Shown here piece by piece: positions 1 to 64,000 of a stretch of DNA of 64,000 nucleotides. Positions within the stretch are counted from its first letter, which is position 1; each line of letters opens with the position of its first letter. The stretch is from Octopus sinensis. Lineage: Eukaryota. The stretch lies in NCBI RefSeq assembly GCF_006345805.1, contig NC_043006.1, positions 36,828,001 to 36,892,000 on the forward strand. Direction: 5' to 3'. The notes under the pieces were generated by a model that had not been told where the DNA came from, ran no database searches, and saw only the letters and a list, made by a program, of their open reading frames with translations. The translations under genes and the position numbers were made by a program.

Positions 1-13
1 AATGACCATATAC

Positions 14-270
14 TATGCTTGTGTAGACCAATCAAGCCAAGTGAGACCATAGTTGTGGCTCATGCTGGGGTCAGGTCATTGGCACCTATGCCGGTGGCAT
101 GTAAAAAACACGCACTATACTCTTGGAGTGGTTGGTGTTGGGAAGGGCATCCAGCCATAGAAACTTTGCCAAATCAAATTGGAACCTGGAGCAGCCCCCG
201 CCTTACCACTTTTCAGTTAAACCATCCAATTCGTGTCAGCATGAAAAGCAGACATTAAATGATGATGATG
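14..270 (+). mobile_element. SINE family A copy, (GAT)n tail
   Basis: Shares GGTTGG..GGAAGGGCATCCAGC..AGAAAC and ends ATGAAAAGCAGACATTAAATGATGATG; related copies at 430-640, 6700-7125 (-), 8090-8540, 21060-21180, 58985-59155 (-). Confidence 0.7.
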
Positions 271-429
271 TGAGATAGAATGTTTTGGTTTCATTCTTTC
301 TAATCAGGAAGTTTTAAGTTCTGGAGGAAAAGACGAGAGTACTAATTCATTCTAAACATACAAAAAGGACTAAATTAAGAAATTTTTAGAATTCCTTAAT
401 TTTCTTGATTGTTCATACTACATTTAGCT

Positions 430-640
430 ACCCATGCAGGTGCCACATAAAAATCACTAGACGCACGCTGTAAAGTGGTTGGCATTAGGAAGGGCATCCA
501 GCCGTAGAAGCCTTGTCAAAACAGACGATTGAGCCTGGTGCAGCTCTCTGGCTTGCCAGTTCCTGTCAATCTGTCTAACCCATTCCAACATGGAAAACAG
601 ATGTTAAATGATGATGATGATGATAACGATGATGATGATA
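430..640 (+). mobile_element. SINE family A 3' part
   Basis: Same body and TAAATGATGATG tail as 14-270. Confidence 0.7.
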
Positions 641-777
641 CACTTTAGAAGCTGATAAGAAGAGAGATTTCACTGAGATGGAGGGCAAGTGTCTGCTACT
701 TTAGCCTAGGCCAGCTAAAGCCATTTTTGGGAGTGGATTTGGTACTTAGAAACTGAATGAAGCCCATCATATATATA

Positions 778-1314
778 GAGAGTGATTGAAAAGTAACTCC
801 TTATTTTAAAATACTTGTAAATTATTTATTAATTATAATTTTTATTAAAAAAGGAATATGAAAGGAAAACTTTTAGTATGAACTTTTATTTAAAATTCAA
901 TATGGGCTCCAGATGTCACCACCAGCTTCTTGAGTCACCTAGGAATTGTGTCAACAGATTTCACTAGGATCTCATGTGGGATAGAAGACACAACTTCTTG
1001 TATTTTCCCTTCAAGTTCTTCCAAAGTCTTTGGTTTGGTACAGCAGACTTGTTCCTTTAACCAACCCCAAAGAAAGAAATTATAGGGTGTTAAGTTGAGA
1101 CTCCTGGCTGACCACACATGTGGACCACAATGACCCACCTGTTTCCTGGGGAAGTGGGCATTCAACCATTCAGGAATGACAAGAGCAATATGTGGACGGA
1201 TGCCAATTTGCATGAAAATCAAATCTTCAGTATTCTCCCAAGCGCTGATAACTGGCCAGATCTTGTCTTGCAGTCTAGTGAGATAACAAGGGAGTTACTT
1301 TTCAATTACCTTGG
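778..1314 (-). mobile_element. Internally deleted Tc1/mariner element
   Basis: TIRs GTGATTGAAAAGTAACTCC (782-800) and GGAGTTACTTTTCAATTAC (1291-1309); ORF 935-1222 has decayed transposase C-terminus (WSARSLNLTPYNFFLWGWLKEQV, cf. WPARSPDLTP.DFFLWG.LK). Confidence 0.8.
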
Positions 1315-1335
1315 TGTGTGTGTGTGTGTGTATAA

Positions 1336-1670
1336 GTAGGGGGGACTCCGAAAGGGGTCTCAGGGAGTAGCGTCCCTGCCTTCTTGAGCTAGTTTTCCAC
1401 CACATTTCTTAAAAAATCGTGGTAGAGGCCTTGGTCTTGAGACCACTCGTGTCTAGAAGCTGTGGTTGGGGGTAAGCAAAGGCATGTTCCCTGTAGAAAA
1501 TCCAGCTCCAAAAAAAGCCTCATGATAGCAAAGGAGAATGGGCACCAGCCTGCCCAAAGGTTGGGATGGGCTGCACCTACCTACCTCTGTTGCTATGGCA
1601 TTAAGGTAGATCCAGCCACCCCCGATAACAGGGACAAAACCCAGATTTAAAACACTGGATGATGATGATG
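1336..1670 (+). mobile_element. About 330-bp retroposon-like repeat with (GAT)n tail
   Basis: Reverse-complement copy at about 6321-6629. Confidence 0.75.
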
Positions 1671-2708
1671 TATATATATATATATATATACACACACATA
1701 TACATACATACATACAGACATATATATATATATGTGTGTGTATAAAAAAGATAATGCAGTGTTTTGAGGGATCTATGACTGTTGTTTCCAGCAGTTTCAC
1801 TGACTATGTGTTCTAGCAGTGGTTTAAACTGCAGGATGGTGTTTGAGATGATGATGATGATGTGTTAGATGTGGGGGTGTAACAAGTTTAGTTATGGTGC
1901 AGTTGTAGTGAAAAAGAAGATTAATGAAAAAATAAAAAAATAAAAAATAAATAGAAAGAAATTTGAATAAGTATGTGGTGCCATTGCTTAGCAACAAAAG
2001 TTGTATATTTACAAGATGTGCTCTATATTACACAAGATATGTTGTATATGGTTAGATATATACAGGGATAGTGTGTGACATTTTTCAGACTTTGGTTTAT
2101 AGTTTTGGCTTATTTGAGTTGCTGTGGAGTGGGTGAGAGATTTCTTTTCTCCTGATAGGAATAAATCCTTTATCCACCCTTGCCCAGACCAACACCAATA
2201 CTCTGAAAATGATACTCTGGAATCTCTACTCCCTCTACCATCACCCCATCTTCACTAGTGTGTGTGTGTGTGTATGTACGCACACACGTGCACACATGTG
2301 AGAGAGAGAAAGAAGGAAAAAAGATAAACAGCTGTTTATGTGAACAATCATGCCACAGTGGCTAAGTTGTACTGGGTGGGTAGAGGAAACCGGTGGTGAT
2401 GGTAGTGGTTATGATAAAATGAAAGGTGGAGATTAAAAATAAAATTTTGACAAAAAGAGGAGGAGAGGTAGGCGTGGTAGTATTGGTATGGTTGTTATTG
2501 TAAATTTTGTTTTTGTATTTGGTTTGCAAGATTCTTGATGTGAATTCATGTGTTGAAACAAATCTTGCCATGTCTTGGGAGGGTTGTTATAACAACAACA
2601 ATACACAGGTTCAGTTCCACCTCTTTATTGTTAGTCACTTAGTTATATATCTAACCAACTAACTAATCAGTTGTTTGTGTAATGTGTTGGTTAAACAATC
2701 AATTGGTT

Positions 2709-2930
2709 CATTATTTACATTTGTCAGATATTTGTCCTCATCTTGTTTGTTGTTGACACAACATTTCGGCTGATATACCCTCCAGCCTTTAACAGGTGTC
2801 CTGGGGAAATTTCAAACCTGGGTTCTCATTCCTAAGATATTTTTCAATGTTATCATTATTCAGGTCACTGACTGGAATCAAACTCGGAATCTTGGGGCTA
2901 GTAGCCTGCGCTCTTAACCACTACGCCATG
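2709..2930 (-). mobile_element. tRNA-headed SINE with hammerhead-like motif
   Basis: Minus strand: A box TGGCGTAGTGG, B box GAGTTTGATTCC, then GACAC-CTGTTAA-A-GGCTG..CAGCC-GAAA-TG-TT-GTGTC (2755-2800). Confidence 0.75.
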
Positions 2931-2965
2931 TGAATAATAATAATAATAATAATAATAACAACATG

Positions 2966-3135
2966 GAGAAATACCTTAGGAATGAGAACCCAGGTTCAAA
3001 ATTTCCCCAAGACACCTGATGAAGGCTGGAGGGTATATCAGCCAAAACATTGTGTTAACCACAAACAAAATGAGGACAAATATCTGTCAAATGTAAACAA
3101 TATACATAATTCTTATTCTCTTAAATATAGAACTG
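2966..3135 (+). mobile_element. 5'-truncated inverted copy of the hammerhead SINE
   Basis: GACAC-CTGATGA-A-GGCTG-GAGGGTATAT-CAGCC-AAAA-CA-TT-GTGTT at 3011-3056; head-to-head with 2709-2930. Confidence 0.75.
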
Positions 3136-3499
3136 AATCAATTGATTGTTTTTTTAGTTCAAGTTCTTTCACTGGTGTTCACAGTGACCTTTTTAGTGAT
3201 TTACTGACATCCCCTATCTCTGCAAGGCCTGCTCTGTGACTTGGAAACTGATTGATTGTTTAACCAACACATTAAACAAACAATTGTTTAGTTGCTTGGT
3301 TAGATATTTAACCAGTTGGCTAACAATAAGAAGTGGTATTGAACTAGTGTGTATTATTATTATTATTATCATTATTATTATACCGACTCTCCCAACACAA
3401 GTGTTATTGTAAAGCAATAGTTAAATTTGGTAGAGATACGCATACATAAAAAGTATATTAATACATGACTGGTGTCAATATAAGAAGCATAATATGTTC

Positions 3500-3693
3500 T
3501 GTCTTGGGAGGGTCATTATGCCAGTATCATACACACAATGGTTCTATTTCACTTCTTTAATTTATTTTTTTCCATTTTGTCAATTGGTTAACTATTTCAC
3601 CAGTTAACTAATCAGTTGTTTGACTAATCATTCAAAGAAATTAAATAGAACTAGTGTGTGTATATTATTTGCATAATGACCCTCCTGAGATAC
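3500..3693. mobile_element. MITE
   Basis: TIRs TGTCTTGGGAGGGTCATTATGC / GCATAATGACCCTCCTGAGATACA. Confidence 0.65.
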
Positions 3694-3749
3694 AACAAAA
3701 TGTCTTTCAACACACAAGTTCACATCAAGACTCTTGCTGGCCAAATCAT

Positions 3750-4117
3750 GGCCCTCTGTCAGTTACAACGATAAGGGTTCCAGTTGATCTGATCAATGGA
3801 ACAACCTGCTCATGAAATTAATGTGCAAGTGGCTGAGTACTCCACAGACATGTGTACCTTTAACGTAGTTCTCGGGGAGATTCAGCATGACATAGAGTGT
3901 GATGAAGCTGGCCCTTTGAAATACAGGTACAAGAGAAACAGGAAGAAAGAATGAGAGAAAGTTGTGATGAAAGGGTACAGCAGGGTTCACCACCACCCTC
4001 TACTGGAGCCATGTGGATCTTTAGGTGTTTTCACTCAATAAACATTCACAACACCCTGTCTGGGAATCGAAACCTCGAGTCTGCTGCCCTAACCACTAGG
4101 CCATTGCGCCTCCACGC
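3750..4117 (-). mobile_element. tRNA-headed SINE family C
   Basis: Minus head GGAGGCGCAATGGCCTAGTGGTTAGGGCAGC..GGTTTCGATTCCC; body repeated at 36940-37170 and partly 11285-11390. Confidence 0.7.
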
Positions 4118-4879
4118 TGACCAAATACTAAAACAAAGTCTAGTATTGTTGTTATCATTTCAGTCCAGGTTATCTTGGGATTAAGTAGTCTTATAAATCA
4201 CTAAGTATTTGAGTCATAACCATCCAAACCCCTTCTGCTTTTCAGTTGTCATGTATCTTGGATTATGTCATCCAAAGTCCTGTCAGCAATTGTGTTTGTT
4301 TAAAGTGAATGTTCCCTACTCTCACATGTAAAGCTTTGTGCCAATGTTAGAAATTAAGATTATTATTTTTTAAGGTGACAAACTGGCAGAATCTTTTGGG
4401 TATCAAAAATAAAAAGCCTTGTGGTATGTCTTGCAGCTGTTTACATTCAGAATTTGAATTCTTCTGAGATCAACTTTGCTTTGAGTACTAGTCAGATACT
4501 AGGGTTGATGGTAACAGCTAAAATTCATCATCATCAACTCCTGGATATTAATCTCTCGAGTCCTAGAACTCATGGGGTCAGTTACTCAGTTTCCATGGCC
4601 TATAAGTGACTGAGGTCACAATATTCTCCCCAAACTAGATGCCAGGACCAGCATGAACTAAAGTGTTTTGACCAAAAACACAATGTGCAGCCTAGTCCTG
4701 GAATTAAAACTGATCTTGTGATTGAGTGCAAAAGCCTAACCACTGGGCCACATGCCTTTGCTAAAATTGCTGGCCTTGTGCAAACTTTTATTATTACTAT
4801 TGTTATTATTATTATTATTATTACTGTTTTTTCAATATTTATTTATTTTGTTTTACTTTTATTTTTCATTTTATTTTAG

Positions 4880-5559
4880 GTGAAACCAATTCAGTTGCCA
4901 AAGTCCTAGAGTCACAGGTTCGAATTCTATGCTGGGTGATGACCAACCCTAATAACATCAGAAAGAAGGCAATACATGTGAATGCAACATGGGGCCGGCG
5001 TTGCAACATATTGCTGTTCATGAGTTCTGCCGATGAACCTGTCAACTTGCCGATTGTGAAACTGCCAGTTTCAGAAGGCAGAGACAACCTATGGGCAAAA
5101 ACTAAGGAAGCTTTCAAGTATGTCTACAAACATCACATAAACAACTACGATTGGTTCTTCAAGGCAGACGATGACACCTATGCTATCATTGAAAACCTGC
5201 GGCATCTGCTCAGTGAGCATGACCACAACTCACCGATATTCTTTGGACGCAGGTTTAAGCCTTATGTGAAGCAAGGCTACATGAGTGGTGGTGCTGGCTA
5301 TGTGCTGAGTAAAGAGGCTGTGCGAAGGTTCATTGAGAATGGGCTCAACAACAAGAGTATCTGCCGTTCTGATAATGGTGGGGCTGAGGACGTGGAGATG
5401 GGAGCCTGCCTTGAGAGGGTTGGTGTCAAAGCCGGGGACTCACGGGATATCATGGGACGAGAACGGTTCCACCCTTTTGTACCAGAACATCATCTCATAC
5501 CAGATATTCTTCCAAGGGGGATGTGGTACATGAGTTTCAATTTCTACCCTGTAAGGCAG
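4880..5559 (+). CDS. C1GALT1: Core 1 beta-1,3-galactosyltransferase (T-synthase), large catalytic exon
   Basis: TTTTAG|GT acceptor and CAG|GTAAGA donor; translation VRILCWVMTNP..TWGRRCN..LWAKTKEAF..DWFFKADDDTY..FGRRFKPYVKQGYMSGGAGYVLSKEA..AEDVEMGACL..ERFHPFVPEHHL, typical of GT31 C1GALT1. Confidence 0.96.
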
Positions 5560-6320
5560 GTAAGAACCATTATTTTTATTAAATTTTTTCATAACTGTGT
5601 GTGTTTTTGTATATTAAAAAAAATGGTGTTAAAATCAAGTTTTTAAATGCATAAAAAATAACAAACATTAACTGAATAATGAATACAATACATTCTTGGA
5701 ATTTCCTCATTATCATTTTATGACTGGTTTCTATCCTGGAACTGGTTGGACAGTTGATCCATCATCATGTAAGTCCGGCTGTAGTTAGACATGAATATAG
5801 ATATATTTAACTACATGATTTTCATAGGATTACAGCTGTTTCACAACCTTCTTAGAAATTATGTGTACATGTTTGCATTAATGTGTGTGCTTGGAATTCT
5901 ACAATTGTATATTCACAAATTAATGCAAATAAAGAATGCCGTTGATGTAACAATAGGGTTCTGATGATTTGATGAGCTGACTGCATTATACAATTTGCCC
6001 TCCCTTCTTTTCTGTTCCCCTTTTATTTTTAATGATGTGTGATCTGAGGGAAATTGGGCTGTTATTTTTCACAGGTCAAACAACTACATAACTTTTAACT
6101 CTTTTACTTGTTTCAGGCATTGGACTGTGGCCATGCTGGGGCATCACTTTGAAGGGTATAATTGAACAAATCAATCTCAGTACTTATTTTAAAGACTGGC
6201 ACTTGATTTATCAGTCTATTTTGTCAAATCGCTGATTTACAGGGATGTAAACAAACCTGCACCAGTTGTCAAGTAGTGTGATGGACAAACACAGACTCAA
6301 AGAGTCATATATATATATAT

Positions 6321-6626
6321 ATCATCATCATCATCATCATCCAGTGTTTTAAATCCAGGTTTTGTTTCCGTTAACAGGGGTGGCCAGATCCACTTCAGTG
6401 CCATAGCAACTGAGGTAGGCAGGTGCAGCCAATCCCAACCTTTGGGCTGGCTGGTGCCCATTCTCCTTTGCTTTCATGAGGCTTTTTTGGAGCTGGATTT
6501 TCTAGTTTGTAGACATGAGCGGTCCTGAGACCAAGGCTTCTACCACAATTTTTAAGAAATGTGGTGGAAAACTAGCACAGGAAGATAGGGATGCTACTCC
6601 CTGAGACCCCTTTTGGAGCCCTCCTA

Positions 6627-6629
<3 letters not shown>
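6321..6629 (-). mobile_element. Inverted copy of the 1336-1670 repeat
   Basis: Reverse-complement similarity along its length. Confidence 0.75.
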
Positions 6630-6699
<70 letters not shown>

Positions 6700-6703
<4 letters not shown>

Positions 6704-7125
6704 CATCATCATCATCATAGTGTAATGTCCGCTTTCCATGCTGGCATGGGTTGGACAATTTGACTGAGGACTGGTGAGTTTCTACAGCTGGATGCCCTTC
6801 CTAATGTCAACCACTCCAAGAGTGTACTGGGTGCTTTTACATGCCACTGGCACGAGGGCCAGTCAGGTGGTTCTGGCAATGACCATGCTCAAAAGGTGTT
6901 TTTATGTGCTACCTGCACAGGAGCCAGTCTTGGTGGCACTGGCAAGGACCACGCTTGAATGTTGTTTTTCACGTGCCACTTGCACATGTGCTGGTAAGGC
7001 GACGCTGGCAATGATCACGCTCGAATGGTACTTTTCATATGTCACCGGTATGGGAGCCAATCCATGGCCCTGGCAATGATCACGCTCGGATGTGCTTTCA
7101 ACGCTCCACTGGCACGAGTGCCAAT
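6700..7125 (-). mobile_element. SINE family A with internal tandem units of about 60 bp
   Basis: (CAT)n tail; repeated GTGCCACTGGCAC..GGCAATGA.CACGCTC units. Confidence 0.65.
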
Positions 7126-9285
7126 CAGGATATATATGTATATATATACATATACACAGCATGCTTCCACACAGTTTCTGTCTACCAAATTCACTTGCAA
7201 GGCATTGTTTGGTCCAAGCTATAGCAGAAGAAACTTGCCCAAGATGCTGTGCAGTGGGCCTGAACCCAGAACCACATAATTACTAGGTGAACTTTGTAGT
7301 CACACAACCATAACATGGTGTAAAAATCAGTTTGTTGACACTTGATATTTATTTGCCATAAACACCATGTAAACTACTCAAAAACACAGGCTTTTTCTTA
7401 GTTTTGTATTTCTTTTAAAATTACACACAAATCCATCAACTTGTCCTCCTCAATCAATGCTCCAGCAATAGCCTTACTGTTATATTTGCCTGGCATGTGA
7501 CTTTATTTGATATTATCTGTTTGTAGTGAATCGATTACATTATAGCAAAATGTTTTATGATAATTGTGTAAATCTCCCATATGTTATATTTATCTTTTGT
7601 TCTGTTTTGCTTTGGTTTATGATATACTGTAGTTTTTATCTATTTGCATAATGTCACCTGATTGAAATTTCTATGCAAGTAACTGAATTTACTTAGTAGT
7701 TAATAAACAAATTTCAAATTCTCACTATATTGACCATAGTCAGTTATTATAGCAGTGTTAGTTGTTATTGTATAGTAAAACAAGGCAATGAGCTGGCAGA
7801 ATTGTTTCTGACTGGAAAAAATACTTAGTGACATTTTATATGTCTGTTTTGAGTTCAATTTCTACCAAGATTGACTTTGGCTTTCACCCTTTTGGGGGGG
7901 TCACTGAAATACATACTAGTTGAGTACTGGGATCAATGTAGTTTACTAGTCCCCTCCTTGCAAATTTCAGGCTTTATGCCTATAGTAGAAAGGATTATAA
8001 AAGAAAACAAGAAAACATTTAATTCCAGTTTGTTTGGCACACGCATAATTTAGGGTTCATACATGAAAGCTGTTTTTTTAATTTATATATTGGAGGCAAA
8101 GTGGCCGAATCCCTTTTGAATGTTGGGCTTGACAGAGGCAAAGTGGCCGAGTTCCTTTCGAGTATTTGGCTGAGTTCCTTTGGAGCACTGGGCCTCATGG
8201 AGGCAAAGTGGTTGAGTTTCTTTTGAGTGTTGTGCCTCATGGAGGCAATGGCTGAGACCTTTGACATTAAGTCATGCTTGATAAGAAGGCCCATAAAACT
8301 GAGCAAAATTGCAGTCGTGACAGATATCGGTGTTGCACAAATTGGCACCTGTGCCGGTGGCATGTAAAAGCACCCATTACACTCTCGGAGTGGTTGGCAT
8401 TAGGAATGGTATCCAGCTGTAGAAAACCATGCCAAATCAGACTGGAGTGTGGTGTAGCCTTCCAGTGTGCCAGCCTGGTCAAACTGCCAACCCATGCGAA
8501 CATGGACAACAAACATTAAATGATGATGGTGGTGATGATGAATTAATAAGATACCTACCTGGGTTCAAAATCCCTATTCCTTTACATTCTATCTGTGCGT
8601 GTGTGTGTGTGAGAGAAGGTACATGGTTTAGTGGTTAGGATATTTTGTTCACAATCATAAGGTTGTGAGTTCCATTCCTGGCATCCTGTTGTGTACTTGA
8701 GCAAGACACTTTATTTCACTTTGCTTCAGTCCACTCAACTGGCAAAAATGAGCTGTACCTGTAATTACAAAAAGTCCTGGGTTCAGTTTGTTTGACTAAA
8801 GGCAGTGCTCCAGCATGGCCACTGTCAAATGACTGAAACAAATAAAAGAATGTGAATACATACCATTGTCTAGACATGATGTGGTGGTTGTAAATGAGCA
8901 TGATCGTTATACAATCGAGGCTATTCATTTCCAGGAAACTGTATGGAAGCCTGCCATGTATATTTTTTTTTTACCTGACTTTATTATTCTTTCTCCTTTC
9001 TTTCCTCATCCTCCTCCCTCTGCCATGTCTACCACCTCCTCCTCCCTTATCTTTTCCCATCACCACCACCATCTGTGGGTAAGAAGTAATATATCAACCA
9101 CCTTAGCCAATCGATGGTCTGTTTAACTATCCCTAGTTTACCTGGGAATATTTTTAAAAAATTCTTTTAAATAAAAAAGTAAAATTTTTTTAATTAAAAA
9201 AAAGTTTTTTTTTTTTTTGAAATGTCATATCCTTTTATTTTGTCTTGTTTTTTTAATGTTGTTTCTTTCTTCTTTCTGCCTGCAG

Positions 9286-9612
9286 GGTCCTGACTGCTGC
9301 AGTGACTATGCTATTAGTTTTCACTATGTACCTCCCAACATGATGTACGTGCTCGAATACATGGTTTATCATCTTAAACCGTTTGGTCTACAGAATGAAT
9401 GCCTTGCTTCAGACAAATCCGACACTGCTGTTCAACGTCTTCCTCCGTCCAAAACTAAAAAAATTAGTACCACTAGTAGTAAAACCATTAAGAGTGATGA
9501 TAAAAATAATAATAATATTAAAAGTGATAAAAACTCTAAGAGTGACACAAAAAAACGAACGCCTAACGCTGCAAAAAACAAACCAAGTTCAAAGGTAGGA
9601 AACAAGAGCTAG
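9286..9612 (+). CDS. C1GALT1: C1GALT1 terminal coding exon
   Basis: Polypyrimidine tract and CAG|GGT, phase 0 matching the donor at 5559; [34 protein letters not shown] is the conserved C1GALT1 C-terminus; TAG at 9610-9612. Confidence 0.95.
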
Positions 9613-10230
9613 GGGCAAAAAAGTAAAAGCTAACACATGACTCAATTATAATAATAATAATGAAAATATTAATAATGATTATAATGATGATGATGATAAT
9701 CATGATGAGATTCACAAGAAAATCAATTGCAGCAATTATATGAACGAGTAGACACATTTTTATGAAACTGGTCTTACTGCTGCTGTCTGTCTGTCTGTTT
9801 GTCTTTTATATTTTTTTGCATTCCCCCTTTTTGTTTTCCTCTTTTGACTCCTCCTCCTCCTCCTCCTCCTCCCCCCCTTCTCCTTTACCCATGTTGTTCT
9901 TTGTCCTACTGTTGATGCAGATGTAAATGTGTGTGTGTGTGTGTATGTGTGTGTTCTGCATGTGTTGCACCCATGTGTTCTGTATTTGTCACACATGCTT
10001 TGTGTTTATGTGCATTTGTTGCACATGTGTATTGTGCCTTTGTTGCACATGTGTATATGTTGTGCACATTGCATAAGCATGTGTGTGTGCGTGTGTGTGT
10101 GTTTTGCATGCATGAATGAGTGTGTATCGTGCAAGTATGTGCCTTTCAAATGTGTGTATGTGTGTGTGAGAGAGAAAGAGAGAGAGAGAGAGAGGAGAGA
10201 GAGTGTTTGTGGTATACTTGTAAACATGTG

Positions 10231-10303
<73 letters not shown>

Positions 10304-10964
10304 CTGTCCATTTATTTGTTTGTCCATCTGCTGATAACACATAAAAATATTGACATTCCAGTTTTGAACTAAAACCATTACATGTGCAAACATACACACA
10401 CATACATACACATACATGTATCTAAATGCACACGTGTTCATTTAAATATGCATGTGTATGTACATGTGCGTACTGCACGCTCATTCATGTATATACTTGT
10501 TTCTCTTTCACTCAGTCTTTTTCATGTGTATATACATTTTGTATTAAAACATATATGCAACTGCATGTTCAAATGCAGTACAGCAACAGTGATGAGATGT
10601 GTTTCTTTCTATATTCTATTTTTCATATTTCCACACACACACACACACACATGTGCATGCATGCACAAACACACACACGCAGAGCTAGCTTTGTGTTTTG
10701 AATTGTTATTATGTATACCTTTTTTTTCCTTCACATTTCTGCTTTTCAAACTGATTAGCTGTGATAAACAGAAGCGTGAAACTCAGAGTGGGAATGGTAA
10801 ATGTTTGAGTATCTATATGAATAATGCATGTGTGTATGTGTGCGTGTTTGTATGTGTATGTATGCACATGCATTCACACAACACAGATATTTGCATTAAT
10901 AAGTTAGTATGTATAGACATGCATGTGTGTGTGTTGCATGCATGCATTTACATATGTTTAGAGA

Positions 10965-11032
10965 TATATATATATATGCAACTGCATGTTCAAATGCAAA
11001 TATATAAAATATATATATATATATACATATAT

Positions 11033-11095
<63 letters not shown>

Positions 11096-11219
11096 CAAAT
11101 ATATATATATATATATACAAATATCTACATATATACAAATATATATATATATATACAAATATCTACATATATACAAATATATATATATATATATATATAT
11201 ACAAATATCTACATATATC

Positions 11220-11257
<38 letters not shown>

Positions 11258-11626
11258 AATATATATATACACATATATATATATTAGCCTTCGAATGACG
11301 CCACCCCGCTGGCTAAGCGAGCAGGCCAACAGAAGAAAGAGTGGTGAAAGAGTACAGCAGGGATCACCACCCCCTGCCGGAGTGTCATGGAGCTAACGAT
11401 GATGATGATGATGATATATATATATATATATATACATATATACAATATATATATATATATACATATTACAAATATATATATATATATATATACAAATATA
11501 TATATTATATACATATATACAAATATATATATAATATATATAATATATACAAAATAATATATATATATACATATATACAAAATATATATATATATACATA
11601 TATACAAATATATATATATATATAAT

Positions 11627-11667
<41 letters not shown>

Positions 11668-11735
11668 AATATATATTATATATATACAAATATATATTAT
11701 ATATATATACATATATAAAATATATATACATATAT

Positions 11736-11814
<79 letters not shown>

Positions 11815-11822
11815 TACATATA
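10965..11822. repeat. Compound (AT)n / ATACAAAT microsatellite field
   Basis: Direct reading; interrupted by a SINE fragment at 11285-11410. Confidence 0.9.
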
Positions 11823-11824
11823 CA

Positions 11825-12370
11825 TGAAGGTGAGTCAAAAAGTAATGTCATTTTGTTTAGGACTGGTATAATTACCAACACAGGAACATGTATCATACAT
11901 CAAAATGAAGCTGGTCCTCTGTGGATCACATCCCTGCTTCTCAGCATAGTCACCGTTTCTCTCAATAGCAATGTCCCACCTTTGAATGAGAGCATGTATC
12001 CCTGTCCCGTAAAATTCTGTTGACTGTTCTTTGGGCCACTTCTTCTCTATAGTTTTCACTTCCTTCTCACCGGAATAATGTTTGCCTCTCAAACCCTTTT
12101 CCATGGGGTTGAAGAGAAGATAGTCCAGTGACGAGGAAGTGAAAACTGTAGTGAAGAAGTGGCTTAAAGAACAGTCAACAGAATTTTGCAGGGCAGGGAT
12201 ACATGCTCTCATTTGAAGGTGGAACATTGCTATTGAGAGAAACGGTGACTATGTTGAGAAGTAGGGATGTGATCAGAGGACCAGCTTCATTTTGATGTAT
12301 TACACATGTTCCTGTGTTAGTAATTATACCTGTCCTAAACAAAAGGGAATTAGTTTTTGAGTCATCCTCG
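11825..12370. mobile_element. Foldback mariner derivative made of two inverted transposon 3' ends
   Basis: Arms of about 250 bp are reverse complements; each encodes the mariner C-terminus ([36 protein letters not shown]). Confidence 0.85.
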
Positions 12371-12971
12371 TACAAATATATATATACTAGCAGTATAACC
12401 CGGCCTTGCCTGGGATTAAGTTACGATTATTAAGCTAATCAAGTTCTTTATTTCAAACCAAACTAAGTAATATCGACATCAAATTTGGGCAAAATCCGTT
12501 TAAATTGGTTATATTATATATACTCTTTTACTTACTTGTTTCAGTCATTTTGACTGCAGCCATGCTGGAGCACCGCCTTTAGTCAAGAAAATCGACCCCG
12601 GGACTTATTCTTTGTAAGCCTAGTACTTATTCTATCAGTCTCTTTTGCCGAACCGCTAAGTGATGGAGACGTAAACACACCAGTTCAGTTCAATTTTTTT
12701 ACGTGACACCTTGGGCAAGTGTCTTCTGCTATAGACTCGGGCCGACCAAAGACTTGTGAGTATATTTGGTTGACGTAAACCGTAAGAAGCCCGTCTTATA
12801 TATGTATATATATAATTATAGTATATTCTGTTAAGAACATAGTAGAATACAGTATAAAGCTCGCTCGTCCACTTTCACATTTAAACTGTGCTTTCCAATT
12901 AAAGCATAAAGGCAAAATTAATAGAGGTCACAAAAGTGACTATATATATATATTTATATATATATATATTA

Positions 12972-13023
<52 letters not shown>

Positions 13024-13046
13024 CTCTCCTTGTATTTTCTGTGTCC

Positions 13047-13082
13047 CTTTCTGTAGAAGAGCGTAGGCTCGAAACGTAAAAG
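13047..13082 (+). ncRNA. Variant minimal hammerhead-like motif in a repeat of about 150 bp
   Basis: CTTT-CTGTAGA-A-GAGC-GTAG-GCTC-GAAA-CG-TA-AAAG; further copies 14870-14905 and 15425-15460. Confidence 0.5.
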
Positions 13083-13323
13083 ACTTTTTCTATTCCTGAG
13101 CGTTATCCTAATACACCTGTTTGTTTTGTACACCACTTGTCTTCGTCATTTGTTTTTTTCGTAAACTCTCCCTATATATATATATAGTTATATACATATA
13201 GATATGGTACATATATAAACAAGGCATGAGAAAGTATTATATGTATTTCCAGGTTTGCGTTTGGGCATCTGTCGTGTGTGAATAGATAATTGAAAAAATT
13301 GGAGTCAACAAGAAGGGTATGGT

Positions 13324-13751
13324 TGTGCCGAAAGAGATCAAAGAGGAGTCCCAAAAGAGATCAAAGAGGGTGCCGAAAGAGATCAAAGAGGAGTCCCGAA
13401 AGAGATCAAAGAGGGTGCCGAAAGAGATCAAAGAGGAGTCCCGAAAGAGATCAAAGAGGAGTCCCGAAAGAGATCAAAGAGGGTGCCGAAAGATATCAAA
13501 GAGGAGTCCCGAAAGAGATCAAAGAGGGTCCCGAAAGAGATCAAAGAGGGTGCCGAAAGAGATCAAAGAGGAGTCCCGAAAGAGATAAAAGAGGGTGCCG
13601 AAAAAGATCAAAGAAGGTGCCAAAAGAGATCAAAGAGGAGTCCCGAAAGAGATCAAAGAGGGTGCTGAAAGAGATCAAAGAGGAGTGCTGAAAGAGATCA
13701 AAGAGGAGTCCCAAAAGAGATCAAAGAGGAATCCCGAAAGAGATCAAAGAG
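13324..13751 (+). repeat. Purine-rich minisatellite, alternating units of about 21 and 23 bp
   Basis: (GTG or AGTC)-CCGAAAGAGATCAAAGAGG repeated about 19 times. Confidence 0.95.
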
Positions 13752-15794
13752 TGGACATTTATTTTTTAATCACTACAATTGTTTGCATGCAACGTAGTTC
13801 TCTAGATGTGCAGGTACTTGATTAAGAAACTATTTCCCTGCATTATGAGATCTAGTTGTGTTTCCTCAGGTGATATGTATATATTGTCTCTGTAAATTTA
13901 AAATCCTCGGCTTCAAGAACATTCTATCTCTCTGTCGTGGCCTTAATTTAGTAGTACTCACAAAGCCTATCAGGGTATGTTGTTGGTGAAGGGCAGTTGG
14001 CAAACTGCTTTGAATGCGTAAAGGTAGTGGGATGGTGATTCTCATACTCTTAAAGTGGTTGCCGTTTTAAAGCGATTGGTATTTTATTTCTTTGTACTGT
14101 TGATTTGTTCTTCATGGTTGGTTACACATGATTCTCCTTAGCTGGCCTTTAAGATTCAACACTCAGACACATACACGCATATATGCGCGCGCGCACGCAC
14201 ACACACACACATATATACATATATAAAATCTACACACACATATACATACAGATATATACACACGCTCACATATACAGATATGTATGCGCACTCACGTACA
14301 TATATATAAGCACACCTACACTCACTCGCATATACATACACAGATGCTCGCATGTGCATACACACATGTATACATATCTACTTACACACACACACGCACA
14401 CCCACTCACACCATACATATAAATATATATATTCACTCACAAATTAAAAAAAGAGTAGCTTATTAGCAATTAAATAAAGGCGATTTTATAGAGGTCAAAA
14501 AAGTGACAGATGGTACTGACTAGCACAGTTTTTGTTAAAATAACTCAAAGCCACAAGAGCACTGAACTTAATATGACTGATAAAGAGAAGTAAGTCCCCA
14601 GCGTGCATAGCCGGATCGCAATTTTGGATTTTGATGCAGGCCATCTTAATCTTCATCAGCGACTCTTAAAGCCTAGAGTTAAACACGACTGCCTCTATCA
14701 GTCTTACAAGAAAAACCGTTGAAAACGTGCTGATTTTCAAAACGGTAAAAGTGTAAACAATAAATTAAAAAGTGGGGCTTATTAGCAATTAAAGCATAAA
14801 GGCAAAATTAATAGAGGTCACAAAAGTGACTATATATATATATTTTCTCTCCTTGTTTTTTCTGTGTCCCTTTCTGTAGAAGAGCGTAGGCTTGAAACGT
14901 AAAAGACTTTTTCTATTCCTGAGCGTTATCCTAATACACTTGTTTGTTTTGTACACCACTTGTCTTCGTCTTTTGTTTTTTTCGTAAACTCTCTCTCTCT
15001 CTCTATATATATATAATATATATATTATATATATATATATATATACATATATATATAATAGAAATATTAAAATTACTAAGTCTCTCTAAAAGAGAACAAC
15101 GGCAGCGTTCCCGGAAAATATTAGTTATCGCCATACTAATATGGCATTCTTATAAAAATAAGAAAAAAGCTGACCGCTTATTAGCTCCATGAGGCCATCG
15201 CCTTAAGTTAGCTATTTGATACACAAACTGTATCCATATAACCTTTGAACAAGGGAGGTCAGTCGCTCCACACTACTTGGCCGGCAGCTACAGACGCGTT
15301 TCGGGGTATTGCCCAGTTATATACATATAGATATGGTACATATATAAACAAGGCATGAGAAAGTGCATGTTTGACCGCTAAATCCACAAGTTTTTTTATT
15401 TTCTCTGTTTATGTCCTCGTGTTCCTTTCTGTTGAAGAGCATAGGCTCAAAACGTAAAAGACTTTCTCACCTTCTCGAGCGTTAAACTAATACACCTGCT
15501 TGTTGTTTATACACCTGTCTTCGTCTTTTGCTTTTCTGTTAATTTCAACTATATATATATATATATATAAGTTCAGCAAAACAATTTAGATTCAAATGAA
15601 TATGGTACTTAATTTAGATGCACCAGAATTTTTTATGGTATTACCCATAAAATTATGTGGGGTGATTATAACCAAAAATAAGCAACAAGAATGGATCCGG
15701 TAATTTAGTACAATTGTTTCATTCTATAACAATTTATTAAAGCTGCAAATATTACAGCAAATATAATATGTCAAGTAATCTTCAGCTAATTTCA

Positions 15795-16062
15795 TATAGG
15801 TTTTCCAATAATGTAAAGTTCTCAAATCAATTAGTAACATCCTAGAGAGTGTAAATACACCGATAAAGTTGTAGATATGAGTTTCAGGAACTTGAAGTAG
15901 GATGCCAAGCAAACCAAGATTAAGTTCATATATGTTTTCCAACAATGTAAAGTTCTCAAAACAATTAGTAACATCCCAGAGAAGGTAAATATACCGATAA
16001 AGTTGTGGATATGAATTTCAGGAAACATGAAGGATGCCAGTCAGTCAAGATTAAGTTCACAT
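15795..16062. repeat. Two-copy tandem duplication, unit about 135 bp
   Basis: TTTTCCAA.AATGTAAAGTTCTCAAA.CAATTAGTAACATCC..CAAGATTAAGTTCA occurs twice. Confidence 0.8.
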
Positions 16063-16074
16063 CTAACTGTTGCA

Positions 16075-16552
16075 AGAAAAAATTTCTTTTCAAAAGATTT
16101 TCAAAAAGTTTTTCCAAAACTTTGGTGAAAAGTTTCGAAAAACTTTTTCAAAAATTTTTGGGGAAAATTTTCTAAAAGTTTTTGAAAAATTTTTGAAAAA
16201 TTTTACAAAAATTTTGGGGAGATTTTTTCGAAAAATTTTCCAAAAATTTATGGGGAAAGTTTCAAGAAATTTTTGAAAAATGTTTGGGGAAAATTTTCAA
16301 AAAGTTTTTCCAAAACTTTTGGGGAAAATTTTCAAAAGATTTTTCAAAAAATTTTTGAAAAATTTTTGTGGATAATTTTCAAAAGATTCTCAAAAAATTT
16401 TTCCAAAATTTTGGTGAAAAGTTTCGAAAAACTCTTTCAAAAATTTTTGTGGAAAATTTTCAAAAGATTTTTACAAAATTTTTGTGGAAAATTTTTCAAA
16501 AATTTTTCAAAAATTTTGGGGGAAAATTTTCAAAAAACTTTTCAAAAATTTG
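16075..16552. repeat. Degenerate A/T-tract satellite (TTTTCAAAAATTTTTGGGGAAAA)
   Basis: Direct reading. Confidence 0.85.
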
Positions 16553-17424
16553 TTGCAATTTCGATCAATTGGACCTTGTCCTCCTTCTTGTATGGAAGTG
16601 TACAGGTGCAGCGAAATTCATTTTTGGACTTTCTTCTATCGATGGCATTTTAAGAAAAATGCTTCCATAAAGACGGTGAAAATTCAATTTTTAAACAATA
16701 GCCAAAGCCCTTCTCCGAAAGGGGGAGAGTTACGGTTTACAATTATTTAACAAATGCAACACAACAGTGCTTCCCTGACGGGGAACCAACAAACGTGATT
16801 ACAATAGTCAAACAGTAATAATAATAACAACAAACCTTTTTAATTTATCCCCATTTATGTGAAACCACTTGATGCAATTTTATACGAATTGCTAATACAC
16901 ACACATAATAAGGGTGAAATATTGAATATTAATTTGATTAATATGAATTGAAAACCAGTGGTGTAGCATATAAGACCATAGCAAAATGGATGACCATTGT
17001 TAATGGTTCATCCCTGTTATATAATACTTTCACTTTAATAGTGAAAGTGTCTGCATTACAAAAGAGAGATGTTTTTGTTTCACTTTTAACACGTAATACT
17101 GAAATAGTGGAGAAGATATGATATTGCTGTGGGGTCGTCCTAGGGAAAAAGTTAAGATCTTTTTTGCCAATGACACTCCCCGGACCTTAAGTAAGGCATG
17201 TGTAAAATTTGAATGAAATTGGTTGTGTAGTTCTCAAGTTTTAGGGAAACACACAGACAGACACACATTCTCAGTTTTATATATATAGAGATATATATAA
17301 ATAAATAAAAAAATGTGTGTGTATATTTATGGAAGAGAAGCCCACATAAACGTATGTATATGAATAAATACATTTAGATGGGTATATATTTATATATGCT
17401 GTATAAACACATTTACATGTGTGG

Positions 17425-17459
<35 letters not shown>

Positions 17460-17783
17460 CACACACACACACACATTTTGATCAAATGAAAGTTACAAAA
17501 ATGGCTCCAGGGGGGAGAGTTTTTATGCCTGGCACTTAACAGCTTGACTTAAATTTGAGAGTTTGTTTATAATTAATATTACAGAGTCATAAACATTCCA
17601 GAAAAAAATTATTTACATTCTGTAGAACAAAAAAAAAAACTCATTGATTTTATGCGAGTTTGATATGTGCCATGCGTGAAATTCTTTGACCATAGCTTAC
17701 TTATGTTACTTTCTGACAAATATAAAAAAAGTGTATATACATTTTGTATTACATTCTGTTTCTCCTGTTTGTTCTACCAAACC

Positions 17784-17824
<41 letters not shown>

Positions 17825-18017
17825 ATGTATATTAAAACAAAGAATGGAAAATTTTAATTCAGTGTTACACATGTTTCATTAGTATCAGAAATACATTATA
17901 ATATAAATGATAATAATAATATAAATATAATGAATTTATAGTAGTTATATACATGTAGAGAGCATGTAGGGGATCTCCTAAACTGTAACACAGCTTGGAT
18001 TATAACCCATTCTGTAC

Positions 18018-18049
<32 letters not shown>

Positions 18050-18122
18050 ATGCATATGTATATATGTATGTACACAACATATATGTGTATATATTTCTAT
18101 GTATCTGTATATGCTATGTATG

Positions 18123-18153
<31 letters not shown>

Positions 18154-18714
18154 ATATCTGTATTTTTATAAGTATGTATATATATGTGTATGTAATATAT
18201 TTATAAATAAATAAATATTTATATATATATATGTGTGTGTGTGTGTGTGCGTGTGCGTGTGAATATGTCTCATAGAACAAATACATATATGTTTGTGTTT
18301 CATAGAACAAACGTGTGTGTGTGTGTGTGTGTGTTTGGTAGAGCAAATACTTATATTTTATATTTGTGTAAACATTTATTCAAGTTTAATCAATTCTTTT
18401 TTTGTTGATTTTTTTCATATTTATTTTCCTTTATATACTTACTTTGATACAGTTTCCTACTTTCATTAATCTATACATTTTTCAAGTCTTTCTCAGTCCT
18501 GTCATCAGAATAACATAATGAGAATAATGTGTTACATGAGCAAGACAAAGGATTAGAAGAATGTCTTTACAACTGATAAAATCATCATTGGTGTATTTAA
18601 TAATTATATAATGGAATGTGCTGACAGATTTCAGGATTTATTTGATGTGTCATGTATCTGTGTGTTAATTCTATTGTTCATACTTTACTATTAGTATGTG
18701 TGTGTGTGTATTCT

Positions 18715-19083
18715 TTTTATTCTTCTATTTGTTTCAGTTATTTGACTACGGCCATGCTGGAGCACCACCTTTAGTCGAGCAGATCGACCCTAGGACTTAT
18801 TCTTCGTAAGCCTAGTACTTACTCTATCAGTCTCTTTTTGCTGAACAGCTAAGTAATGGGGATATAAACACACCAGCATCGGTTGTCAAGCGATGTTGGC
18901 GGGGATGACAAACACAGACATACAAACACACATATATATGCAATGGGCTTCTTTCAGTTTCCGTCTACCAAATCCACTCCGAGGCTATAGTAGAAGACAC
19001 TTGCCTAAGGTGCCACGCAGTGGTACTAACTCCAGGACCATGTAGTTGGGAATCAAACTTCTTACCACACAGCCACTCCTGTG
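18715..19083 (-). mobile_element. tRNA-headed SINE family B
   Basis: Reverse complement of 22400-22782. Confidence 0.85.
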
Positions 19084-19169
19084 CTTTTATTATATTTTAT
19101 TAATTTACTAATGAAAGCTTTAATTAGAGTGGAATACAAAAAAAGAAAAATGAAAATCAACATATGTAT

Positions 19170-19553
19170 AGGCACAGGACTGGCTGTGTGGTAAGTAGCT
19201 TGCTTACCAACCATATGGTTCTGGGTTCAGTCCCTCTGCATGGCATCTTGAGCAAGTGTCTTCTACTATAGTCTCGGGCCAACCAAAGCCTTGTGAGTGG
19301 ATTTGGGAGATAGAAGTCCATTGTATATATGTATATATAGATATATATGTTTGTGTGTCTGTTCCCCCCCCCCCCCAATGATCGTTTGACAATCAATGTT
19401 GGTGTGTTCACGTCCTTGTAACTTAACGGTTTGGCAAAAGAGACCGATAGAATAAGTACTGGACTAAAAAAAGAATAAGTCCTGTGGTCGATTTGTTCAA
19501 CTAAAGGTGGTGCTCCAGCAGGGCTGCAATCAAATGACAAACAAATAAAAGAA
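19170..19553 (+). mobile_element. tRNA-headed SINE family B
   Basis: TGGCTGTGTGGTAAG..GGGTTCAGTCCC head, GGTGCTCCAGCA tail. Confidence 0.85.
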
Positions 19554-19786
19554 TATATGCATCACGAAATCTGCCTGAATGTACCTGTAAATATTTTGTT
19601 TTAAAACGGTGTTGATGATTTTTATCAGTTAAAACAATATTCCTTTGACCCTTTGTGGCTAATTACAAAATGGGCACATACACACACATTCATCATCATC
19701 ACTTCATTATGATGATGGGAGATGAAGGTCTTGAAATGTGTATAGAGAGTATTTAAGAATACCACTGTTTCACACCGCACATAAAG

Positions 19787-20030
19787 TACATTATTTACAT
19801 TTGACGGATATTTGTCCTCATCTTTTTTGTTGTTAACACAACATTTCAGCTGATATGCCCTCCAGCTTTCATCAGGTGTCTTGGGAAAATTTCGAAATTT
19901 CCCCAAGACACCTGATGAAGGGTGAAGGGTATATCAGCCGAAACGTTCTGTTAACAACAAACAAGATGAGGACAAATATCCATCAAATGTAAATAATGTA
20001 CATAATTCCTCATCTCTTAAATGTAGAACT
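19787..20030. mobile_element. Palindrome of two truncated hammerhead-SINE copies
   Basis: Arms mirror around TTCGAA (19891-19896); hammerhead motifs at 19835-19880 (-) and 19907-19952 (+). Confidence 0.8.
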
Positions 20031-22309
20031 ACACATAAAGTGATTATAAAGAAATAAGAAATATCCTTAATAAAAAGATCTACTGAAACAACTGTATGAA
20101 AAGAAGGGTGAGACTTCACAGTTTTGTCCTGTTTGCCTTTGTTGGACTGATGAAGGATAGGCTGAAACATGAAAGTTGCTTCCACCTCTCATCTTTTATG
20201 CACACTACAAAAAGGATTGAGTAATCCTTTAGTTTAATGTTTGTTTAATTGTTTTTACAATTTGACATAAAAACTATATATATATATATAATATTGTTTT
20301 TGCAATTTGACATGAAAACAATACACACACACACACACACAGATACACACAAGTTTGTGTGCATGTGTATACATACATGTATCTGCGTAATGTGTGTTTT
20401 CAATATGCATGTCTGCATGTTGTGCTGAACATTGAATGTATCAAAGCTGTTGCTTGGCTTGGCTGTTCTCATTTTCAGGTTGTGTTTTTTATACTCATTC
20501 AATCTCTTCTACTACATCAATATATGTATAATATAAATGAACATGTGCAAAAGAAGAGAAAATTATACAACTGCACGAGAGTTTTGTAGTTGTACAGCAA
20601 TATTTACTTTGTACTAAGTTTTTTGTTGTTTTGTTTTTTAATCATTAACCAAACATTTTGCTGGTGCTCCACCAGATTTGTTTTGAGTTAACTAATATAG
20701 TTTAAGATTGATTTCAATCTTAGAAGGGGCATGTGTCCTTCTGTTTTCCATTACAGTTGCTAACCTTTAAACCCAACCTCAAAATGTTTCTACATCTACC
20801 TATGTGAATATATATGGATAAGAAAAGATCTCACCCTACTAAACATAAGTGTATGTGTATGAAGGAATGGTTTATGGTTAAGTAGTTTGTTTTGCAACCT
20901 TATTATTTCAGATTCAGTCCCAATGTATGGTATCTTGGGCAAGGGTCTTCAACTCTAGCTTCAGGTTGACCAATGGCTGATGGGTGAAATTCACTAGATT
21001 GAAAGACACACACACACACACTCGCTCCATCAGTTGATCCGTCTGTCTGTCTGTCTGTCTGGCAGGTAGGCATCCATCAAAACAGACTGGAGTCTAGTGT
21101 AGCTCACTGGCTTACCAACTCCAGTCAAACTGCCTTGCTCATGCTGGCATGGAAAACATACTAAATGATGATGATGATATAAACAAAATAGCTAGTTTCG
21201 CTTTCACAGCATTAACTTGCATGTGACCTGAGCTGACCAATAGAGGCCTAACATCTAGAAGCCATGAATTTGTCTCATATTTTTAACTTTTCTTCAAATA
21301 TCGGATGGGGTGGATATATCCTACACATTAAAACAAAAAACTAAGTCATAAGAAGCTGAGTCAAATTCTTACCAAAAATATATGTAACTTGAAAACTAGA
21401 TGTGTTGAGTACCAGTTTGTCTTCGCCCACACCATCATGTGTGTGTGTGTGTATATATATATATATCCAAATTGAGAGAGTGGTGCAGGTTCGACTAAAA
21501 TTCCTCAAGGCGGTACCCCAGTATGGCCTCAGCATACTGACTAAAACAAATAAGCGGATAAAATCACACACATACGCCTGTCTTTACTCTGGCCATGACA
21601 GTCACACTTAAAAAATAAATTCTCTTTCAGAGAATTGAAAGTAATCCGGATGTTAGATGTGATAGTTAAAATACAAATAACCAAAACACTTGGTATGATC
21701 AACTATGACCATCACAACCTTTGTTTCGCTGACATCGTGTATCTTGGACTACAGTATGCAATTTATCTCCGGCTATGGATTGCCAAATCATTGCGTGAAC
21801 AATAAAAGAAAAAATCTCATGCTATTTGGTACCATACTGGTTTATGCCCCTTCTCCCTTTATACTTGCTGTTAATTTATCACCAGTTTCACCACTTCCAG
21901 GGTTGACTGTGAACACTTTATACAACTCGCAATGTACCCTGTCTGCTGCTAGTTGCAGAACACTTCAGTGAAGATAGATGCTAACACTTCTGGTATATAA
22001 AAAGTAATCACATCACCGAAATCTCGAAGTTATGAGATAATACATGATTATTTCAAAACAATGTGAATAAATAAGCATTACATTTGACAGTATTAAAAGG
22101 TTAAGACTATCCTTCAGCTATGTTCGTAATGTAAAAAAAAAAAAATTATTGAATGCCATAACCAGGAATATAGTGTTCGTTATAGAACCGGTTTTCAATC
22201 GGGGTTCATATAACATTTTGGAAGGGTCTATGCTATGAAATTAGTAAATTAGGGTTCTCCAGTATTTTAAGGGACCATGAAAAGTTTTAACTATATGCAT
22301 TACATAGGT

Positions 22310-22383
22310 GTCTCTGTGGCGTTATCAGTTAACGTGTTCGGCTGTTAATCAAAAGGTTGGTGGTTCAAGCCCATCCAGGGATG
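22310..22383 (+). tRNA. tRNA-Asn(GTT), probably a pseudogene
   Basis: GTCTCTGTGGCGTTATCAGTTAACGTGTTCGGCTGTTAATCAAAAGGTTGGTGGTTCAAGCCCATCCAGGGATG aligns to the canonical metazoan tRNA-Asn with about 10 substitutions, mostly C>T/G>A. Confidence 0.8.
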
Positions 22384-22399
22384 GATTCTTTCAGTTTTA

Positions 22400-22782
22400 G
22401 GTGCAGGAGTGCCAGTGTGGTAAGTAGCTTGCTTACCAACTGCATGGTTCTGGGTTCATTCCCACTGCGTGGCACCTTGGGCAAAGAGTCTTCTATAGCA
22501 TCGGGCCAACCAAAGCCTTGTGAATGGATTTGGTAGACGGAAACTGAAAGAAGCCTGTCGTATATGTGTATATATATATGTGTCTGTGTTTGTGCCCCTC
22601 CCCAACATCGCTTGACAACCGATGCTGTTGTGTTTACGTCCTCATAACTTAGCGGTTCAGCAAAAAAAAACCCAATAGAATAAGTACTAGGCTTACAAAG
22701 AATAAGTCCTGGGGTCATTTGCTCGACTAAAGGCGGTGCTCCAGCATGGCCGCAGTCAAATGACTGAAAAAAGTAAAAGAGT
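22400..22782 (+). mobile_element. tRNA-headed SINE family B, near full length
   Basis: Head, GGGCAAG..GGATTTGGTAGACGGAAACTGAAAGAAGC core and tail; further copies about 6095-6300, 12520-12690, 29190-29330, 40915-41220, 55095-55350, 57285-57650, 58160-58435. Confidence 0.85.
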
Positions 22783-23458
22783 ACAATAAACGTGTTTCTT
22801 TCAATAATGTTTTACGTAGTTCAACCTATAAAAGTGAATAATAAAAAATTTGAAAGAAGTATCTATAAAATTAGTTTTTAAACGTCGAATGGCTATGGGA
22901 GTGGGGTCCACCAGAATAAAATAATAAACAAAAGGAGCTAAAGGTAAAAAAAAAAGATGTTTGAGAATCACTGCCCTACTAGGACGTCAGTGACAATAAT
23001 GTGACTTGCGACGTCATACTGTGACCAATCTTCGTCTTAAGAGAGTTGTCAGGAGTCATCCTTGCCATTGGTACATCTGCTATATCTTACTAATATTTTC
23101 TATGATACCCATTCGTTTGGTGTTTTCTAACGTTGTACTGTTGTATCTCGGAAGGGTCATTATTACCAATAATTCTCATACATACTGGTTCTATTTCCCT
23201 TTCACTTATTTTTTTATTAGTTAATTGGTTTGCGATTTAACTAATTAACGAATCAATTGTTTGATTAATCATTCGGTCGATCAATCAACTGCTTTATTGC
23301 CAATCGTGACCTCATCAATAACGTGCCTGCTCAACTGCATTGAAGAATTCGCGAGTAGCGACGAAAGAACTTCGACAAATACAGCTGATTGATTAATCGA
23401 ACCATTAACCAACCTAACAGTCGATTAGCTTTAATTAAGTGGTTAGCCAATTGACTAA

Positions 23459-23756
23459 TCCTTATATATAAAAGTTGTGTGAATGTCTGTCTCCTACGAT
23501 TTAGATTCCTAACTACTCCCACATTTTGCGGTGCAGTTTAACCAAAAGCGGGTATCTTATAGTCGTGATTCCTATCGAGCCCTTTCTGGGTATTAGCGCG
23601 CGTCTACGGTGAGTCTACGATTTAAAAAAAAATTTACCATAATTTTTTCCCATTTTTAATGCATTTTTTGCTATTATATAAGGGAAGTAACTCTCTAAAA
23701 ATGCTTATATAGTTATTTCCCTTACAAACCCGAGCAACGCCGGGCGATACTGCTAG
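23459..23756 (+). mobile_element. 298-bp non-autonomous Helitron
   Basis: A|TC start, subterminal hairpin CCCGAGCAACGCCGGG, CTAG|T end, no TSD; nested in a MITE. Confidence 0.8.
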
Positions 23757-24350
23757 TAAATAATAAAGTGAAATAGAGTCAGTGGATATGCTTATTATTG
23801 GCATAACGACCCTCTCAAGATACACTATACGTTACAACACTTGAGCTCACATCAAGAATCTTGCAAATCAAATACAAAAACGAAAAAAATGTTCCAGCGT
23901 TACTCGTTCATTAAATCCCTCAGAACCTAGGCTTTTCTCTTTAACTCCACTTATCATATTCTGTTCGATTTGTATTTAGATTTCTCGTAATGCAATTCGA
24001 TTTTTGCTGGAGCCCAAGTTTTATGTTGTATCTTTTTAGATACAAGGCTATAAATTTTGAAGGATGGCATAAGCCAATTGCATCGACTCCGGAGCGATGA
24101 AAGGTAAAGTTGGTCATGGCCGTATTTGAATTCAGATTGTAAAGTGTCGGAATGAAATACTGTTGGACGTTTTCCCGGCACTATCGATTCTGTTAAACTA
24201 GAGGAATGTGTAAAATATTGCCATATAGACAGCAAAGAAAAGTAAACAAAGATTTAATGAATCAGAGGCAAAATATAAAACTGATACCAAGTAATTAGCC
24301 GATGTTCGTCTCTTCTTGTCAGAAATTGATAAAATGTTATGGGACATGTA

Positions 24351-24916
24351 TTGGGTTGTCCGGAAAGTTCGTGCCGATTTTTAAAGGAAAGAAAAAGGTC
24401 AATAAATACTTGTCATTACATTTTTAATCAACCAAATATGAACCATTTTGTTGCACAATGCGTCTCCATCTTTCCTTTAACTTGAAAATACCCTCTTCCC
24501 AGAATTGAGGTGGTTTCATGGCAAAGAATTCATCAAGGTATCTTTTTACGTCATCCAAGGAATTGAAATTTTTACCATTAAGACTATTCTGCAGAGACCT
24601 GAGTAAGTGGAAATCCGAAGGAGCAATATCTGGAGAATATGGAGGGTGGGGTAACACATCACAGCCGAGCTGCAGCAATTTTTGTCTGGTTCCCAAAGCA
24701 TCAAGTGCCGAAAATGAACTTTCTTATCTTCCATATTAAAAGGTTACAAAATTAACACAGGTTATAGGAATAAAAACCTTCTTCCACGAAAAGACAGCTT
24801 AAACTGTGCTCTAAATGGAGGTGTAATCAAATCCTATTTTATGGACTCAACCATGTTCTAAAATAAGTCGAAAGGTAAGCTACTATAAATCGGCACGAAC
24901 TTTACGGACAACCCAA
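24351..24916 (-). mobile_element. Internally deleted mariner element
   Basis: Near-perfect TIRs TTGGGTTGTCCGGAAAGTTCGTGCCGATTT, TA TSD; N-terminus MEDKKVHFRHLMLWE joined to LPHPPYSPDIAPSDFHL..ERWRRIVQQNGSYLVD. Confidence 0.95.
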
Positions 24917-25769
24917 TAGATGATGACAAAATTACTCTGGAAAACTATTAAGTATAGAACTGGAAATATTGGTCTATGTGAGTGTGATAAATATAATTAA
25001 ACACCTTTAGCAAGGTATGAAGGAGAGAGAGAGAGAGGCAGACAATATGAATGAGAGAGATAAAGAGAGTGGAGAACAATGATTTGATATGAAAGCAGAG
25101 GAACACGTTATGGAAATTATGACAACATAACAGATATTGTATTTGGAATAATATCCTTAACTTTTTGCGAGCTGTATCCTCAATATTTGTCAATATTTTC
25201 ATGAATAAATGAAACATCTAATGTACGTATTTGATGGCATATAAAACAATTTTTTTTTTTTTTTACAAAAAATAAAAGCCCCAAAATATATCATCCCGAA
25301 TCCTATACACGGAGTTTAAATATTACATGCTTTAATGCACTAAAAACTTTGTTTTCTCGAACATGCGCTGCTGAAATAGGGGGTGTATCTAATGCCTGTG
25401 CATCTTTTATGTCATCAAATACGGTATTAATTTTATTGTATAATAATACGAGTTGTGGAAATAGATACTTTAGCTTGTCAGACGACACCATTACACTGGT
25501 GACGGAAATAACGAAGGCCTTAATGTTGCAGAATCCCTCTAGACTCTATATGGTATTTTTGCCGTGACGGTCGCATATTTTTAGGATTAATATTTAATGT
25601 TTCTTTCCATTTTTTTTTTCCAGATGCAGTTTGTAAGAACTTGTAAGTTCCCCAGTTGACAATGTGCACAGACTCCATCTTTGTCTCGTTGTCATAAGAG
25701 TATGTTCACTATAAGAAATAACGATAACATTACATATCTATGGACACATGTTACTAGCTATATTAGAAG

Positions 25770-25863
25770 GGCGGAGGTAAAGAATATGCACGCCACCTGT
25801 TTTCGGCATAACCCTAACCCTAAGTGCCGAAAACGGGTGGCGTGCGTATTCTTTACCTGTGCC
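25770..25863. mobile_element. 94-bp hairpin MITE, GG termini, 8-bp TSD, telomere-repeat loop
   Basis: 39-bp arms, loop TAACCCTAACCCTAAG, TSD ATTAGAAG (25762-25769 / 25864-25871). Confidence 0.85.
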
Positions 25864-27983
25864 ATTAGAAGTATTAACTCATTGCCAACTGACAGTTATA
25901 GACCCTATACTTGTATGTAGAGATTATTGGATAGATTTACTATATATACTGGTCATGAACAACCTGTGGCCCGCTCGGTTTTCTGAATGGTACGCCTAAT
26001 GAAAACTTAGCTTGAATTTTTTTAGCAGTGCTGCCCGCTTCTCGAAAAAGTTGTCCGCGATTAATACTGTCAAATATCATCCATGCAACATAAATTTTTG
26101 ATTTCTTAAAATTATCTCTGCCTCTTGGGGATGTGTTATAATTACCAAATGGCAATTAAAGAGCAAGATAAGCTTAGTAAATCAAGCATTTATTTTGTAT
26201 GGTATTTGATGCAGCTGTATCTGTCCATGTTTTTCAAATACATGTCATTGACCACGATTAAATAATTTCTCTTGGTTCAGGGTTTCTATAGCGGGATTGA
26301 AGAGCAATTTGTTGCTGATTCCCTGCAAAATTATTTGTCCAAGGGTGAGAGACACGCACTGTTCTGAACGAGGGAATATAGACAATGTATATTAAGTGTT
26401 TCAGAAAAAGACATGATAATACTCGATGTAAAGGCAGACGACAATTATTTACAAAATTGATATTCTTTTTTCCGTCTTTTAGAATCAGTTTGAAGAACAT
26501 TGTATAACCAGAGCAATCCCAGCTTTGACTAACAGATCTTTTTTCCGAAGGCTATACCCAATATGCTATTTCCGTATATGAGGTACTATGGTCTGATATA
26601 AGAGAATTCTAGTTGCGATTCTTAGCAGATTCAGTAGCTACATAAAGTTTTTATTTGTTGTCGTAGTTAGCACAGAATTTAATGTAATGTTTTCTTCGCC
26701 GTGATAAGGAGCAATCAAAATGTTTCGAAAATGTGAAGATACAGGAAAGAAAAAAGAAGAAAGAAAGAAAGAGAGAGAGAAAACAAATCCGGGGACGATT
26801 TCAGGGAGGTAACTACGAATAGAACACATTCATCAGTTTGAATTATCGTTTCCTTTCCTGCAGAGGATAACAAGCATTTCTAAAGAAAATGGCTCGAGTC
26901 GTTCGACATGTTACAAATAGCAGCAGTCAAATATCCTTGCAACGAAACCCACGATCTTAAAAATTGTAAGGTCATAATAGATAATGATTTAACATGCAGC
27001 TTTGTATCGTAAAAAAGTGAAAGTAAATTGTGTTTAAAGTAACAATAGCAAAATCCATTAAATTTTGAATTTTCCAATGTGTGTGTGTTTCCGTGCGCTT
27101 GTATACCCCCCCCCTCCCCACACACACACACAGTGTACTGTTCCGTGATGGTAAGATCAACAAAAAAGTACTCCATCTTTTGAGAGATAAATATTATTAG
27201 ATAAACACAATACATATTTTCATGAGCTACTTATAGTTTCGTGTGATGAAAACATCTCATACTGCATTTTTAACACGTCTGGTGACTTCACGCAATCCTC
27301 GGGCTGTGCCCATATAGCATAACAAGCTAAAACAAGACGATAGGATGAGAGAAAAAAGGAGAAAAGGTGAGTATAAGTAGATATAAAAGGTGGTAGGTTG
27401 AAAAACCGGAAAAGAAAAAGAAAACAGCTTAATAATGTAAGTATTATCATTAACCAATACAAAGCTACAGTGTTTCGTCCAGCGGAAGACTGTTATAACG
27501 ACGTATCGTGTTAAAAACACAGCATAACTCAAGATTAGGCGAAACGTAATCGCCCCAGATTTGAAAGAGAGCGACAAATACTGATATTTCTTGGTCATTT
27601 CTGCTCGTCAGGGTCACACATTCCTCCACCACTACAACGACTCGCTTCAGCCAGCTACAGATATGTATACAAATACCGTAAAACCTATTTGCTGAAGTCA
27701 AAATAGTAAACAAAAAAACTCCAAAAAAAGAAAGAAAAAACAACGAAAAATGGATAGCTCAAAACATCATTATTGTATGTATGTATGTATGTATGTATGA
27801 ATGTATGCATGCATGTATGTATGTGTGTGTGTGTGTTTATGTATATGTATATATATATACACATGTTTACATATATGTGTGTATGCATATATACATACAT
27901 ATACATACACAATCATATGTACATATATATACACATACACACTCATATATATATATATATACACATGTATACATATATGTGTA

Positions 27984-28016
<33 letters not shown>

Positions 28017-29774
28017 CCATACACACACACATATATATATGTGTATGTGTGTGCGTACATGTATACACGTATATGCATACACATATACTTATATGTATAC
28101 ATGCATGTTATACACACACACACATATATATATATACGTATACATAATATATACATATACATGAATGTATATGTGTATGTGAGTGTGTGTTTTTGCGTGT
28201 GTGCCAAAGAGAGTGAGTGTGTGTGTGTGTGTAAAGTGAGGGAGAGTGTGTGTGCTTCTTTTGCGACCAGCTATCTAGTTCAGATCATTATAATACTTGA
28301 GTGAAATATTTTTATATCATCTGAATTTTGGACCTCCTTGTCAATCCAGGTTTCATGACACACTTTGAACGAAGTTGTCTAGCCACAAATAAAAACCTGA
28401 TCGAGAAGACCAAAAAGTTATTCCAACCAAGACTACCCCGTTTTCTTAGATATTATTTATTTCAGCTAACGAACAAATACATTCATCCTTAATTTATTCG
28501 AATCAATAGGTTGTGACTTGGGAGACTTGAAGCAACAATCTCTGGCAGGTCGAGTGACCCACATTAACGTCATGTATGTATACTAAGTATGATGGAAAAG
28601 TTTCTTAAGATGCGCAGAATCTATGTTTAGTCGTTGATGAATGAAACTTAGTTGTTAAGTCACAATTGACAGGCGTTTTTCAAGTTGTCTGGTGGTGGAA
28701 GGTGTGCTTGTGTGACGAGTGATGTTAAAGCTATCTGTGAATGAGATCTGCAGATGAAAATCAAAGATTGAATCGTCATTAGAATTTAGAAACTTAAGGA
28801 GATGTGAAATAATTCGATTAAGAGAGTGGAAATCGAAACAGATAAAACTCCTAATCCTTTCTGCTGTAGGAACAAGGCCTGAAATTTTGTGTATGTGTGT
28901 TGAAGAGGGCAGTCGATTAGACTGAGCCCAGTACGCACCTGGTACTTAATTTATCGAGATGGACAGGAATCCTGTTCGAGTGCCAGAACGAAATGTAAGA
29001 GAAGAAACAGGTATATGTGAATAAAGCATTTGAAGTTAAATATTTTATAGACCAGATTGACACCCGAAAATCTCACCTATCTACTTGCGATGGAAATGAC
29101 TCTTCAACTTTGAGTAATGTTATCAAAGAATTGGCCAGTGTAGAGAAGTAGTTTGGGGATGAACAGAATAAGGGAAAAATTGAGATAAGAGCTGTGTGGT
29201 AAAAAAAGCTTACATCTGGGGTTCAGTCCTACTGAGCGACACCTCGGGCAAGTGTTTTCTACTATAGCCCTAGGCGACCAAAGTCCTTTGAGTGAATTTG
29301 GTAGATAGAAACTGAAAGAAGCTCGTCGTTTACATACATACACACACACATACATACATACGTACATACATACATACATACATACATACATACATACATA
29401 CATACATACATACATACGCGCGCGCGTATGTATACAGAAATAATTAAGATTCATTTCAATTAGGTACTTTAAGTTGAGACACCAAGTCAGTCCGGTATGG
29501 TGCGCACAGCTCGAAGTTAGGCGAATAAAAAGCAAATAAGTATCAAGGATGTTCAGGTATCAGTGCATTACGGCCGTTTCAAGCGGCTCAATTTAATCGA
29601 TCAATGAAAACATTACATCAATTTGAAATAAACCGCTCTCCTCGGAAGCAGACAACCATATAGATTTCCAACATACAGGATACTCTATTATAATTTTTGA
29701 GCAAATTTTTCATAAGTACTCGATACTAAAATAATTACGTTGCTTCTGTTTGCTGTTTTTGTGGCACACACACA

Positions 29775-29848
<74 letters not shown>

Positions 29849-30792
29849 ACATAAATGTATAAGCGTGTCAGTGTATGTGTTTGTGTGTTCCCTTGCCAAA
29901 ATACAACGTGATGGTCGTAAATAAGTATTATCGTCATACAAGCGAGGTATCTAGTCTTCTGTGAAGAATATGTCTGGCCACAGGAGAAATATTACCTCGC
30001 ATGGAAAGTGAGGGTTTGACGAAAATCTACCTTAACAAATTCCGTCTGATCTATGCAAGCATGGAATAGTGGACGTTAAATGGTGAGGATGGTGGTGATA
30101 ATGGTGATGTCGGTATAATCGTTATATGCAGTCTCAAATATGTCTACATATGAGTGTGTCCATTAAGCGTACAGTCTCTGATGTTATGTAATTTTGTAAT
30201 GAAAGACAAGCTCTTGGGCTGTGGAGTGCACCGGGTGTAATTTGTGATCATTGTCATAAGATAGTTTGTACTTTTAATTTGAAATGTTTTAAAACAGACC
30301 AATCATATCTTGACGTTGTACTCACGATGAAAAAAATAAAAATAAAAAAACGAAACAAAGCAAATCAAGAAGTGGTTCCAACTCTGAGGATAGTTTTAAT
30401 TCGATAATTGTAAAACGTGACCAGCGATAATGATAAAGTCATTTTGTTGTTATTGTTGTGAAGCTCGTGATGGGATAGCTATGGGCGATCCCGTCTTTCC
30501 ACACACATTCTGTCTCATGCAACAATAAACAATATAAGCTTCATTTCTTCCGTCCTTCCTTCATTGATTCCTTTATTTATTTATCTATTTATCTTCACAT
30601 GTGTTTCAACTATGACCAACCTGTCTTTTCTGACATTTCAGATTACACCAATATTATAATATACTTCCTTTATCTATTTCATTCTTGACCCATTTTTCTT
30701 TTTCTTTTAAGTTTGTGATTTGACAATGTAGATATGCAGAAAGGTGTTACTGCAATGGCGTGATGGGCAGGATAGGGTACAGCTTAATATAC

Positions 30793-33700
30793 TGTTACGG
30801 ACCACCCTCGCTCAGTCGAACGGAGAATTCGTCACACAGAGGGGACCCGGTGGGGATGGCAGCGACGAACACGACAACCGGCGACCAGAGATATAACGAC
30901 AACAACAAACAGGAAGAGATACAGAGAGAGACGGCGGAAGGCAATTGGCTACATTTAACAACAGTTTATACAAATATTACAACAAATACAATGTGATACA
31001 TCAGGTACATCAAAGTAAACACAAGCAACAGAATCAACAGCATGCAAATGCAATATACAGTTCAGAGACAACAGTTCAAATCCAATTAAAACAAATAACG
31101 TTCACATTAACGATACAGTTCAATACATTAGAGTCTTTCTCCTTCTTTCTTTAACAGTTCTTTCTTTTTCCTCTCTCCTTCTTTCTCTTTTTTTCCAACA
31201 CATTAATTCTTTTTCCTTCTTTTTTTCACATATCAAAACATAATTAAACATATACCGTCAACAACAGCCAAGTGCCTTCATACCGTAGTCCCTCTCTCTT
31301 AGCTCTGTAATACTCTCTGCCTGTCTTCCTCTTTCACATTCTCTATCATTCTATCGCTTGTCGGCTCCTCAGATTCCCTGTCTGTCTTCCTCTTTCACGT
31401 TCACTGTCATCGCAGAAACTACCTGTCACTAACTCGCTCTGTCCCCAACTGTGTAGAGCTGCCGGCCGACTGTGTTTACAGCTCACAGTTCCTCCAAAAG
31501 TAGGTCGCAACCAACTGTCCTTAAATTGAACCATTCATAACACTATCTCCTACCTAAGCTTTGTCGACCCGACAAAAGCACACTAAACTCGTACCTCCGA
31601 GGGCGAGCTCCATCAGATGTTCCAGGAACTGGAGGTGTCCTTGGGTAGTTTCTCCTCCGGGGGTCTCGCCTGCCACGGCCACCACTTCACCACCGGCCAC
31701 AAGTTGGCATCTTCTCTCTGCGGCTTGGGTAACATCTCCGCCAAGGCTGCGAGACCTCCTACGAGCCGCCTACAATGGGCGCACCGTCTGGGGGAGTTCC
31801 TTAAATCCCTCACACAAGCAGGGTCCGGCTAATCCTTCACAGTGGCCACCTTCCTCAGGGCTCTATACCCCACGTAGCACCTTACTGTGCCGTCTCCATT
31901 CTGCACAACTAAGGCCGACGACCAGGGACCGTTTCGCCCTTTCACTGTTCCCTGTCGCCGATATCTCTTCTTTCGCTGCCGTACTGGGACCATCCTCCGG
32001 CCCCGCTGCCTCCTCGAGCGACGACCGCCCGGGTCGATGAAACGTTCTGCGTTTTCCACCAACACCCGAGTGCCAACCAAGCACCGGCGACTCCCTGTAG
32101 ACCGCCTCCGCAACTGCACAGGTAGACCACCATCTCCAACTGCCTCACTGTATTGGCAGAACTGGCCCTGCCGCTGGTTCACCGTCTGGCGCAGTTCCAC
32201 GATTTGCCCTCTACAAATCGCCTGCGCAGCCTTCAATAAATCGGCCGACCCAACCAGCGCTCTGTCAACTTCTGCCTCTACCAGGGTCCAGCCGACCCTC
32301 ACTTGGGCTTTCACTAGGCACTGCCTGTCGGGCTCCACTAGCCCCAAACAACCATCAAACACAAAGCTCACCCAACACTGGAGCAGTCTTCCTGGTCTTG
32401 GTAGACCTACCACCGTTCGCAGCCGTCTCGCCTCGTCACCAGGCTTGGTCCTCTTCCTCACCAGCTTCTGCACCGAAGGCTTCACAACATGCAAGTTCGT
32501 CCGACAGTCCTCTTGAGCGCCAAGAGACAGGGGCTCAGACACCAAAGGACTCACACACGGCACATCAACCGCAGCGACCACCCCACACACAGCCGGCTCT
32601 TCGGACTCAGCGACATCAGCTCCAGACTTCACCAGCTCTTCGTCCTGAGTTCCGGAGGACAGGGGTCGAGATGCCAAAGGCTCCATACACGGAACAACAG
32701 CAGCAGACAACACACATTCAGCAGGCTTTTCAGGCTTCTCCACATCAGACTTAGCAGCATTCGCCTCAGTTTCCGCAACACGGGGTTCTTCCAACCCACA
32801 CTCTTCACTATCCACTTCACTTGATGGGCAATCTCCGCCCACATGACCACTCTTATCCCCGGTCCAACACTGATCCTCCAGGGCTGACCCATCCATAACC
32901 TCAGGCTCTTCCTGATCTGCCCACAGGCCCTGTCGCCTCTTGTCCATCCTTTCCAAGAATGTGTTTGTCTGCGTCATCTGGCCCCTCAACATCTCTACAA
33001 TCAAGGCAAGCGAGATCTCTTCCTCTCCAGTCTGGCTGCCAGCTCGTGCCTCCATCGAACCCATAGCGAACAGCCGATCGACCGCAGCAATCAGGACAAT
33101 CCCACTTCTGACACCAGTTGTTACGGACCACCCTCGCTCAGTCGAACGGAGAATTCGCCACACAGAGAGGACCCGGTGGGGATGGCATCGGCGAACACGA
33201 CAACCGGCGACCAGAGATATAACGACAACAACAAACAGGAAGAGATACAGAGAGAGACGGCGGAAGGCAATTGGCTACATTTAACAACAGTTTATACAAA
33301 TATTACAACAAATACAATGTGATACATCAGGTACATCATAGTAAATACAAGCAACAGAATCAACAGCATGCAGATGCAATATACAGTTCAGAGACAACAG
33401 TTCAAATCCAATTAAAACAAATAACGTTCACATTAACGATACAGTTCAATACATTAGAGTCTTTCTCCTTCTTTCTTTAACAGTTCTTTCTTTTTCCTCT
33501 CTCCTTCTTTCTCTTTTTTTCCAACACATTAATTCTTTTTCCTTCTTTTTTCACATATCAAAACATAATTAAACATATACCGTCAACAACAGCCAAGTGC
33601 CCTCATACCGTAGTCCCACTCTCTTAGCTCTGTAATACTCTCTGCCTGTCTTCCTCTTTCACATTCTCTATCATTCTCTCGCTTGTCAGCTCCTCAGATT

Positions 33701-33973
33701 CCCTGTCTGTCTTCCTCTTTCACGTTCACTGTCATCGCAGAAACTACCTGTCACTAACTCGCTCTGTCCCCAACTGTGTAGAGCTGCCGGCCGACTGTGT
33801 TTACAGCTCACAGTTCCTCCTTTTTAAGGGGTGTTTTTCAACGAACTTTCTTTCACCTGTAAGGGTCGCAGGTCTCCCCAGAACTAATCAATCCACCTGA
33901 ATCTGACAGGACAATGGATTTATTCCAAAAGTAGGTCGCAACCAACTGTCCTTAAATTGAACCATTCATAACA
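30793..33973 (-). mobile_element. Non-autonomous Gypsy-type LTR retrotransposon
   Basis: LTRs 30793-31542 and 33119-33973 (TG..CA), 4-bp TSD ATAC, PBS TGGTGTCAGAAGTGGGAT complementary to the tRNA-Leu 3' end, PPT AGGTAGGAGATAG next to the left LTR. Confidence 0.95.
31829..33064 (-). CDS. Retroelement ORF (411 aa from first ATG): gag-like with decayed CCHC knuckle fused to RT N-terminal remnant
   Basis: CWTGDKSGHVGGDC knuckle variant; GPWSSALVVQNGDGTVRCYVGYRALRKVAT resembles Gypsy RT SPWSSP.V.V.KKDG..RFCVDYR.LN. Confidence 0.65.
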   Translation of the reverse strand: MGSMEARAGSQTGEEEISLALIVEMLRGQMTQTNTFLERMDKRRQGLWADQEEPEVMDGSALEDQCWTGDKSGHVGGDCPSSEVDSEECGLEEPRVAETEANAAKSDVEKPEKPAECVLSAAVVPCMEPLASRPLSSGTQDEELVKSGADVAESEEPAVCGVVAAVDVPCVSPLVSEPLSLGAQEDCRTNLHVVKPSVQKLVRKRTKPGDEARRLRTVVGLPRPGRLLQCWVSFVFDGCLGLVEPDRQCLVKAQVRVGWTLVEAEVDRALVGSADLLKAAQAICRGQIVELRQTVNQRQGQFCQYSEAVGDGGLPVQLRRRSTGSRRCLVGTRVLVENAERFIDPGGRRSRRQRGRRMVPVRQRKKRYRRQGTVKGRNGPWSSALVVQNGDGTVRCYVGYRALRKVATVKD

Positions 33974-34017
33974 ATACCATTAAAATAGCTACACGACTTG
34001 TCTAGCTTTCTGTATAT

Positions 34018-34122
<105 letters not shown>

Positions 34123-36154
34123 ATATATTTTGTTCAGGTGTTTGTGTTTCTAGTATTAAATGCTTTACAACTACTCAAGACTTGAGCTGTGCCGGAGTAA
34201 TTATTAATTGCAGTCCTTCACTCACTATAGAACATCGGCCATCGACGTCCTCTCTAAACTGTTCCCGACTTAGAGCTGTCTTTTCTTCTTTTCTCCAGTT
34301 GGATCCCTGATTTTCGCCTGCGCTACCTGTACCCTCCTCTCCTTTTCCCCGGGGAAAGGCCTTCCTCCTCCAGGTCTTGGTTTTGAATTGTCATCAATGC
34401 TTCCGTAACTATGATTTTTTTCTGGGTAGAGATATTGACTCTACGCAAACCCATTCTTACCTCTGACCTTTATCCTTTGACCTATCCATCATCAGAGGCC
34501 CTTCCAGGAGCTTATGCTCTATTGGTATTACTCCCAGGGTCCTTGGGGCACACAAGCCACCATATTGCCTCAGGGCCAAGACCCTTCGGTAGTAAGAAAT
34601 GGTGTGAAACATAACTATGAAACAATATGCTGTGAATGGGGCAAGCTTAGATATGGACAGTGTAGAGGTGTAGTGAGGTTAGTCGATTATATTACTTGAC
34701 TGGTACTTTATTTTATCGACACTGAAAGAATGAAAAGTGAAGTTGATCTCGGCGAAATAGTGCAAAGGATTTTCCAGATGCGTTGTTGATTATATTTGGA
34801 TTAATTTTCCTCAAGTAAATCTATCTTCAAAGATATTCCAGTCATAATCATTCGATTTTTTTTTACACCTCAAAATCCAAGAAACAGGCCTAATGAGCCC
34901 ATGGTTCTGGAAGGATGTTTGATTATTTTATATATTGAAATGTTACGATATTAATCAGAGATATTTATGTTAGCTTACATTAAATGTTTATAGATAACTG
35001 TGCGGGATTAACACAGCCAGAACGAGTTATTGTTAGTTGCTCGTTGTAGAGAAAAATGTAGATATTTATCAGGAATTTGCTCCTGGATATAGCATTTGTG
35101 TTGAAGCACAATACATCACTGGTTCCTGTTATATATTTAAAGATTCTAGGGACGACAGAGAGGGTATATTTAGAGTGTTGTTTCAGAGAGGCAGATCACA
35201 TTTTTGGTAGCATATCACTCCAAGTAATTTGATAACGCTAAGAATGTTTTCTAGCACATTATAATCTCCGACATCATTATTTTCTCTCATATTTCATGTA
35301 CATATTATTTAAAGACGTGTTTGTTATTGTTTGTTGTTTTAGCGTTTAATCCAAGGTCAGATCTTATCAAGGACATCTATGATAAATGACATTTCTCTAG
35401 TGATTTATTGAGGAATGTTGTATCAACAACTGCATTGTCCAGTGGGTTCTTTGCTTTTAAAGGAATAAGTTGCGATAAAGAAGAGATTTTATAGTTACTT
35501 TACTTGTGTAAAACTTTCACCCACTAATTTAGCATTAACTCTTGGTACATTTTTTTCCCTTTCATATTCAAACTTGGTATCAGCTTTGCTCTGTTTTTTT
35601 TTCAGTTGCACTCCGGCACTTTTTTCTAGTTAAAACTAAGAATAAAATAATGCATCTTATATACGTGTAAATACTTTTTTTTTTCCTAAAAGGTTTAACG
35701 ACAGCATTAAAGATTCTTCGATTGTATTTTGATGGTGATAAAATGTAGACTCATTGATGATTAGACCCCTTAACAAAGTGTGTGAAAGTTTCTGGGTCTA
35801 CGACCCAGCTTTAATGTTACTCTAGTTTAAAAGCTAACAAGTATGAACAAGAAAATCTTAAAAACTATAGACCAGAATATCTTTGTATGTTAAATATACA
35901 CCAGTCTTTTAAGCCGTTTTACAGTGGAGAGAGGGAGAGATAGAGACGGAGAAACAGAAACACACACAGTGAGAGAGAAAAAAGAGAATCATAGAGAGAA
36001 ATCAAGAGAGAGGCTATGCCTGTTGATGTCTTGATGATTGATAGACGGAGAAGGCGCAGTAAATGTTTGTTTCAGTTATGGAAATATGACGTCATAGTAG
36101 ATATATTAAAAATAAAAACTTTATCCAACTTCCAGAACAATATTTTCAATATTT

Positions 36155-36385
36155 ATTTGTTTACTACCCACAAGGGGCTAAACACAGAGGGGACAAACAA
36201 GGACAGACAAAGGGATTAAGTCGATTACATCGACCCCAGTGCGAAACTGGTACTTAATTTATCGACCCCGAAAGGATGAAAGGCAAAGTCGACCTCGGCG
36301 GAATTTGAACTCAGAACGTAACGGCAGACGAAATACCGCTAAGCATTTCGCCCGGCGTGCTAACGTGTCTGCCAGCTCGCCGCCT
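36155..36385 (-). mobile_element. Young tRNA-headed SINE family D (Meta-domain-like core)
   Basis: Minus: GGCGGCGAGCTGGCAG..GAGTTCAAATTCCGCCGAGGTCGACTTTGCCTTTCATCCTTTCGGGGTCGATAAATTAAGTACCAG; copies about 7785-8000, 41745-41965, 53830-54040, 56390-57165. Confidence 0.85.
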
Positions 36386-36390
36386 ATGTA

Positions 36391-38170
36391 TGAAATGTTC
36401 AGTACACAAGAGAATACCTATTTGTACACACTTACACATTATATATGCACAACGGCCCAGCTTAATATTGTTCTGTATTTTATCTCACACTTATGTCTGA
36501 TCTATTTCTAGCGCACTGATAGACTCATTTCCATGCTCTGTATTTTCTCTCACACACATACACCTTGTTTGTTCACCCATACACATTATTTTCAATATTT
36601 TCAATATTTGCCATTGTGTGTACAGTTACAGTTAACAGACATGTTGAAGTGTTAGGACCCTACCCTACACTTGACACAATATGGTCAGCTGATTCTAGAG
36701 AATACAGACTAACTATATTTATGTTGTGCTTTGTGAGAAACAGAAGTAAAATTTTATTATCGCATCCGCCCCACTTGGAGGGTGAAATTTATGGTTTACC
36801 CACGGTTTTTGATGTGATATGAACGAATCTGGTCATCGAAACCGTTTGAAGTCACTTGCTCTTTAGACTAATCAGCCCCTTCAAAATGTGACGGGTGTAT
36901 TAGCAAAGTGACCAAAGTACTTAACCTTTCTTTTTTATTGTGGCACTCCGTCGGTTACGACGACGTGAATTCCAGTTGATCCGATCAACGGAACAGCTTG
37001 CTCGTGAAATTAACGTGCAAGTAGCTGAGCACTCCACAGACACGTGTACCCTTAACGTTGTTCTCAGGGAGATTCAGCATAACACAGAGTGAGACAAGGT
37101 TGACCCTTTGAAATACAGGTACAACAGAAACAGGAAGAAAGGGTGAGAGAAAGAGTACAGGAGGGTTCGCTGGACAAATGTTTGGAACACATGCCTGAAA
37201 ATTAGTGGACAAAAGATTTACTAATACTTTTTTGAATGTGAAATTTATATCCGTCTCACTTTGAAGTTGAAATATTTGTTTTTCCCCTGATTTCCGATAT
37301 GTTTTGAAGGAATGTCACCAACAAAACCGTCGGAAATCAATCATTCTGTAGTAGGATCTGATATTGGCACTTGTTGGGTGCCTCACATTTCCTTACATAG
37401 TTGTAGAAAGGCAAAAATAGCAGGAACACGAATCTCCGAACAAATACCAATAATAATTTATTTTCGCCGAAATAAGTGTTTCATCTCTGGACATCCGTAG
37501 CCTCAACGCCTAGGGGTGGAAACAGCAGAGTCGGTTTAAATCACAATTGTTGAAGGCATTCTTCACAGCTTGCCTAATCGTATTCGCCTTCAACGGAACT
37601 TGTCTGATCGTGCCTGATTCTGTCGGCAGAAGGAAGCAAAAGGAAGAATAGCGGTAAAAGCTAGCTGCTGCTGATTACTGCACATGCACATAAGGGACTT
37701 CCGACAAGCCTTCCGGAAGACTAATACTTGCACATGCGTAGATGAAAATCCAAATTGGCGTCTAGAACCTGGCGTCACTACAAGGCTCCCCCTTGAATGC
37801 GAAGCACGAAAATATAAAGATTGTAGTGACGCCAGAAACAAAATGGCTACCGATTACCCACAAGATGTGGCACAAAATATGACAACTAAAAAAACAATGT
37901 AAGTACAATATAAATGAGCATGCACAAAAATAATTTTTTTTTTTCAAAAAAATGTTCACTAACAAAACACTGAAATGTTCAGTACACAAGAGAATACCTA
38001 TTTGTACACACTTACACATTATATATGCACAACGGCCCAGCTTAATATTGTTCTGTATTTTATCTCACACTTATGTCTGATCTATTTCTAGCGCACTGAT
38101 AGACTCATTTCCATGCTCTGTATTTTCTCTCACACACATACACCTTGTTTGTTCACCCATACACATTATT
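36391..38170 (+). repeat. 200-bp direct repeat (36391-36590 and 37971-38170)
   Basis: Copies read as identical. Confidence 0.9.
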
Positions 38171-38319
38171 GTATGTTTGACGGCCTGTCAATATTATTGT
38201 TCTTTATTACATGTGCCGTAGACACGAATACACAGACACACACTATTGTCACACATACGAACACCTGAATAAAACCTTTCTCTTAAACATTATACACATA
38301 CTCATTGTTTGTACTTATG

Positions 38320-39400
38320 TCGAACACACAATAGAGAATGTCGAACATAAATAGTCTTTGCAAGTTTCTTGGGCCAGTGAACAGTTCGGCCAATCCTGGT
38401 GACATAGGGTCTGCTCGAGGCAGGTTGCGACGACGAAGGTGGTGCTGTAGGTGCTGATGTTGTCAAAGGTGCATGTGTAGGTGATGTCAAAGGTGCATGT
38501 GTGGGTTATGGTGTTGGCAAAGGCGCACGTGTAGGTTCAAAGGTGGGCGTGGCAGCGGTGTCATCGAAAGATGTGGACACCTCAAAATAGGCTCTTTTAA
38601 GTCGATCTACAGAAATGGTCTCCGTACGACCATTCATATCGATCGTAAAAACTTTAGGTGTGCGAAGAAGCACACGAAAGGGTCCTTTGTGAGGAGAAAC
38701 AAGAGCTCTCTTGACAGAGTCATCTCGAACAAAAACATGCGACCAAGAGTCAATATCTGATGGGACATTAGAGGGTGGAGATTGGTCCCTGGAACCCATG
38801 GGCGGAAGATTAGAAAAATAGGTGCGAAGTCTGGTGACGTACGACGCTGGATCATTAAGCTGTCAAATGTCTGGCACCAACATCGTACCAGGCAATGCTA
38901 GTGTGGTACTATACAGCAGCTCTGCAGAGGAGAAACCCAGGTCTGCCTTGACAGCAGTACGACATCCAAGAAGCACAATTGGCAGAAATTCAATCCAGGA
39001 CTGCGGATCTGGAGAGGCACGTAGTGCGGCTTGAGCTGTCTATGAAATCGTTCGACCATCCCGTTGGAAGCTGGCTGGTAACTGGTCGTGCGAATATGAT
39101 GCACACCTAGAACTCGTGACAATTCACGAAATAAAGAAGCTTCAAAACTGGCGTCCGCGATCAGTAGTTAAACTGGACGGAACTCCGAAGCGGGAAATCC
39201 AGTTAAAGACAAAAGCTTGAGCAACAGATTCAGCGGAAATGTCTGCTATTGCAATGGCTTCTGGCCAATTGGAGAAACGATCGACACAAGTCAAGAAATG
39301 AGAATCCGCGACTCACAGGCCATGGTCCAACCAGGTCAATGTGGACATGGCGAATACGGGCCTCTGGAGGAGAAAATTGTCCAAGCGGAGCACAAATGTG
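38320..39400 (-). pseudogene. Frameshifted Gypsy integrase remnant
   Basis: [64 protein letters not shown] motifs across frames. Confidence 0.9.
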
Positions 39401-39439
39401 CCGTTGGATCTTGGAACAACTATGTGTCCAAGAAGTAAT

Positions 39440-40302
39440 TGTTGTGTCCACTACTCTGATTGGTTGGTATTGGCGCAATTTGTCTCTTGCTCTATTACGC
39501 GTCAATGTGCAACCCAACCAATCGCAGCCTTCTGATAAGGTCCCCTGACACAGTCTTCTAAATCTCCGTTGGAGCCTACTAGTCCCTATAAAAAGCTAGT
39601 TCAACATCGAGTCGAAGTCATTGGTTCTAGACCTTCTATGGTCTAACCACTGACCACAGAGCACACAGCCAGTTCCAGCGACAGACAACACCAGCAGCAT
39701 CAGGACCTCCATCTCTGTCACCTCCGTTTTAAAGTCTCTACGTACACAGCAACATTAGCTCAGGTTTAACTCCACACTGTGAATTACTTCACCATGGTTA
39801 ACAGCAAGTACAACCTGCGAGATCTTGCTGTATCAAGTAACCGGCAGCGGCATAGTAGTCACAACTTCTCACATGACACGTGTTCAACCAGCTCTGCTTC
39901 TACGCTACAACTTCTTGTTACAGCTCTTCAACTATTGTGTACCTTACTATGAATTGGTATTTATCTTCATTGTGCGAGAACATTCTTCTAACGCCCTGTT
40001 ATAGACTCTTTTTATTTTCTGTATTTTATCTCACACGCATACACTCTTGTTTGTACATGTATACACATTATGTATGCATGACGGCCTGTCTATTATTATT
40101 ATTATTATATATGTAATTATGACGCATACACACATGTTAACACCTAAATAAAATCTTCTCTCAAACCTTCTATCGACTGTGTCTCTTCCCTTTCCTTCTG
40201 GCACTTGTACTCATCTATTTTTGCTTTTATTGTAAGCGACCGTGCGATGTATTAAAGGAGTCATCCTTTCGTCACCCCTCCTTTCGCATGGTCGTTCTTA
40301 CA
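39440..40302 (+). mobile_element. Probable solo-LTR-like sequence
   Basis: CCAAT boxes, TATAAAAAG (about 39587), AATAAA (about 40147), CA end; 39990-40170 resembles 38090-38290. Confidence 0.4.
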
Positions 40303-41529
40303 AATCTTTTCCCTTATTTGTTTAATTGTCTGAAGGACTTTGAAGAAAAGGAAATTTCGTCCTTGAGGACAAAAAAAAAACCGAAAAAAAAAGAAGAAAG
40401 AAAAAAAGTTGCTTTCCTATTCCACTGAGCGAGGGAACATTTTACTTAAAAACGTTTAACTTGAAATATGTGGAGAAGTCATTTTTGCTTTCAGGACAAA
40501 TGCTATGTGACCGACTTGTTGGTGCCGGCTTGAAAATATTAACAGAAAATTTTCCTGAAATTCTTAAACAGCCTACCATTTTTTCCTACACTGAATTTCT
40601 CACATACTGTCCACATCGGACATTGTTTATCCATCACACCCAAAACAATCAATTTACTTTATTAATCAACTTTTTTTCGGACACGTCTATGTTTATAATA
40701 ATTTCAATTTACCCATACCACAAAAGCTAATCACACAGATAACACTCGCCACGAACAAACATAACTCCTACAATTCAACAAGTTCAGTCGTATAAGCCAA
40801 CCTTCAGGTTGGCTCATTCGATTGTGGTCTTTTTGCCCTTCCATACGTATTTGCCTTCAGAACAATAAATTTGTTTCTTTCGAGAAAGTTAAAAGTTTTT
40901 CAAATCTTTTATTTATTATCTTTCTCAGTTATTAGACAGTGGCCATGCTGGAGCACCAGATTGAAGAATTTTTAGTCGAAGGCACTTTTGCCTGACCGCT
41001 AGGTTACGAGGATATAAACACACCAACACCAGTTGTCAAGTGGTGGTCTCACACACACACACAGTTACATACACACACGACGGGCTTCTTTCAGTTTCCG
41101 TCTACCAAGTCCCTTCACAAGGCTCTGATCGGACAACACTTGGCCCAAGGTACCGCGCAATGGGACTGAACCCAGAACCATGTAGAAGGGAAGCAAACTT
41201 CTTACCACGCAGCCACGTCTGCTGACAATATAAACATTCACAATTCTCTTTTTTACCCAATAGGTTCCATATCTTAAGTGGAGAATTCCAACAAAACACC
41301 CAAAGATTGTCAGAAATCAAATGAAATTAATTGTTACGCAGAAAAATCTATCATGTAAGAAAATAAGTCGGGTATAAATATTGTTTAATTCGTCCAATTC
41401 AATAAACAGAATCGATCTCTATTTATTACAAATCGTATCACATTCATCTTGATTGCTTATTTACCTTCGTAAGGAGTTACAGCAATCCTCATAGATTATT
41501 ATTATTATCATTATTTTGGTTTGGCTCAA

Positions 41530-42300
41530 TTCGGTCTTATTCCTGGTAGGATTTATCTAGGTAGCGTGTAACCTTAGGTAACCATAAGTTTTCAGCAGTC
41601 TTTCAAGTGCTTAGAACCCCACTGATAACGCTTGCTGTCCCTAAGAGGAAAACTTTCTGTTGGAGTTTCACCGAGCATTCTATTTTAATCTCCTTCAGTC
41701 ATTTGTCTCAATCTTTGCTTCCTGTTCCCAAAGAACAAATTATCCTTTTATCCTTTTCTACTCTGGGCACACGGCCCAAAATTTTCGGGGGAGGGGGCCA
41801 GTCGATTAGATCGACCCCAGTACACAAATGGTACTTAATTTATCGACCCCCAAAGGATGAAAGGCAAAGTTGACGTTGGTGGAATTTGAACTCAGAACGT
41901 AAAAACAGACAAAAGACCGTTAGGCATTTCGCCCGGCGTGCTAACGTTTCTGCCAGCTTGCCGCCATCAACGCACCACTTATTATAGGCATAATCTTTAC
42001 TGTTCGCATGCTCCAAATTCTTCCTTTCAAATTTTAAGGGATTGCCATTTCATTGTTTTACAACCTCTTTCTTTACGATCCTGGATTCAAACGGACATGG
42101 TGGGTCGATTAGAAAGCAACTTCGCTTTTCATTATCTATAATTGTTATGTTCGGTTTATTTTCTAACTTCTTGTCCATTTCAATTGGAAAGTCCCACAAA
42201 ATCTTACATTTCTTCGACTCCAGTACTGTTGAGACTAGATGACAATGGCACTCTTCTTTTAATTTTGACTCTATATCTTCTGGAGGAGTTACCTCAATCA
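41530..42300 (-). pseudogene. R4/Dong-type LINE restriction-like endonuclease remnant
   Basis: KILWDFPIEMDKKLENKPNITIIDNEKRSCFLIDPPCPF matches the REL RPD..D pattern; bounded by (ATT)n; split by a SINE D copy. Confidence 0.65.
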
Positions 42301-42326
42301 TTTATATTATTATTATTATGGTTAAT

Positions 42327-44576
42327 ATTTACAAGTACACCAGCACGAAAAATCGACCTTTTTCTTTCTTTTTTTAATTTTAATTATTTCAGCGGATTCT
42401 TATGTTTTCGATGATAGAGATTTTGAATATGTCAAAAACCATTTTTTCAAAATTTCGCCCCTCACCACCCCAAGTTTTTAAATTTTAACTTTTTTCCACT
42501 TTTTTTTTCTTTCAATCGACGTGACAAAATATGAAGATTAAGAATACAGGGAAAAAATAAATTAATTTAAAATTTTCTGTGAGGAAACTCCAAAATTGAT
42601 TGATACGCTCCTCCCTGTCTAAAAGTGAAAATGAACGGCTTATGTGTTTGTGAGTGCGCATGCGAATGAACGGAGAAAGTATGCTCGAAATAACAGCCAA
42701 ATCTCACATAAACGGAACTCTCCAACCCTTTAGAAAAGAATCTTATTTTTATGGATACCCATGTTTTCTGCAATGGAGATTCCGATTCTGAAAAAAAAAT
42801 TGTAAAATTTCCAATTTTGCAAAAAAAAAAAGGAAAGAAAAGAAATAAATAAATTATCCGAACCCCTTTTCCTTGCACAAACCACATTGAGGCCTATTGG
42901 TCCCGAATCAAAAGACGTTTGAAGTATATCACTGGATCAACGGGTGATATGAAATGGTCTCGCGTCGACGAAATATAGGTATCGAAAAATGTATGAATTT
43001 ACGGCGAAGAAAAATTTTCAGAATTTCTATACATTTCTCAAACACATTTCCGAAGTTTATCCCGCCTAAATTCCAATGGCGTACGTGGCGGAGGTTTCAC
43101 ATGTAAAAAAAAAATGTACACTTTAATTTCACTCTGTCATATTAATGCGGGAAATTACTCTGAAAGAAACCTTTACAGAAAGGTGAGTAGATTGATTACA
43201 CGTTTCTTTCATTATGCTATCGGAGTTTTGTGAGATTTGACTTTTATTTCTAGCACATTTTCTCTGTTCATTCGCACGCGTACACAAACACACAAGCCAC
43301 TCGTTTTCACTTGCAGACGATAGAGTTGTATGAATCAATTTTGGAGTTTTCTCATAGAAAATTTGAAATGAATTATTATTTTTTCTCCATATTCTTAATC
43401 TCCATGTTTTTCCACGTCGATTAATAAAAAAAAAATTCAAAAATATGTTAAAATTTTAAAATTTGGGTTGGGGAGGGGGGCGGGAATTAAAAATTTGGCA
43501 GTCATACCTTTGGGTGTCAGAAGTGAAAGTAGAGAAATCTGACGTCAGACGTCAACTTCGTGTATTTACGTCGTCTTTCGTTTATTTACGTACCACTGAA
43601 ATGCAAGTAAAAGCTTGTATGTATGTATGTATGTATGTATATATACATACATACACACATATATATAATATACATGTATATATACATATATATATATATA
43701 TTTAATACATACATATATATAATATATACATGTATTTTTACCGCCTTTAGTCGCACAAATCGACCCCAGAACTTATTCTATCGCTCTTTTTTCTTAACCA
43801 CTATACATTATATACATACATACAGATAGATAGATAGATACACACACACACACACATAATAGATATAAAATGTGTACGTGTGTACATTTTTCAGAAAAAA
43901 ATTCATACATTTTAAATATCAATAGCATTTCTCTTATTTTTTACATGAAGTTTTTGATTTTTACATTCTAAATTCATTTTTCGAAAACTTCATGTAAAAA
44001 ATAAGAGAAATGCTATTGATATTTAAAATGTATGAATTTTTTTCTGAAAAATGTACACACGTACACATTTTATATCTATTATATGTGTGTGTGTGTATCT
44101 ATCTATCTATCTGTATGTATGTATATAATGTATAGTGGTTAAGAAAAAAGAGCGATAGAATAAGTTCTGGGGTCGATTTGTGCGACTAAAGGCGGTAAAA
44201 ATACATGTATATATTATATATATGTATGTATTAAATATATATATATATATGTATATATACATGTATATTATATATATGTGTGTATGTATGTATATATACA
44301 TACATACATACAAGCTTTTACTTGCATTTCAGTGGTACGTAAATAAACGGCGTAAATAAACGAAAGACGACGTAAATACACGAAGTTGACGTCTGACGTC
44401 AGATTTCTCTACTTTCACTTCTGACACCCAAAGGCATGACAGTGCCAAAAATTTTGTAAGAATGGTTTTTGACATATTCAGAATATCTCCGCCATCGAAA
44501 ACATAGGAATCCGCTGAAAAAATTTTCAATAAAAGAAAAAAAAGGACGATTTTTCGTACCTGTATACTTGTAAACA
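42327..44576. mobile_element. Non-autonomous DNA transposon, TIR TGTTTACAAGTACACCGG
   Basis: Inverted ends; shorter copy 45609-46366 and partial copy about 46750-47256 share internal sequence. Confidence 0.75.
43497..44446. mobile_element. 950-bp foldback element, GG termini, 8-bp TSD
   Basis: Near-perfect arms of about 460 bp, spacer under 30 bp, TSD AAAAATTT (43489-43496 / 44447-44454). Confidence 0.9.
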
Positions 44577-44590
44577 TTAACCACCACCAC

Positions 44591-44594
<4 letters not shown>

Positions 44595-44621
<27 letters not shown>

Positions 44622-45241
44622 GAATGAGTGAGAGAGCAGTGCATGCCGTAAAAGTGACACTGGGGTAAAATATACGAAGCCCAGTATACCCATCATGACT
44701 ACTCGTCTGACAAGGATACACCAGGTATATGCATTACAACCGAATGTGTGCGACATGGTGATCTCATAATCTTGCGGGTGGGGCCCAGTTAGAATTTTCT
44801 TCATGTCGAGTAGCCCATCCTGCTCAAATGATCTTTGAATAAGCGTTGTTTAAGGATTTTGAACAAAACATCCGTGTTTCCAGAGGTGAATTATTCCAAC
44901 TCCGAAGAATTCCTCTCGACACATGTCTATGATGCTCCCCCACTACTTCTCGTGATCAGAGATTCATATATCGTCAGCCACCAAAGGAACATGTTCAACT
45001 GGTTTATGGTCAAACAGCTGATAAGCAAATTTGTGGTACTGAGCAGAATATTTGCTATCGTCCGCCGAAGTCGACTTTATCATTCTTTCGAGGTCGATAA
45101 ATTAAGTACCAGTGAAAGTACTTGGGTCGATGCAATCATCTATACCCCACCCACAGATTTCAGGTCTTGTGGCTTTAATAGAAGGGGTTCTTCTTCTTCT
45201 TCTTATCATCATCATCATCATCATCATCATTATTATTATTA

Positions 45242-45275
<34 letters not shown>

Positions 45276-45558
45276 GAGTGAGAGAGCAGTGCATGCCATC
45301 AAAGTGACACTGGGGTAAAATATACGAAGCCCAATATACCCATCATGACTACCCGTCTGATAAGGGTACACCAGGCACATGCATCACAACCATATGTGCG
45401 CGACATGGTGATCTCATATCAAGATAAACAGCACATGACCTTGCAGGTGGGGCCCAGTTAGAATTTTCTTCAGGTTGAGTAGCCCATCCCGCTCAAAAGG
45501 TCCCTGAATAAGGGTTGTTTAAGGATGTTGAAAGAACCACCCATGTTTCCAGAGGTGA

Positions 45559-45560
<2 letters not shown>
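44595..45560 (-). mobile_element. Two copies of an (AAT)n-tailed retroposon 3' region
   Basis: 44622-45060 and 45275-45560 are similar; opposite-strand copy about 60715-61260; all abut (ATT)n. Confidence 0.75.
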
Positions 45561-45594
<34 letters not shown>

Positions 45595-45608
45595 GTTGTT
45601 GTTGTTGT

Positions 45609-46366
45609 TGTTTACAAATACACCGGCATGAAAAATCGATCTTTTTTTTTTCGAAAATTTAAACTTTTTTTTCAATTTTATTTCTTTCAATCAACGTGGG
45701 AAAATATGGGGGGAAAATAAAAAAAAAAAAGAAGAAGAAAGAAATTACCCGGACCCCTTTCTCTTGCACAAAAGAAAATTTTCAGAATTTCTATACATTT
45801 CTCAAACACATTTCCGAAGTTTATCCCGCTTAAATTCCAATGGCGTACATGGCGGAGGTTTCACATGTTAAAAAAAATGTACACTTTAATTTCACTCTGT
45901 CATATTACTGCGGGAAATTACTTTGAAAGAAACCCTTACAGAAAGGTGAGTAGATTGATTACATATTTCTTTCATTATGCTATCGGAGTTTTGTGAGATT
46001 TGACTTTTATTTCTAGCATATTTTCTCTGTTCATTCGCACGCGCACACAAACACACAAGCCGCTCGTTTTCACTTGCAGACGATAGGGTTGTATCAATCA
46101 ATTTTGGAGTTTTCTCATAGAAAATTTGAAATGAATTATTATTTTTTTCTCCATATTCTTAATCTCCATGTTTTTCCACGTCGATTAATAAAAAAAAATT
46201 CAAAAGTAAGTTAAAATTTTTAAATTTGAGTTGAGGAGGGGGAAATTTAAAATTTTGAGAAAATGGTTTTTGACATATTTAGAATATCTACGCCATCGAA
46301 AACAGGAATCCGCTGAAAATTTTTTTTAAAAAAAGGTCGATTTTTTGTGCCGGTGTACTTGTAAAC
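45609..46366. mobile_element. Second copy of the TGTTTACAAGTACACCGG element
   Basis: Both TIRs present. Confidence 0.75.
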
Positions 46367-46384
46367 AATTATTATTATTATTAT

Positions 46385-46750
46385 GTTTGACTTTTGCTTT
46401 GCATTTGTACAACTTGGCTCCAAGTCTCAAGTGACAACAAGTTAGAAGTTCATGTTGGTGTTATGCCTAGGGTGCCATATATTTGGCTTTGTACATAGTA
46501 TTGTTCTTGAGAATGTTTAAGAAACCATAAGAAAATTGTTTTTGTTTTAAAATTTGAGATTACATAGACGGTATTTTACGTAGTATATGGGCAGTTCCCA
46601 TGAACACTATCTCTTAAATTTCCGCCATTTTGGGGTTTCCTGTTATCTGAGCTAGGTAGCAATCAGCCTCTTTTGGTATCATTCCTAGGGCACCTATTAC
46701 AACAGGTATTGTTTTAGTCTTCAGTTCTACATTTTGCTAATTTCTATTTC
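46385..46750 (-). mobile_element. R4/Dong-like LINE 3' end
   Basis: Minus strand PVVIGALGMIPK-type motif followed by UTR and (AAT)n. Confidence 0.55.
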
Positions 46751-47949
46751 AATCAAAAGAAGGTTGAAGTATATCACTGGATCATCGGGCGATATGAAAT
46801 TTACCGAGAAGAAAAATTTTCAGTATTTCCATACATTTCTCAAACATATTTCCGAAGTTTATCCCGCCTAAATTCCAATGGTGTACATTGCGGAGGTTTC
46901 ACATGTAAAAAAAAATGAACACTTTAATTTCACTCTGTCATATTACAGCGGAAAATTACTCTGTATGAATCAATTTTGGAGTTTCTTCATAGAAAATTTG
47001 AAATGAATTATGTTTTTTCTCCATATTCTTAATCTCCATGTTGTTCCACGTCGATTGGAAAAAAGAAATTCAAAAATAGGTTAAAATTTTAAAATTTGGG
47101 TTGGGTTGGGGAGGGGGAATTTAAAATCTTGAAAGAATGGTTTTTTTGCATTTTCAGAATCTCCATCATCGAAAACATAGGAATCCGCAGAAAAACTTTC
47201 AAAAAAAAAAGGAAAAAAAAAAAGGGTGGATTTTTCGTACCGGTGTACTTGTAAACTTTTAGACAGCGGGATGAAGTGGCGAGGGGTGTATGAATCAGTT
47301 TTGGAGTTTCCTCATAGAAAATTTGAAATTAGCTATTATTTCACCCCCCCCCCCCCATACGTTGATCAATTTTGATATTAACACGTGCCTGATTTTCACT
47401 AAAGAAAAAAAAATCTGATTTTTTGTGTGGAATCAAGCACCCTGACCTTCTAATATGATGCAAATCCTTTATTTTTGTTCGCAAGAAAGGTGGGGGGAAG
47501 GGGGAATCCCCTCCATCCCGGAATCATTGAAATTCTTTTTTTTTTTTCGTTGAATGAATTCCTGTGACCTCCTAATATGCCGCAAAACCCTTTAGGGGGG
47601 GTCCGAAAAACGGGGTTGGGTGAGGTGGAAGCCTCGGAAATATCCCCCCCACCTCCATTGATCTTTTCACCTGCACGAGTATGTGCTGTGGTTTGTTGCG
47701 ATGCTCTTATTTTTACTGTATTGAAATTTTTTTACGTAGGATGTGTGCGGTGCCTAGTAGTGCTATTTTCTGTTTGTTATATATATACTTGTTAGTCCTG
47801 GTGTTTTTGTTATGTATTTGTCTGAATATTTTTTTATCATACCTAATGCGCCTACTATGATAGGAATTGTTTCTGTTTTTAGACTCCACATTCGAGTTAC
47901 CTCTATTTCTATATCTTTGTATTTTGAAAGTTTTTCCGTTTCTATTAGA

Positions 47950-48825
47950 GTAGGGGTGTCAAACTAATTTTAGATTACGGGCCACATATCAACCCAATTT
48001 GATCTCAAGCGGACCGGACCAGTAAAATCATGGCATAAGAACCTATAAATAACAATTTCAAAATTTTCCCTTTCTTTTAGTGTAAATAAGTACATTCTGA
48101 AAATGTTCATGTTTAAAGAACTATTTGTTTTTGCAAAACATTGAACAAGTAAAAGTGAGAAATGTTAGAGAGACTGAGTGGTCACACTGCCTTGTAAATG
48201 TATACAATTTATAAATTAAAAAAACATTTTGAAAAACATTTAAAACGACTTCACTTTTTATCATTTATTTTCAATATGCTCCTGAAACTTGGCATCTTTT
48301 CTCCTTCACAAGTGTATCAATATCAGGTGTCAAATCCTGAGTAGCAGCAAATTTCAAGATGTCATTTTGGTGCTTATGTGTGAGCTTTGAGCGCAGAATT
48401 GTTTTATTGATGTTCAGTACAGAGAAACCTTGTTCACAAAGGTAGGTAGTCCCGAACATGCACAAAACTTTCGCAGCAAGGGCTGTTAGTTTGGGGTACT
48501 TTGGCGAGAGATACTAATAAAATGTATGTAAGTCCAGCGAGGAAAATTTGTTCTTCAACTCTGAATCACGCTGTAAGTCAACCATATCAAGTTGGATGTT
48601 GACGGCAGATCAGAGGCGTTAACTGTAAATGGCGAGCAAAAAACTGAAATCTGTCTCAAGTTCATCAAAAATCTGAAACCGTTGCTCAACCTCTCGCTGT
48701 AATCCCGTGATACTGTCTTTGTACCGATTCATGTCAATATCATCTGCGGTCGCAACCATATCTTTTAGACAAGAAAAATGAGCAGGGTGATCACCTGACA
48801 GTTGCGTCTCTCACAAAGTTAATGC
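47950..48825 (-). pseudogene. hAT (Charlie/SPIN-like) transposase C-terminal remnant with one terminus
   Basis: MFGTTYLCEQGFSVLNINKT..RSKLT..RCQVSG; terminus AGGGGTGTCAAACT. Confidence 0.85.
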
Positions 48826-48829
48826 TCCC

Positions 48830-50835
48830 AAAATCCCTGGAACATTCCTCTTCTAATGGAGATGGCTTTGGTTTTTTATGAGTCCCTCTTTTGTCTGGAG
48901 CTGTAGCACTGTCTGCCATTTATTCATGGAATGTTTTATATATTTTATGATTATTGGTGCTACCTTGTTCATGACTAGTGTTTCTTGGATCCCTGTGTGG
49001 GGAATACTACCAAAAGCCTTTCGGTACGCGATCCAGGCCATACTTAGATTCTTCTTCTTTCTGTGGCTGTTTTCAGTTATGGCTTTATTGATCAGTAGCT
49101 GATCTTTACAACCGTATGAGCCCTTGCAGCATCCCTTCTGCTCTTCTGGAAACAAGTTGCTTTCTTCCAGATGTTTGCTTGTTCTCTGCGATATTCTTTT
49201 ATACTTCAGGCACAAGGCCTGAATTTTTTCAAGTTGTCTGTAACTTTGAGGGTTTGCTGTTTCAGCGGATTTGGGAATTAGGATACTTTTCTCTCCTCTG
49301 AGCATTCAGTAGTTCATTAAATTTCTCAGCCAGCTTTTTATGGGTTCCTGTTAAGTATTTTAAACAGAAGTTGGGGATCTTGTGCTTAGGTGCCTTCCAG
49401 TTGCTTCGTTTTTGCAGTGCCTGGGTGACCTCTTCAGTTGTTATAGGGGTCCAAAGTTGTTCAGATGTTGTGTTCGTTGTTTTGATAGATCTTTGCTGAG
49501 GTTGTTCCTTCGCCGACCATATTTCTTTCCATAATTCGTTCACTTCTGCTGCATTGATCTCTATTTCATTTTTGGCAAGTTCCTGGTAGAATCTTCTGAG
49601 GTTGGAGCTGAACTCTTTGTTTTGTTCAAAGAAACGTTGGTGTTTCTCATACCGGCGGATACTTTGTGTTTTGGCGAGGATAATTTGCTTTAGCTGTTCT
49701 TTTACCTCAGATATGCCTTGTTCTGTAATTTTGTATTCATGTAGTATTTTTCTTCTCTTCTTGTTACTTAATAGTGTTGATTGTCTACTAGTTACATTAA
49801 AGATTGACAGATCCTTTCTCTTATTTTCTATTTTCTGAATATTGTTTATCTACAGGGTCTGTTTTGGTGGTGATATGCTCCTGTTTGGATGGGTTTTAGG
49901 GAGTATCCAGCTTCTTTTGTGATCATAGCAGCTGCTGCAATATTTAATATCATTTAGCCTGGTCATATTGACATTTGTTTCTGTGGCTATAAGTTCTATG
50001 ACGGCCAGGTTCATGCTATTTATTATTGATGTTGTTTTAGTATCAATTTTAATTTTTGGGAGGTACAATCGGTGGCCTATACTGAAATCTGTGGCTTTCA
50101 ATTCTTTGATTATACTCATTTTTAGAGTAGCATAATCATTAGTTTCGCCTTCACTGTTTCAAGGTTTTAGATTTGTTTCGCATTCCATCCCGTTTATATT
50201 TTTACCTGTGGTGTTCTGGTTTGGTGCATTTTGCTCATCATTATACATTCCTACAGTCTGGGTTTGTTGTCTTTCATTGCTTGCTTCTTGTTGGACATGC
50301 TACTCTGTCTTCGTATTTTACAGTCCCAGTACTTATGATATTATTTGGTACTGCTGTGTGGTTACTATCTACATGTTCCTGATGTATTTTCCCTTATAAG
50401 TGTTCGTTTTCTATTTCTGATATTTTTTTTATTTTGAGAATATATCTTCGTATGTTAGCTAGTTTTTTAGGATTCATTGCTTATCCTAATCTTTATATAG
50501 GTTATTTTCCTTCCAGATTTTATATGTATATGTTGTGTTTTCGTTCTGTGAGTAGAGCACTGCTGTAAAATAAGCGTGTAGAATTGAAATATATTCCTCG
50601 CGTATCCATTTATGCTTTTTAAAATTTTATTTGCGGGACGTTAGGAATAACGTCCGGCCCTTTATTTTGATAGTCATTATTTCATAGGGTACCGGTCCGT
50701 TCATTTCTGGTGTTAAATGGTTTTGCACGTGTAGTTTTTCGTACTTTTCGTGTAACAAGTTGAAGTACGTACTCCCCGTTTGTTATCCTTGGGTTGAATA
50801 ATAACGTATTTAATTTATTTTTCATTTTTGTGCAT
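48830..50835 (-). pseudogene. R4/Dong-type non-LTR retrotransposon, 5' half with RT remnant
   Basis: [41 protein letters not shown] and SNWKAP; 5' end at (ATT)n. Confidence 0.85.
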
Positions 50836-50931
50836 ATTATTATTATTATTATTATTATTATTAGGCATTATCTTTAACGTCTAGAGATATGATAACTTGC
50901 CAGAGATGGTCATACTCGTCTACGTACGTGC

Positions 50932-50965
<34 letters not shown>

Positions 50966-50999
50966 AATTCATTTCTGATGTCTCAGAATGGAGTGTGAT

Positions 51000-52200
51000 A
51001 TCCAGCCTCAAGTAACTCTTCCAGGTGATTTCTTGTTTTGAAGTCTGGTGAGCACCCCCACTCATCTGCACCACCCAGAAGACTTCATTCCCGTGCCCCG
51101 TATGGCATAGCTGTTCCTGGACATGATTTTCTGCCTTCTGCTGCCGTGCATAACATCGTTGGAGATTTTTGCCGTTCTTATCACATGTACGATCTCCTTA
51201 AGCACTTGATTGTGTCTTCACCTGTATCTTCCTTGGGCTGGTGCTACTCTGCAGGAACTCAGAACGTGTTCCACTGTCTGTCTACTCCGGGCAGAATGGG
51301 CACTCAGGATTATCTGATTTACCCCCACTTCCCTAGGTTCGTATTCGTATGCAGGAAATCATAGACAGATCTGAAGATAAAACTTATTCTAAAATGTGCC
51401 ATATGGCACAAGTAGTTCCAGCTGAGACACTTCTAGAGTGGATCTTCCCACGTCATCCACTGGCCCGGTTGACTCTGCAGTATTGCCTTCCGGATTCTTA
51501 GGGCATCCTCTTCCTTTTTTTCACCTCCTGTAAAATAAGATTTCTCTTCATCTTTCTTTTGTTTTCTTAATACCAATTCATTTTTGTTACGCCCAGTCCC
51601 TGCCTATTGGCCTAAAGGCATTTCTTTGCTGTATCCATTTCTCTGATCGTACGGCTTTTCTTTGCTGCATCCACCACCTCCTAGACTTTCCATTTCCTAC
51701 CTGTCTTCAGTTTGGGCCGGATCGACCGGACGACCTTGTCTTTCGAGTCTTCAAACATGGCTAAAAGCCTTACTTTTCCAACTTACTATTCCTCGACGAT
51801 GGGTTTGAGAGGTAGCTCCAACCTGCCTGGCGACATGAGAGTGCAACATCAGCAAGACCTGGTGTGACACCCAGCCACTTCTTTGCGTACTTTTCTTTAT
51901 TTTGACCTCCATATCTCCACTGTATTAATGCTGATATCATAAATTAGCAGAGCCAGAGAAGCTTTATGATTAACATGAACTGAAAACACCAAAATCTCAT
52001 GCCTTGTATTTGCCAGAGAGGTCACACTGGTCTATGACCTGCAAACTTTTTACCACCATTTGTTTCGTTTCGGTCCCTCTTTTCGTATCTTTCAACGTGT
52101 TGTCCATACCATCTTCCAATACTTTTGACTAGTTCTTTTGCTGCAGTTGGGATATTTTGGTTGGCTACTGTGAACACGGCTAATTTCCCTTTCGGCAGAG
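51000..52200 (-). pseudogene. HERO-like REL non-LTR retrotransposon remnant
   Basis: Minus strand DSKDKVVRSIRPKLKTGRKWKV, RQGLG, TVEHVLSSCRVAPAQGRYR*RHNQVL. Confidence 0.7.
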
Positions 52201-52413
52201 AGAGAGAGAGAGATTCCGGGATTTGTTTAGTTTGAATCTCATTCTGGAAGAGGCAACTACTTCGTTCAACTATTTCAGCTTTGATGTTGATTGAAAGAGA
52301 ACTAAAAGAGACGCAGGAAAGCATTCGTTTCAGTTATGGCATTATGACGTCATAGATATATTTGAAATAATAATCTAAATTCTACTGCAACATTCTCAAT
52401 ATATATATGACTA

Positions 52414-52621
52414 CAGTAGCCCCTTGCCATATTGCGGTTCACCTATCGCGGTTTATTATTGAAGCTTACATCTATTCCTCCGTGATGTTGTTTTGCATTT
52501 ATAATAAAATAAATATGTACGAATTATAAAAATAATTTCAAAAAAATATACAGTTTCGCAGATTTTCACCTATTGCGAGGGGTTTTGGAACGTAACACCC
52601 GCGATAGTCGAGGGATTACTG
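52414..52621. mobile_element. pogo/Tigger-like MITE
   Basis: CAGTA..TACTG termini with TA TSD. Confidence 0.75.
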
Positions 52622-52881
52622 TATATTTCTTTCAATATGAATAAAGGAAAATACTTCAGAGAAGCGTTCTACCATGCTGAATTATTAGATATAAATATTG
52701 TAGGTTGCTACATATGTAATATACTGAATTGAACATTTTTCGTCCAAGCAATTAGATAATTAGGTGCAGATGTTGCTGTTAATATTCATTATAAACTGTT
52801 AGAGATGTGTTTGCTAAAAGGGATTCCTTGGAGACTCGTTTCTGAGGATCCAGATTAAGTAAAATGTTTTATAGCTGAGAT

Positions 52882-53462
52882 GAAGGTGCGTGGCCTAGTG
52901 ATTAGGGTGTGTCACTCACGATCGCAAGCCAGTAGTTTCGATTCCTGGGCCGGACAGCGCGTTGTGTTCTTGAGCAAAACACTTCTTTTCACATGGTTCC
53001 AATCCATTCGGCTGCAAATGGATAACCTTGCCACGGATTAGTCTTCCGGTCAGGTGGGGAATGTTGGCCTGCTTGCTTAGACAGCGGGGTGGCATCATTC
53101 GAAAGCTAAAAAGCGAACCATTTATTGTAATTTAACGTTACCCGTATAACGTCATTTTACATCACGTCATTTAGCGTTATTTACTATGACATTATTTAAC
53201 GTCATATAACGTCACGTCATTTAGCGTAATTTAACGTCATTTAACCTCATATCATTTAACGTCGTTTACCGTCACGTCATTTAACGTTATTCAACGCCAT
53301 TTAACGTTACGTAAATTAACATCATTTAACGTCACTTCATTTAGCGTAATTTAACGTCACCCATATAACGTCATTTTACATCACGCCATTTAACGTCGTT
53401 TACTGTAACGTTAAATGACCAGTGATGTATAACTATCTGATCGTCTGAGCGATCACCTGTTG
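52882..53462 (+). mobile_element. tRNA-headed SINE interrupted by an ACGT-rich minisatellite (53130-53416)
   Basis: TGGCCTAGTG A box, GTTTCGATTCC B box; ATTTAACGTC units. Confidence 0.7.
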
Positions 53463-54539
53463 GGATCCCAGTTACGTATACGCTATGGAAACCGTGTAAC
53501 CGCCTGTAAGAGTTCTTGGACTCGATACATTAATGTCAAGAGGGATTTTCTTTTTTTACAGACGGGACTGAAGGTAACTAGTTGTGGGAGCTCAAAAAGA
53601 TGACAAGATCAATTTATTGTGAATGGGGTTGGCATAGACGTGAGCAATGCAGAGTTTGCTTGTAATGGTTGGATGGTCAGAATAAATATACGACTTAAGA
53701 TATGCAGGGCCATAATAATGGGACAGTTATATAATAAATATATTCGGTTGTAGGATGCGATGTGAATGAAGTTTGGCTGCCGTTTCTAGCAATACTGTGT
53801 TGCAGTACCTCTTTGGCGAAATCAAGTATTGGCTTCAAATGTTGACAGAAGAGCAGTAATTTCGAGAGAAGGGTTATTCGATTACATCGAACCTAATGCT
53901 TAACTGGCATTTATTTTATTGACCCCGAAAGGATGAAGGGTAAAGTCGACCTCAGCGGAATTAGAACTCAGAATGCAAAGGCCTGACTAAATACTGTGAA
54001 GCATTTTCCCCGGCGCGCTAACGATTCTGTCAGCTTACCATTTTATTTAATGAATCAACAAATCTAATTTCAGTGAACGGGGAAGATAATCAGATGATGT
54101 AGGGGAGATAACTCAAACTAAAACGCATTCTTTCTATGATCGCCTCCCTTACTTGCTAACATTTGCCAGAATGATTCTTCTTCAAAATTACGTTAAGAAT
54201 GTCAGTGTCTGTGGAATACTCGGCCACATACAGTATTATTAGAGGAATTGAACGAAAAACTGCCATATTCATCATCGAAACTTTTTTTCTGTCACTATAA
54301 GCCGTGTAGTTTCGAGTTCAATCCCCCTGCATGACACCTTGGGCAGGTATCGAATTTTTGGCTTAAAGCCCAACAAAAAGACCATTAAATGTATTTATGG
54401 GGGGAAAGATATTGAAAAACATCAATACGTCAAACAAACGAGGGTGGTCGTGAGATATACTAAAGATAACAGCTAAATAGGCCTTAGATCAAGCACCAAC
54501 ATTTTGGTTTTTGCATAATCGTACAAAAATAAAAAAAAG

Positions 54540-54790
54540 TTATGGCGCACGTAAAGCAGAATTCCGCCGAATTTAGAGACGACACTGATTTGTTACGACT
54601 TTTCGTATACGAATACGTCTATGTAAACAATACAATTGAAGACAGGTAAAAGGTGTCTATGCATATACACCCATTACATATTTTTCTATCTTCGAACGCA
54701 TTGCTCACATAGACGTATTCGTATACAAAACGTCCTGAATTACGGTGTTGGTTCCAATTTCTGCAGAGGTAACTTTTTTAGGTGAAACGA
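54540..54790. repeat. Decayed inverted repeat / MITE
   Basis: TTTCGTATACGAATACGTCTATGT mirrored by ACATAGACGTATTCGTATACAAAA. Confidence 0.6.
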
Positions 54791-55409
54791 AAGTAAAAGT
54801 TGATAAATTAAAGGTTATCCTATGCTATAGATGATACATAGCTTTAATGTCACTTGATTATGACTGATAACATTCTTACTACGGACAATTACACTCAGGT
54901 ATGTCTGAGTGGCTTAGAAGATCGCTTTTTAACAACGGGGTTTTGTGTTCAGTCCCACTGCTTGGCTACTCAGGTATGTCTTCTACTATTGCCTAGAGCC
55001 GACCAAAACCTTGTGAGTGAATTTAGTAGACGGAAACTGTATAGAAGTACAGTAGACAGAAACTGTATGAAACATATATATATATACATATCTTAATTGT
55101 TTCAGTCATTAGGCTGCAGCCAAGCAATTTTTTAGTCGATTGAATCGACCTCAGAACTTATTTTCTTCAAACCTATCCTATCGGTTCATTTTGCCGAACC
55201 GCTAAGTTGTGGGGGACGTAAACACACCAACACCGTTTGTCAAGCGGTTGTGAGGGACAAACACACGCACTTATATACAACTAGCTTCTTTCAGTTTCCA
55301 CCTACCAAATCCACTCACAAGGCTTTGGTCAGCCCGAAGCTATAGTAGAACGCAAGTTTCTTACGACTCTATATTATACAGGGTGCTATTCCCTTATTTA
55401 ATATACAAG

Positions 55410-55690
55410 AAATGACTGTGGCAGAAAGGAGAGAAAGATTTACAGGTCATATCTTATAACTGCCTGAGGGACGAATACGCAAGATAGTTATACAAGGAGT
55501 ACTACCAGAGGGACGAAGGAAGACAGGCAGACACAAAGAGACATGGCGTACCACCATCAAAGAAGATCTGAAGCAACTTAGCATCATTTAAGAAGATGCA
55601 TGCAACAATGCTGAAAACTAGGATGACTAGAGACGTCTTGCTGTCTGATGCATGGGTTAGTTGTACAAAAAGAACTACGACTAAGGCGAG
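55410..55690 (+). pseudogene. RTE-type LINE 3' fragment
   Basis: GHIL..PEGRRKTGRHKETWRTTIKEDLKQL. Confidence 0.6.
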
Positions 55691-56389
55691 ATAATATGCA
55701 GGATTTTTGACTGCTATTTTTTGCACGTTAAGCAGTCACGTACAGGTCCCTCATTGATTCTTCATAGCCGTTGTAGTCATCGTTAAATATCAATTAAACA
55801 GCGCAGGAGATACACAGGACATATGTCTTTCACGTTCGTGCATCATATATGATACACATTCCCATTTTTCCCCCCTTCACCAGAGAAACTTGGGATTTGT
55901 GGAAAAGCTTTATATTATTCGGACTATACGAAACAAGGGCTGACTGAAAGTCCGAAAACAAACTAGGACGTTTAGGAGAAACTTATGAAAATGTTTTGGG
56001 CAGGCAAAGGGTAAAATTATCGCTAAATGGAATTTATTGCTTCGTAATAATGTTTACACAACAAAGTAATTCGTACAGGACAATTTTGTGATGTAGGGGA
56101 GATAACTCTAAGAAAAACACGCTTTGTCTGAGAGTTAATATTTCGTTGTAGCAAATTAAATCCTGTTGTATATTCCCCTATATTTTAAGTTTAAAATCCT
56201 ACTAGAAGCCCTCTTGGCCCCTTGCAATATTTAGTTTTGTCACCTGTTATATTCCGAGGTAAAATTCAGTCAAGGTTAACTTTGCCTTTCGTCCAGTCTT
56301 GGCACTAAGTACCAGTCAGATAATTAGTTAACTATGACCTTCACATCCAAAATCAGTCGGTTTATACCATCTTAGAAATTATTTAAAAT

Positions 56390-57165
56390 ATTCTTTTCTA
56401 CTCTAGGTATAAGGCCCGAAATTTTGGAGGAGGGGGCAGTCGATTAGATCGTTCCAGCACGAAACTGGTACTTAATTTGGCGACCCCTAAAGGATGAAAG
56501 GCAAAGTCGACCTCGGCGGAATTTGCATTCAGAACGTAAAGACAGACGAAATACCGCAAAGCTTTTCGCGTGCTAACGTTTCTTATTTCTTTAATGCCCA
56601 CAAGGGGCTAGACATAGAGAGGACAAACAAACGGATTAAGTCGATTACATCGACCCCAGTGCGTATCTGGTACCTACTTAATCGACCCCGAAAGGATGAA
56701 AGGCAAAGTCGACCTCGGCGGAATTTGAACTCAGAACGTAGCGGTAGACGAAATACCTATTTCTTTACTACCCACAAGGGGCTAAACACAGAGAGGACAA
56801 ACAAGGACAGACAAACGGAGTAAATCGATTATATCGACCCCAGTGCGTAATTGGTACTTATTTAATCGACCCCGAAAGGATGAAAGGCAAAATCGACCTC
56901 GGCGGAATTTGAACTCAGAACGTAACGGCAGTCGAAATACCTATTTCTTTACTACCCACAAGGGGCTAAACACAGAAGGGACAAACAAACAGATTAAGTC
57001 GATTACATCGATCCCAGTACGTAACTGGTACTTAATTTATCGACCCCAAAAGGATGAAAGGCAAAGTCGACCTCGACGGAATTTAAACTCAGAACGTAAC
57101 GGCAGACGAAATACGGCTACACATTTCGCCTGGTGTGCTAACGTTTCTGCCAGCTCGCCGCCTTA
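56390..57165 (-). mobile_element. Tandem array of four SINE D units
   Basis: Units of about 180 bp; only the rightmost has the full head. Confidence 0.9.
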
Positions 57166-59474
57166 AATTATTTCAAATACTGTTTATCATTTCCAGCTTT
57201 GACATCGTCTCTTACCTTGTCTCTCACGCTTTTCAACTTGGGAAAATGTTTTGTGCCAGCTTTAGAAACCATTTGTAATCAACATTATTTTTTTACTTGT
57301 TTCAATCATTTGACTGGCCAAGCTGGGGCACTACCTTCAATAATTTTTAGCTCAATGAACCTACTCCAGTACTTTTTAAAGCGTGGGACTTACTCAATTA
57401 GTCTCATTTGCCAAACTGCCAAATTACATGGAAGTAAACAAACCAACACCAGTCGTCAAGCTGTGGTGGAGGACAAATACAGACACAATATACATGACAG
57501 GTTTCTTTCAATTTGTCTAGTAAATCCACTTACAAGGCTTTAACTGGCCTGATATAATAGAAGACACTTGCCCAAAGTGCCAGACAGTGGGACTGAACTC
57601 AGAACCATCTGGTTGGAAAGCAAACATTTTACCACACAATCATGCTTGTATCTATTTGTTGGGAAAAAAAAAAGTTTTTAATTAAAAATTACCTAAAAAA
57701 AGTTGTGAAGAAATTAACATATCTGAAGGTAGCCGTGGAGATTTTTCATATGTGTGGGTGTGTGAGGCCTTAAAACAAGTACAAAAGAGACCAAGAATAA
57801 CCTCACAAATTCTGACCATAATTCATGTTGTCATCTAACAATGGTTCTCATATTGTTATTAAAATGTCAGATAAAGAACAGAGTGGTGAGTGCCATCATA
57901 ATTATGGACAAGAATTACTTGTAGATCCAAACTCTAATTAAAGAGAACGTGACAAAATAATTTTGGAAATGGAGGGAACAATACCAAATCTAAAATATTG
58001 TGGTCAGGGCAAAAAACACCTGTATTTCATGACCTTCTAAAAATTCCCTCCATTGCATTCAATGAGCAGTAGATATGAATGCTGTTTGGCTATTCATAAT
58101 CCATTCAGGGTGGTTTCTACTTCCTGTAGCTAAAAACCTGTGCTATTATATATAAAACTAAAGCCTTATGGGTGAATGTGCAAGGTGGAAACTGAAAGAA
58201 GCCCATTTTGTGTGTGTATCATATGTATATCTATGGGTATGTCTTTGTCCCCCACCACTGTCCAACAACAGGTGTTAGTTCATTTACATCCCCATACTAT
58301 AGTGGTTTGGCAAAAAAAGACCAACAGAGTGAACACTAAGTGTTAAAAAAACGTAAGTCCTGGGGTAGATTCATCCGATTAAAATTCTTCAGGGCAGTGC
58401 TCCAGTATGGCCATAGCCTAAAGGCTTGAAAAGAGAAGATATATGTGTGTATGTGCACGCACGTGTATCTTATTGTCTCCTTGCCTTGACTTTGTATGAT
58501 AGCGGTAAACGAGTATCACTGTGATCCAAGTGGTGTCCATTTCCAGACTTGCATGAAAATGTCTTCTGATCATGGGGAAATATATTACCTTAGTTGGTAA
58601 TAGGTGGTGGTTGGCGACAGGAAGGGCATCTGCCACAATAAGTTCAGTCCAACCCATGCAAGTACAGAAAAGGGGACATTAAAGGATGATGAGACAAAGA
58701 CATGTCAGCACACAATTACAAATTATCCCACTCTCATTCAAAAAGCCACACACAATTTTCACTTTGTCCAATCAAACACCATCATCATCGTCATTATTGT
58801 TATCTCATGCACACCAGTGCAATAAGGAATCAATATATTTGTTTGAGCTGATCACCCTCAGAAGTATGTATCAAGTAGGTGATGCAACCCTATTAACCCC
58901 TTCCACCTGGGCTCCTGAGCTGAAAAATAAATAGTTGCATTAACAGCTCAAGAATAATGATTGGAGGCAAAGTAATGGATGGAATTCATCATCGTCATAG
59001 TTTAATGTCCATTTTCCATGTTAGCAAGGGTTGGACAGTTTGACGGGAGCTGACCAGCCTCCATTTGTCTGTTTTGGCATGGTTTCTACAGCTGGATGCC
59101 CTTCCTAATGCCAACCACTTTACCGAGTGTTCTGGAATCTTTTTACGTGCCACAAATATGCAAAAGAAAAACTCAAAAGAACAACAGTAGACCTTTCTCT
59201 CAACCTTCCTATTTGTTCATCCAGATTACTATTTTCCTCATCACTTTCACCAGTTTGATTGTCAGAATCACTCTCATTGTCTGCATAAAGATAGACTTTG
59301 TCCAAAGAATAAAAATCCTCAATAATTTCCTCAACTGCAAAGTGTCTAGGCCTGTACTTGTTTACAAACTTTAGCGCTGGATTCATCACCTGCTTCTTCA
59401 CAAAATCGTTTTTTTCCTTCTGATTAAAAAAATAAAAAGACAACAGATTTGACAACAAAACTTCAAATAAAAAA

Positions 59475-60300
59475 AATAGTAGTAACGAAATTATTGTGTA
59501 AAGTGCTCAGGTGCACTACGACTCATCAAAGGTGCATGCACAGTACATAGAATTATGTACGAAAGTCAGGAAGGTGAACAGTGTATAAGTCATTATATTC
59601 ATGTATGCATGCGTATGGAGGTGGGGGTGGATATCAGGTGTAGTGTTGGCGAATTTCAGGAAGCATGGAGGTTTTAAAGGATGTAACATCTTGGCAACTA
59701 ACAGCAACTCTGAGTGTGAAAAAGTGTTTCCGAAAGTCATAGGAGCTGTGCTGTTTTCTGACTTTGTAGGCATGCCCACGTGTTAGAGACACATGGAGCT
59801 CAAAAAGGTGTTCAAGGTGGTTGTTGGCATGATGGTTAATAATTTTGTGGGTGTTTACTAAATCAGTTGCCAGATGTCAGAGCTTCAATGTATCTATGCC
59901 CAGGGAAGCAAGGCATTCAGAGTATGGTAGATGTTGGATGGAGGGTATTTGCTTGGTTGCATGTATTTTAGTCTAATTCTGTTTTAAGCATGCCACATAA
60001 CTCTTCTTAACTTTTTATTTTTTGGAATTTTCAGAAAATGTTTGAGAATTTATATTCTATATAGGGGAATTCATATGACTATGTAAAAAGGTATATGCTT
60101 GGTTGCACGTCTCTGAACTGTTTCCAAGGTCAATGTCCTGAGCTAGACTGGTGATACAAATTCCAAGTATGGCCGCACCATAGCCATATACAGCCTAAAA
60201 TAGATAGCTGGAGAGCAGCTGACAAAGATCTTGCTGAGTGATGCCAGTTGTCTAATTTCAGCATTTTATCTTCTGTTTCTGTGTGTGTTATTCATTACTG
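59475..60300 (-). pseudogene. CR1/L2-type LINE 3' remnant
   Basis: Minus LYMAMVRPYLEF..LETVQRRATK motif. Confidence 0.7.
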
Positions 60301-60459
60301 CTTTACTGGAGATCTGGTGGAGATTACATTTATCCAGTATACTAGGAACACAGTGCAATGAGGTTGAAGTTGCTTTTGAAAACCTAGTATTAACTATTTT
60401 GCTGATAGATAGCTAGATAGTTTAAGACAAGGTGAGAATCAGAAAAAAAGAAAATTAAA

Positions 60460-60545
60460 ATGCCCCTAGTGGATTTGAACTTGTCTTTGCAAGCTCCATC
60501 AGTAACTAGAATCTGATACACGTTATCCACTGGGTCATATCACTT
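60460..60545 (-). pseudogene. Highly decayed tRNA-like sequence
   Basis: Minus CCCAGTGGATAAC..GATTCTAG..AAGTTCAAATCC followed by T runs. Confidence 0.3.
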
Positions 60546-61803
60546 CTAAATAGTAATGGTGATAAGCCTTTCTACCATAGACACATGGTCAGGAATTTTG
60601 AGAGGTTTAGTTGATTATATTGACTCCAGTGCTTATCCCATAAGGATGAAATGTGGCTAACTATTTTATCCAGCATGCCATCCCCACCACCACCAAAAAC
60701 AACAACAACAACTGCCCTGATGCAGTACCAGGCAGTGGCTCTCATGGCTTTTGATTAACTGATTGGAAGTGTTATCATGTACATGTCTTGGTATGAAACA
60801 TGGGCTACAGCAAATGTTCTGCTCAATATCAGAGATTTACTTGTCAGTTGTTTGACCTTAATCAGTTAAACATGACCCTTAGAGGCTGGCGATATGTGCA
60901 TTTCTGATCACGAGCAGAAGTAGTTGGGGAGCATCATAGCCATGTGTTGAGAGGAATTCTTTGGGATTTGAATAATTCACCTCTGGAAATATGGGTGTTT
61001 CGTTCATCATCCTTAAACAAACCTTATTCAGGGACCTTTTGAGTGGAATGGGCTACTCAACCTGAAGAAAATTCCAACTGGGCTCCGCCTGCAAGGTCAT
61101 GCGCTGTTTATCCTGAGATGAGATCACCAGGTTGCGCACATATGGTTGTGATGTACGTGCCAGGTGTACCCTTATCAGACGGATAGGCATGGCGGGTATA
61201 TTGGGATTCGTATATTTGTACCCTAGTGTCACTTTGATGATATGTGTTGCTCTCTTACTACTACTACAAATAATAATAATTCAAAAAAGAAGAAGAAGGT
61301 AAGAGTTTTAATTACAATGAAAACTATGCGAATATGCAATGAATGAACACTTTAGTCATATTACAAGTGGGGGGAGGGGGTAAGTTTAAAAAAAATTGTA
61401 AAAAAAAAAAATATTTTAAAAAAATCCAAAATAAGAATTAAATAAATAATATAAAATAGGAATTAAAAAAAAACACTTCGAAAAATATACACATACAAAG
61501 CAAATTACATCTTTTTTTTTTCTTGTTTTGTGTTTATACAACTTATGGAACAAACTCATTTCCTGTATGTGTGAATGTATGCATATATACAAACATATAC
61601 ATACATGTGTGTATGTATGGATATATATGCATGTATATAAATACACACATACACATACATATATGTGTATGTGTGTGAAAGTATGTAGGTGTGTACATGT
61701 GTGTCTGTGTGTGTATATATTTCCATACAATAAAAAAAAAAACAGAGAAAAACTTAAAAAATACACCTCGATGCATGTGTTGTAAGTGTATATTATATTA
61801 TAT

Positions 61804-61850
<47 letters not shown>

Positions 61851-62294
61851 ATTAAATGATGATATATAAATAACATGTATCGTAGGTGCATACATACATT
61901 TTGTTTATATAAAACCTATACCAAAAGATTGTATGCAAGCAGCAGCTCAAGGCTTTGCTAACTGGCTGGTTATATGTGAAACCTTTTAGGCATAGGGTTT
62001 GTGACCCTATTCACCACATGCACACACATGCATGCATGCACACACACACACACGCATACATACACTTATTATATATACATTGGTTGGGTTTTTTTTTGTT
62101 GTTATCATGCCTTTCAAAACAAACCAGTCACTGATCACGAAAAAGATAGAGAAGGTGAGAGAGAAAGAGAGAGAGAGGTGGAGAGAGAAGAGAAAAATTA
62201 AACAAAAATTAAAAAAAAAAGTTTTCAGGAAGTAGAGTTATGTGTTACTGTCACGGTATGTATGAGAGAGAGAGTGTGTGTATGTGTGTGTGTA

Positions 62295-62330
<36 letters not shown>

Positions 62331-62530
62331 TCTGTATTTAAATGTACTACACTGCACTTGATGCTGTCTGAGTTGACTTATTGTCAAAAGTAAGCTATAG
62401 CATCTTTTGAGTTTTATTTTTTCATTAGATAATAAAATAAAATAATATTAACAATAATAATAATAATTAATAATAATATTAATAATAATAAAAATAATGT
62501 TTATAGTGCAAGTGCAGCATTGAAATGTGT

Positions 62531-62650
62531 TCATGAAACTTGGGTCAATGTAGTATTGGCACTCTCTAGGTCAACAACAGGTTCGCAGTGAATAGTAGTC
62601 AGACTCCTCATGGCAGGAGACAGCTTGTGTTGGATGCTTTGTATGTAGTT
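62531..62650 (-). CDS. Probable terminal coding exon of an unidentified gene
   Basis: Strong acceptor TTTTCTCTTCTTTATTTTTCAG; open frame NYIQSIQHKLSPAMRSLTTIHCEPVVDLESANTTLTQVS*; non-repetitive composition. Confidence 0.55.
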   Translation of the reverse strand, partial: NYIQSIQHKLSPAMRSLTTIHCEPVVDLESANTTLTQVS

Positions 62651-62889
62651 CTGAAAAATAAAGAAGAGAAAATTGAGACTTACTCAAACAAATGAAGAAG
62701 CAAACAAGCCTTGTACATATACAATTAGGGCCTCACATATGTATTATACAGTAGTGAGTTGAAAAACTTGAAAACCTCAACAAAGGACTTAAGAAGACAT
62801 CTCCAACTGCAGGAAATTTTAAAATCTAAAAATAAAAACAAACAGACAAAGCAGCAAATAATTCAAATAAGTTTAATTAATGGTACGTT

Positions 62890-63102
62890 ATTTACATTAT
62901 TTACATTTGACGGATATTCGTCCTCATCTTGTTTGTTGCTAACACGTTTCTGCCAGCCTTCATCAGGTGTCTTAGGGAAATTTTGAACCTGGGTTCTCAT
63001 TCCTAAGGTATTATTATTATTATTATTATTCAGGTCACTGTCTGGAATAGAACTCGGAATCTTAGGGTTAGTAGCCCGTGCTCTCAACCACTATGCCATA
63101 TA
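62890..63102 (-). mobile_element. tRNA-headed hammerhead SINE, stem II partly deleted
   Basis: Same head and tail as 2709-2930; GACACCTGATGAAGGCTGGCAGAAACGTGTT. Confidence 0.75.
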
Positions 63103-63698
63103 GAACTTTGATTAATGGGTCGATATTTTTGGAAAATGCTGACAATGAAGACTGGAGATGGTCAGGCGCTTAACTCTTTAGCATTCAGATTATTCTGTGA
63201 AAAGTAATTCATATTGCTTTGAATTAATCTTGTAACTTTGAAATTTCAATAATGTGCTTGTATATTTTTAGAATGACATTGTAGGGTAGTTGTGAAAGGT
63301 CGGATCTGGCTGGTTTGAACATGAAACAGAATATTTGGGACAGTTACAGCCACGTTATAAGGTAAAGGGTTAAAGCTAACAAGTGGAAGTAATAGATACA
63401 TTTTGGTCTTATAAACCTCTTTGTTAATTTCAGTTAGCTTTTGGAAATATTGAAGAATTCAATTAGAATTTAGTAGAATTTATTTTGCTTAACTTTGGAA
63501 TTTTGATGGAAGATTTCATTTAGATGATTTTAAAACAGGAATTTTTTTATCATACAGCTAGGAGCAGTCTTGGACAGATAGGTATCAAAAGGTTAAACAA
63601 CCTCTGCAAAGAATTTTCAAATCAGTTTAAGTGCAATCAGTTTATTCACACACACACGTATATATTGCAGACACAAACTGGATGTGTCACTTCCTCAC

Positions 63699-63755
63699 CT
63701 CTAATGACAGAAAGTAGTTGTCATTTCTTTCTATGCTGGCCAACTCTGACAAGCA
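63699..63755 (-). CDS. Candidate 57-nt internal exon (CLSELASIERNDNYFLSLE)
   Basis: GAG|GTGAGG donor, phase 0-0, in frame with 62531-62650; acceptor weak. Confidence 0.4.
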
Positions 63756-63924
63756 CTATTTTTAGACGAGTGCCTGGTTATCTAATATCCTGTGAGAAAC
63801 TGATTGGTAACATCAGTTGCAATCACTCTAAAATACTGTGTACTTCAATATATATATATATACGCACACACTAACTCACATATGGAAACACAAACAGACA
63901 AGCGGTGAACCGGCATAATCTTAC

Positions 63925-63953
63925 CTGTAATGACTTAAAACACAATTTTTTTT
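63925..63953 (-). CDS. Candidate 29-nt exon (KKLCFKSLQ)
   Basis: CAG|GTAAGA donor, phase compatible with 63699-63755; acceptor weak. Confidence 0.3.
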
Positions 63954-64000
63954 CTGGTATTTAAGTTTAAATAATAGATTAATTAACTAAATTATCTAAT

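What the first reader, a model, noticed from the sequence alone, without database searches (positions are those of the whole stretch)
2709..3135. SINE joining a tRNA Pol III head to a minimal hammerhead ribozyme
Seen: a tRNA-like head with A and B boxes, an AAT linker, then a motif whose five-copy consensus is GACAC-CTGATGA-A-GGCTG-N10-CAGCC-GAAA-CG-TT-GTGTY (copies 2755-2800, 3011-3056, 19835-19880, 19907-19952, about 62940-62971). Known: this is the topology of minimal type I hammerheads with a vestigial palindromic stem III, found in Penelope-like element pseudo-LTRs, and PLE insertions often carry inverted partial copies as here. Inference: a Pol III-transcribed non-autonomous retroposon mobilised by Penelope machinery, with ribozyme-defined ends. 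No copy here is consensus-perfect, and GUU is a weak cleavage triplet. I cannot tell whether the family is already catalogued.
Basis: partly seen in the sequence, partly recalled or inferred. Interest (0 to 1): 0.8.

Follow-up and report, generated by a model that had tools for sequence, protein, structure and literature searches.

The report
Penelope retrotransposon with tRNA-type promoter
This is the end repeat of a protein-coding Penelope-type jumping gene rather than a separate SINE: the repeat opens with a tRNA-like stretch that likely serves as a polymerase III promoter for the whole element, and about one copy in ten has a three-letter gap at the predicted ribozyme cut site that may be a scar of cutting.

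Summary
In detail: tRNA-like head, AAT linker and minimal type I hammerhead are at the stated coordinates. But the unit is not a separate SINE. It is the pseudo-LTR of an autonomous RT + GIY-YIG Penelope/Poseidon element: the head follows the ORF stop in 25 of 30 ORF-selected loci, precedes the ORF in four full-length or tandem copies, and the ORF's ATG lies inside it. 2709-3135 is one two-armed insertion with a 12-bp target duplication. Ends are set by the two Penelope tail sites and by a sharp 5' boundary at the tRNA start (75 of 104), not by the ribozyme. The unusual part: the 2.7-kb element has no sense-strand T4 run (natural copies 33 observed vs 164 expected, other Poseidons 281 vs 185), which suggests Pol III transcribes the whole protein-coding element. 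A 3-nt deletion spanning the predicted cleavage site (23 of 229 copies, about 60 times background) occurs in both subfamilies and usually in one arm only, as cleavage plus RT jumping would give. Neither Pol III transcription nor cleavage was shown directly. New variant of a known kind.

The parts
2697..2708 (+). left copy of 12-bp target-site duplication
   Evidence: matches 3136-3147 with 1 mismatch
2709..2932 (-). arm 1: pseudo-LTR copy from the tRNA-like head (starts at unit position +4) to the short tail site
   Evidence: 100% self hit and 4,823 first-look candidates genome-wide for 2709-2923
2859..2932 (-). tRNA-derived head; A box 2918-2928, B box 2875-2883 (decayed by a CpG-type change in this copy)
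   Evidence: family majority is closest to host tRNA-Arg(TCT), 51 of 73 identical, z 7.2, among 10 host tRNAs of 6 amino acids tested
2755..2800 (-). minimal type I hammerhead, arm 1; core decayed at two positions
   Evidence: folds to stems I and II, z -2.3
2931..3135 (+). arm 2: headless pseudo-LTR copy (AAT linker 2933-2961, middle part, hammerhead, tail to the long tail site); joined to arm 1 by a 2-nt overlap
2982..3134 (+). first 51 codons of the element's ORF (ATG at 2982), running through the hammerhead
   Evidence: in frame with the 787-codon RT + GIY-YIG frame of the family majority; 10 of 16 identities with the N-terminus of P0037
3011..3056 (+). minimal type I hammerhead, arm 2; G12 and G16.2 decayed
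3136..3147 (+). right copy of target-site duplication
19786..20030 (.). second two-armed insertion: minus arm 19786-19896 (short site), plus arm 19891-20030 (long site), joined at a 6-nt palindrome; 10-bp duplication at 19778-19787 and 20032-20041
62888..63107 (-). third insertion: head-to-short-site copy with loop II deletion and the 3-nt cleavage-site deletion, plus a 10-nt stub of the long tail site on the plus strand; 12-bp duplication (1 mismatch) at 62872-62883 and 63107-63118

Best explanation
The unit is the roughly 270-290-nt terminal repeat (pseudo-LTR) of an autonomous Penelope/Poseidon retrotransposon, and its tRNA-derived head likely acts as an internal polymerase III promoter that starts the RNA about 3-6 nt before the tRNA part and likely reads through the whole T4-free element. 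The element's protein is inferred to nick both target strands 10-13 bp apart and to prime one cDNA at each of two tail sites; priming in the first repeat gives SINE-sized copies that end at the RNA start, priming in the second gives long copies, and the two cDNAs join head to head by microhomology. The hammerhead overlaps the first codons, does not set the ends, and probably cuts a minority of templates, after which RT would jump the nick using a 2-nt match and drop 3 nt.
For: Shown: head directly after the ORF in 25 of 30 ORF-selected loci, one of them the query's own. In 20 loci fetched from the 44 N-terminal hits, hammerhead + tail precede the ORF in direct orientation in 12, with the head in 3; L046 is a fourth, full-length. 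One 787-codon frame with DKG, YVDD and GIY-type motifs, in frame with the ATG in the unit; RVT_1 E 3e-8; best named relative an 836-aa Anolis protein at 53%. Two 3' end clusters; 77 of 88 head-to-head pairs have one long and one short end; shared flank words of 9 nt or more in 63 of 88 vs 16 of 261 mismatched flanks; both arms share the subfamily marker in 52 of 54 (18.5 discordant expected). For Pol III (inferred): intact A and B box consensus in the majority; 75 of 104 copies reaching +14 stop within -14..+14, about 11-15% expected, 23 of them with no neighbouring arm and 24 of the 46 inverted ones joined far from the palindrome (counted's list); 0 T4 runs in 2,685 nt, P 0.007 / 0.04 / 0.0025 under three nulls; T|T codon junctions depleted, p 0.012; natural copies 33 T4 vs 164 expected, while 46 other Poseidon-type stretches have 281 vs 185 and no A/B box pair downstream; a second Penelope-like family of this genome has 13 T4 in 1,428 coding nt. 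For the ribozyme: same core with different stems in 7 motifs from distant loci; the one non-CpG subfamily change within the core sits at the free position N7 (40 of 161); deletion 23 of 229 vs 10 of 6,178 at other 2-nt-microhomology sites and 8 of 2,545 within the unit; 385 vs 3,002 exact genome-wide matches; equal share in both subfamilies (11 of 46 vs 30 of 131) and mixed deleted/intact arms in 18 of 25 multi-copy loci.
Against: No direct RNA evidence: two RNA runs of a related organism gave unstranded depth that follows copy number and no start peak in the unit. The T4-free state is one lineage, not 49 independent trials; G4 runs are also absent (P 0.03-0.27), and 2 of 46 control stretches (shorter, 19-20% T) also lack T4. 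The commonest 5' end (-6) is the edge of a 5-bp palindrome, and fold-back junctions there are frequent, so structure may contribute to the boundary. An uncapped Pol III RNA is a poor message and a 2-codon upstream frame starts in the A box; how protein is made is unexplained. Core bases are barely better kept than flanks among copies (4.0% vs 5.3%) and within-family covariation is thin (2 of 11 pairs). Seven of the 25 loci have two deleted arms and the deletion leaned to one loop variant in the first sample (p 0.002; not in the larger one), so some inheritance is possible. In Anolis PAc no RNA ends were found at the cut site and cleavage was dispensable in vitro (PMC11167929).
Confidence: 0.68

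Rival explanations
1. Ordinary Poseidon element transcribed by Pol II; the tRNA-like head is a captured passenger, and the 5' boundary comes from fold-back or cDNA annealing at the small palindrome just before it.
For: Mode of 5' ends at the palindrome edge, many with a few fold-back bases; 311 and 219 RNA reads turn back there; the window's second insertion joins at another palindrome; D. virilis Penelope has a TATA-less LINE-like internal promoter (PMC2377424, abstract and passages); translation is easier to explain.
Against: 53 of 75 boundary ends have no arm, a direct neighbour or a distant junction; a cDNA must already end there to fold back; full-length copies L046, L069 and L074 begin at the same boundary; T4 avoidance over 2.7 kb is not predicted.
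Confidence: 0.2
2. One reading: an independent non-autonomous SINE lineage made of a tRNA head and a Penelope 3' end.
For: Most head-bearing copies are SINE-sized: only 5 of 29 head-selected loci have ORF directly upstream; first-look candidates fall from 4,823 for the unit to 409 for the ORF's 5' part. Solo copies with an intact promoter and long tail could be re-copied.
Against: The head is part of the autonomous element at both ends; no variant separates short from ORF-linked copies after allowing for the number of sites; no other body follows this head in 29 loci or in 1.18 Mb searched with a head profile, where other SINE heads score under 20 bits.
Confidence: 0.08
3. The 3-nt deletion is slippage by RT or DNA polymerase at a short repeat next to a hairpin, not a cleavage scar (concerns that step only).
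For: The site has a 2-nt direct repeat; deletion rate rises with microhomology elsewhere (0.02% to 0.3%); a folded three-way junction could stall RT without cleavage; 2-nt deletions also occur there at low rate.
Against: About 60 times the rate of 123 comparable sites and 30 times that of 14 sites inside the unit, including hairpin edges and longer repeats; every alignment of the gap touches the predicted scissile bond; 5' ends step up just after the site (20 in +195..+214 vs 7 in +165..+194).
Confidence: 0.4

Closest known systems
Poseidon element PAc of Anolis carolinensis (Frangieh et al. 2024, PMC11167929; parts 1-2 of 4 read)
   Same: Single RT + C-terminal GIY-YIG ORF; hammerhead overlapping the first codons; two internal RT start sites in the ORF's 5' part that define an optional 30-40-nt tail; both strands cut and extended. 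An 836-aa Anolis protein is the best named hit (53%); that it is PAc was not checked.
   Different: No tRNA-derived or Pol III promoter is described in the text read (the promoter is only 'likely in its pLTR'); no trace of in vivo cleavage was found there.
Minimal type I hammerheads of Penelope pseudo-LTRs (Cervera and de la Pena 2014, PMC4209133; parts 1-2 of 4 read)
   Same: Short stem I, long stem II starting G-C, one extra base after A9, palindromic 15.2-16.2 with no loop 3, mostly solo motifs from truncated elements.
   Different: Nothing in the ribozyme itself; the tRNA head upstream and the deletion at the cut site are not in the text read. Its supplements were not seen.
Schistosome Sm-alpha / Sj-alpha SINE-like repeats (as reviewed in PMC6765202; passages read)
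   Same: Pol III promoter followed by a hammerhead in one short repeat.
   Different: Non-autonomous tandem repeats processed by the ribozyme; here the unit belongs to the protein-coding element, copies are head-to-head rather than tandem, and the ribozyme does not set the ends.
TRIMp3 elements Cassandra, Helenus, Ajax (Kojima 2024, PMC10886601; passages read)
   Same: A small-RNA-derived Pol III promoter inside a terminal repeat.
   Different: Those are non-autonomous LTR elements with PBS and PPT; this is an autonomous Penelope-like element with a 2.5-kb ORF.
Non-LTR retrozymes (PMC7229834 passages; bioRxiv 10.64898/2026.07.22.740005 part 1 of 5 and passages)
   Same: Short hammerhead units related to Penelope pseudo-LTRs.
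   Different: Retrozymes are head-to-tail arrays; the words promoter and octopus do not occur in the preprint.
Octopus OK, OR1, OR2 SINEs (Ohshima and Okada 1994; seen only as a citation)
   Same: tRNA-derived heads; an Arg origin for OR1/OR2 is recalled, from no call.
   Different: OR1/OR2 are listed as CORE-SINEs; this unit has a Penelope body.

Membership tests
Penelope-like elements, Penelope/Poseidon clade | Single ORF with RT followed by C-terminal GIY-YIG endonuclease | tested here: met
   787-codon open frame with DKG, YVDD and VY..PCSC..Y.GET motifs; RVT_1 over cut-off; GIY region aligns to the Anolis protein, E 3e-13; Pfam GIY-YIG itself did not hit the fragment
Penelope-like elements, Penelope/Poseidon clade | Pseudo-LTR on both sides of the ORF (partial tandem) | tested here: met
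   (L046, L069, L074, L078)
Penelope-like elements, Penelope/Poseidon clade | Inverted 5'-truncated arm and a 30-40-nt tail at one end only | tested here: met
   77 of 88 pairs long + short
Penelope-like elements, Penelope/Poseidon clade | No extra Zn-finger linker between RT and EN; placement in an RT tree | tested here: inconclusive
   The linker aligns to the Anolis protein with a single 1-residue gap; no tree with Neptune or Nematis references was built
Minimal type I hammerhead | Core CUGANGA / GAAA / UH with stems I and II and palindromic vestigial stem III | tested here: met
   93.6% of 660 cells paired in 60 copies, slid controls 19-49%; 6-bp self-duplex of the stem III segment, -3.5 kcal/mol
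Minimal type I hammerhead | Covariation of stems | tested here: inconclusive
   Within the family only 2 of 11 pairs change on both sides; across families stems differ in sequence and still pair in 7 motifs, but these were selected for pairing; relatives' N-terminal peptides keep the core-encoded residues
Minimal type I hammerhead | Self-cleavage | not testable with these tools
   Only the indirect deletion signal
tRNA-derived SINE | tRNA-derived head with A and B boxes | tested here: met
   cloverleaf degenerate, ARAGORN finds no proper tRNA down to 80% threshold; parent isotype uncertain (Arg-TCT best, Ala next; Ser and Arg-ACG not sampled)
tRNA-derived SINE | Non-autonomous lineage distinct from its partner, sharing only the 3' end | tested here: not met
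   Whole unit shared with the autonomous element; no diagnostic variants
tRNA-derived SINE | Transcription by Pol III | not testable with these tools
   Indirect support only; RNA runs uninformative
Non-LTR retrozyme | Head-to-tail tandem units delimited by hammerheads | tested here: not met
   Copies are solo or head-to-head and end at tail sites

The most novel reading that the evidence does not exclude
An autonomous, protein-coding retrotransposon that has swapped to a tRNA-derived Pol III promoter and purged T runs so that Pol III transcribes it end to end; it is its own SINE and its own LINE at once, and its copies record hammerhead cleavage in vivo as a recurrent 3-nt scar.
Probability: 0.4. 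Interest if true: 0.82.

Novelty: new variant of a known kind. Interest (0 to 1): 0.62.

Why it matters
Promoter type and ribozyme function are both open for Penelope-like elements. A Pol III-driven autonomous element would blur the SINE/LINE division, show a direct route by which a Penelope end repeat becomes a SINE-like family (tens of thousands of copies that pipelines would likely label SINE), and raise the question of how an uncapped RNA is translated. If the deletion is a cleavage scar it is genomic evidence that these weak ribozymes cut in vivo, which RNA-seq did not show for PAc, and it can be tested at once in other genomes and in the existing PAc assay. The long + short end rule with 10-13-bp duplications gives genome-scale support for a two-primer insertion step.

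Tried and rejected
Rfam and ARAGORN: no library support for either part. One search was a wrongly oriented query that hit another repeat; ignored, redone. One search had stem I out of register; redone. One search timed out; redone. The pile-up yardstick kept frameshifts; replaced by the MAFFT column majority. The look-up of sequencing runs listed no RNA holder on record; the two raw RNA runs laid (about 6% of each read) say nothing on a Pol III transcript. Core-versus-flank conservation among copies is a weak test because copies decay after insertion. RNase P cutting at tRNA +1 was considered for the 5' boundary and rejected: the acceptor stem is degenerate and many ends lie 1-7 nt upstream of +1. 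A donor SINE for the head was sought and not found. Metagenome relatives were only 29-47% identical, too distant to date the head's capture; 46 of the 79 loci, those with longer matches, were used as T4 controls. Earlier scan notes: three look-ups, nothing. Literature: 10 searches found no description of a Penelope element with a tRNA-derived or Pol III promoter, nor of a cut-site deletion; Repbase, Dfam, SINEBase, subscription papers (Ohshima and Okada 1994; Lunse et al.) and all supplements were not seen, so the family may already be catalogued under a SINE or Penelope name.

Full report
What is at the coordinates. The window is from a 2.72-Gb animal genome; its repeat content looks like an octopus, which is my inference and comes from no call. 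At 2709-3135 two copies of a short unit face away from each other: a minus arm 2709-2932 with tRNA-like head, short AAT linker, middle part, hammerhead and tail, and a plus arm 2931-3135 that starts in the AAT run. A 12-bp duplication flanks the pair, so it is one insertion. Two more insertions of the same kind lie at 19786-20030 and 62888-63107, each with a 10-12-bp duplication. All five hammerhead copies are decayed in the core. A 16-nt tail motif has 14,432 exact matches genome-wide, control 1; calibration with longer motifs suggests tens of thousands of units, though 200 kb of random sequence held one. Long copies differ from the column majority by 4.5-8.4%. The family is held by runs of five organism labels, and contigs of two other organisms cover the whole element.

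It belongs to an autonomous element. Among the 30 best genomic matches, several had a GIY-YIG C-terminus directly upstream of the head. Querying with the RT-EN part alone returned 30 loci; the head follows the stop codon in 25, one being the query's own locus, and 3 of the 5 others still have hammerhead and tail. Querying with the ORF's 5' part and fetching 20 of 44 hits showed hammerhead + tail running into the ORF in 12 and the head as well in 3; L046 is a fourth. The column majority of 49 long copies has one 787-codon frame that is in frame with an ATG inside the unit, 48 codons before the long tail site. The protein has RVT_1 and its best named relative is an 836-aa Anolis carolinensis protein. 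An unnamed relative at 61% identity, P0037, and another, P0115, begin with the same hammerhead-encoded residues and a different loop, so the frame through the ribozyme is old. This is the layout described for Anolis PAc. Short and ORF-linked copies share their variants and no other SINE body carries this head. The unit is therefore a pseudo-LTR, not a separate SINE.

How the copies end. 3' ends cluster at a short site and a long site about 35 nt further on. In 88 head-to-head pairings (three loci counted twice, a few involving a 5' repeat) 77 have one end of each kind and 63 have a shared flank word of 9 nt or more, against 16 of 261 for mismatched flanks. Both arms carry the same subfamily marker in 52 of 54 loci. 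This fits two cDNAs primed on the two target strands from one source, as PAc's behaviour in vitro suggests; the joining step is inferred. 5' ends: of 115 head-bearing copies from tail-, head-, deletion-selected and random loci, 11 stop after +14, 75 stop between -14 and +14 and 29 go further; about 11-15% would stop there at the upstream rate. A 5-bp palindrome spans this boundary and fold-backs are common, but 23 of the 75 have no neighbouring arm, 6 a direct neighbour and 24 a junction far from the palindrome. Full-length copies start at the same place. I read this as the RNA's start. The ribozyme does not set ends: 7 of 255 arms start at +195 to +199.

The case for Pol III. The majority head has textbook A and B boxes (consensus recalled) and is closest to host tRNA-Arg(TCT) among 10 tRNAs tested. 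Pol III stops at runs of four or more T (established knowledge). The majority has none in 2,685 nt: expected 4.9 by base shuffle (P 0.007), 2.7 by synonymous shuffle (P 0.04), 4.5 by third-position composition (P 0.0025); T-ending codons avoid T-starting neighbours (15 vs 33, p 0.012). Controls: a second Penelope-like family in this genome has 13 T4 in 1,428 coding nt and an RLE-type LINE copy in the window 7 per kb; 46 of 79 metagenome Poseidon-type loci give 281 observed vs 185 expected, 71 vs 68 for the 22 with similar T content, and none has an A/B box pair within 900 nt downstream where sequence was available; natural copies of this family give 33 vs 164. Against: this is one lineage, G4 is absent too, 2 of 46 controls lack T4, RNA reads are uninformative, and translation of an uncapped RNA with a 2-codon upstream frame is unexplained. 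I put a working Pol III promoter at about 0.7 and end-to-end Pol III transcription at about 0.5.

The ribozyme. The motif meets the minimal-hammerhead description of Cervera and de la Pena: 5-bp stem I, core, one extra base, 6-bp stem II, palindromic stub of stem III. In the wider context stem II is predicted at about 0.9 but stem I at under 0.1, so the active fold is not the default. Distant Poseidon loci have the same core with other stems, 4 of 7 with GUU. Among 161 copies the only frequent non-CpG change in the core is at N7, and it marks a subfamily. Core and flanks decay at similar rates, as expected after insertion. A 3-nt deletion touching the predicted scissile bond is in 23 of 229 copies, against 10 of 6,178 at 123 other sites with the same microhomology and 8 of 2,545 at 14 sites inside the unit; genome-wide 385 vs 3,002 exact matches. 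It is equally common in both subfamilies, has no diagnostic partner site in the larger sample, and is present in only some arms in 18 of 25 multi-copy loci although arms share their source. If RT copies the 3' cleavage product to its end and re-anneals its last two bases on the GU at the end of the 5' product, exactly this deletion results (inference). Slippage at a folded junction is not excluded; I put the scar reading at about 0.55-0.6.

Comparison and verdict. Membership in the Penelope-like elements is met; the hammerhead and the two-site tail are known features. Pol III promoter plus hammerhead is known from schistosome SINE-like repeats and Pol III heads in terminal repeats from non-autonomous TRIMs; the only characterised Penelope promoter is LINE-like. 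Ten literature searches found no autonomous Penelope with a tRNA-derived head; octopus repeat papers mention Penelope and SINE classes only in the passages read; repeat databases and supplements were not seen. Verdict: new variant of a known kind, interest 0.62; the bolder reading (Pol III end to end plus in vivo cleavage scars) has probability 0.4.

Noticed in passing
window 2589-2708 and 3246-3366: The insertion sits inside an older inverted-repeat element (arms 83-86% complementary), probably a MITE-like repeat; 3495-3697 is another self-inverted stretch.
   Followed up: no
window 4765-5646 and 9175-9612: Exon-like frames of a glycosyltransferase gene (Fringe / Galactosyl_T); the finding lies about 1.6 kb upstream of the first, intron or upstream region not determined.
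   Followed up: partly
window about 47200-52000, minus strand: Decayed LINE with an RT fragment (RVT_1 E 8e-5) whose motifs look R4/Dong-like (recalled); used only as a T4 control.
   Followed up: partly
window 22310-22383: tRNA-like hit (Rfam RF00005, 47 bits) with ends resembling host tRNA-Arg(TCT), followed by an abundant SINE; likely a pseudogene or SINE head.
   Followed up: partly
window 30793-31495 and 33119-33820: 703-nt direct repeats, 98% identical, flanking a GC-rich stretch with a 481-codon frame on the minus strand; looks like a young LTR-type element without RT.
   Followed up: no
L231 about 1466-1478: Two telomere-like hexamer units inserted at the head-to-head junction of an insertion; single case.
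   Followed up: partly
L221/L222, L169, L271: Junctions between arms contain short pieces of the ORF's 5' part, showing template switches between short and long RNAs.
   Followed up: no
AAT linker of the unit, 140 copies: Linker length ranges from 7 to about 1,300 nt (median 31), partly through other insertions; the unit seeds AAT microsatellites. PAc's endonuclease prefers ATT, so the linker may be a self-target.
   Followed up: partly
L233-L262: A second Penelope-like family with a long T-rich 3' region and no hammerhead or A/B box match in the 2.77 kb examined.
   Followed up: partly
window 11831-12364, 13325-13751, 15787-16551: A 540-nt self-inverted repeat and two tandem arrays.
   Followed up: no
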